From assembly GCA_030141605.1 (NCBI GenBank), contig JAQGDQ010000357.1, forward strand, positions 178,686 through 242,685: a stretch of 64,000 bases of DNA, read 5' to 3'. The first letter of the stretch is position 1, and every line of letters begins with the position of its first letter. The position numbers and the translations under genes were made by a program. The DNA comes from Tubiluchus corallicola (Eukaryota > Animalia > Priapulida). Of this stretch, positions 1 to 64,000 are shown in pieces. The notes below the pieces were generated by a model. The model was not told the DNA's origin. It did not search any database and worked only from the letters and a program-made list of their open reading frames with translations.

Positions 1-659
1 TTCTGATGACGTCGTATCCAACGAAGACAGTCACTGAAAATATTTCATAATGGTGGGCACAATGCTTTGCCTGTTTGCCATTTCAAGGACAGCAGTGCTG
101 GTCACGTACTTACTAGTCACATTTAATAATGTTCTAGGATGAAGCGAAGCTTTTGCTGATGGAACTTCTTAAGGTCGCGATAGTAAAGAGTCTAAGTTTT
201 GCGGCTGCAAAGCAAGGCTGAGATGATGCAGCTTGATAAAACGCGAGTTTCATTTTTGATGTATTCCGCTTCTTATTCAGAAGTGCATTATTTGGAGAGC
301 AGGCTTCCCATGTGTGGCAATAATCCACCTAGTCAAGGGTCTTGTCAGAGATGGCGATGTTAAATCAATTGCTAATAAAACAACCAACTCACTGACTTAC
401 TTGAACTGTATGTTTAATTTAATACATTGACTAATACTAAGTTGATTCATGTATTCTGCGCAATGTCTGGTAATGTACAAAACATTTAGGAAAAGTTAAG
501 ATTAAAGACAAATTATTTTTATTTTACAATTTGCACCTTCTATACAAATCCTAGCGATTGCACAAAATGCCTAGGTAAAGTGTGAAAATGTCATAGCAAA
601 AACATTACATATATTTCATACTTTTCTTGAAATGCATGCATATATATATATATAGCGTC

Positions 660-1095
660 ATGAAACTTTACAAGAATGAATTTCATCGATGGTGTCAAAT
701 TTTCGATTTGCCATTTTGAATTCAAGATGGCAGTGAAAATACCAATTTCGAAAAAGCCTAACACTCTGCTAGTTTATAATGAATCATCGTAAAACTTTAC
801 ACCAATGCACTAGAATGAATACTACGTCGACTGACAAAGTCGGATTTTCGATCTGCCATTTCAATTCAAGGTACTCCCCAGAGATAACTTGTTTTCAAAA
901 AAATGCCTAAGGCTATGTCAATTCATAAAGGATCATCATGAAACTTTATAGAAGTAAACTGTATTGACCCTGATTGGTGGAGTCGAATTTTTAAACTGCC
1001 ACCTCTCGAATTCTAGATGACAGCAATAACATCATTTTCAAGAAAAGCCTACGGCTCTGAACATTTTATTTAAATCCATAAAAAGATGGCTGCCA
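660..1095. repeat. About three degenerate ~140-bp tandem units of a dispersed repeat family
   Basis: Recurring blocks 'catgaaacttta', 'gtc(g/a)(g/a)atttt', 'ttcaagatgg', 'aaaagccta'; a related single copy lies at ~32060-32175. Confidence 0.55.
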
Positions 1096-1464
1096 GTATA
1101 CATATTTTTTTATTTTATTAACAGTATAGCTTATTTATGCCAAGTTCGAAGGCAACTGACAAAACACGCAAAAATTTTCATATATAAAACATTAGTAGTG
1201 CCTAACTTTTCATATGGTTGCATGTTACCAGAAAATGTCAAAGCTGAATATTTTTCAAAATTAAGAGCGCTTTAAAACAATGCACTGACTGATTTCTGGC
1301 TATTCCTATAAAGTGTCACAAAAGGAACTATTAGGTAACAGTAAGAATTTCAATGAAAACTTACGTATTAGAAAACCGGTGAAACTATCACACTTTAATA
1401 GTCTTAAATAATAAAATACGTTAATGGTCTCAAACTCCCCTTTGAAAATAACAAACTTCCTTGC

Positions 1465-1625
1465 TTGTCAATAAATTTAAACAAACAATAAATTTGATAA
1501 TAATTCAATAGGCAAGCAAGCAATTTGTCTAGGGAAATTCCTCCCATCTACTATTAAACAATTAGAATCACTGGCTATTTTAAAAAAAATGAAACAATAC
1601 AACTAAATAGATTTCAAAAACCAAC
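1465..1625 (+). mobile_element. Degenerate 3' fragment of a CR1/L2-like LINE
   Basis: Nucleotide match by eye to 60535-60690 ('aaacaataaatttg.taataattcaata.gcaagcaag.aattt'). Confidence 0.45.
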
Positions 1626-3164
1626 TCATGTAAATGATTTAATTCAAATTTTGTATATCTGCAATAATTGAATGAGAATCTCTATATTACAGTACGTGTC
1701 AGGAGTCCTTAATTAAAAATTTGCAATTCCTAATTTGTAAATTGCAAATCTGCAATCTATAGTGTATAAGTAATTTTTGTCTGTACCCAGATATTGTAAT
1801 ATGTAGGCAAATAATATTATATAATGCACATACTAATCCAACAGGAACAAAATCATTAAGCCAATTAGCTACAACAAACAGAGTTTTCTACTAATAATAT
1901 GCTAAACTGCCCGAGAAAGCGAAATATTGTTTATGACCAGGCATTGGGCTGCCTATGTGTGTCACAACATTACCTGCTTTATACAATTTCGTGCTGTATT
2001 GGACCAAACCAACCGTTGGTTGCGGAGCTAACCAACGCATTCACGTGCCGACCTCGCTAATTTTAAAACATTTTGTTGCAATGGTGTAACATTTCTAGTT
2101 ACAGAGGGGGCACAAGGTTCACACGTAAGTGATTAGGTATTTTACACGCCACAACTCACTGTCAAATCTACCACGTATTATACAGTATCCCAAGCCATTA
2201 CGCAGAACTACGCAATGAATAACTTCTCGTAATTCGATTCAAAGTTCAAATTTCGAAATTCAAGAAGTCTTCTTACCTACGCTAGGTCTGGTTCTGGTCT
2301 AGTGAATGTAATGTCGGTATAGTACATAGCAAAACAATAAAGTCTGACAAAGTGACAAAACAGATTAAAAATCCTAGTCAATTCTTACACTATCAGTGTG
2401 AGCATCAAAATCGCACTGCAAAAAGCTAATTCGGTCAGCTTTTTGGTTACAGCTGTGTTGCAAAATAAATAAATAACTTCAAAACGACGAAACAGTTAAA
2501 ACAGCTACCTCAATATCTTATCGCTAATTTGATACCTATCTATTTGCTAACTAAAAAATCTACATAGTGTAAATTTCCTGCTTACCTTTAAACGTTTTAC
2601 CGCTAAAAAAACTTTAGTACACTACAGGAACTGGCCGCATTGAACTGTCATCCAACTCTAACTTCCGCCATAACCGCTGAAACATTAAAGGTAATTGACA
2701 CAGGATGTGTGTCAAGGGGCCACGGGCTGTGTACAGACGGCACAGTCCAAAAATATTGGGAAGAATAGTCACGTGATCCGAGCATCTACAGTACTGCGAC
2801 GTTGCTGCCTAGATGGGGGTAGCTCTAGGTGAGCGATGCGCATATTTAAATCTGTTGACCGTTTCATAACAAAAGCGAATTATCAACCAAAAAGTTTTAG
2901 TTAGCTTAGAGATACAAGAAACAGTCGCACATGATTTTGAAACAGCCACATCGTCGGCAGGATTGTGGCCATCTAATACCGAGCAACTGCGAGTTGTTTC
3001 ACTTGTTTGACCTACTTAAGTTGTACAATCTTTTTACTGGTAAAAAGAAGTTTTATTAAGAAGTACAGGTCCATTACCATCGGGGCGTCGAACCAATTAT
3101 CAATGTGATGTGCAAACATTTCCAAAGACAGTACGTTTCGACGCAAGCTTTTGGAGAGGTTATT

Positions 3165-3790
3165 TTGGACAAAAAGTCATTGCTCTTTTGTAATAATTGT
3201 ACAGTGATAATTTGGGCACAAGGTATTTCGGACACAGGCTATTTCAGTGGTTCCCAAACTAGGGGTAAATTACCCACCGGGGGTAATATGGTTTTTTTGG
3301 GGGGGGGGGGGGGGGTAACGGGCACCCCTCTGAAAATTTTTAAAACTTCGCTCGGAATGCATTTTACGTAGTTTTCTTCTTGAAGAGACTGCCTCCGGCC
3401 TCCGGTAATACTTGTTTTGGCAACAATACAACAACAACACCTGGAAATTTATTTATGTCACGAGCAAACATAAATAATTTTGCTTGCTTGTGGCATATAC
3501 GTGTGTTTACTTTTTGAGTTGGAGAAGTAGTACTAGGTGGGGGATAATGGACAAGACCGGGTTTCCTGATTTGGGTAACGGTCCGAGAAAGTTTGGGAAC
3601 CACTGGGCTATTTGGTCGTATAGGTAATATGGACACACGGTGATTTGGACATATAGATCATTTGGATATACAGGCCCTATGGACACTACAGGAATATTGG
3701 TCACGTAGGATGTTTGGAAAGAAACAAGTGTTTTGGACACATATAGGGTATTTAGACACACAGGTCATTTGGACACATGGGTCATTTTCC
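3165..3790. repeat. Degenerate ~17-bp 'tttggacac' tandem array, interrupted by a hAT MITE
   Basis: Repeated ttttggaca/tttgggcac/ttcggacac units at 3165-3236, resuming at 3611-3790. Confidence 0.55.
3245..3605. mobile_element. hAT-family MITE (361 bp)
   Basis: TIRs CAGTGGTTCCCAAACT ... AGTTTGGGAACCACTG; perfect 8-bp TSD GGCTATTT at 3237-3244 and 3606-3613. Confidence 0.9.
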
Positions 3791-6700
3791 ACAAGGATTG
3801 GCCAAAAACACCTAATGTGTTTGAATGACGTATGTGTCCAAAATGTTTGAGTTGAAAAGGCTCGTGTTTAAAACCTTACAACCGACGCTCATGTAGTGTA
3901 CGTATGGCCATAGAGTCTTGCATACCTTTTTCATCTGCTGAGGGTCGACCCTATCATCTTATCTGATGTTCGATGTATTTTCAATATTATCTTTGTATTT
4001 CTTTTATAATATTTGCATCTGACTTATGTCATATTCAATCTTATATAAAATAGATCATTTATCCGACAATTATCTGACAATCCTGCTGAAGAAAGTCTTT
4101 TCATCAGGGATAATAACGCTTGATAAAACATAATCATTTATTTCCACGTAATTACTATTCTGTTCTTGTTTATTAGATCATGACTCTGTTTCAATTATTA
4201 AAGTAATAACTGAATCCCAATAGTGGTGGATTGTGCTGAATTACCTGTGTTGACAGTGATTCACGTGTACCTGTGATTCTGTCAGTGCCTGAATAGCCTG
4301 TTTGTCGATGGATTCACTGGACTGTTATCCAAATGTTCTGTTCGATTTTTTTGAACAAGGCGTTTATAGTTAAACAATTGATACAAAAAGACTTGATGAC
4401 AGTCATCTAATCGTTCGTAGCTCTTCGTATAGATTAGATACTTGCAATGAAATCTTTATCGCACAGTAGTACACATATGTATATCAAATTCGTAGATTGT
4501 ATCTCGCAATATTCTATCTCGTTGTTTATTAGGATGTTTAATCGCTACTGCTTGTCTATGTATTTGCAAAAAAAGAAAATTGTCATTGCTCAAATTATAC
4601 AGTAAAATGTAGTTTGATAAATTAGTGTCATAATAAATAATAAATCGTAACGATGGACTTATATGAAGAGGGCCTGGCTGATATAGGTTGCCTACCGTAG
4701 GGATCCATGAGCGTTTCCGACTTGTGTGTTGATAATTAAAATACAGTTAATCTGATATCACTACTGCATAATTTGATATATAACGTGTATGTTCCACGTT
4801 ACATGTTACATTCATGTCGTCCACAGGTATCCAAAATGTCAAAGTTCATCGTTGATTTCACAGCATCCGCGTTACAGAAAAATAAAAGAAAGTTTCACTT
4901 ACTGGGTATTCGTTTTTAGCTGTTGATTGATGCTTCTGGTAATGTAATGATTCATATCATTCATAGATATGACGCATGGCAAGATCATATAGTGCAATTA
5001 TTTATTTTTATGTAAATCTTATGTTTTTGTTTACAAGTGTGAGTACGGTTCACATCGATAGCTGTACGATACCCTTATCTAAGGACCACAACGTACATAG
5101 TGTTACACACACACCTAATCACATTGAAATGCGCGTATTACATATACATACAGCACTCGTTGCATTACACTTACATAGCACTCGGTGCATTAACTAAACG
5201 TGGACCTAGTTTTGTGACAGTGTCTAGCACTCTAAAGCGCCATGGCAGGCTTCTTGAACAACTTGGTGGAAATGAGAGGTAGCGCCATGATTTTTGGGAA
5301 GGAACTTCTCTTCAGTGAATTGGTCACATGGCTAACTCAGCTGTTGGCTCGGGAGCACCCACCAGCGCATAAGTAAAGCTTTGTTAAAGTATCGTATAAC
5401 TCCGATCTAAATTGTAAACTTGGTTATAATAAAACTTTCATCATTTAAACTTAATATCGAGTTGCTTTAATATTCAAAGAGTTACTAAAAGCACATACTC
5501 GTTAAGACACTAATTGCTTAAAAGAACTTGGTATATTCACACTGAAAAGCTTATTGCGGAAGCCAGCTTGATAACTCGAGAGACAAAGATTTGTACTCAC
5601 AACGCAATATTTCGTGGTTTCAGTTGTGTGGGACATTATCATAGCCCTATCAACTTGACCTAAGCTCTCGGAGTCGGGCAGTTAATCAGATACGAAATTA
5701 ATTGTCTTTAAGCATTCAAGAGTGTGAATGAGTCATTCAATTAATCGATAAGTTGTTTGTGAAAAAAGACAAGCGACAAGACAATTGTGCTGCTTTGAAT
5801 AAAGATTTTATTGCCTCCCCGATGACACTCTTCGCAAGTATTCTTGTTAATGACTCCGTATCTTTTATTCCACAAACAGGATCCCTTTGATCTCATCACT
5901 CTACTTGATCAGATTGGACAGGAACCTAATGTCGCCGAAGTTGTATATTGCGTAATGTCTTTACGAGCAACAGTAAGTTGTCGGTCTCCGTCTGGTTAAA
6001 TGCTTCTAAATTGTATTTTTACAGCTTTGTTTTTTCTCACGTGGAATCTTCTGATGAATGTCTACTACGTTTTAGCTTTTATGTTTTGGTTCAGTGACCT
6101 GATCCTGTCCCCTGTGGTTAGAAAAATAAGAGTACTCGAATCACCCAATGGTTAAGAGTACTAAATATTCCTGGAATCAGTAAAACCTAAGCTTAAATTA
6201 AAGTAAAGTTTGGTCTGACTGCACAAAGTTGTGGTTTTTCTGATAAAAGAGAAAACAATTTTTATTAAAGCATTAAAGATACAAACAGTTAAAAATGTCA
6301 CATTTCATAACTTAAAGCTTTTAGTAAAGGGTGTTTTCTTTTTATAATACTGTGCGGTGGTGTATCAATTGGCTTTATAAAAGAGACTATTTTCACCCAC
6401 TCTTTCTAGTCAAACTATTTGGCTTTATTTTGTTATTATGGAAAACCCCTATAAGAAAAAAAGCAAAATGTAAACTCTAACAATGACGTTTGACTAAATT
6501 TATCAGCTTTTATTGGAACCTAGTTCGCGGTGAAGGTGAAGAAAAGAATATTTCAAAGTAGATTAGCATACAGTAATTGTGATTTTTCAGTGTACTCGAG
6601 TGCGTAATTGAATATTTGTGCCTGCGTAATGTTTAAACTAATAAACAAAACACAAATTCGAATTTAAATCAAAAGATGTCAGATCATGAACTTTGTTAAT

Positions 6701-9700
6701 CATTAAACTCAAGGTGGTTCATCAAAAAACAAAGAAATCGAATGCAATGATCAAACAATAAGAATAAAGAAAATGCACTTCGGCTACTTCAAGACAGAAT
6801 TTAAATTGCAACCCAGTTTAATTTTTTTATTGCAAATTGGAGTGCCTAGAAGAATAACGGTATTCCAAAGGATAAAGGCCTTTTACCAGTATTACACATT
6901 AGTGTAATGAGACGATATGATGAATAGTGGTTGTCTGACAGAAAGATAAAACACAGAAAGAAATAAGTTGGAAAATAAAACGCTCAGGCAAATAAGATGG
7001 GGTGATAGAACATTTCGTGCTGAACTTAGATTAGGAGTAAGCATCCCCCCCATCAGAAAACCATTTCGAAACGAGTCGAACTTTTGACGATTCAAATTAA
7101 GATAGCATGTTAGGGATACAAAATTTCAAGGTGAATTGTTTAAAGTTGATGTGTGAATTCTGTTTTTTCATGTTCTTTGATGTAAGATAGAAAGTGGTAA
7201 CTACTTTTAATGTTAGTGACATGGTGTCAACGGGGGCGCTTATTGCGCAAGAATGGCGCATTAAATTCTCTCCTTCATTTAATAGCCAAAGAGCCCCCGT
7301 ATTGAAATTTTCAGTTTTGTTGAAAATGGTGTAATATCAGTTTAGAAAGTTAATGTTAAATTTCTTAATATTTTATGAGGTAAATTTTGCTAGCGGTATT
7401 TTTGTCGGAAATTTTTAGTGTTACTGAATTTAAAATGCTATTGTAAAACGCATAAAGAAGTATGTATAGCTGCATCGGCCATTGTTATTAATATATTGTA
7501 CTGGTAATATAAATTCAAGTTAAAATTGTAATATAGTGAGGCATAAAAGATTGGTGATTGCCTATTACTTTTTGATCTTCTTTCAAATTTTTCGTGTTTG
7601 TTTTTAATGTTGTTAATTTATGTAGTATTGTACAATAAATAAATCTAATCCAATCTGCTTAGGCATGGCACAGTTAGGTATATTTTGTTTTTGCTTGTGC
7701 TGTCACTTTTTTTACTTAAATTACATTATATGCCTGTAATCTAACAAAACTAGTATTAATTAATGTTTAGTAATCTTGATTATAGTTTTAAATATTATTT
7801 ACACCTACACTAGTAAACTATAAGAAAAGATCAAAATGTACTATCCTAAAAAATTCACAATACCCACCAATTGACACGATTTCAACAAACCAGCAAATAT
7901 AGAATTCATTTTCCCAAAATCATAAATAGTTTTATACTCAGTCCTTTTTTGTGCAGTGATTAGAGTTGACTTTTGATTATGTTAAGCATTATGTTCTTTA
8001 CTCGTTTATGCTCTGTACGTTATGCATTTTGGTTATATTAATTATAGTCTTAGGATAGTCTATTGCCACTATCAGCCCAGCCCTAACTCTGACTCACTGG
8101 TATGCTTTTTCCATCCATGGACGCAACTTACAATTACATACATTGTACCCCTGTGCATGTTTTGTTTTACTGTCGGTGAATAAAGATTTTATCTATCTAT
8201 CTATTGCTGGGATAAATAAACTTTTTTAATCTTAATAATGATTATTATAATTAATGAGGTGAATAAACTTTTTGAATTTGATTACTGATTACAGTTTACA
8301 GGCCAGGGTTATTTCAGAACTGGTGATTCAGATCTATCAAGTCTCATGCATTGAGCATGATTTCATATTGACCCTTAATATACATTCATACACAACCCTA
8401 CTAATCTCATACATTTTTAGTGTTAGTGTTTACGCGGGTAGCAAATATCATACTCGGCTACCCTTTTTCTTATACCCGTCGGGTACTCGGATATCAGATT
8501 GTTAAAATTCAGTGGCAGGTTGGTAAATTGTAATAATTTACATTCACTAATAAATACAACCACTGGTGCATTTGAACTAACTGTGTTATCTTAGCAGTAA
8601 ACATTAAGTTATCACACAAGAGCTGTGAGTCACAAAATTTGTTTTTTTGCCACCGCAAATAATTACTTGTATTGTACGCTTTATCAATGTATCAGCTACA
8701 GCGTAGGGATTATAATCTATCATGGCTTTTGTGTGTTGTTAAACTTAGCAATCCATTTGTTGTTATCATTGTTCGTGGCCTGAATGCTTTTTAGATGTTA
8801 ATAAACTATTTGATTCGAACAATTGATCTTTTTGTAAAGAAATTATAGTTTGTTTTCGATAAAGTTTCGTGGGTTCCCCTTCAGCAAAAGTGGTTCGATC
8901 TGCTATACGATTGCAACTGATAGAGATATACTCCCTGCTGGCTTGCTAATGCTGAAATACACTATTATAGTAGTTCAGAATTATAATGACTATAATAATT
9001 TAGTAACTTTAGAGCAAGTTTCATGTGTTTGAGTGCAGGCAGGCCGTGAAGCCACATTTTCGACAATCAAACCAAAACCGTTTTTTATGCTTGGGTGCCA
9101 CAGAACCAAATGAGTGGCCATGCTACTAATATATAAACAAGCATGTAGGCATGTACTGAATATTCTGTTCACTGAATTTTTTCCCTGAATATCAGTATAA
9201 AAATCTGATCTGGTAAACTTCGGTTGGAATGACTAAAGGTTTAGTGAACTTTTGGTATACCAAAGTTACTTTTTTAATTGACACATTCTGTAAATATTAT
9301 ATTAAACCAATTGAATATTTACGTACAATACTAAGAAAAATTTATCCAAAAAAGCTGATACTAAACTGCAAATGCGTCACAACAGCCGACCATTTGCTTG
9401 CTGCATGATAACTCAAAGAATGTGATGCATCATTGGTATACAAGCCGTGTCAAAGCGCAATAGTGCGGCGGTGCTGTAAATGTTTATAGCAGTATTGGCT
9501 TATTCACTATGTAAAAATAAATCAATGAGAAGAATTCAGTTCGGTAGCACAGCCGATCCATTCGGATAAGCTTCGGTTCGGCGGCACCAAGAATAAAAAA
9601 TTCGGTTTTGGTTTAGTTGGTGATTTAAATCTTCTGTGCACCCTTAGAAGCATGACTGTGCCCTCTGGAAAATGGTAACATTAGAATGTGTTAAATTAAA

Positions 9701-10072
9701 AAATACCTTTTTGTATGAGAACAACCTTCACCTATTTGCAATTATGTGCAAAACGGACGAACAGGTATAGTCCAAATAAATATACTAATATGTATTAGAT
9801 AACCAAAAAAGTAAGCGTATACAGTAGACCCAAATAAGGCAGTATAGGCCCTCATTTTTCCCTAAAAATTATTCTTACTATTTCAGTTATTTGGTATTTG
9901 AGAGTAGAGAAATGTCTGAGCTTTCTAAACATGTATAGCACTGTAAATTTTGTTGCTGTGGTCACTTGTACTAGTCGCTAAAATTAAAAACACTAGTCAC
10001 TGTCACGTTAATTCAATATTACCCATCATTGGTTGATATTTATACATAGTATAGACAAGATTTCTACTTTGA

Positions 10073-10322
10073 AACCACAGTTAATGATGTGTCTAGATGA
10101 ATGTTCTTAGAGTGGTGATTGGGTATCAGTGTGTGTGACCACTGTCACCTGACAGTATGCTATATATGTCATTCTTACTGAGTTGTGCGATAGAACCACA
10201 GTTGATGATATGTCTAAATGAATGTTCTAAGAATGGTGATTGGGTTATAAGTGTTTGGGTAACCACTCTCACCTTACAGTATGCTATATGTTTCATGGTC
10301 ATTCTTACTAAGTTGTGCGATA
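10073..10322. repeat. Two-copy ~120-130-bp tandem duplication
   Basis: 'aaccacagtt.atgat.tgtcta.atgaatgttct...gtcattcttact.agttgtgcgata' occurs twice in direct succession. Confidence 0.8.
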
Positions 10323-11254
10323 AATTGTCAAAGATTGATACAGTTTTCAAGATGCACTAGGTTATAATTTAACTAACTTTTTTAAAATGTGAAAATGAAC
10401 AATTTACTGGATGAAATTCCTGCACAAACCTTTCAAAAGTGCAGTTATTGGAAAGGTGAGAAAATACATACATATATCTGAGTAGAAGTTTAACATGAAG
10501 TTGATGTTAAACTGGATGACAAAAAGTCCCTAAAGACTAAAGTCACTAGTTAGGTTTCCTTCTTGTATATCAGTATAGTTATAAATTACTATTGATACAC
10601 TTATTTGCTAACTTTTATGTCAGTCAGTTGGAAAATAATATTTTTTTACCTAGATTATGCACCTGGCTGCATTAAATTGTTGCTTGTATCATACTTCAGT
10701 ACTTACAAGAAATTACACTGTACCTAAACATTTAAGTATTCGAGTGTATGATATGTGAGCTGTAAGAGACAGGTGGATGGATCAGTTTAATTTTGTTCAC
10801 AAATAAAGTTGATTGCCTAGATAAGTAGTCTTTGTTTACAAACAAAGTTGATCGCCTAGGTAAGTAGTCACTATAGAGCAACTAATTACAATATTGTAAT
10901 GTTTACATTGATTATTATACTCATTTATAGTCCATGTAGGAGTGACTCATTTGTGTGGAAGTAAATGCTTAGCAGAGTTTATAATTGGGTGGTCACAACA
11001 TGTGGCTTAAATTGGGAGTAGTACTGAAGCTGGTCAGTCAGTGTGATAGTCGAGTTCAGCCACTACTTCCAGGTACTTTCATTTGCCATACTAATTCTGG
11101 CTGTTTACTTCATGGCTGTTTTCATACCCGAGTGTGACTAATAGTCCAAGACACCTTTGCTGGTTCAGTGTTTCATTTTTCAGGTACAGCCTACATAGTG
11201 AGCCAGATTCCAGTATGACCACAACCATCCGCACTATTGCCCCCTATTGAATTA

Positions 11255-11442
11255 CAGTCAAAACTCTTTATAGTAGTACCCCCTTCATTATGCCAACCTC
11301 GCTTAATGCTCAAACTTTTAGCAAAACAAAATGTCTATATTTGCATAGAAATATATGTATTAATGCACCTCATTATAATGCTTAATTTGTGTGTAAAGTT
11401 TTTTGGAATTCCCAAAGTAGGTGGTATAAAGAGACTTGACTG
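11255..11442. mobile_element. Tc1/mariner-pogo (Tigger-like) MITE
   Basis: Imperfect TIRs CAGTCAAAACTCTTTATA / TATAAAGAGACTTGACTG flanked by TA on both sides. Confidence 0.65.
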
Positions 11443-12509
11443 TATTTGCATTGCATCACAAGGTTAAACGATACCTGTTAATTTTGTGTAACTCTTCTTG
11501 GGCACTTTCACCTTAACTATGAAAACCTTAACTAACCTCAGAAATTTCACCTTAACTTTGAAAATTTTCTGTTATAAACTTTGCTTTACCTTCATACTTG
11601 AATATAGCTTGGTTATTAGACTGACTAACTATATTCCAAATTATATGTTCCATATCTATTATAAAAATGTGTACGAGAAAATTGAAATTAAATTACATCC
11701 TGAAATTGGTCAAGGACTTCTGACCACTCTAGCCATTTTATGAGCAAATTTACTTTTTCTTGTGAAAATGAACATTAATGATCGTGAAGTTGAATTTCGT
11801 AGCCTTGAAGTGTCGCATTCAAATTCACATCACGTTTCTACATGTATTGTCTAACCTTTCTGTCTCTACATTGTTTATATGCGGTGCTTCAAGCAAGTTT
11901 ATAATGTCTATTTCACTTTGCCGTGACCTGAAAACGGAACAGTTTCTGCTGCTTACCAATGTTCATGTACTGTGACTGTTGTCCTAGTCCTAGTTTTATA
12001 GTTTACTTTCAGTCCAAGCATGTGTATTTTTGCCGTGTAAAAGGTGTAGAAAATCATTCAAATGGTTCTTTCCGTTTCATTGATTTTATGTTGAAGGTTT
12101 AATAGAAACGTTCAAGATCTATTTTGCAAGCTGACGTGATATGTGCTTGGCACATACTTGCAGTCATAAATGATGCAATTAAGAAAATTGTATATAAATA
12201 CAAACTTTAATAGTTTTAGGAAAGTGTGAATTGTATTGAGTAGATTTTTTTGTACAGTTTTGCCAGATAATCCACGTGCGACAGTGCTTGTGCAATGTGA
12301 AATTCACAACTTTGTATACATATCATATTGTGGATATTTACATTGAAATTTGTTTTTGGCTTTTATAAGATGACAACAACTGATTTACATTAGTTATTTA
12401 GCTATCTTCCTGTGATTGCTCCTGTTTCTGACTGCAGATGTACGTCTTACAAAACAGGGATTGCTGTTTCAAAGTATTTGTCTCATCATTTTAGCTCAAA
12501 TGACTGACC

Positions 12510-12945
12510 ATGGGTTGTGTGAACTCTAAGGGCGAAGTGGACATTGGTTTACGTACGTTCAATGTGTTTAATGTTAATGACAGCGGCGAGCCGCTGACGC
12601 CTGGAAAGATAGAGATCACAGAGACAGATCTGATATTCTATCCAAACAATCGGGACCCCCTCCGTTGGCCAATGAAATGTCTTCGGCGTTACGGATTTGA
12701 TGACGAACAAGAGGTGTTTTCTTTCGAAAGTGGTAGACGGTAAGTGAAGCATTTTGTCATATAATCACACAGACTTATTATCCAGATGTCGCTCGAGTGA
12801 AGAATTATCTTCTATCCTTCCAAACGTTATCACTGTACATTTCTGACAGTTAGTACATTTCTGATGGGTGGTAATATTTTTGACGGGACCACATACGTCA
12901 ACACAACTATACCAGGAAAATTAGATAACCCACTTTATATAAAGA

Positions 12946-12989
<44 letters not shown>

Positions 12990-15175
12990 GATTAGATTCG
13001 CATTTTAACAATTAAATGTTGTCTTGTAAATTAACAACAGAGTAAAAGTGTTTCACCTCACATTTCAACTGCAGCGACTTGGCTGCCATTTCAGCGTAGT
13101 AGACTGTACACAACATTATGACCAATAGGATAACAATAAACAATATTGTGACCAATAGGATTACAATACAAAACATTATGACCAATAGGATGACAGTACA
13201 CACAGTTTCTACTAGAAAGCACATTTTTATGTTATACAATTAACTAGTAAAATGCTTTGAGCTGCAGTACTATTGTTTAGAAGAACTGTGCGATAGAAGT
13301 GTTGTATCACAGTTACACTGCAAAATTAAGTCATAAATTTTAGCCAATCACAAATGTTTCCTAATGTGGTCAAACTGTGTATTACATATTTACTCTAAGG
13401 CAAAGCCAATAAAACTTGGCATCAGTAGTGCTATTAGGTATTCTCACTCGATCTTGAAATTGACTAATGAAAGTTGATAGGGTCTTATATTAGGTAGGGT
13501 TTTTTCAGTCAGAACATTATATTTCAAGGCTGCTGAATCAGCCAAATTACAATTAGTCGTGGGTGGTACTGGCAGAAGAAAGAGCCATTATGGGATCTTT
13601 GACTTTGAAATGCTTGAATTTCACTTCAAGGTCTATAGAGTTATAATATGATATACATGTCCAGAAAGTTTTGGTCATGCTACTAAACACTTAAAGGGTT
13701 GTTATGGGAAATTATCTTACAAACCTAAGCACTTTCAAATAAGGTTACCCATGCCCTAATTCAGATTAATTAACATCAGCTCAGAAAATTTTGCTTTTAC
13801 TGGTTTTTGAAAGTGAACTCTTATATATTCGAGAACCGGATCAACATTTTACCAGTGCAGTTTACGAATGCTGTGCAATACATTTCAATGGCAAGCTCCT
13901 TTTTGTGGTCAATATTGATAACATGATGCAGATGAATGACGAATCACTACATTTTTTTCTTTTCTGTACAGGTGTTTAACAGGAGCAGGTGTTTTTGCAT
14001 TCCAATGCAATCGAGCAGAGGAATTATTCAACATTCTTCAAGAGTGCATCCAAAATGCAGGTCCTGCTCAACAGGAAACCATGGAAACCAATCTGGCTTC
14101 TCGTAGCACCCCAAATAGCAGACCAGCTTCAATATCTGAGAATCCATCTACTGCTGTGCCTGCACTGCCTCAATACCAGCCAAATGGTGGACTGACGACC
14201 GGTACTGTCGTACAGACTGTGAGTAACATGCCAGTTCCGAGTCCGCAACAAGTTGTGCGTGGCATTCACATTGCACCGCAGAACAGAGACGATGCTGTGT
14301 TGCCACCGCTGCCTCAGGATATTGACGTGGGACATGCGGTGGCTTTGGCAAATTATGTTAATGAAGAGGTATTTTCCTCGAACAGTCCGAATAGTCCCAC
14401 GAGTCCGACTCAAATTCATAATTACGTTAACACACCTGCTGGACCGCAAAGTGACACAGAAAGGCTTCGAAATAGCAGTGATGCTTTGAGTGATGTTGCA
14501 CGTCCCGACAGCGTCGTCAGCGTGAGTAGCCACACCAGCAGTTTTGCACAGCAAAGAGAGAAGAAAAGCTCACTTAGTAGTTATACACAGCAACAAATGG
14601 TTATGAACAACAGCAGATCCTCATCAACTGTGGTACAGTCTGCTCAGACCTCTCAAGAATCTGTCATACAGCGTGCTAGGGAACAGTTTGAAATGTTGGA
14701 TAGGGCTGCTGTTGACGACGTGTTCCTTTTTGAGCAGCGCGAGGATGCGCAGCACATGTACATGAACGTGACGCCTGATGTGTTTCCAAACGGTTTCCAC
14801 CAATCCGACACTGAACGTTGTTATGCCAATGTGCCGTTGGGTAATAAAAATGGTGTCGGCTTAGCAGACTTATCGCCAACATTGCCTTTGTTAGGTGTAC
14901 CACCTCAGGACCACCAAGTTAACTACATTGTACTAGATTTAAGTAAGAATGGCCAAGGATCATCAGAACAACCAACTTGCTCCACAGCCCCAGTTTTGGG
15001 GTCTTTTTCTGAACCTAATTCACCTAACGCGAGAGGTTCTGCTGGAGAAGGGTATACCGTGATTGATTTTGATAGGACAGTCGCATTGTCGAAATCTGCT
15101 AATCCCCGTCTCCACGACGACGATGGCTCGTCAAGAAAAACACGCCATAACAGTACAATTACAAGTCCATTTTAA
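12510..15175 (+). CDS. FRS2: Fibroblast growth factor receptor substrate 2/3-like adaptor; coding exons 12510-12739 and 13972-15175 (477 aa)
   Basis: N-terminal myristoylation motif MGCVNS; IRS-type PTB domain (WPMKCLRRYG..FSFESGRR|CLTGAGVFAFQCNRAEELFNILQECI) joined across a phase-2 GT-AG intron; YVN/YVN/YMN/YAN sites; NYIVLDL and YTVIDF sites; C-terminal DDGSSRKTRHNS recognised as the FRS2/3 tail. Confidence 0.93.
12949..12989. repeat. (ATT)n microsatellite
   Basis: Direct reading. Confidence 0.9.
13111..13200. repeat. Three 30-bp tandem units (core 'tgaccaataggat')
   Basis: caacattatgaccaataggataacaataaa / caatattgtgaccaataggattacaataca / aaacattatgaccaataggatgacagtaca. Confidence 0.85.
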
Positions 15176-17783
15176 AAATGGCATAGTGTGTGTTTATACA
15201 AGTTGTATATACTTGAATGGAAAACGAATATAATAAATGTTGTTTGTAGAAATGTAAGTGACTTGTTATCAATGGCACATTTAGTAGTTCAGAATTGCTG
15301 AGCTTGGATGATAATTACTTAATGACAGTATCTAACCTTCACACTTCTTAATGTGGTTTCAAATCTGTGTGACATGTACAGATGAACCACTTTCAGATGG
15401 AGAACTATAACAAAGGCATTATGTTAACGTAGAATGTGTTGTCTGGTAGCACACTATTACTTTAAGATGGTATTTAAAATTTCCATACTAGATAAGACCA
15501 CTTGGTGTTTTTCATTTGCACCTAAGCTATGGTTTTTTACTATGAATGGTAATGTAGCAATGAATGGGCACTTAATTTCGGTTTCAAAACAGTTTATGAC
15601 TGCGGCTGTATTCTAGGTCCACTGCTTAATTTTTCTTTGAGAAATGTGCACTTGTGATGTTTTGGTATAAATGTTTTGAGTAGAAAAGGCAGATTGGTAT
15701 ATAATTTTCAGTTTCGTAATAATTAGTTAACTCATATTTCTATCTCGTATTTGTAAAGAGTAGATGCATAAGTGATATGCCACCATGTGTGTGTGTGTAT
15801 AGTTCACCAAGTGCAACAAGTTCATGTTAGAGAGACGAGTGGTGACTGATTTTGCCAGAAATAGATCTGCTGATCAGCGATCGTTTGACAATGACAACTC
15901 GACAGTCTAAATTTGACATACAGCATACTTTAAACTGAATCATGAACACATCGTATTGTTCATGTTCATTTTATCAGAAAAATTTCGTCATTTTAACAGA
16001 AAATGTTCAATTTCAATCTAGATATATACTGATACAGATATATACTTCTGTATTTCTTCAGCAACTCCTGTAGGTGATATTGATAGCACCAGTCACACAA
16101 ATACGATTTTTTATGTCCTTCTGCGGTTTGAAACGGAAACTGTCATCTTCAATTTTGTTTGCTTTTAAATTCAAATGTAAATTTATATTTGAGTAACTAC
16201 ATCAGAGTTGTATTACCTAATTTGTGAGGCAACTTTGGCACGTTATTTGAACAATAAGTTCTAAGCAAGTGGCATACCGAGTACGTGTAAAAGAAGCAAG
16301 TACTGAGATTCTGTTCCAGGTATTGTGTCCAGTTTATCTAGTCAAATGTAATGCCAAAATATGGAAATGTCTTTTGCAATTATGAAGTGTAAAAATATTT
16401 TATAGAATGTCAGATTATTTGAAAAAGTTAAATGAAAGAGAATCTTAAATGCTTTTTTGTTTAAGCAGTTAGACGACTTGCACAATTCTGGTCTCTTTTA
16501 ACTTCAGTACAATAATGAGTTTCTTTTTTAAGAATTAAAACAGTGTTTAATTTAATACAGTGCACTACTGATACCTGTATTGTCCATGCGCAATTTAGCC
16601 AAAGATTTTAATTGTGATTTTATTAAACATTATTTTTACGCCTTTTCAAGCAGGTAGTTTACATACCATTTAATCAATACATAGAGTATAGTTATTTTAT
16701 GAGAGTATAATAATTATTTTATGAAAACATTGCAGTTATATGTTGTAGCTGAATGTACATATATTGGGTAGATTTTATCATTATTTTGTTTTTTAAAGTA
16801 AAAGATCTCTTATTGTTTTTATGCTGGCAATGTAGTTATTAGGAAAAAGGTTTACTGACGTGTGTTCTCAACTGTTTTTATACTTTTATTTAAAAGCGAT
16901 GCTCTCATGAATAGATATTTGGGCAGTGTAATCAGTTGGCTCAACTGTTTTTGGGCATGTGTGTGCTTTTCAGAGTTATTAAAACTTAAAATTGTGGTGT
17001 CAAGTTGAAACGATTATAACTTTCACAACAAGATGTGTTTATTATTTCCGAATTGTTGGCAGTACCAAAGTTGTATAGTGATATGTAATCATGCCATTTT
17101 AATAGGATTTTATGGGATTTTAATAGGATTTGCATGAAAAATGTTTCATTACTTACTTATTTTTATTTGTGTTAACTTTGATGCTTCACATCAATGCAAG
17201 AAACCCATGTTGGCGACAACTTCTTCGAACCCCAGGTGAGAAGAAAGCAGTATTACTGCAGCAGACTTCTGCCCTTCATAAAGTATTTTTAAAACAGATT
17301 AATTTAGTGTTTGTTTCAGATGAATAATTATGTATATTGATCATTTGTGTTGATATACACAGCACAAAAAATAAGCTACAAGGTAAAACTAGCAGTTTTA
17401 ACTGATATTTATAGTTCACATAACCAAATTTGTCAATATTAATAAAGACTTGATGCTAAGAAAAATAAGGACAGATAGAGTGAGTCTAATCTTAATTAAT
17501 GAGTTTCTACAAACTCGTGAGCTGTACAAAATGTTCCTGCAAATTAATTATTCATCTGGCCTGTGAGAAATTTTGTTGTTTTTGCAAACGGTTTTTTATT
17601 ATTGTAGATCACACTCAGTTTTACTAGTCTTTTTGTTTTTTAAACTTTTGTTAGGAGCAGAACAATGTAGAATGTAAAATGTTATTGCTACAATTCTGTG
17701 TATAAATTTTGATTGGACATTGTGTGAATTGATGAAAATTTGTGTAGTGAAAATGCTTTGCAAAAAAGATGAGTAATACAATT

Positions 17784-17789
17784 AATAAA
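17784..17789 (+). terminator. Candidate distal polyadenylation signal of the FRS2-like gene
   Basis: AATAAA at the end of a long T/G-rich tract after the stop codon, ~700 bp before the TRIC ATG; other AATAAA (e.g. 17441) also exist. Confidence 0.35.
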
Positions 17790-18350
17790 ATCATTTTATT
17801 TAATATTATTGTCTTAGAGTCTTTGGTGAATGCGCTTAACAGTCATCATCAAAAATAACACATTTTTATGAGTATGAATGCTACATATTATGAATTTGTT
17901 TTTTTTTTCTTTTACATGGTTGAAAAAAGCAGTTTTACAATCTACGCACTTTTTGTAGGTTCATTCTTTTGTATAACTGTATTTGTGAGCAAAATTATGC
18001 AAAAGTATATTAATGAATGAAAAGTTAATTAAGTTCTGATGAAATTGGGCCATTCATAGAAACATACATGGCCATACCATTTTTAGCGACGTATTATTTC
18101 CGTGTGTGGGAATTTTGAAGAAATAAATTGTAGGTTCATAGACCATTGTTCTTAGGCAACTGTTTGTTTTTTGATTATAAAAAACATGAATTTTTCAACC
18201 TGTTTGTTCTCTGATCTGGTTTATAAATTTATAAAAATATTAGAAATTAACGATAATTATTATTCTAATCTTAAATTAGACCCAATTATCTTTATTTTCT
18301 TGTTAGGAGCAACTATTTAGAGCCTCTGCTAAAAATAAATGTTTAGGAGT

Positions 18351-18366
18351 CGACTAGATGGCGCAG
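18351..18366 (+). promoter_or_regulatory. CTCF-like motif between the FRS2-like and TRIC genes
   Basis: CGACTAGATGGCGCAG resembles the CCACTAGATGGCGC-type CTCF core; ~110 bp upstream of the TRIC ATG. Confidence 0.4.
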
Positions 18367-18475
18367 TCATCTGGCAAACGCTTTCGCCCTCTAGGAACGT
18401 TGCTGCTAACTATTTTGTTTCACGTTTGTGATCGTGTTGTTTGTTTAGTTGAGTTTTAATTTTTCAACCATCAAA

Positions 18476-21400
18476 ATGGACCAAGAAATGTTTTTGGAAA
18501 TAGCGAACGAGGTGGAAAAGTTGGAGATGTTTCCGTATTTTGAGATAGCACATTATGTTTTGATGTGCATGTATGTTAGAGAGGATGTACAAGCAGGTAA
18601 CTTACTGTATCAATTAGAATGCTTCCCTTGCTTATTACACGTTCATTGTCGTCGCTTCTGGGTTGGTCTGGTGAAAGTTTGAATATCATGAAGAAACACA
18701 CACTTAAAGTAAATTTTGTCCGCATTCTCCACCAACTGGAAAACCTGGTCTGTGCATGCAAAATTTCTAGGTTCACATTTGCGAGTTACGAAGTATGAGA
18801 CACCGAAACTCAGATTTGGCATTTTTGCACATCTTGGCAAAACCGAAGTCGATGTAGCGCGCGAATAGGAGTATTATTCTGAGCTGGAAAAGAGAAGAAT
18901 GAAGGATAAAGTGTGATTCAAAAAATAATTACGTAGCTATTACCTGCTAAAATGCCTTGCAAGACGATGTGATTAGTGCCCCAAATGTTATTGTTAGTAT
19001 TTTCGAAAGCAAATTAATAAATTATAACATTGTTGAATCCAAACATTCATTTATCGAACTAACTGCAAATATACATAAAATTATGTGTTGTTTGCCTCAG
19101 TTTTTGTTTAGAAACTACTAGTTTAGGAAATCAAGCTGGTTACTAGTGCCGACTATGATCATTTAATTTTAGCATATTAAAAGAGGCTGACTTAATGACC
19201 TTTTGATCGGCTCGCTATCCTCTGTCCGTTTTACATTACTAGCAATTAGGCTGTATTTACCTATATATACTATTCAACTACTGCATCCTTACAGACTGGA
19301 AGTGTTTACTGTACATTTGTAAATTGAAGAAAAAATAAATTTCAATTCAATTCAGCGCTCAGCGCCATGTGGCCAGAGGAGTTATTAAGTTTGAGAGGTA
19401 AATTAAGAAAAATATTGATTACAAAGCAAGAACTGTGTTTTATAAAATGTGTAAATGCTTGTGAAACCTGAATATAAAATACAAAAGACCATTGAATGAA
19501 AATGATTATAATTACTACATTGTATTGACTAGAACATACTTAACTACAATGACATTATCTTCTTCTTCATGACATTAGTGACAATTCATATCTAACCAGA
19601 AATAACATTTGTTAGGATATTAGGGGTTATTTTGCAGTTAGACTCCCAGGGATTAATACATGAATTATGGCAGAATTTAAATTATTTTAAGAAGTTGGAT
19701 TGTTTGCACTCAACGACGATGCCTGCATTATGTGTATCCAGAAATAAGCTAAACTGCAAGTGGTTTGGCAATTATTCACAACGTTCCTGAGCTGTGTTAA
19801 TATTAAAAAAATATATTTTTATACTTTTTATTTCAAATCTGTTCGAAAAATTCATCTGTTTTTAACCACATAATTTTCAGAACCAATTAGACAAATAGCT
19901 GAATAATGAAAATGCTAAAATGACTGCGTGCCAGTGAGGTTTTTGTCTTGGAAGTTTTAATTGCAACGTCTCTCTTGCAAGTCCTTACTGGCTCATAGTT
20001 TGTGTGGTCCTAACCAATCCGTCGATAGATTCTAGTCATTGTTTAACATAAATAATTACATTTGTTAACTCTGGCTTTTTGCTATTATAATCTATTCTTG
20101 AGTTGACGTGAGCTAATTTAATTGATCAAATAAAATAACTTTGAGAATTTCTTCATCAGAGTAGAGTTGCACTGACAGAGGAATTTGAAAAATTAACACA
20201 CAACCAATTGGAAAAAGTAATCAACCAGTTACTGCTGATTAATTCGTTGATTATTTAAAAAAATTTGGTAGACCATTCTGTTGAACCCTACTCTTTGCTT
20301 TAATTTTGTGCAATATGTAAATAAATTGTTAATTCAGTATTGAAACTTGATTTTGAATAGCCGACAGAAACACTGTGTCATTTCTATGTTTTTTCTTTAC
20401 TCCACTTTCGTCATCTGCTTTTATTACAAAAACACGAAAACTACTGGTTTTGTTTGTTGCCATTCTTGATAATGCCTTGTAGCTTAAAAAATTAATGGTG
20501 AAATATAGTAAAACAAAGCACAATGTTACAAGCTTGTGTTTTGGGACACCTTTGTTTTCAGTAGGCACTGTGTGTGTAAATAGAAAGATTTCTAGATTTC
20601 TACTGCCGCCATTGTGCGTAACTCGCCAATAAGTATTACATGAATTTACTATCGTAATTCAAGCTGCAAAAAGGTTCAAAGATATTCATTTGTTTAATTA
20701 TCAGGCTTCTTGGCAGAGTATTTTTGATATTTTTAGACTAGTAGACAGTATTTGCAAAAATTGGTCAATAAACTGATTACTAGAGACATAATCGGTAGAT
20801 TACGGATTACTAGAAAATTGTCTGTTATTTGTAAAAACTTATTAAATCAGTGCACCTTTACATTTGAAAGTACCCTCATTGTGTAATTGTGGGCCTACTT
20901 TTTAATATATTTAAGGTACTGAAACTAGAGTACTTACATGTGTATAAATTATACCACGCATGTAGTTTAATTTATGATTATATACTATTCTTGATCTTGA
21001 ATGTCATTGCTCTTGCTACTGCCACACAAGCTGGGTACATCATGTTTATGTTTTATATTCTGTATTTTATTGAGATGTTTTATTTTGTAACACTTCCTGA
21101 TTGAATTAATGCAGTGAATTTAGTGTAAATTTAAAACTTTTTAATATTTCATTGTTAGACAAATACAAAAAAAGCTGTCATACACAGTTACTTCTCAATT
21201 TTATATCCTGCATTTATAAGCTCAAGCACTTGAAAATTGATTGTGAGTTACATCAGAATTTTTTTATAATTTATTTAATTTCGTATTAAGGAACTTTTAG
21301 CCTAATTGTAATGAACATCTCATCTCTTAGTTTATTGAATTGATAATCCCTCATCCTAAAACAACCAAACACATTTGGTGCTAGCTGCTGCACAGTCCTC

Positions 21401-24400
21401 CCGGGCCAGGAATCAAATAGCTCTATACTGTTCTGTGTTAGAGAGGGAAGCCTCTTCAGCCATGGCTATTTTGAGAATTATGGTTTCCCCGTTGGCATTG
21501 CTCTACTGTACATGTTGTCTTAAGTCATTTATTAGCTTCGCCTGTTGCCAAATCATATCGATTTAGAAAGTGGTTTTTCTAGGTTGTAACTGATAATATT
21601 GATTGAACCAAACAAATACTTACACTTTTATTTTAGGTTGGGTCTACATTTATAGTTGTTCTGTGAAATGTGATAATTTTCTGTTTTTTGTAAGTTATGT
21701 TTCAATTACATCTAAATAGGTTGAGTAACCACAAATTTCGAGACACAACAATCTGTTGTTCTCATTTTATGTGCATATTCCTTGTTATGTTACAAAGTTT
21801 TTTAAACTTGAAGAATCATATTGCCTGGGAGTCACTGGATTCAAGGGCTTGTTATATTTTGTAGTCTGTAATATGAATATTTTTTAATTTATTAGTTTTC
21901 AGTATGAAAGAATAGCTGTAACTCTAAAATTAATTATATCAAATTATATAAACTAAATGTACACATCTGTCAATCTTATTTAGTTTAGTCATATAGAACC
22001 TGGCCAAGCTTTAGTCCAATAATTTAAACCAATAATGTTTAAGGATCCCTATATTTATATATATATATATATGTATGTATACATGTATGTAGGGATACGT
22101 ATATATCCCTTAAACCATCTAGCTGGTGAGAACCCTATCCTTTATTGCTGTTTTATTTGATTGACTTGCAGATTCTATAGTAGCAGCGTAGATATAAATG
22201 TACACGTAGAATACAACGTATTAGTTTTCAAGAACTAAGCAGGTATTGTCTGCCTAATGCATACGGGGTTAATGTTTCTGTACTGAAGTTTATAAATGAC
22301 TTACACACACTCGGTGTAAATCATAAGAACATGATGCTGTTGAAACTGGTGCCTCTTGGCATATTAGGATCAAATTAAATAAACACTTTTCTGTAATATT
22401 TCAACAGTGTTAATGATCGTTTTTTTTCTTGTCTCCAGGCACTGCAGTATTTTCCAGGAAACATCCGTTCGCATGCTGGCTTTCTAGCATGATGATGGTA
22501 TTTGCCGGCGGGATTATGACGAATTTTTTGCTGGGTGAATCTGTGCTCACACCGTTAGCCGATCACGAACGACTTGGGCTAGCAACGATATGCTGGTGAG
22601 GCTGGTTCAATGCTTATTGTTTCTCAAGTTTATATTTATAGAAGTTTAAGAAATCTAGAGATCAAAAATTGGATGCCCGAATATTAAAATTATGGTTTTG
22701 TCTGTTGGAATTTGCCATCAAATTTTCTTATTTATACAAAGGAGATAAATACATATACATTATACATGGTACACAATTATTTTTATAAAGCAAGCTTGCA
22801 AGTATTTTATTTTGCAATTGTGGAGTTGAAACTTTTAAAATTTTATAAAAGTGACTGCCAACCTGAAATATATATAGCTCACATTAGCTATAGCTTTTTG
22901 CAAAAGCCTGAATTTTGCAGTTTTTTAAATCATTGCAGAATGAAAAGTAGCTGTACATTTTAAAACTTTTGACAACTATAAATGTAGTGAGTATTGACAT
23001 TGGACAGTTTCTGTAAGTTATCATGATTCACTTGTATGATGGACTCACAGCTAAATGTTTTTATTACAAGATGAAGACTTGTTTCCCTTGGCCATCGTCA
23101 CTACCTAGAAATCATATAATTTTTCTTCACCTTTTTGAATGATATTCCAGCTAATCAAGACGCATTTATTGCTCATATAATCCCTGTCTGAAAAAACAGA
23201 TTTTATTCCTTTTTGACGATAAGACTCTGTACATCGCAGATGGTAATTACTTGTTTCATTTGTCGTTTTGCCTGCAGCTAGACTAAGGAATGTGAAATTT
23301 GTCGTATAAGGCAGAATTTAAGGAATGGTAAAGTAAAAAAGCTGTAAGCTGTTTTACCAAACTAATGACCAACATGTACATGCTGCAGGTACTGGAATAT
23401 GTGGTGATTAGAGCCACTGTCTAGTTATGGCTGTAGCGGTACTATATTAAATATTAGCCATGGAACTTTCATTTGCAAGATAACTATGTTCGAGAAACGA
23501 TTACTCGTGTGTTTGACTCGTAGTGAAACAAGAATGGGGTTGTTAGAATATATTGGTTTCCGTTAGTCCTGAATTCGTACTGCAGAAAGGATATTCTGAT
23601 AAGGATAAGGACAGCAGTAAGCCGTTAGTCACTTATGTTGAGTATCAACTTTAGTGGTTTGAAATTTTGCATCATGGGTTCATGGCTGAGTGTTTTATGT
23701 GAGTGGCTGTCGTGGGTTCAATACTTGATTTAGGCAATATCATACATAAACTTTTTATGTCCTCTGCTGGTTCAGTGGCTTATACTTAGACTGATTGTCT
23801 TGATAAAGAGCTAGGCTGCAATTACAATTTGTAGGTAGTTAGCTATGTTATGTAGTCAAACTTGTTTTATCTCATATTTTTGCATTTTTTACAAAGTGCA
23901 AAAGGTTATCCTGTCTTGCCTTTCTCAATGTCAGTTTTTATGGAAAGTCCGGCTGGTATGGAGGTGAAGCATATTCCGTATCCGCAGTCTGGGATACTTC
24001 ACCATGATAGTTTGGTCTGAAGCTTTCAAGTAAAGGCAACAAGCATCTAGAGTTACCCAGAATGTATTCTCAGTTTCAAGTGCGATGAGCACAAGCAGTG
24101 GGTTCCTATTCTCATAGCTCTGACTTGGTTTTAATAGCTTACAGACTTTTGTAGTGAGACCTGGGAAGGGGGCTATGATCAAGGTAAATAAACAGTAAAG
24201 CAATGTTCTTGTTGAATTTCACATAGCAGAAAAGGTTTTCAGAGATGCATTGTTGTGGTCAGTTTATTTGGAGTGAACATGTTCGTTGAGTGTAAACGAT
24301 TGTTTCGGCTATCATAGTCATTTTCAATACTATAAATTAAGCCAAAAAAGGAATAATTAGTACATTAATGATACTAAAATACAAAGGCATAAAGTGTCAA

Positions 24401-27400
24401 TACAAATCAACAGATTAGAATTTAAATTGTCAAAATAAACGTGGATGTAACTAGTTGAAATTGCAAAGAAATTCACCTTATGTGAAATTCAAAGTAATGA
24501 CAGCAGTATTTCATTATGTAGACTTAGACTAATTGTTTACCTTGTTATGACCTTTTCTGGATCTCATATAAGGTGAAATTATTTAATTTCTCTGCAATTT
24601 CAACTAGTTACATCCATGTTTATTTTGACAATTTAAATTCTAATCTGTTGACTTGTATTTACATTTTGTGCCTTTGTATTTTAGCATCATCATTGTACCA
24701 ACTATGCCTTTTTTGCTTGTTTTTAATGTGTATCGAAAATGACTGTAATAGCCAAAACAATTGTCCGTGCTCAGTAAACATGTCGATTGGTAGAGGCTGG
24801 CTCTTTCACATGTTTTCATTTGGAATGATTCCTTCAGACCATTTTGGTCTGAGAAGGGCGTGCTTCTTCGCTTCATGCGTAAAATGACCACCAGTTCATA
24901 TGATAATTGATGTATTACTTGTTGCCAAAGATGCAGCTGGAGTGAATGACTCGTCTGAATGAAGCATCTCTTAAGCACTTTACAAATTAATACTTAATGT
25001 GTCAATGCCTAATGTTCATTGACCAGTGCACAAATCACCACATTTCAGATGCTTTGCGGGCTGCCAGTAATTCGGTGGCTTGAATTACAATATGATAATA
25101 GTGCCATATTGGTTCACTTTATTTTATGTAAATCTAATACAGGATGTTGGAAATTGCATGATGAATCTATTTTGTACTGTTAATAAGACAGAGTACAGGA
25201 AGTCACTGAGCTCTTCTAATAGCTTAAAATTTGTTGAAAAAAGTGTTGATGGAGGCTTGCTAACTTTAGTTAAAGTCTTGGTTTAGTAATTAAAGCTGTT
25301 TTGTTGTAAATGCTATTTTAAACTCTGAGAAATTCAGAGTATTGATGTAAATTATTAGTTCTACTAAATTTTGCAGTAAATGATAATATGATTTTTAAGA
25401 TTTATGATTAATATAAGGCTGGTTCAAGAGTTTGTTTTATATTTCTTTTTTTAAAAAACTTGTCTTGCTGTGTTTTCATATCATTTTAAAATTCTATATT
25501 TTGTACGTATGAAATTATGAATTGTAACTCTTCATATATAAAGTTTGAGCATCTTTAAAGCCCATGATTTTTAGCAGTCGTAGTTTAGAATGATAATTTT
25601 TGATGACCACATCTTTTTTCTAGGTTTCTCATTAATTATGCACCGTTTGATTTGGCATATAAATTATGCAAGTTTGCACCGCTTTTCACGGCCCTGCAAT
25701 TAGTGGTGCAGGTCCGCCGAACGAAGAGAATAACCATCGGCATCGACATGGGCCTAGCAAAAACTGATAATAACATTATTGCCATATGTTGTGGTGTAAC
25801 TTTTGGTAGGATATGTTAAAAATTACATTGTACATGTTTTGGCAGCCATTTTGTATTTGCTAGAAAACAGCAAAAGGAAAACTCATTGATTTACTGTTAG
25901 AGCATATCATTAGTACTGTAAAGCAATTTATTAAAGCGATCTGTTAGTTTAACTTAAAAAAGTATTTTTTCACAAATTATTCTTATTAAATTGCATTTAT
26001 GGTTACTACTATAAAGATTTATTAAAAAATGTCAAAAATTGACAAATATTTCTGTTTTCAACAAAGAAAATCGCTGTCAAATTATTGAGGCTCAAGTAGT
26101 ATTTCCTTAAAGAGTGCAGCATAATTAATAGATCTGTCTAAAGTGTCTGTGTATAGATAATTTCATATTTTATTTAGCTGATAATAGTTTACTACATGTT
26201 GCATCATGACAGCAATGGTGGAAATCTTATGATGTCACTTGCTTGCATTCTTTCTGGAAGCTGCTTCTTTGCAGATTTTTCTCAGTTGCACATTCTCCTG
26301 TCTTTTCTTATTAACTATTCTGGTGATTCGTCGGTAACTAAGCCTTACCTGTTTTTCTCAGGTACGTAATCAACTACACCCCGTTCGATTTGTCCTACAA
26401 GCTTCTCAAGCTGTTACCCTTTAAACTAGTCATCTGCTCTATGAAGGAGATTTTCAGGGCTAAAAAGGTTCATATAGGAGTAACCAAAGCTATGAGCGTG
26501 TATCCAGATGCCTACTTAATCATGGTGACGGTCGGGGTAGTCTATTGTGAGTTTTAATGCCCTCTTGCATGTTAGTTACTGCGTCTGGGCAGACTGTTAT
26601 GTGTTTGATGCAAAATTTGCACTGCTGCAATGCTTGTTTTTAAAGTTAAATTAGTCTGCTGGTTTGTTACTTGTTTAAAGTTAGATTGTGCTGCTAGAAT
26701 GCTACCTGTGCATATAAAGCCAAGTTTATGTTTTGCATTTTAGGCTAAAATTGTTCTTTTGAAAATGTTTGATCACAGTGAGTATTTGCTGCTAAAAAGG
26801 TGTGCTATTTTGTTGTTGTTTGAATGGCTTGTAGCTGTGTCTGAAGCTGATGTCTTAGAATAACTGCAATTAAATTGTTTCTGGCTAAAACATTTTTTTG
26901 TTTTCAATTAGGCTTAAGACTAGCTTTTTTATCGAGAAAGGCATACAAATTTACAGGTTAATCCTAACTTAAAATATCGTCCGTGTTTGAAGAGCTTTGT
27001 GTTGTTCTGTTGGAATGTAACGTTTGATGCAAATTTTAATGTTGGCAATAAAACTTGGCATTTCATCTTAATTAGCCATGCCTGAGTGCTTTGTGGTTGA
27101 GCATGTCATTCGTAAGGTGTGTTTTTTGTGTGCGTCTCTCTAGAATTTTGATTTAAACTAAATCAACATGTTATACTTGTTATGCAGTTGATAATTTGGG
27201 ACTGAACTTGCATGCTCTGATTTCATTTTTACATGCTAAATTATATTCTTAGAGTTTGTGTATTTGCAGCTGCTGCATGTTTGATGACGAAATGCAGTGT
27301 TAAAAAGTTACACATTTGTATTTAGTGGTCTGCGTTTATTAACCTGTTAAAACTTTATAGGTTTGAGACTAAATTAAGCTACTTTGCTCACCTGCGTTAC

Positions 27401-28901
27401 TACTGTCCTGCTTGTTATCACCGCATTCTATAAAGACCTTCGTTATTTACACCTGCGTCTTTCAACGAATGCCACCGGCTACTGATGTGGCTTCCTTAAG
27501 TAATCATAATTTAGCAGATTAACATCCGATTCATCCACACAAAGTTATTAGTGATTTGCAGTGGACATTGGTCATTCATGAATGTTAATATTATTTTCCG
27601 TTTTTGCTAAAATATTCATTAATTTAGCATGTGTTATGTTTTTCGAGTTTCTACACAGCTGTGCACGTTTAAGCTTTGCTTATGTCTGTTCTGTACTAAC
27701 TATTGCTATCAATAGAAATATTTTTGAACTAACTTAATTTTAAAACCTAGATCAGCCTTGTGGGCTCGTGGCATCTACATGTTTGTGTTGTTATTAGACT
27801 GATGTATGTTGAATTTCGCTCCTTCAACAAATTTACTTAAAAAGTCAAAATCAGTTATTGATTTCAATTTGTTTTCGTTGACTGAATGGAATTCGCAACA
27901 AAGTAGAATTGTTGAAGGACAAAGCACAAAAACGTACAGTGAGCGTGTTTCATGTGTTCGCAAAAGCTGAAATTGAAGCACAGTGCTATTGTACAACATT
28001 CAGTGTCATATACAAAAACTCGACAAATTGTAAATTTAAAATTCAAATTTCAAGTTTACAGTTGTGTTCTCGCATGAGCTCTCAAACGTGTGCACTATGT
28101 TACAACCGAACACTTCTTAATTGAGAGGTACAGCACCTGTTCTGTGTGCAACTCGTTTCCAAAATGCAGGCGTTAGTGCCCCTCTAACTAACGCATGCAT
28201 GTAAGCGGAATGCATGTAAGAGCAAAGAGCTAATTATGCGAATACGCAATTGCATTTCTCTGGTAATAAGTCTAGAAAAGTAGTATGTTCTCTTTCAATA
28301 TTGTTTGGAGTAGATTGTTTTGAGTTATAGTTTAAGATTAGATCCAATTTTCCTTTAATATCTAGTTGTTTACTTGCACAGTGGCTCACTCTCAGGAATA
28401 CTTGAAATGATTATGTGTGGGTTAAACCATTGAAAGAGAGTCTCGTCACTTCAAATAAACGTGCTGGCAGCAAGTTTCTTACAAACGTCATTTGGAGATC
28501 TCATCTTATCTCTTCACTTGGTTTATTAACCTTCAACCAAGGGCATTTCAGTCCCGCTGTTTGATTTAATTTGAATTGATTGTGTTACTGCGTTACTCCT
28601 GTGCCAATCAATCAACTTGGAAGAAATTTTGTTTTCAAATTAAAAAAAGTTATTAAGGCATTTAGTTTTCGCACTGAAATGCTGCTGATTTGGTTTGTGA
28701 TGTTAGAAAAGTCAGAAGACTTTGGAGTCAGATTTTTGAGTCAGTATCATTAATTGTTTTTGGAAATTAGAATTTTACAAATTCCTGGAATTAAATTTTT
28801 ACGTTTTTTAATTGAAATTAGATTAATTTAGTTAGTTTTTACTAATTTTCATTAACATCTTAACATCGGTACCACCAGTCCTTCAGTTTCACTAGTAAAA
28901 A

Positions 28902-28933
<32 letters not shown>

Positions 28934-31613
28934 CATCATTATCGTCATCATCATCATTATTATTTTAGTTGAATGTTAAATAATTTTTTTCAACATCATA
29001 TTACATGTCAATTTGGTGGACACTGTCTGTGTACCATTTAACCAAGATTAGGTAGTTGCCATTTGTGAAAATCATTGCCTGTTTGTTTTTTGGGTTTCAA
29101 ACAGTGTAACTTATTTTTCTAAACTGTCATACGAAAAACGCAAATGAATTTCATTGCAGTTGTGAAGAACAAGCTATAGAAATTTGCCGGCATTATTTAT
29201 TGGGAAACTTTTGAAGGTTGTAAAAAAACAACCTCCTGTAATACTGCTTCTATTGCATTCCAAAATGGAATTTTTGTTTCTGATTTTACTGCTTTTGTCG
29301 TGCAGCTGGTGCTAAAGTGTTTTTGTTTTTGGTTCAGGGTGTGTGTGTGTGTTTTCTGGGAAAATTTTAATTGGTAAATGGAATCCAAATCAACAGCATA
29401 AGGTGAAAGCTTACCATGTCAAAATGACCTGTCGAACCTGCATCAGTCATCTAAGAATGCCCTATAATGATAAAACCAATACTTACAAATAAGATGTTTG
29501 CTCACTGTGCATTTGATGGCATGTTTTCCTTAAGATATTCATATTTAATTGAATGTGGCATTGAAATTTGTTGCTGTGAGACATTTTATTTTGTTGCGAA
29601 TTCCATGACAATAAGTAAAAAAAATTACAAAGTAAAATAAAGTATGCATCACGGTTATTTCTTTAATATGCGATTCTCTACTTAAATAATTTCATTATTT
29701 TTGATGTTTTTTTAGTGAATCATAATCATTTAAACTCTTACTGAATTAAATTGGCACTTTTCGGAAATTGTCGTAAAAACAAATTTTAGATGTTCTGGGA
29801 ACTCCAGGTTTTTCAATTAGGCTGGTATTTATTGTTTACGTTTTTCTACTGGTGTAATCATAGCATAAATATGCGCATGGCGTCGCACGTGGAATTACTG
29901 TTTCTGTCTCTATTTGTTTGTGCAATGTTTATAGACGTTCTGGCGGTGCCAGAAAGCTGATTGATATTGAAATTGAGTTCCTTTGGTTATTTTGTTAATA
30001 TAGCATGCGGTAGCAACATGATCAGGACGTTTGAGAGGCTCGTCAGGGGCGTGTGGACTCCAGGACAGCATGAAGCGCTTCAGCCCACGTTGTGAGTGAT
30101 ATATCACTGATATTGCTTAGTATATTATTGTAGTTTGATGTATGGTACAGTGCCTAGCATAATTTGAGATGTCTTATACGCTTATTGAATTATTAAATTC
30201 AGATACAGTAGTTTCAATTTTAATTTCTATTTACTTGTCTCATACTGCAAGTTTACATATTACAAAGTTTTAGTAATGGTTAATATTGTAGCTAAAAAAG
30301 TGACAGTGTGGAGAAAGACCCTATGGTCACTGCGTCCACCAGACACTCAAAATACCATTATATTAGTTTTTGTCGGTGGTGTTAATAAGCAGCTTGTTGT
30401 ACAGTATCTCTAAATATTGTTATTAATTAGAATTAGGTAGAATTCTTGTTCAACAGCAACACATTATAATTTATGTAGAATGTATAAGGAAAAAACTAAT
30501 GCGATAACATGTCAATGATACATAGCAGAAGCAACAGTAATTCTAACCTTGATAAAACTCAATAAAAACATTCAAATTACAGAAGATTTTAACTTTTAAA
30601 ACAGGCAAAAATGCATTAAAATTGGCAAAATAGTCAACAGCATTGTTACAGCAGAAGCAGAATATACAAAAAAGTAGTAATAGAAATGACACTGTGTATT
30701 TCTGACTTGAATGTAGATGGTTGCACAGCCAACTGTCTAAACTAACACTTCCGTAACCTGTGTGGCAATGTGATTTGTAGAATAAATCAAGCAATATGAC
30801 GATTGCAGGTGCAATCCACTAACACCAGTAAATTGTCTGTTGGGCAGCATGTATCTTATGTAGGAGAAAATTTTTGCAGAATGTGAACGTGAATGCAGAA
30901 CATTAAGGCATCTTTGGTTTCCAAGAAGCACCATACTGATTTGTTTTGGAAATGGTGTTTTTCGATTTTGTGGCAGAATTATGTTACATTCACTTATGGT
31001 CCAAAATGAGAATAATTATTTTATACTTTTGTTCTGGTTGAAGTTGCTAAAGAATTTTATCTCCTACTCTGCGAATCCAAGTTAAGCTAAAGACTGCACC
31101 AATTTCTCTTTTCACATGTGTTATGGTATTTTGAAAAACACCACTGACACTAACACTGCGTCATTATTATTTTTGTTCTATAAGTTCTGGTATTCATTTC
31201 ATAGCAATTATGGCAGAAACTTTGTCATAATTGGAAAGTTATTCCTTTTGTTAAATGTAATGGACTTGCTGTTAAGATTACCACTTATTTTGTTTCGTTC
31301 TTTAATTTGCAGTGTATCGAAAGCCTGTTTGGTAGCTGCCATACTATTTGTCTTGGAGAAGAAAACAGATTACATAAACGTTCCACACTCAGCTGTGTAT
31401 CTCGGAGTAGTCGTCTTTTTCGTGTATTTCAAGCTTTCGTCGCTGTTACTGGGAATTCACGACCCATTCGTACCGTTTGAGAACCTGTTCTGTGCCATTT
31501 TCCTTGGCGGGATGTTTGATGCTCTGCGAGACGCCATACAGTCTACAAAAGAGAAGGCAGCCAAAGTTGACGCAAAAAACGGCAAGGCGGAGAAGGACAA
31601 AAAGCGAGATTAA
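18476..31613 (+). CDS. TMEM38: Trimeric intracellular cation channel (TRIC/TMEM38); exons 18476-18596, 22439-22595, [25624-25805 OR 26362-26546], 30004-30091, 31313-31613 (282 or 283 aa)
   Basis: MFPYFEIAHY; FSRKHPFACWLSSMMMVFAGG..NFLLGE; W(Y/F)xINYxPFD; MKEIFRAKKV; FERLVRGVWTP..HEALQPTF; SKACL; HDPFVPFEN; C-terminal KKRD di-lysine ER signal. All junctions GT-AG with compatible phases. Confidence 0.95.
25624..25805 (+). CDS. TMEM38: TRIC alternative exon 3a (divergent duplicate, 182 nt)
   Basis: ttttttctag acceptor, GTAGG donor; open frame (W)FLINYAPFDLAYKLCKFAPLFTALQLVVQVRRTKRITIGIDMGLAKTDNNIIAICCGVTF; phase 2 in / phase 1 out, same as 3b. Confidence 0.8.
26362..26546 (+). CDS. TMEM38: TRIC alternative exon 3b (canonical-like, 185 nt)
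   Basis: gtttttctcag acceptor, GTGAGT donor; (W)YVINYTPFDLSYKLLKLLPFKLVICSMKEIFRAKKVHIGVTKAMSVYPDAYLIMVTVGVVY. Confidence 0.92.
28903..28962. repeat. Compound (ATT)n/(ATC)n microsatellite
   Basis: Direct reading. Confidence 0.85.
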
Positions 31614-33849
31614 CGGGACGGGGTGTGGACTAGGTTATGTAACTTTAGCAATAATTTTGAGTTGGTGTTATGAACTAGTGCAAGAGAATCAAAAGGTGTT
31701 CCAGTGGCTGTTCACTGCCTGTATTATTCAATGCTGTACGTGTTTCATAACTTTCGTTCACGCAGGTGAGGGAATGTCTAGTGAACAAAGGAACTGCACC
31801 TGGTGAACATTTGTGAGTTCTAACAGGTTTTGTCAAAGAAAAATCAAAGAACAATGGCATATCATTTATTTTGTAACAATTTACTGAACAGCTGGAGCTG
31901 CTGAGAAATTTTACCGTATTTTGCACAATAATGTCAAACAGAATATAAATCTATGGCTGTCAGGCATTTTTCTGCAGAAGTTTCATAGCAGGCTTATACG
32001 AAATGTAATATTTTTGGTCAAGGGACTCATCTTGATATTTTGTTGTTTTTGATATGACCTTTTCAAAAAGCCCAAGGCTTCATCATTTCGAATCAGGTCG
32101 TCATGAAACTGCAAGTGAACATACTAGAACATATTTCGTATCTAGACGGAGTCAGATTTTTGATCTACCATCTTGGGTTCACTGAGTCCCTCGACCAAAT
32201 GTTCGAGTCGTACTTGTGTGTACAGTAACATGAGAATGGGAAATGCGTGTCAATAAAGACAAAAAGTTTCAAAAAGTGTTACAAGTTAGCGGCTTTCTGG
32301 ATAATGTTGTAAGGATCTATGAATTTGTTAGTCTCTTAAATTCTTTTCAGACTTGAGGGTTTTTGGCTTTCTTGTTCACTTTAAATAAACAATAATTAAT
32401 AAGTTGGTCTATGGCTGCAAGAGTGTGCTACTTTTTGCTTTCAGAAATCTGTTTCTCATTTACCTTGAGTTTGAAGCTTCGAGTATTTACAAGAAACAGA
32501 AGTAAAGAAGAGTTCATGCAGTTGTGTGTTGAAAAATGATAAAAGAGGGATAATTTTGCTGTTGCTTGACTTTCTAGTAGACACACATTAAATTTACGCT
32601 TTATGCAGCAAAGGACTGTTATAAACAAGTTTCAGAAATAGCTTGTTTAACCCTTGCCCATCTTTAGCTCAAATAAGTACTCTATGAACTGTTTTCTCAG
32701 TACTGTATACATCTATATGGTACTCATTTAGTTGACTGTCAGTTTTCTATAATAATATTTCAGTATATTAGTTACTGATGTTGTCAGCTATAACAAGTAT
32801 TGCTAGGTATCTAGATAAAGTCATTTATGTATTAGTCTACTAATAGTATGGTTGTTAATTTATTCTTTGTTAAAAAGGTGAAATTAGCTATTCTGACTTA
32901 GTTAGTTTATTCTTGAGTAGCGATAGAGTATTTAAATTAGCTTAAAGTTTTCTGTAAAATCTGACATTAAGCTCATTCTAGACTATCGCTCATTAATATT
33001 GTGAATGAGTGACACTTAGTTACCATTCGTGTAACATGTATTTCAGAGGCGTGTACAAAAGTGTGGCTACACTATCATGCCAGCGAGCAAACGTCTGCAA
33101 GGAAAAAGTGCAAAGAATCTAGGCGTTTGAGTAGATGTTATCGGGACGTCGTATGACTCGAGTTGAAGCTGTCATTTGCACACGTCTACACCCACTTTGT
33201 TGATGTGCAATAGTTTAGACAGAGCTTTAGGTTCCTGTAGTTATTATAATTGGGAAACTATTAAGCCTCTTAAGATCTAGTAACTTTTCTGTCAGACTGT
33301 CATGTCCGTTGCAAACTTGCAAAAAGTGCAAAGCTGGCAATGTGTTTTTTAAGTATTGTTTTGACTAGTCTTAGTGTACAACTGTGTATTTGTAATTTTT
33401 CTCCTAATGGATTATTTTGTGATATCTTTGTATATACCGTTATTATGACAAACTATTATTAGGCTTAATGTTGTAGAATTATAGGTGCATCTTTTGACAC
33501 ACATTTGCAGTAATAATGCACCATTTCTCATCACTATTATTTGTTATTGCATTTATGTAGTACTGCTAGGTTTTTCAGTTTTTAAATATCTATGCAAATT
33601 GTTGTTTTTTCATTTTGGTGCCATATTATGTCTTTTGTGCACCAGCATTAGTCATTACTGATTCATTACTTGTGATTTTAGTTATGGTGTCAGTAAGTAA
33701 CTGTCTAGTATGAAAAAACAAAGCTCAAGTTTTTTTGGCTTGTCATTTAGCAAATCTGCTGTAGCTTTTTGCAAATTATTTCTATTAATCCAAATTCATG
33801 TACTGAAACTGTCTAGTGCTAAAGGGATAATGTTGTGATGACTATATTT

Positions 33850-34160
33850 GAATGTCAGTTCGGTAAGGCAGTGTCTAACAGTATTCTGTGTGCCATCGTT
33901 GGCAACTGCTGACATTCTAATTATGACATTCAGTGAGCCAGAGTTGGCAACTGTTAATTAAATATACTCAGTGTGCCAGTGCTGGTTACTGTAAATTATG
34001 TATTTATGGTATTCAGTCAGGCTGGAAACTGTGTGAATTGTTAATGATGTTCAACACTTGCACCTGCATTGGCAATTGCTAATTTATAGATATTCAATAT
34101 TCCAGCTATTGTAAAGTTGTGCTAATTTGTGGTACCCAGTGACCCAGGTTAGGCAATTCT
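33850..34160. repeat. Degenerate ~40-50-bp minisatellite downstream of the TRIC stop
   Basis: Recurring 'ttcagtg.gccag.gttggcaactg'-like cores separated by AT-rich spacers. Confidence 0.55.
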
Positions 34161-37100
34161 GTTTATTTACAAAAACTAATTACGAGTATAAGCTTGAGAG
34201 GAATACTTGGTTAGTTAACACCAAAGTACTTTGGTATAACTATGGTTAGCTGCATTTCATCATGCATATCGGAAAATTATAAGACTTTGCATTGTCATAC
34301 GGACTGCCTTATTCTCAGTGATTAATTTTTGCAAAGTTAGATTAACTATAGTATCATTAACTATATGACTTGGTAAAATATGTTGGGGCCTCTATTATTT
34401 CAGGGAAATTTTAGGCAGTATATACTACTCAAGATGTCATAATCTTGCAAGGTAAGGTGTCAGAATTTTGAATTGGATAAAGCAGCCTTGGTTTTAAAAT
34501 ACAGTTTTTTTTATAATACATGTACTATTAAAATTGTTCATGGGCTTCCATACCTGTAATTAAACGCGTATTGCATTCTCATCACATTTCTTGTACAATC
34601 TGTACACATGGTGGAAAATAATGTATTTCGTATTGTTGTTCACATTGTATGCGTTTGTATATGTTGAAAACATTTGGTATTTATTCGTAATTAGATACTG
34701 TGGACATCGGATGGCGTTGGGAGAGTTTATCTCGTCTGTCCTATGAGACTGAAGTAATTAAATGGGTACACGAACATGAGATGATTTATTAATAGATAGA
34801 CTTACTATTTCAACTACCTAATGGCAGCCATTTTCAACAGTTCAACAAAATGTGAAGTTTTATTAGCCGTCATGTATAAAGATATGTGTAGAAACTACAA
34901 AACTACCCAAAATTTGATTGCAGGAAGGATTACATTCACGAGATGCAAATATTCGAAGACTTTACATCGATTATTATGCAGACACTGAACTTCCTAGAAG
35001 GTTTCTAGAAGGACTTTAGCTTCTTGATTTAATCATATGTTGTACAAGTTTGAATATTTTGGGAAAAGATTGTATCCACGATACGGAATCTGAATTTAAT
35101 CGACTGCTAGGAAGTAACTGATAATGGCAGACTTTACTACATACGTCAAAAGACATTTAGTAACATGTACATCACTGGTTTCTCTATATTTGTCTATAGG
35201 CAATTTCTCTATAGGCAATGAAAAATTAACCTCATTGGATTTTCATTCTTCAGAAAATGAGCAGTTAAATTTTTTGGCATATGTGATAGTCAAATAACGA
35301 TTAATGGAACCTAAATTCAAATACGATCTCAACATGATCATATATGTTTTATCTTGAAAGGCATTTGTCTCATTGTGAATGTCAACTGTGCAATTGGAGA
35401 CTGTGCAATCCTTAATTGATTGCTATTATCCCAATGAAGTGCTCAATGCTAGTCGCAGTGATTTTACAAAGAATGCGTAAATGATGCTGTGGTCTGTGTT
35501 ATAGCCATGATGACAGTTAGCACAAGACACACTTCTAATATTTGTTCACCAACCTCTGGTAATCCACCAACCATCACCTCTGCAAGTTTTGCTACTTTCA
35601 CAGCTAGTGACGCCTTAGCAAATTCTTCAAATTCAACAAAATGCGAAGTTCTGTCTCTTGAGAACTGCTGCCATTGGGTAATTGAAATTTTGAGTTTGTC
35701 TTTTAGGAAATCATCCCTCGTACTAATTTAATTATTTCAGTATGTTTCGAGGTGTTAGTATATGAATAAAACATCTTAATGAGGCTGAACGACATTTTAG
35801 TGTTAGTTTTACTTGTTAACCAGTTTTACTCCTTGTTACAAATAAATTTCTACAAAAAACTTCTGCTGTATGAATATTTATAACAACTTTATTTAATTTC
35901 AGAACAGTGTTACAGAATTAGAGCACTATAATTTTTGAGAATTCACGCAAAACATTCATACTCACCATTTTCAATTACTTTAAACAACTAGTCAACTGCT
36001 GAAACAGTGAAATGGTAAATAAAATTTAAAAATTATGAACTGCTTTGCTATATACATATAAACATAATTACATCTAAACAATGGCAAACTTTTCTGGCTT
36101 ATGACAACATGCACCAGTTTTACCACTATGATATCACAAAGCACGATTATATCACAAAAATTGATGACTGTACATATTCTGATAATTTCTACATACTTCA
36201 CCGTTTCTATATAGGTTGTTGTTCCCTGAAAACTGACAGTTTTGGTTTAAATTCACAGACAACAAGCAAAGACTTGCAAAAATAATCTGAACATAATTAT
36301 TACTATAATCTGTATATACAAATGCCCCAAAAATGGTGTTCTGACTCGTTCTGTACTAGTCTCAGTTCTAAATATAAATATTTCTTTAAACATTAATGCA
36401 TAAAATGTGAATTGCCCTTTACGTCAATTGCGGACAACGGATGAACAGAATTCTAACAGAGAAAAATAAACGAAGAAGGATTGGTCCCCAAATTCATCTA
36501 TTGAAAAAAAGTGAACTGAACTGAATTGAAAAGAAATTTGTAAATCTGGACATACAGTGATACAACTAATCCAGACAATCCTGTAGTTCTGCTAGTTTAT
36601 ATCATTCCTTGTTGTGACCTCTTTACACACATATGCATCTGGCATAACACATCAAATTGAAGAACTGAAAATTGAACTCATTCTGAGCTATTGCATTTTA
36701 TGTTTGCATATTAGCAGAAGCTGAATAATTCCACAGTCCAAAGTTGCATTAATTAGACATGCTATCTAATAAAGGTCGTGAAATTATCGTCTTTATGAAG
36801 TGAAAAAGGGGAAGGTAGTAACAAAAGTACAAACCAAAGTCTCTACGAGTCACAAAAATTATAAATGTTGTCTTCCTCATTTTCTTCGAAATTTATAGGT
36901 AACTAAATTTTTGACGAATTTTAGAAATAAATGTACTGCATTCAAGTTGGAACTCAACATTCAATGGTAGAGCCTACTTAATAGAGATGGTTGTGGCAAG
37001 ACTAGAACCTAGTTAATAAGGACAGTTATGGCCGGGGTAGAATCCAGTTCATTATTAAGGCTAAGAAGAGACACCGAATAGAGAGAATGGCAATTTATTA

Positions 37101-38785
37101 AACAGTTTAACATTCAACCAGTCCAAGCTGGATAGTTCAAAAAGACAATCCCCTGTCAGCACCTAAGCTCTAGAAGAAAATTTCATTTGTTTATTTCAAC
37201 AGTGCATTGCTGCAGGCAAAGACATACTACTTAAACTGGGCATAAGCATTTGCAAACTTAGGCTAGTGAGCACTAAACTTTCCTTGATGTTGTGAAAAAA
37301 GTTTGTAGTAGTGCACTACCATTCAAAAAGTGCCCATTAGTATTTTTATTTGATAATTTATTTAATTATCAACTTATGAAAATACTTTCTTAAATTTAAG
37401 AAGGTTTGTGACTTACAACAACTGCAACATAATTCAGCAAAACAAAATACTATAAACTAAAAACATAATCATGACAATAACAGTTTTGGTTTGCAAACCC
37501 TGATTTCTTCCACTTCATGAGTGAACAATTTCTAATGGGGGTTACCACCTGAAACTTCTATTGATAGGATAGCACCAGTTGTAGACAATGTCAGTTGCAA
37601 TTTATGTAACGATGCACTCCGTTTTTAGATTGATTCTCTACATTTCAAAATAAAAAGAACTTTTTATTATATATTTGTTCAAAGTTGTACAACATGGATA
37701 GTGTCTTAAAACAAATCACTACTGTTGAGTAGCAGCACCTGTGTAAACAAAAGTGTGAGAGATTGTTTCAAGTTATGACACACCACATACAGCTTTGTCA
37801 CAAAGTGACTGTAACCAGTAAAAAAGTCATGTTCCATATTTTCACAACAAAACTTCGTAGGCCAACACAACTAAATAGTGTTGACTATAATGATTTAATT
37901 TCGCGCAGTCAGCTGCCATTTGAAATATTTTCTCACACTAATATTATCATTTTGTTAACATTTCTTAAGCAATCATGAGTGCATTCATAATTAGTTCAAG
38001 TTATCAAGGTTAATAGGTTACACTTTAGATTTAATAGCAGCTATTAACCAGAGGCATACCAAATTGGGGCAGCAAAGGGCAATTGTCTTGTCAGAAGTCA
38101 GCATAGCTGATTTAATTACTATGAACAGCTTAGAAAAAAGCTAAAGTAGTTACTTAATAGCGTGTGTAGGGTGGTGGGTGGCTCAACAAATTGAGAGAAA
38201 CAGAAGTATTATTCTTCAAGTGCCAATTGTATTATTGTAAAGACCTGTAGTGTTCTGCATTCTTTCATAACCTTTGCAAATTTTAATGCTGGAGCTGAAT
38301 GTTAAACGACTGTCGTGCTACGAGCAACTTTCACAGACAAATGTACAGAAAAGAGTTATTCAGGTGCAGTACTGTATATTAAACTCAGGGCGATTCTTAG
38401 AAAAAATGTGTTCATCAGAAAAGTGGAAAAAGAAAAGTGGGGCTTAAGGACGCAACAAATGTATGTAATTTGATCAGTGATCAAACGCTTGCTGCGCCAC
38501 TGCTATTATCAAGTATATTCAAATAACTTAGCAAAAATAAATTTTACAGTCTTCATGCAATTACATGCCAAATACTCTATAACTTCTGATAAGATAAACT
38601 AGCTTGTGCAATTGTTTAGGAAGTGAAATATTGGTCCTTGAATTCAAAATACCAAAATTGTCAAATTTCTGAAATCCCATCTGCACTAGCAAATCTGTGT
38701 CCCGTAGCGCTGAGCTCATTACCTGTAACTTGTGACAAGGAGCATGTGTAGAATGTATATACCCACATAAGTGGATGTTAACCCT

Positions 38786-41700
38786 TTACAACACGGCAAC
38801 ACCTGCATCGCACCTGCCAGAGGGTATAGAAGCCACGGATAGCCATGACTTCGTGTGCGGATCATAACAGTCCACACTATCGACTGTAGTTGGCACGGAG
38901 AAAGTGTTCGCAGCCGTGCGACCGCCGATCACATACAGAAATCCATTGAGAGCAGCAACTGACGCACCTGCTCGTCTTGTACTCATTGGAGGAATGGCTT
39001 CCCAAACATTCTGCACAACAGAAGATAAATACCACATTGAAACCAAAATATTTGTAATGTAAGACATTTACATTCAGTCCCTAGTAGCATGTGTGACAAA
39101 ACAGAAACAAAAGATATTAATTACTCTACAGTTCATGTTGTAGACTATGCTTAATTGGACTCCAGTTCTCTTGTCAAATGTATTAAATCAACAGAACCAT
39201 AACAGTAGGAGGCTCAGAGCATGTATACGCTAATACTGCACCTACATCAATATTTTGAGACATCTAGTAAGCATAATATAGAAAAAACTCCTAGTAGATA
39301 AATATCTGTCAAGCTCTTGTAGCTTTTCCCAAGGCTGCTGCTCTATGAGACTCCTCTCTAACTCTAAAGTGCAACCTTATGCATTCAAAAAGAATGCCAG
39401 TAGCCACATTTGAAGTACCTTTTGCTGTACAGATTCAACACTTGAAAAGCTTCCATAAATAAAGAAAAAACTTTTTTGAGACAAAAATGGTGCCAAAATT
39501 GTGTCCCACATTTCTTTAGATGATTAGGAAACTAAACAAGATGGCCATCGCCCCACGCAAATAATAAACGAAAGCATGACACTGGAAGTATTTACTACAA
39601 AAAGTGTGATAAAATTATTAAAAAATGGTAGAAATGCAGTTTCGCTTCACTGCATATCAAATACCCAGATTGAGAACACACGATGTCACAAATGTGGTAT
39701 CTGCATAAAAGTGAAAAACGATACACAAATCTAGTCCTTAACTATTTCGTAATCCTTATTCTATTTATCCTTTTTTCTGACACAACTAAGATAACTATAA
39801 AATGACTCACCTCTTCAATGTTATAGCTCTCCACTGAGTCTAAAGCACCCTCTGATTCATTCCACCCTCCAACAGCATATATATGTCCCTCTAATGCAGC
39901 TACCCCAACATGGCTCCTCCTCGTTTGCATTGCCATCAATCTCTGCCACTCCGTTGTAACAGGATTGTAGCTATCGGCAGATTTCATCTCTGAACCAAAT
40001 TCATTCACCCCTCCGATTATATAAATGAGACCTGTCAGACAATGCAAATGACTTTTGTAAAACTTTGCTTCAGTGAGAGCAGTTAATAAACTCACTTTGG
40101 GATCGAAGTGTTTTGACCGAATTAACTGACTGAATCCATTAGCTGATGTGTGTTGTATTGGCGGTATAAAAGTACGAGTCATCACTCTTCACCTTAGTAT
40201 ACACTGCAGGCTGTGAGAGCTTAAAATGTTACTTACACTTCTGATTTATTTTTCAACTCTATGCTCTTGGCTGCGTTATGAAATTTACGTTTGTAAGGTC
40301 GCAAAGAAAACTGGCAGATTACTACCGCAGCATCGGTGGCATAACAGCAACAGTTAACTGATTAAATGTTCTGTGAGAAGCAGCAAGGGCTTCAAAAGGA
40401 AACCAATAGGCATGTGATTAATTGTTCAGCCTCCAAAAATTCTCTGGCAACGAGGTTAATTGCAGTGCATGAACAAGTGACAGATTCAAAGCAAAAACGC
40501 CATGCTATAGCATATGTGGAACAAACCTACTTAAGAACAAAACGGCACTTAACGTGATTGTTTCTGCCTAAATTATAATGCACAAAAACCCATAAAGATG
40601 ATATAAAAAAAGTAAAAACTCTTTTATCACCACAAGTGTCTTAGTTTAAATACATGAAGCAAAAATATTGACTCAACAATTACTATTGTTCATAATGTAG
40701 ATATCAATACAGATAATAAGTATCAGACGTTTTTGAGTCTATCTAATAAACGGTGCCCAAGGTAGTATGTGAAAAACAAGAACAGTGAACAGGACATCAT
40801 AATAATGAAAACATGTCTGTTAACAAATACTGGTACATTAGTGCATAAAACTGCAATTTTAAATTTATTGATACGCAAGTTTAAAACTAAACGGCAACAT
40901 TACAAGTTAATACATTAGTCCTTATTTCAAAATTGCACGATAGGATGAGTTACGAAATGTTGAATGTGCAATGAACATTCATATTATCATTTTTTGCTAA
41001 CATATCAGAATTTCACTATGCTTCAGAATTTGTGTGATTTTCTAGTACTTCACAATAAATCTGTGCACTGACTCCTGATTGAAGTCACATGATGATTTTG
41101 TTATGACGTTTTAGTTAATTTTAGTTAAACTTCTTACACATACAAGTACCTTCAAATGCAACTATGCCCATCGCATATCGAGGCGTGCACATTCTCCCGC
41201 AAATTTTCCAGTGATTAATGTCCGGATCGTACACTTCGATCGTGTTTCCGCTCTCCGTGCCCACCCATCCTCCAAAAGCGTAAATGCTATTATTCACGGT
41301 ACAGGCGCCCAAGCCACACCTGCAAGAGTTTAAAGGAAAACAGGATGATTATTCATATCCTGCCCTATTCTGAAGTACAGTAAGTCCTCGCTTAACGATG
41401 CTAATGTGTTCCAGCAAAACACATCGTTAAGTGAAACGATGCTAAACGAAGAAATTATGTAAAAGCATTCAGTTGCACTCCAGAAGTGAAAATCAAAATC
41501 AAAATCCACAGTTCTACATTACCTATTTGATTGATTAAAAAGCAAATTAGTAATTAAGTGTGAAAATTAAAACCTAAAATTCAAACATAAGCCCTTCCTC
41601 CTCTGGTTGCTCTTCTCCATCCATTTTGTTCTCATTTTCTTTCCTATTTTGTTTTTTTTTTCATAAAAAATTTAGAGTTGGTTGCTTAGACTTTTTCCTT

Positions 41701-44700
41701 TTTTCAGCCAGCACTTCTTTATCACAATTCATCTCATTTACTACGCCGTCTTACTTCCGAACTGAATTCATTACCGGGGTCGTTTTCTCTGTTATTTTCG
41801 TCACAGCGAACATGCAAATGAGGAAGATGCAACAATGAACTACATACCTATGTAACAGGAGAACATTTTGTCAACTAGAGAATTTTGTCTAAATGTGAGT
41901 AATCAATGAGTCATCGTGGAATGACTGCTTGCTGTCAGTTTAGTTGGGGAAATTATTAGCAGCGTATTAACCATAATGGTGATCTCAGTTAAGTAGTGGG
42001 CTTCACTTACAGAGAGCAAAGGCAGTAAACAAGATTCAGTGTTTAAAGAAAGGCTGGCTAAAAATCGTAGTTAAGATAGATAAAATATATGCATTATTAA
42101 CACATAAAGATATCCCATATTGATAATAAAAAGCTCCCCTAAAAATTAGTATTAGTGATTCCACCTAAAAGTAAGCTACAGTGACAGTTTGAAACATTGT
42201 GTTTTTCCTTGTTTTTAATTATATACCGTATTTTCCCATGTATAAGAGACCCTTTTTTGCTCAGAATTTTCACTTTAAAAATAGGGGGTCTCTTATACAT
42301 GGGAGTAAGTCTGACACCAACTGGCAAGGTAAGAAAGCCAACCCTTGGAGAAGTCTGCAGCTGGGTCCTCAAGGCATGGAATGGTGTAAAGCCAGAGGTC
42401 ATTATTAAATCTTTCAAGAAGTGTGGCATCTCCAATGCCATGGACGGCACAGAAGACAATGCCATTTTTGAGCAGAGTGACTCCTCTGATGATGAACTGG
42501 CTGGAATTGCTGAAGGTCTGACTCCAGTTGATATTTTTGATGAGAGTGATGAGGAATTTAATGATTTCTATGATGAATAAAGTTATTCATTACCAAAAAA
42601 CTTTTTTCCAGAATTTTTGCCTAAAAATTGAAGGGGTCTCTTATACACAAGGGTCTCTTATACATGGGAAAATACGGTAGATTTTTAAAATTTATTGTTA
42701 CTCTGTTTGGCATTAAGAATTAATTGTCTCTGTTACATTAACTAACATTTAACTGCATTTCAGTTTTAGAAGCATTAAATATGTGGATAATTAAAAAAAA
42801 ATCAGTATTTACAACGCAGGAGATTCAAAAAAGCAAAACCGTTTCTAGCAAACTGCTAGTACTGCCATATGACTGATGTATTTTAGTTTACCTGAAACAA
42901 GCTGTAAAACTCAAAATATTGGACACATTTTTTTAATTAAAATTAAATTGTAATCTCATCATTACCACAGAAGTACTGCTGAGTGATCAATCAGTAAAGT
43001 CATGTTGTTTTGCAAATTCTGGTATGAGGATGATCCATTTCGTAAGGCAAAAATTCCTTAGGGGAAAAATTTGTGTTTAAGAAACCAAATTGTCAAAAAA
43101 TCAATAACTCCTCACCTGGGATTTGTAAGACTCGCTATCATTTTCCATACTTTCTCCTCGGGGTCGTACATTTCACAGTTGTCATATATCAAAGAGTTGC
43201 TCTCACCACCAATGGCAAAGATCTTCCCTTTCATGGTGGCGACCCCTAGTCCACTACGGGCATAGTTTAGTGGAGGCAACAGCGACCACCCTTGTTGCAA
43301 AGAATCAAACATGGCCATATTGCCAAAAACAATACTGTCGTGCCATTTAGCATTCTCGGGGCGGGAGTAGCCACCTGTGAGAAAAACAGAACTATTACCA
43401 TTCTTGTATTGAACAAATTCAATGAGTGAACAAACATTGTTTTTGCTTTTCCTATACTGCACTTGAGGAAGCCAGTTTGAGATAGCCTTGCAGTCAACAA
43501 ACCATGCTAATATATTTCCCGGAAGTCTTCAGGCCAATATATTGACAGTTTGATAGGTATATATGAAAGAAACCAAAACCAAAAAACAAACTTTTTGAAA
43601 CTTACAGTACGATGAGTGTTGTAATTCAAGATTTGGTAACAAATTTGTTAATCAGGAGCAGATTAAAATTATAATAAAACTTGCAAATTATTGCAAGATA
43701 TCTTTTTTATACAATTTAATTTCTGAACAATGCAGAGAAATCTGTAGCACCAAGTTATTTCAGTTTTGAAAGAATTCTGGGTAGGAGATATCATTAGACC
43801 TATCTCTGGCCTGTACTAATATTAAAATGCAATAAAACAGTTTCTCAAACAAACTAATTGCTTAGCCAGAGGAGTATAAGTGACATCCCACTAAAGACCT
43901 AATCCAGACATGATTGTTAAGCTGCGCTTCAAAAACACATGCTGCTAGTTTTAAAGCAAAATTTTTGTACCCTACAAACAGCAATCGACTGTTTCTTATG
44001 CAATTAATATGTGTGCATAGAAAGAGACATTTTTAGCCTTAATTGGCTAGTAAAAGCATGGGAATTTTGATTTACGGTTCACGGAGCTGTTTTGTAAAGC
44101 AAGCCTCCCTTTTACTGCTTGCATACAAAATATGTTAAAAAGTTCCTAATCAAAACAATCAATGTATGGTTTGTAGCAAACTAATATGCACATTCAGGGT
44201 GAGAAACTTTGATGACACATTTTAGACCTGCATGTATTTGACCACATTTAAAACAGTTTGAATAATCTGGGTGCTTGGCTGTTTCTCCCACCCATTCCCT
44301 CTAACCAGTCAAAATTACCAAGAGCTCATACACAGTAAGCCTACTTTACAATCTTACCTATGACATAGATGTTTTTCCTAGCACACTGCCGTGGTTGCCA
44401 GTTTATTGGATTAATTTTTCCTAGTCTGGTGTCCCTTGCAAGAGAAAACTCCTTTTTATAATCCTGTAAGAACAAAAAAGTTATCAGTTTTAAAAGGTGA
44501 AAACACGGACCATGCAGATTTTACAAGAAAACATCAATTTTCTACCAAAGCAAGGTGTTGTCTGCTGTACTCATTTAGTTATTCATTTCCTGGTTCAATG
44601 TAGTAATGCTTTCACTCTGCAAGCTGAGATACAGCACTCGTTGGAAGCACAGTGCAGATATATGTAGGAGGACTGCTACCTAGTGCATTACCAAAAATAA

Positions 44701-47700
44701 TCCTCCAAGACGAGACACTGAACTATCTGAGTTAAGCACCTTTAGCAGTGCTTGGATGCATATAGTACACAGACACAGACAGTACGACAAATAAAACCTC
44801 TTAGATGCTGATCATCCATCCAATTACAACCAGGCTTGATTTTGCTTAACTACGGTCATTGCTGTAGCAAATAAAATTACTAATTTGATCACTAGAAAAA
44901 TATATAAATAAAGATATTCATAAATTGCCTGGACTTCGTGTCCAAACTTGCTAAGTACTAGTTTACAGTGTGGTAGGAATTAAATCAAATTATCAGTATG
45001 TTTCAATAGAGAAATCCCATTCGAAAATGGTCCGATGGACTGCAATTTCAAAGTAAGCAAAACAACAGCAGATGTTAACGGAAGCAAATGGGTTTTCTAA
45101 CCTCATTTAGCAACCAAGCCACCCCCCTGCTTCAGGCGCCTTTGTCCTGTTCTGCAGCAAAGAGGTAAATTCTATTCCATTACAACCAAACTGAAGTTCT
45201 TTCTTTATACAAGACAATCTTCACATACATGTATGGAAAATAACAAGGTCGGCAGCCACTGTAACTGGAGAAAAACTTGGGACTAGAGTGCTATATACAA
45301 ATTTATGGAGCTAAACTTGAAACATACCAAAGCTCACAACATGCTCATAAGTAAATAAATGACGACAAACCTCACACATCTTCTTAAGAGCAAACTTCAG
45401 GGTGAGGTCCTCAATGGTCCCAATGTACCTGTCCAGTTCGGAGCGAGAAATGATCGGAATTCGAACGCATTTCATCAGCATAAACACTGAACGCCGTCGA
45501 CGTTGAACGTCATGCAGAATCCAGCTCATCGCAGCTTTAAACACCTAATATACAAAGACAGATGACTAAATAGCAATAACCGGGTATATTAACACATACT
45601 ATATACTAAGACAGTGTTGTTGTGAATGACTAAAAAAGTGCATTTAATTTGTAATTAGTTTTCTAATCTGTAGTAGATGACTTCTGTCTATGTGTTACAC
45701 TATTCTAAATGTGGGCTTAACCCAGTAGTGAACAGTCTGTTCTATTTTTTCTAGATTCTGTTCTCGCTAGTTGGCTGTTACCCAAACTGATATGCAGACA
45801 TCCTTTTGCATATCTTTTTAGTCTTCTACATCAATAAACGTTTAAAGGTATGTCCTACTGTTTATACCTTTTGTCATCACAACACTAAGTGTATAATATT
45901 TTCATATTTCTTTAATGTTTTACGTAATACACTTGCTTATTAGATATAGTAAATCCATACATTTTACAAACCTGCAACTTAGTGAAAAAATCGATGAAAG
46001 AATAATTTCAATTATTTAGCAAAGAAATAACTTTACTTGCTAAAATCATCTCAGCAAAAAACTCGTAGTTTCAGTTTTTTGCATTCTGTCTTTCATACAG
46101 TATTTATAGTTTGAATCGTTCCCTCCTGGTTAAAATACGGCTAACTAATGTCCAGTTTTGTCTAGGAAAATATAAGAATAATTTTCAAGTGACTGCATGA
46201 ATAGTTCACCATATTCACTGAGTTAACTTCTTGTAATATGGGACACCAATTTTAAGAGAATGAATAGAACAAAATTGGACTTGAGCTTGCAGCTAGCATC
46301 AGCAGACTAATACTAAGAGTATTTTCCTAACCTCTGGTACTTTTTTGCAAGATTCGTTTTTCTGCTGTTGTGCGTAGTTTATATTACTATTTTTATATGG
46401 ACAGTCTTTTATATTTCTTCTTTCCGGCCCATTATATGTAGAATTCCCTACTACATAATTGTTTTACTGATAGCAAACTTGCCTGCTCTAAAAGAATTCA
46501 ACAAGAAAAGACTACATGACACTATTGAAAAAAGCATTATCACCGATGCTAGCCAAAAAATGCTTCTGTCTTACCTCGTGAGCTCAAAAGGTATCAGTAG
46601 GAATAATTTTTTATAAAACTTTGTGAATTTTTTGTGCAATATTAAAAATCAGTTGAAATCAAAGTTTATTTCCCACTGGTTAACAGTATTATTTTAAATT
46701 TTTTTAATGCACATTTTTCCACGCTTTGTTTTTTAGTTTTTTGTTCACGTTACTAAATTATCGTATAATTATCCATTATCGAATACTCTTCTTTGTACGA
46801 TATGAACATATGTTCTGATAATTATGGTATAAGCGGCAACACTACCTGGCCATTAATATGCTAAAAATTTGACAGAAAATACCATATTTTTCAGCCTCCA
46901 ATACGTAATCAGCATCATACAAAACTGCACCCCGGCCGAGAGTTAGATGTAAAAAAAGATGGCTGCATCCTCGCCAAAACAACACGATGTTATATTTATT
47001 ACTGCGTCTTGCGTTTTAAATTAAAAAATACACTATTACACAACTGAGTCAGGTAAGTATATGAATGTACAAAAAATTATAAAATTACCAGCCGGGTGTG
47101 CAATAAAAAATATTATCATGGGCGATTAGACGGAAACAGAAGTATTTTTATTGTTGGCGTGATGTAAATAAAACAGTAGAAATGTTGTCACAGTTTCCGG
47201 CGTTGTTATGAATCTGAATTTTGAGAGATCTATAATTCTGGTCAGTGACAGCTGACAGGAATTGAATACATTCATGACATGCTACCTGGAACTCGTTATC
47301 AATTCTGAGTTTCTCGCTCTTCAACATTTGTGACAAATCATCCTGACTTAAGCAGAAGAATTCATCCTCATGGATAACATCCTGGAAGTTGGCATGAATA
47401 TATGACTTTGCCACATCCTTTAACTCTTTACATGCATGAGCATCTCCGAATAAGTAAATTCCTAAATGGTAAAAAACAAATTTTGTACCACTGTTTTTTT
47501 GGCAGAAAAAAAAGTTGATAGCAAATTTTAGTATGTTTGTAAACGAAAGTACAACACAGAGTTATATTAGTGCCAAAAGAATTTTGAGAGACAATAGAAC
47601 ATTGCTTGAACTATCAATAGTTTGCCAGGCAAATTATTCATCATCAAATCCAGGCCAAAGACAATGATGCTTTGATAATGCTTAAATTTCCTTGCTATTT

Positions 47701-50700
47701 TCAGTCAAGCTATTCTGTAAATAACAGGTCAGCAATGAAATTCCGTGAATAAAAATTCAATGAGGTCTACGACTCACAGAGAAAAAAGTCAAAGCAAGAG
47801 GTTTGCCAATGCACCAAGCGACTACAAGCTATCAAAATTATAAAAAAAACATTTGTAAATAATTGTAAATATTTGTTCTAATAATACAAATATTTGTAAA
47901 ATTTGAGATTCAATATTAAATTTCTTGTTTCCGGTATCTTCTTCTTAATCTACCATTGTACCATGTAACAATTGAAATAAATATTCAAAGATATGTAAAA
48001 TGATCATTATTTATAAAAAATAAATAAAAAACTAAATTTATTGCCGAACGGTTTCGAACAGAACTGTTCATTATCAAGGCATCTAACACAAAGAAATTAA
48101 AAAGAATTTAGAAACAACATTGAAATACAATTCTGTAGTTAATAGCCAAAAGTAAAATGAAAGTTTTTTTGAAAAACCAAATATGGATAATAATAATACT
48201 AATAATAATGTTAAATAAGTGAAGCATAAAACATTACCTATGCAGTTAGATGGATCAAGATTTTCTATCATAAATTGAGAACAAGCCGCAACTACATCAT
48301 TCAACTGTAGCATATCAGCAGCTGCTAACAATTCTTGAACATTATCCGTGTGTATCAGCAAATCACCTGTGGTGCACAAACAGATCTTAATGTTTTGAAA
48401 CTTTTTGAAAGTAGCAGCACAAAAGTAAAAATGCTATCATTAGATAGTTTTTAGACTAGATATGATAAGTACGTGACTATAACACTAAAAAATTGCTCCT
48501 AATACATTATACATAAATAACATTAACACTAGACACTCAAGAGCTCATTTGAGTACATTGTTTATTAGGGGCAAGCATCCTCTATCAGAAAGCAAATTCG
48601 ATTCGAATCGAATTTGTGACTTTCGAATTCGAATCAAACAGAACCTTAGCATTTTCGAATCCTAATCGAATTCAAATTCAGTTTTAAAGATTTTCGAATA
48701 AATTTTGAATTACTCATTAAAAGTAGTCTCATAAAGATCATGTATATTACTTGACTTTGTTCTGTAGTAAACACACTAATAATTTGTTTAAAATGCACAA
48801 AAATCTCAGCAAAACTGTGCTGATTGCATGTTTCAAACGTTTTAATGATACAGAACATATAAAGTTAAAGTGCCGAAATCTACAATTTCAGGTTCGAATG
48901 GAATTTAAAATAAAAAAAAAATTGTTCGGATAAAATGTTCGGTGCTTACCCCTATTGTTTATCCTTTTATCAACTCAACAACACTAATCAGTACAGCAAC
49001 AAACTCCCACAAATCTTTTGCCTGAAGGTGTTCATTGAGTGCCTTATCAAAAATTTCAGTTTTTTACTTCTAAAATATACAATATACAATCTAAAATATT
49101 ACAAATATTGATTTTTCACATGGGGTAACAATATAATTTTTTTCATGGTGTGGCACTCTGCCAACAAGGACCCGTGCAAAACAGCAAGGTCTACTTAAAA
49201 TAGTTTGTTGTATCAGAATCAGAACCTACATAATTAGCAAAGATAACCTTAAGAGATGAGCTGTATCTCAGTTATGTTTAGAAATATCTATATATCCTCC
49301 CTCTGTGAACTAAACAGCCGTGAAAACTGTCCAGGAGCAGTAATTCTGATGGTCAACCATCCATTTATGACCAAGCATGGCATTGCTTAACTCTATTTTC
49401 TAACCAGACACAGTGATTCCGTTATTTCTTTCACCCCGTCATACATTAATGCATATGAATAGCCTCCAACTAACTTTATAACTAATTAAAAATGATCAAT
49501 AGATTAATGAACATAGGTTTCATTTGATAAATGTTCGATTAATGGAAATTAATTTTGTATATATTTACCACTGTATATAAACTCGATCAACTGCCTGAAA
49601 ATGTGGGGACTGACGGAGCAGATTTTGATTTCATTTTTGCTAGATTCAACTAATCCACCCATGAACATAGCGTGAAAATACGAACAACAAGCGGAGAGCA
49701 ATGCACGGTGCAAGGAGAATGTTTCGCCGCCAACTGTGATATCAACATCACAAAATTGACTCTCCAGCCTAAATAATACAATAAATACTGTACATACTTA
49801 TGTACAAGTCGAATTTTTGGGAAGCGATTTTAGGGTGAAATTTTTGGGGTCGACTAACACTTAAGATATGTTTTTTCGGATCCTGGCCGCGATATCCTAG
49901 GCTTAAAGGCATTACAAACAATTATGCATGATGAAAGGCCAGACTGCATTATCATGGATTGCATTGAGGGCCCTCAACATGAATATACACACATACATAT
50001 AATATATATACATAGGTATATACACTCAGTAGGGTACATATACTCCGGTAGGTATAATATACTTGGCCCAGGCACTTGCACATATCTTACACACTTACAC
50101 AGTAGGCTACTGATTTATTACTCGGACATTGTTGACATCATTTACTCTGGAAGATCTTAATATTTTATGATCGACTTGTACAGAGAGGTAATATAGAAAA
50201 TGATGCAATTTTTTGTCTTAAAATGCACATCGACTTGCACATAAGGTTGACTTGTACACATGTATATAAGGTACATCTATTCAAAGCAAATTAAATTATT
50301 TCTAATTTTCACATAAAATTAATTTAATTTCACAAGATTCTGCAATAGACAAATTAAATAGACACTAATCAACAGACATTAGTCCACCTTGTGCTGTCAC
50401 TTGTAACTACATAAAAGAGGACATAAACTAACTATTAATAAAAGTGGGATATAGCTCTAGGTAAATCAAATTACTGCTTATCACACCTAGGAATCGAGGT
50501 CTGTAGGACTTGCAGCAAGTCATTTGTTCTGAAATTGATTTCTGCAGAGCAACATAGAAATAAAACTTTTTATATGTAACTTAAAGGTGACTTTTGCGAC
50601 CTTATCTTTTTTAGACCTTGACAAAACAATAACTGTATATTGTAAAGGTGGAGTGTGATAACAACTCCAATGAAATTGTTCTAATAAAATCTTTCTCTGA

Positions 50701-51117
50701 CATTTCATTTGCATACTCAATCTGTGCTGCCTCCTAACATACGAAGCCGTAACAGCATCTGTCTTTCTAGCACAGCATACAAGGAGGAAAGACGGTTGGC
50801 TCGGCCACCATTTTTCCCCATTGTAAGTGTAAAATGTTAAAGTTGCAATGATCAAAGAGTGCTATTCGAGTGGAGCATGCCTTGAAAAAGGTTGCATGAG
50901 TCGACATGAGTAGAATTTGAACCCAGAAACTCTGGATTGGCAGTCAAGCACTATACCACCAGGTCATTATGTCTAACATATAAATAACAGTAAACTAGCT
51001 CTACAATATTTATCTTATCACAAAAAACACTAACAGTCATTACCGCAACTTGTTATAATTTCGTAGAATTGTGTTTGCATGGTTAGTGGCATGAAAACTG
51101 CGTCTTTCCACCGGCAT
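38786..51117 (-). CDS. IPP: Actin-binding protein IPP / Kelch-like 27 (BTB-BACK-6xKelch); exons 51117-51044, 49768-49569, 48366-48238, 47461-47286, 45544-45371, 44463-44358, 43374-43116, 41319-41150, 40031-39811, 39010-38786 (577 aa)
   Basis: BTB (FCDVDITVGGETFSLHRALLSACCSYFHAMF..FIYSG..NVQELLAAADMLQL), BACK (NCIGIYLFGDAH..EFQVFKAAMSWI), six Kelch repeats with IPP-typical segments GGYSR..WHDS, GGWVGTESGNTIE, GGWNE and terminal RCDAGVAVL. All phases join to one ORF of 1734 nt. Confidence 0.93.
41378..41455 (+). mobile_element. Tigger/pogo-like terminal fragment (one end only)
   Basis: TA|CAGTAAGTCCTCGCTTAACGATG...CATCGTTAAG, typical Tigger-like terminus; partner TIR not found. Confidence 0.45.
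42226..42677 (+). mobile_element. Non-autonomous pogo-type DNA transposon (452 bp) carrying a transposase C-terminal fragment, in IPP intron 7
   Basis: Perfect TIRs CCGTATTTTCCCATGTATAAGAGACCC / GGGTCTCTTATACATGGGAAAATACGG, TA TSD; internal frame LTPTGKVRKP..VCSWVLKAW..IIKSFKKCGISNAMDGTED plus acidic tail, typical of pogo transposase C-termini. Confidence 0.92.
44807..44853 (-). mobile_element. 5S rRNA-like SINE remnant
   Basis: Minus strand GTAGTTAAGCAAAATCAAGCCTGGTTGTAATTGGATGGATGATC resembles the 5S internal control region. Confidence 0.45.
48566..48954. mobile_element. hAT-family MITE (389 bp) in IPP intron 2
   Basis: TIRs TAGGGGCAAGCATC / GGTGCTTACCCCTA; perfect 8-bp TSD TTGTTTAT (48558-48565, 48955-48962); subterminal TTCGAA repeats. 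Confidence 0.88.
49349..49394 (-). mobile_element. 5S rRNA-like SINE remnant
   Basis: Minus strand AGAGTTAAGCAATGCCATGCTTGGTCATAAATGGATGGTTGACC. Confidence 0.45.
49788..50271. mobile_element. Degenerate pogo/mariner-type MITE in IPP intron 1
   Basis: Imperfect TIRs CTGTACATACTTATGTACAAGTCGA / TTGACTTGTACACATGTATATAAGG, TA on both flanks, internal (t)cgactt repeats. Confidence 0.6.
50908..50968 (-). mobile_element. tRNA-derived SINE head remnant
   Basis: Minus strand TGACCTGGTGGTATAG (A-box-like) ... GGGTTCAAATTC (B-box-like); no intact cloverleaf seen. Confidence 0.45.
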
Positions 51118-51159
51118 GACGAGTAGGAGAATACTACCCACTATCTGACATCCATCTGT

Positions 51160-52028
51160 AGAACATGGTATGTGCTGGTATTAAAGGTTATAACTTTGCT
51201 TTAGAGGAAGTCATAGTAAAATGAAGTTTAAACCTAGAAAATATTTAAACACAAATTGCCAAATTTCAGTGTATGCAAGTACAATAGCTTGCAATTCTAG
51301 CACATAAAATAATCTCTATTATGTATGCTGAGACTGTTGACCGTACAGTAGCGTTACTTTGTCCGTGCCTACTGTACCAACAGAGTATATATATTCTTAC
51401 TTAGGCTTACATATATCCAAAGTCCCAAATTATACAGTAACATCAGATATAATGGATTATGAAAGCTGATTATACCGAACTCGTACTACACAACATTTAT
51501 ATAAAGTGAAATATGTAATTAGATAAATCATAATCAAAAATATAACAAAATGACCATGAACCATTCATGAAAAACCTACTGTACACAGAGCGTGAAATGT
51601 GTGCATGTGGCGATCTCCCACGGCAGATTTGGTAATTAACTTTCCACAACATTGCTTCAAGCGTTTGGTATGAAACTTGCTGTACGCGGCACGACTGGTT
51701 TAAGTGTCAAATCGATTGGGGGTGACTTTTAAGGTATTATTTAGTCCGTAACGTAATGCAACCATAACGTAGGCGATATAGCAGTATATTTTACTTAGTA
51801 GTCTTCTTTGTATAATTTTATTCGTGGTATGTCAAATAAGTGTTCTTGGTAGAGATCGTTCAGTGTTAATTACGTTGCAGGTAGTGACCATTGTAGGACT
51901 ACCGAGAAATCCACCCCAGCTTCAAAATGAATTGGTCTTTTGGATCGCGCTGCCTGTGCCTGAGTGGAGTTGTGAGTTGCAGGAGTTTTCCGTCCAGAAT
52001 TTCTGTGATTTTCTCTCAAAAAAGAAGC
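51160..52028. promoter_or_regulatory. Probable shared (bidirectional) promoter region of IPP and the Ldh_2 gene
   Basis: Divergent ATGs at 51117(-) and 52029(+); opposed ATTGG (~51715) and CCAAT (~51762) boxes. Confidence 0.55.
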
Positions 52029-55000
52029 ATGGCTGAAGCCACTAATAACTTGGTACCACAAGGAGAAGCCAAGGAATTCATGGTGAGATGTATGACAGCT
52101 GTAGGAACAAACAAGAGTCACGCACAGCAGCTGGCTGATGTTCTGGTGGCTAGTGACTACAGGGGGCATTTTAGTCATGGTCTCAATAGGCTAGGTAAAA
52201 GTGTTCTAAATTGCAATGTTTTATTTATCTGTAGACAGTCTGCTTAATTTTTACTGTTTAATGGTGTTTTGTTCATGTATTGCAAATTAATAGAAATCAC
52301 TCACTGAATTATGGTTCTGTTATCCAGATAGCACAACTACACTGCCGGACAAATAATTATATAATAATAATTAAATAATTATATTTAAGGGTGGAGAAAT
52401 TGCTGACCAATTTAGTGGTGTGCACTTGCGACTTCAGTTAAGCAGTGCTTTGTTTGATTGGTAAATGGATGGGTGACTGGCTGGAAATCTGCCATTTGGT
52501 AATCATAGCGCCTCTGGTTATTTACCTCACTGAGAGGAGATGTGCACACGCACACATGCACATTTACACATATGCTTACAAGTGGCAAAGGCACCTCTGG
52601 TGGTTCTCTGCCACATGCTTGATAATGAGAAAATGCCACTCGTGCTACAATCTCTTATATTAAGGAGGGTCTGTCATTGGGTGTTGAATCCCAGTTTGCT
52701 AAATGCTAAGTTATTTGAATAAACTTCTAAGAGCCTCTTGTGGTCATTCTTAACTATGTTCACCGATATAGTTTTCTCTGGAAAACTTGGGTAAAATTAA
52801 AAACTTATAAAAAGTAATCGCTGCACAACATTTCTGATATATTATTTTTCTATTATTTCTGCAGACATGTACATTCACGACATCAAAAGTGGCATTTGTA
52901 AGAGAGATGGGGCACCTATCATCAAGAATGAGACTGCAGCAACAGCTTACGTGGAAGGCAACAACCTGTTGGGTCCGGTAGTCGGAAACTTTTGTATGGA
53001 TCTTGCAATAAAGAAAGCAAAGGAGGCCGGTGTGGGCTGGGTGGTTAGTAAAGGTAATTAATACGACTGAACAAATTCAGGCCCAAGCCTGCGAGTACAT
53101 TTTAAGAACTAGTTTTCTGTCCTACATTTCAAATTTGTAGCTTTAAAAGCTTACACGATAATTTCACTTTTCACATATTATCAACTTCGGCCAATGGTTT
53201 GTATCTTGCAGAAGTCTGTATTTTGAATACATGTATATCATTGATTGTTTTATTCTTTTATTATCATTCTTGGATGACTAAGAAATTTTTTATATGTCTC
53301 CACTGTACTGTTTATATAGGATCCAATCATTTTAGTATTGCCGGATGGTACAGTATGAGAGCTTGTGAGGAAGGCCTTTTGGTAAGTTTCCCTGGCAATT
53401 ATATTAATCATTTCTAGCATAGGTTGACTAGTTGTACAGGTCACTAGTCATTTATAGCACTGGTCAACCGGATATGAAATTTGCTGGTCATAAATAGGTA
53501 AAAACAATTTCACTTTAACACAGGTTTTTTTTGCCCTGGGTATACACGTTGGCTTACTATTCAGAATACCATGTAGAGTAGAAATTATACTGACAGCAGT
53601 TATTGTACCCTTTATGTACACACATTGTGAGTTGCATTTCCTTGTTTTTGAATTAGATCAACAAATTTCTGCAATTGCATATTATTTCTTGATTATTTGA
53701 GTTACGAATTGCGTTTCTACAGTTTTTAAATATTTGTCAGTCATAAGTTGGGTAAAACTGTTATTGTCAATTTTCGTTATAGAGAAATTGTTTTGTCTTA
53801 TATAGTTTGAGGATGAATTTTGTGACATTCTTGAAAGCATTGCAGCAAACTGGTACCCTATTACGTTAAAATAGTGATTAAATAATAAGCTAATTCATAA
53901 TTTCTTGTGCAACGGGTATTGTAATTGCCGGAGAACTCTAATCATGCTTGTTTTTTCAATATTTTTAGGGAATGGCATTTACAAATACGTCGCCATTAGT
54001 TGTGCCTACAAGAGCAAGGAAGGTGAACTTACTTATTTTTCTTTAGTTATTGAATTGAATTACCCTATGAGGAGACCAAAGTGAAGTCCATAAAAAGTTT
54101 CATTTAATTTATTTTAGTTTGTTTATTATCTTGTCTGTTGTCTCATGGGCTGACTGTTTCACTCATCCGTCCTTACATTCACTCGTTTGTTTATTTTAAT
54201 TTTCTTAGTTTATTTGTTCATGACTACTGTTATTATGTCTCCATGAATAATTTTGAAAGCATCATCGGTTAAAATTTAATAGCTTTTGCAATGAAATTGT
54301 CCTTTAAGTATTTGAAGGGCAAAGTATTTACATTGCTAGCCTGATTTGCTGATTTCTTTTATTGTATAACTCATGCAAGTCTAGGCTCTTTATCTTAAAA
54401 TCTTATTTTAAGTACATTATTGCTGTGTAGTGGTTCCCAGGTGCCACGTTTCTTGTTTGTTGGATTTCAAATGGCCTGGCCAAATAACAACATGTAATTA
54501 TTGTAAACCTGTTATAGAAACTCGGCTGTTTAACTTTCCTATTATGTGTTTCATGCTTGACAAAACGAATAAGTCTCACTAGTTACATTAAATCTTGGTA
54601 AAGAAAGTTGATATAGAGGAAAATTTATATATGTGCTTTTGATCTTGAATGGCCTCAGAACCTATGCATCTGCCTTGTAGTTATAGCTACAGATTATGTT
54701 ACATTACAGAGAAGATGGCTGTTGGATATTGTTAAATATTCTGAATAAAACACACTCAGATTTTACTCATGCTGTATGCTTCGGTGAATGAAAATTTCAA
54801 ATAAAGTCTTAAAGGGGAAGAAAACGGAATTTTAAAGTGCATTAGAAAACTTCCCACACAAAGCTATATTACCTAACATTACGCTTACCTGTTTGAAAGA
54901 CTTGGTATATAATAAGACTTTTCGTATTATGTAAGGCGAAAAGAAAATGGTTAACAATTTAAAATTTTTGTGCCAAACCGTCATTAACTCACTTTCCTGG

Positions 55001-58000
55001 TGTTCACCACTCAGTCACCATCACGGTATTGATGTTATTAACAGTATAAAGTAATTTAATCCTTTTCTTAGTTAGCGAAGAGTTGTCTTTTTTGCAACTG
55101 GTGCTGCTCTGTGCTTTTCTTACTATATTACATTAACGTATTTATTTACATCAGCCAGGTGAAGTTACAGTGATACATCTCCACACACTGTTTCTGCATG
55201 TATGGGAGCAGAATAAATTTTAGCGAGTTTTAGGGACAAATCCATTACTTAGTACCATTTGCTGAGTATGAGTTGCCTTGTTTTCATGTTTTTTTTTTGT
55301 TTGAATATTTAGCCAATTTTAGGGACAAATCCATTAACGTTAGCTGCTCCTGGAAAAGATGGCGATGATTTCGTCTTAGACATGGCTACTTCAACATGTG
55401 CAGTGGGGAAGGTAATTATTCTGATAATGTTTTTCTTTGCAGTTATTGAGATCTTTTGTGCTTGTTTCAGCAGTTGTTGGTTTAACTACATTTTTCATAT
55501 TCAAGATTTAGCTTGTGTGGCTCGTGATTGTTGCCCAGCCATGGTACCGACTTCTACTGTGCACTGTTTATAAAACACACTCCCAAAAAGTGAAATTTTT
55601 TTAAACTTTTCTTGGTACCATGTTCTCTTAATTATTTATAATTTGATTTCAAGACTATCAGTTAATGATGGAATTATTAAATTTCTGAAATCGAGTTTAA
55701 TTGGAAGAAAGGAAATATTTACGAAAAAGTAGTGACTAAGCTAGGATTTGAACTGGCGACCCCAAAAATTCCAGAACAAGCTGGAGTGCTCCTTAAAGAT
55801 ACTGAACTAAGAAGTGTGGCTTAACTGACTTGGAAATATCTAGCTTGGATAAAGAGAGTGTTTTCCCTAGATTCATAATATGTGTGCTTGCTTAGCAAAA
55901 TCGTCCATAAGTTGGCAATTAAGCTTTTCTAGTTATTCACATACCCTGAATCTCCATTTCATAAGGGTCATTTTGATACCCAAGCTCATCGCTCTATATT
56001 ATTTCTGAGCTGAGATAATCTACATTGAAGTCGAGGTGCACGCTACATACTGAAAAACATAACCGTGAGAAAATCGCTGTTAAAGTTAGCTATTGTTTTT
56101 TATCATGTTTCTACAAAACGCTTAGCAACCTCACAAATGATGATTGCTTTCGTACTTTGCAAGAACACATTAATGTTATGTTTATATCCAGTAGGTGGCT
56201 CTTCCTGATGAAGGTCTTGGCTTGGCAAAAATGATTGCTTCCATGAGCTACTACCAGAGTTTGAAATAATTGTAGTACTAGTTTCTAAACAGAAAAGTGA
56301 GTATGGGGTTGTAAAATTGGATTTTTAATATTCTTTAAAAATTTTCTTGATCATTTAATGCTAGAACATTAAAGTTCAATATATCTTAGCATTTGTTTTT
56401 ATAAAAAACAAAAAAAATTACATTTGACCAAATTTTTGGTGCATTCTACTTTGAAGCATCATAACGTAGTTTTAGCTGTGCCGACTTATGGACAATTGTG
56501 GTTTGCAAGCACACATTAGCAAATCTTCTGTCTTCATTATCCTTCCAAGTACTAACCCCAGGTAGCAGCGCTTAACTTTAGAATACTGCAGTGACTGACC
56601 TTTAGTGTACATTGTGATACTGATTAATCATTCTAACAAAACTTCGAAGTTGATAACAAGGAAAAGATATGTTCCGTAGTATTGATTGTTGAGAAAATAT
56701 TCATTATAGTAAATTTTATTGTTTCTGCAGATAGAAATTCAACACAGGAAAGGTATGGACATACCTAGTGGTTGGGGAGTTGATGCACAAGGAAAGGTAT
56801 GTGTACTTGATTGCCAGCTTAACATATTCATGTGTGGAAAAATTTAGTTTGTAAAATGGTGGATGATGTATATGCAGCACAAATATAATACAACAGAATA
56901 TATCTGTAAATTCAATTGTTAATATAAAGTATAATCATTTTAATAGTTTCTTCTGTGCACTTGAAATCTTGAATGTTTGGTAAGTGGCCAAGACTGCCAA
57001 GAATTCTGTACATCGTGAAATGCACCGCAGGAGTTCTGCCAGTCGAAAATAATAGATAATTTTACAAGATCAGAAGTTTCTGCAGGGCTTTACAGTTTAT
57101 TCAGTGAACAAAACAGAGTCAACACTTTTGCAAATTTCAAAATTTTAAATGTAGCACAAATTCAATGTCCTTGCGAAGTCAGTACATTTTTTATATTAAC
57201 ATATTTTGCTTTGTTCAATCATACCTTTGGTATACAGTTATACACAACTGTGATCAATGATTCATTAATGCTAAAGAAATGCATGTTACAAAGTATAATT
57301 CTTGACAATTATGTGTTAGTAATGAATTAAATATTGATGTTAAATTAGTAATACTACATACAGGGAATTGATGAAAAACAATGAGTAGATTTTATAAGGT
57401 CTCGGATAGTTTAAAACAATGTATTATTTTGCTTGTAGTTTAGTTGAGAGGATTCGAAAGGACCTGTCGAAACTACTCAAGTTATTTATGTTAAACAGGA
57501 AAACATCTCGTTAATATAAAAGTTAGTTGTTCCTCAAGTTAGTTATTCTACTAACTGTGAATACGTAACTATATTCACCAGATATGGGATCACTTATACT
57601 GTAGTACAAAAGGAATCACTAGCTAGCTAACTTGGAAATATGTAAAAAAACATAGTTACTGAGTTTAAACTTAGATCTGCTTCTTTTTGAGTAAAGGTTA
57701 CTGTTCTAATTATTTTGCCACAGTTAAGCATTTGAAGCTAGAAAAGATTGTCTTTACAAATATTTAAACTTTTACACAGTGCAAAGAATTATAAGTTCTA
57801 TAAACATTCTAGGCTAAATAAATTTGTAGTGCTCACTTATCACCCAGGAGGTTGCAGTTCAACTCCCGACCTAGTCATAAGAAAGACTTAAAAAATAATA
57901 CAGTTGGTTATTCAACCTACAATCACTCGAACTTATCAAAGTAACTTGTGGGTAATAATAATTGGGACCAGCTTGCAAATAAGTATTGAGTGACTTATTG

Positions 58001-61000
58001 TGTTATCCCTGTATTACGTCTTAAAGGAACTTTATTACTATCTTTAAGTGCTCATAAACTTCAGTTTTGCATATGACAAGACACTAGTTGTTTTACAAAA
58101 CTCATACTCAATTTAGTCGTATGTTTCTGGTCTCTTTCTGCAAAATGGACAACATTTGTACACCTTTCTTGCCGCAATCTGGAATTCTTCGAGCTTAATC
58201 GAATAAACCATAGCATTTATGGTGGAGTGACATATAGCTGGTAGGAGTGCCCACTCATACAGAGATGGTGTTAGGTGAGAGTCTTCACCGTGTACCAGGA
58301 GGGCGATATGCACCACAAAAACAGGCGTCCAGCATATCCCACTGAGACCGATCGTAATGAGCAGCGTCTTTACCAGTCGCAGTTTTTGATGCGGTGCCTC
58401 ATCTACAGCGGCTGAAACATTTTCCTCATTCATAGCACGGATGTGGTTCAGTGTCACTTTGGCAATTCTCATATAGCAGAAGAATGTTGTTAGTCCAAGG
58501 ATAGGAATACAAAGACAGTAGACGATAGACCACATGTAGAACGCCTTTCCGTGGATGCACTTGCAATATCTGCAAGTTTCGCCATCTTGGATGTAAAACG
58601 TGATTCCAAGACTCAAGTGAATAAGTATCACAGCCCATAAGAAGAAAACTAGGATGCAAAAGTTACGACGGGAAAAGAAGTTTTCTGCACTAAAGGGATA
58701 AAGAATTTTTATATACCGTTCAATGATGACTGACGCCTGATAGTATCCCGATGCAACAATGGAAACAAATATGCTGTTTTCTTTGATGGCACACCACACC
58801 AGGTTGCATGCCATTGGCCAATTCCCAAAGTAAAAAAAGGCACTGAGTATTGCTGCATAACCGACACGTTGATCAGCAAATGCCAAGTGTGCCAGTAAAT
58901 AGTACGGAATCGAACGCATCGATGGTGACTTGTAGATGACATACATGACAATGTTGTTGCTGATGACGGCACTGTATCCAGCAACTAATAGCAGGACATT
59001 CAAAACTGAGTCGCTTAACGTCTGCTCGATGATGCATACGTCTTCTTCTGCTGTGGTTGTAGTCAACGAAGAGTTTACTAAGAACATATTTTTTGAAAGT
59101 TTACTTCCCCAATCAGTAATTTGTTAGAATGGTTGAAAACAAATTACTGAATCATGGTATTCCCATAAATACACTTGACAGAAATGTTGCTTCCATTAGT
59201 GAGTTTGTGAAACTGAGACAATTTCGTCCCCTGCGTCACATCAATTTAAAACCACATTAGGTAATTACATCAGTAATTATTTTCAGTATGACAGTGACAT
59301 GTTTATGCTGCACTCATTGTTACATGTTTTCGTGTATGCGTTTTTGTATGGCACATGACAAACTCTACAAACTGTTTTTTACTCAAAATGTGACATTTTA
59401 TTTTATATGTGACAATGAAAGGTGACTTTCATTTTAGGCAGATTATTGCTTTTAATATGAAAAGTGTTTTCTCTGTATGTAAACAGTGAAATTGCTCGTT
59501 GGACGTAATGGTACCATAAATCTGTGTGCGTGGTGTGAAGCCAATACATTATGAATACATTTCATTGTAATTATGTCACACCACTGTTCATGTTTGTTCA
59601 AAATTACTAATGCATTTTAATGCATCACATTAACACAGTACATCTAGCAGTAGCAGTAGCAGTAGTAGCGGTTTGTTCATATACTACCAGAACAAAATTA
59701 CATGGATCTTTAACATTAGTAATGTATTAAGATGACCCACAAAATCAACTTAGAAAAAATAATTGATGTATTTCCACTTGCGGTCCCAATGTAATAGTAA
59801 TGTTTTCCTGGTAAATAACCTATTTTATACAAGTTACATAGAAAATAAAATCAGTACAATATAGTATTTAATTGAAGCTTAAAGTGTACACAAAGCAGCA
59901 GAACAAATATGGCCCACTTTAGGTGTGTATATATCCAAATGCAGCTAAGGTACTTCTGCTGGATCAGTGGCTCACTTTAAAGGACTAGCCTTTACAATGA
60001 GCCAGGGTCTGATTATGTTACAAACTTTGCACTGGGTAGATGTGCCATTCAATGCTGGATTCCGTCTTGCAGTAAGTGTACAAGTAATTAAGTAAGTTCA
60101 TTAGAACATTACAGGTAAAAAACTGAATTACTGCATTTATGCAAAAATTTAAAAACCTAGCTAAATTTTCCAAAGCTTTTCACCTGATTTTTTGTAACCT
60201 TTGCCATTCAATAATCAAATTAAATATTCTAAAGGTGATGTATAATATCTGTCAGCACTACATTTTTTTAAATATACTTTCATTATTTCTGGTTGATCTT
60301 AGACCTGGTTGTTCTCTCGTTGCTGGAATTAAAGAATATAAAAAGCAAGCCAAAAGTATAAATCTGTTTTCATGTGTGTTTTGAAAATGAATTATTGGGT
60401 GGGAAGTAGTGAACAGTTTTATGTTTGGTGCTACACAAAATGTGAGGGAGGCATAAGTGTACCATTTTTTACCCCCGCTTTAAGACTAGCTATTGATCAG
60501 AATAGCCATACTAATAACCTAAAGCAAACTCAGACAAACAATAAATTTGGTAATAATTCAATAAGCAAGCAAGAAATTTATGTATGGAACTCCCCCATCT
60601 ATTGTCAAACAATCAGAATTGAATCACTAACTGTTTTTAAAAAGAAACTGAAACAACACTAACTAAGCCAACTAAGAAGATTCCAAAAGCCTACTTACGT
60701 AAATGACAATAACTTCTTTAATTTAAACTTTGTACACCCATGTCCCCAATAAGTAAAAGAGAAATTTCTTTAATTATAAATTCGCAACTCATAATTCATA
60801 AATGCTAATGTGTACAAATAATTTTTATTAGGTATGTATATACTAATGTAATGTGTAGATTGTAATAATTGATGAAAATTTTGCTTTACATTTATTATGT
60901 ATTTAACTTATTGTATTGGACCTATTTTTTTGTTATGTATTATGTATTTAGTGTATATTGTAATAAATTTATATAAATTTTATCTTACATTTATTATGTA

Positions 61001-62494
61001 CTTTACTTATGGTATGGTGCCTATTATAGTAGTGTGAACCTATTGTATCTATGTATATAATTGCTTTTAGTTTTAATTTTTATCCCGTAGTAGTTTATAG
61101 TTTTGCATCAGACACATTTGCCTTTAACAGTGTTTTAGTATTGAAAATATTTTTAACACTGAGGATTGTAATTTTATTGTAATCTATTTTATGGCAAATG
61201 AAAGTATATGTATATGTATACCTATTGTTTCTTCTTGCAGGAAGTACATGATCCAGAAAAAGTACTGAAAGGCGGTGGACTTCTACCACTAGGGGGCACC
61301 GAGATAGGCAGTGGCTACAAAGGCTACGGTCTGGCGATGCTAGTGGAAATCTTCTGTGGGATACTAGGAGGAGCCGCTTACGGGCCGAACGTTCGCAAGT
61401 GGATGAACACGACAATCGAGGCTGATCTGGTAAGAATAATTTTTTATTGTAAGTTGTTTATTATATTGTCAAGCAGAAGTACAATGATGAATACAAGGAC
61501 TCTAATGAAGCCTTTTTTCCTGCCATCTAAATTTATTTTTTATTTTTTTGCAAGTGCACTAGTTTTTCATTTTTATAGCCAAATTCCACCAAATGTAACT
61601 CACTCCTTGACACAAAGGTTATTAAGGTACTGGATTAAATTTGTATTACTTGTATTTCTTTTGCACATGGGGTTCTTCCTACACTAGCTACACAGAAAGT
61701 AGTTTGTTCAAGCTTATAACACATTACTCCGACTAGGGATAGATCTGACCAAAATTTAGAGCCAACCCACAGATGGAGCCAAGATATTAGCCGGAGCTCG
61801 ATCTCGGATGTCTGATGGTTTTTAAATTTGCATTAGTCGTCGGCACAATTATGCCGTTTGTTTTTATTAAATCTATAAATGTTTCGTGTGAAACAATGAA
61901 CTTCTAAGTTTCTCTTCTACAGTTCTTTATTAAAAACAATAAACTGCTGTAACTTAGAAAAATATTCCCATTTTTTGTGATTGTACTGTCTTTTTTAAAT
62001 GCTAATTTTAAATTGAAATTAAAAAGGTAGTGAAGTTAATTACATTGAAGGTTATACCTTCGAACTAGGTCATCTGTCATTGTGTTTCTGTTGATTTATT
62101 TCTGCTTAAGTAAGCAAATGTTTATGCTACTGATTCCTAAACTGGCAGAATATTGCAAAGTATTCCCATTTGCTACCTAATTGCGCAATTATAAGAACAC
62201 CTTAACTCTGTACTTTACTTTTGAATTTTATTTATAATTATAACAGTAGCCCTAGCTATAATATCGAATTTCGTTGGGGCCAAAACCCCTAGGTTGGCCA
62301 AAGACACCAGTTATACTAAAAGTCTCCAGGTCAGTTATAAGCACAAACCCCTAGCATTCTATTGTATGTAGTATCATGTTTTTTTTTATTATTTGCAGGG
62401 TCAGTGTTTTATTGCCATCAATCCGGAAGCTTTTGCTCCAGGTTTTAAGGACAGGATGAGTGATTTGATGGGAATCTGCCGAAACCTTGATCCG
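52029..62494 (+). CDS. Ldh_2-family malate/L-lactate dehydrogenase-like oxidoreductase (YjmC/AllD/ComC-like); exons 52029-52194, 52865-53053, 53320-53381, 53969-54022, 55313-55411, 56731-56796, 61241-61429, 62399-62494; 3' end beyond window
   Basis: Family motifs SDYRGHFSHGLNRL, GNNLLGPVVG, SNHFSIAGWY, FTNTSP, LGTNPL, DMATS, PSGWGVD, LLPLGG..GYKGYGL, GQCFIAINP; all GT-AG junctions in frame; no stop reached within the window. Confidence 0.93.
52436..52492 (+). mobile_element. 5S rRNA-like SINE remnant
   Basis: AGTTAAGCAGTG...TTGGTAAATGGATGGGTGACTGGCTGGAAAT resembles the 5S box A to box C segment. Confidence 0.5.
56534..56579 (-). mobile_element. 5S rRNA-like SINE remnant
   Basis: Minus strand AAAGTTAAGCGCTGCTACCTGGGGTTAGTACTTGGAAGG. 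Confidence 0.5.
58113..59087 (-). CDS. Intronless class A (rhodopsin-like) orphan GPCR, 324 aa, nested antisense in intron 6 of the Ldh_2 gene
   Basis: Seven hydrophobic segments; TM1 SN, TM2 LAFAD, TM3 ERY, TM4 W, TM5 Y (CYMRI), TM6 CWTP, TM7 NAMVY, helix-8 EF followed by Cys residues; N-terminal NSS sequon. Confidence 0.9.
   Translation of the reverse strand: MFLVNSSLTTTTAEEDVCIIEQTLSDSVLNVLLLVAGYSAVISNNIVMYVIYKSPSMRSIPYYLLAHLAFADQRVGYAAILSAFFYFGNWPMACNLVWCAIKENSIFVSIVASGYYQASVIIERYIKILYPFSAENFFSRRNFCILVFFLWAVILIHLSLGITFYIQDGETCRYCKCIHGKAFYMWSIVYCLCIPILGLTTFFCYMRIAKVTLNHIRAMNEENVSAAVDEAPHQKLRLVKTLLITIGLSGICWTPVFVVHIALLVHGEDSHLTPSLYEWALLPAICHSTINAMVYSIKLEEFQIAARKVYKCCPFCRKRPETYD
60500..60690 (+). 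mobile_element. Degenerate 3' end of a CR1/L2-like LINE ORF2
   Basis: Translates to ..NKFGNNSISKQEIYVWNS..ESLTVFKKKLKQH*, like the WNxLP..SxxxFKxxLK terminus of CR1/L2 proteins; second copy at 1465-1625. Confidence 0.5.
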
Positions 62495-64000
62495 GTAACT
62501 CTTTTTCCTTTTAAAGAATCATATAATACTTTAGTTTTTATTCCATGAAACTTTTATAGTTCTTTTCTCTAAAAATATGGGAAATTTTTTGTGAAATATA
62601 AAAAAATTCTTTTTAGAGTCAAGATATAACAATTTAAGTGATGTTCATTTAATGTGTAAGTTGGGGATAACCCGGAGCATACTATGCTTGAATATGATTC
62701 ATGTTTTGTCCAATCCAGTTTGTGTAGCCCATAACCATAAACCTTATGATGCAACCATGTGCACAAACACATCTGTTTGGAAGTTCTTAAGACATAGAAA
62801 TCTAAATTGGCATAGAAACTACTTTTACTAATTATTTATGATATTACTTTTCAGTTTTCAACTTGCAATAAAATAAACTCACATTTATTAAATTCGAACT
62901 CTAGCGTAAATAAGGTATTTTTTATACCTATTGTTGTCTGGCATCTTCAAACCGATGTCCAGCGCTCAATAACAAGGCATATCACTAATGTTGAGTGGTT
63001 GTGGCAGAACTAGAACCTAGACTGTCATTAATTAAGACTTATCCATGTTGAGCGTAGCTCATAAGTTAATTTCTTCTGCTATGCCCATAGCACTGCAATG
63101 CATTGCTGATTTGCTATTGTATAACTTTTATTTTTGTATTGTGCTAAATGGATGAATCAATAAATCTATTCTAAATTGAATCTAAATGTAAAGCACTCAA
63201 CGGTCAGGTTCATTTCGGCCATAGTAGGATGATTTGCCACAAACCTCAACATGATAAGATGGAAGAGGCATTGGATGCAGTGTTGCTGTTTATACAGTAT
63301 TTATTGGAACGTACCATAATTTGAGGCTTTAGAGCGTTCAAAAAAGACCGTGCGATAATCAATAATTATACGATAATTTAGTAATAAGAAACAAAAAGCA
63401 AAAATGTGAAAAATTGTGCATTGAAAACATTCAGAACATTACTGCTAGCAAGTGGGAAGCGAATAAACGGTTTCATTGTAGTCTGCAGCGTGCTGGTTGT
63501 AGTTACCTAGAAAAAGCAACCATTTCATAAAAGAATGTTCATGATGGCGACACCAAGGCTTGATTCTGCATGAACCCAAATTAGTGAAATTTCACTGTAT
63601 TATGATGTATTTGATTTTACACTTGTTAATGCCAGTTATTTGTGTTATACTTACTTATTAAGTACATAATTATACAACAATTTGCTGTACAGTACATAAT
63701 AATTTTGGATTTGGGGCAGTGTGGTGAAAAATATGATACTTTTTAGTCTGTAGTACTATAATCAGCATCATGCAAAAGGGCAACTCTGAGGGATGTGAAC
63801 GATACCTTTCAATAGCAGTTTAACCAGTAGTCGCTCATCTGCTTCACTTACCCTCAAAAAGCTAGCTTTCTATACTCAATGTGTGATAGTGTAATGATAC
63901 TACATTTAAACAGAAGTCTTTTGATTAGTTAGAACTCTTCGTTAAATCCCGTGCACAGCATTAATAATACATTTCGGTATCGTATTGTTAATTTGTTATT

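Follow-up and report, generated by a model that had tools for sequence, protein, structure and literature searches.

TRIC (TMEM38) proteins form homotrimeric channels of the ER/SR, the calcium store, and conduct monovalent cations, K+ among them. The motif KEVXRXXK in the fourth transmembrane segment (TM4) of TRIC channels has been described as lipid-binding and likely voltage-sensing (PMC9899828). In the published description of C. elegans TRIC-B2, Lys130 and Arg134 bind the head group of PIP2, Lys136/137 lies beside the pore kink, and the residue equivalent to position 35 of the exon studied here lines the pore centre (PMC5401562). Mutants of TRIC-A are reported to be constantly open (K129A) or mostly closed (K129Q) (PMC7940156). 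Invertebrate TMEM38 is said, in the relevant part of a 2024 review, to lack the vertebrate A/B diversity in distribution, activation and function (PMC11059273). Homologous mutually exclusive exons, meanwhile, are described in ion channels (PMC5740500, PMC12772994), and TMEM38A and TMEM38B have no occurrence in ten supplements examined of the human atlas of such exons.

Here we analyzed 64,000 nucleotides of the priapulid Tubiluchus corallicola (the window, meaning the whole stretch of DNA), which contain a TRIC gene with two homologous third exons, 3a and 3b, that are probably spliced alternatively.

Results

Organization of the TRIC gene

Two sequencing runs, X1 and X2, matched the window; neither is recorded as RNA, and X2 is RNA by our guess. 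The gene and its parts are as follows.

18476-31613, + strand: TRIC gene, coding span, with two paralogous third exons, 3a and 3b
18476-18596, + strand: exon 1, coding part, from the ATG to a phase-1 donor; an X2 contig lies over 18427-18591
22439-22595, + strand: exon 2, constitutive, 157 nt, ending in phase 2; 61 bits to Pfam TRIC
25624-25805, + strand: exon 3a, divergent copy, 182 nt, AG/GT; joined to exon 4 in X2 and clustering with a Priapulus exon
25806-26361, + strand: intron separating 3a from 3b, 556 nt, with branch-point-like words 24-51 nt 5' of 3b
26362-26546, + strand: exon 3b, canonical copy, 185 nt, AG/GT; K, R and K of the TM4 motif kept
26547-26846, + strand: UGCU-rich stretch 3' of the 3b donor, a candidate splicing enhancer of MBNL/RBFOX type, with UGCAUG at 26566
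30004-30091, + strand: exon 4, constitutive in the T. corallicola gene, 88 nt; spliced on both sides in X2
31313-31613, + strand: exon 5, coding part to the TAA; X2 contig 31424-32078

The preliminary description of this DNA, made from its letters alone, had reported the paralogous exons 3a and 3b, and recomputation reproduced their coordinates, lengths, phases, AG/GT sites and freedom from stops. AG/GT sites are used at every internal boundary of the gene, and the 3' UTR reaches at least 32078 in the X2 contig that starts at 31424. Both third exons have lengths of the form 3n+2, begin in phase 2 within a Trp codon that the splice junction interrupts, and lie in stop-to-stop ORFs of 70 (3a) and 71 (3b) aa. 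The claim that exactly one third exon makes a full channel also held when we translated each combination: exons 1-2-3a-4-5 encode 282 aa and exons 1-2-3b-4-5 encode 283 aa, while including both leads to a stop after 155 aa, 265 nt upstream of the last junction, and omitting both leads to a stop after 95 aa, 78 nt upstream of it. By tblastn, no further TRIC exons were found within the 64-kb window.

Intron 2 carries a MITE-like element (24277-24783) whose 131-nt arms are 91% complementary and whose X1 depth is very high. The neighbouring genes in the window are listed below.

12504-15175, + strand: IRS-type PTB gene, which we take to be FRS2-like
38786-49797, - strand: BTB-kelch gene
51897-61687, + strand: Ldh_2-family dehydrogenase
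58113-59123, - strand: single-ORF rhodopsin-family GPCR, between exons of the Ldh_2-family dehydrogenase on the opposite strand

Homology of exons 3a and 3b

The 3a and 3b peptides align with a local BLOSUM62 score of 99, which none of 10,000 shuffles reached (mean 22, maximum 50). Both match the Pfam TRIC profile PF05197 (cut-off 25.9 bits) over a common stretch, positions 56-113/115, with 38.4 bits for 3a and 71.4 bits for 3b. Exons 2 and 5 also pass the cut-off; exon 4 (28 aa) stays below it at 23 bits, and the Pfam scan gave no PF05197 match for exon 1. Over 45 gap-free codons, the two copies are identical at 20 first, 29 second and 13 third positions, and 12 of the 16 residues that they have in common are written with different codons. 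The two copies have a GC3 of 0.43 (3a) and 0.61 (3b), and the introns a GC content of 0.30-0.33. Judged by the Pfam scores (71 vs 38 bits), 3b is the conservative copy, and it looks to be under selection.

Exon 3a rewrites the basic motif of TM4

Exon positions 28, 32 and 35 correspond to K129, R133 and K136 of C. elegans TRIC-B1 (5EGI; ungapped alignment), to K130, R134 and K137 of 5EIK, and to K122, R126 and K129 of the TRIC-A chain 6IYU, taking the chain numbering to be that of the papers. Exon 3b keeps the KEVxRxxK motif as K121, E122, R125 and K128. The homologous segment of 3a does not fit this pattern but reads VQVRRxxR, with V121, Q122, R125 and R128, and is thus non-canonical. Compared to the canonical exon, the lipid-binding Lys is replaced by Val at position 28, the following Glu by Gln, and the gate Lys by Arg at position 35, and a new Arg appears at position 31.

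To place these changes, we counted residues in 194 relatives, the rows remaining after two out-of-register rows were dropped from 196. Lys occupies position 28 in 176 of the 194 and position 35 likewise in 176 of the 194. Arg at position 31 occurs in three of them, a Priapulus protein, the protein P0137 and a snail protein, which are exactly those having Val or Ala at position 28; among the 176 relatives with Lys28 it occurs in none. This covariation would represent about two independent events, and Arg31 looks like a charge shifted by one helix turn. The snail protein (P0190, Candidula unifasciata) is a TRIC paralogue in which, as in 3a, Val replaces the first Lys of the motif and Arg follows three positions later. 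A separate TRIC paralogue (L064-L080; P0128, P0129, P0133, P0134), making up 13 of the 194 rows, has DQxHVxxH in place of KEVxRxxK and has lost all three basic residues.

The hydropathy profile across exon 3 is similar in the two isoforms. The 3b isoform would be a standard TRIC channel, and the 3a isoform, with its TM4 charges rewired, is predicted to differ in lipid- and voltage-dependent gating; the residue pattern favours a retuned rather than a dead channel.

A spliced contig joins exon 3a to exon 4

X1 contigs cover introns and exons alike and are nearly identical to the window, matching 25757-26080 with two differences and 26136-26416 with none. In X2, which amounts to 13 Mb of contigs differing from the window by ~5-11%, long records fall on exons and on the 3' UTR; the majority of intron bins contain none, and a few records lie in introns or between genes. 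One such record, at ~29744 in the intron 5' of exon 4, may stem from unspliced RNA, or mark a repeat or a conserved element. X2 record 11 (221 nt) runs from 25695-25804 in 3a through the whole of exon 4 into 22 nt of exon 5, with gap-free GT..AG skips of 4198 and 1221 nt. Its 3a>4 joint is flanked by 110 and 89 letters and skips 3b; the short side of its 4>5 joint has 22 letters, and the last 8 letters of a second X2 record belong to exon 4. When likeness was lowered to 80%, 14 X2 records fell on 12400-32200, with the same two joints. Of the six X2 differences in 3a, the three that were listed are all at third positions, two of them silent and one Ile>Met.

The whole evidence for the 3a>4 join is a single contig of one run whose kind is guessed as RNA. 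At 85% as at 80% likeness, X2 records were lacking for both exon 2 and 3b, the run being incomplete at the TRIC gene, and the joins 2>3a, 2>3b and 3b>4 do not appear in the X1 or X2 contigs. Since the constitutive exon 2 is missing as well, the silence of X2 on 3b is uninformative. The preliminary description had named two signs that would tell against a working 3a, namely a lack of reads splicing into or out of it and orthologues broken by stops or frameshifts. We found instead a contig in which 3a is spliced to exon 4, with 3b left out, and an intact 3a-type exon in Priapulus caudatus. Its central claim, mutually exclusive splicing, is thereby supported on the side of 3a; that 3b is also used in transcripts we infer from the signs of selection in its sequence.

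Relationship to Priapulus caudatus and age of the duplication

A HMMER search with 3a returned 16 matches among 1.84 billion representatives, of which XP_014669678.1 of Priapulus caudatus ranked first, at 47%. In this protein, whose model is without exon 2 and most of exon 5, the 3a-type exon is joined to an exon 4 resembling that of T. corallicola, and exons 1 and 4 likewise have their best match in it among 213 fetched proteins. The fetched proteins contained no 3b of Priapulus. Searching longer proteins for words of 3a yielded none from 18 candidates, no 3a-type exon occurred among the 120 listed of 335 exon-5 search matches (of which those with names include arthropods and molluscs), and the profile search (59 matches) contained no additional priapulid record by name.

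Exon-3 trees of 38 and 19 rows, built on an alignment of 61 columns, both united 3a, Priapulus and P0137 (support 99/93 and 99/98); the smaller tree omits 19 rows, other long branches among them, and a long-branch warning persists for it. A clade of 3b and Priapulus was rejected (p-AU 0.006), and a clade of 3a and 3b was not (p-AU 0.085). The end branches measure 0.34 for 3b and 0.91 for 3a. The last residue of exon 3 is Lys in 192 of the 194 relatives, the exceptions being Priapulus and P0137; it is aromatic in these two and in both 3a and 3b. The simplest reading is that the duplication arose within the T. corallicola lineage and predates the split from P. caudatus, an order suggested by these comparisons, and it is probably old.

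How exclusion may work

A premature stop more than roughly 50 nt before the last junction leads to decay of the transcript. The stops of both-exon and neither-exon transcripts (265 and 78 nt upstream of the last junction) lie beyond this distance, and such transcripts would undergo nonsense-mediated decay; frameshift followed by decay is thus likely to enforce the exclusion. Steric blocking, described for donor-to-branch-point distances < 50 nt (PMC5740500), is inapplicable because the intron between 3a and 3b is 556 nt long, with its branch-like words near the 3' end and far from the 3a donor. Among six pairs of intronic regions, none showed docking/selector (Dscam-type) pairing clear of shuffles: in five, the best duplex did not exceed the best of eight shuffles, and in the sixth the values were -26.5 vs -26.2.

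The choice between 3a and 3b would be set by splicing factors, possibly through an MBNL/RBFOX-type enhancer promoting 3b. The 300 nt after 3b contain nine TGCT, compared with a mean of 1.5 and a maximum of 6 in 426 tiles, in a cluster that was spotted by eye before testing, and TGCATG lies 20 nt from the 3b donor. The YGCY count of this stretch is not above that of dinucleotide shuffles (1360 of 2000 reach the observed value). Downstream YGCY sites are reported generally to favour inclusion in mammals (bioRxiv 10.1101/2021.04.20.440659). There is thus a weak hint that 3b may be the regulated exon, with the UGCU/UGCAUG cluster as its regulator.

Alternative explanations

We regard it as likely that this is one TRIC gene whose tandem exons 3a and 3b are spliced one or the other, giving a standard and a rewired channel. 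Both exons could be spliced while the 3a isoform was not a differently gated pore but a subunit that conducts nothing or regulates, damping channels or serving as their scaffold. It would then make sense that 3a, on its long branch, leaves just one of the three conserved basic residues unchanged and also alters the Glu; relatives widely keep Lys at the other two sites (positions 28 and 35, each 176/194). However, Arg31 and Arg35 preserve the charge count, the pattern is common to Priapulus and P0137, and hydropathy across the exon is alike in both isoforms, so that we consider a subunit of this kind unlikely. Quite unlikely, too, is an exon replacement in which 3a is the sole copy in use and 3b a silent relic. 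A spliced join has been seen for 3a only, and the single Priapulus model uses a 3a-type exon as well, just as a replacement would have it; yet 3b is the more conserved copy, by both Pfam score (71 vs 38 bits) and end branch (0.34 vs 0.91), and retains a GTGAGT donor, an open frame and a GC3 of 0.61 although silent sites between the copies have largely changed.

Finally, we considered whether the pair could be an artefact, either because the assembly contains a duplicated haplotype or because a retrocopy fakes the 3a>4 join. The kind of X2 is guessed, and a few of its records do lie in introns and between genes, which leaves some room for this reading. Against it, 3a and 3b are identical at just 16 of 45 residues, most of these written with different codons, the 20 largest of 47 repeat families include no direct repeat linking the flanks of 3a and 3b, the X1 contigs match 25757-26080 and 26136-26416 with two differences and none, and the long X2 records sit on exons and 3' UTR with most intron bins empty. 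We consider an artefact very improbable.

Alternative exons in TRIC genes of other animals

None of 80 metagenome loci carried two copies of exon 3 in a scan with the pattern NYxPFDxxYK, which misses animals having FY there, and the nine genomic loci spanning exons 2-4 have one copy each. Divergent exon-3 types in contigs of other animals were considered as tandem alternatives and rejected, as they are located in separate genes. Exon 4, meanwhile, occurs in tandem at two loci whose source we guess to be an annelid.

L036, 2555-2642 and 2984-3071: tandem TRIC exon-4 copies, 88 nt each, AG/GT
L054, 2418-2505 and 2838-2925: tandem TRIC exon-4 copies, 88 nt each, AG/GT

Spliced contigs carry either type of exon 4: L008 and L009 share 12 of 29 residues in exon 4, and outside it 50 of 61 (exon 3) and 47 of 50 (exon 5). 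Furthermore, Trichobilharzia szidati and T. regenti have annotated pairs of 339-aa TRIC proteins (P0139/P0159 and P0162/P0163) with 19 differing residues, all within 159-184, and the cluster of P0178 and P0220 contains both exon-4 types on near-identical backbones. Like exon 3 of T. corallicola, this swap offers a choice between two homologous versions of an internal exon within a single TRIC gene; it affects not exon 3 but the one that follows it, beyond the TM5 glycine kink, and therefore represents an independent duplication. The exon-4 switch is possibly one old spiralian event. As exons 3 and 4 were duplicated in different animals, alternative TRIC exons appear to have been gained more than once.

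Discussion

The wider interpretation, on which we are evenly divided, is that splicing in priapulids exchanges both the gate of TRIC and its lipid/voltage sensor, with 3a as a long-kept natural gating mutant, and that duplicated exons have given rise to TRIC subtypes in animals more than once (through exon 3 in T. corallicola and through exon 4 in flatworms and others), whereas in vertebrates the gene was duplicated. If so, cells expressing both 3a and 3b could assemble mixed trimers that combine pores of both gating types. The exon-3 pair and the exon-4 swaps together suggest that invertebrate TRIC diversity exists, hidden in splicing. Being identical outside exon 3, the two isoforms also offer a clean natural pair for the roles of the TM4 lysines in PIP2, voltage and gate control.

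The preliminary description knew of no earlier case in a TRIC gene, and we likewise found no paper on mutually exclusive TRIC exons in the literature searched, subscription papers being outside its scope. The mechanism is well known, and apparently new for a TRIC channel. Exon pairs 5a/5b of SCN genes and those of CACNA1C are likewise adjacent and homologous, agree in phase and differ little in length, in a different channel family. Lengths not divisible by three, as in 3a and 3b, are reported for 60% of human mutually exclusive exon clusters (PMC5740500).

Within the TRIC family, the subtypes TRIC-A and TRIC-B (TMEM38A/B) and C. elegans TRIC-B1/B2 (5EGI, 5EIK, 6IYU, 6IZ3) match PF05197 as exons 2-5 do, and 3b can be aligned gap-free with each of the four solved sequences, its TM4 basic residues being kept. 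Both T. corallicola isoforms are without the Lys of the TM5 'KG', unlike the solved TRICs. The parallel to vertebrate TMEM38A/B drawn in the preliminary description proved to be loose only: MKE..R..K is present in the solved chains of both TRIC-A and TRIC-B, whereas 3a rewrites the motif, and the 3a and 3b isoforms are not equivalents of TRIC-A and TRIC-B. The vertebrate and C. elegans subtypes, which retain KEVxRxxK throughout, are encoded by separate genes, in contrast to T. corallicola, in which two forms come from one gene.
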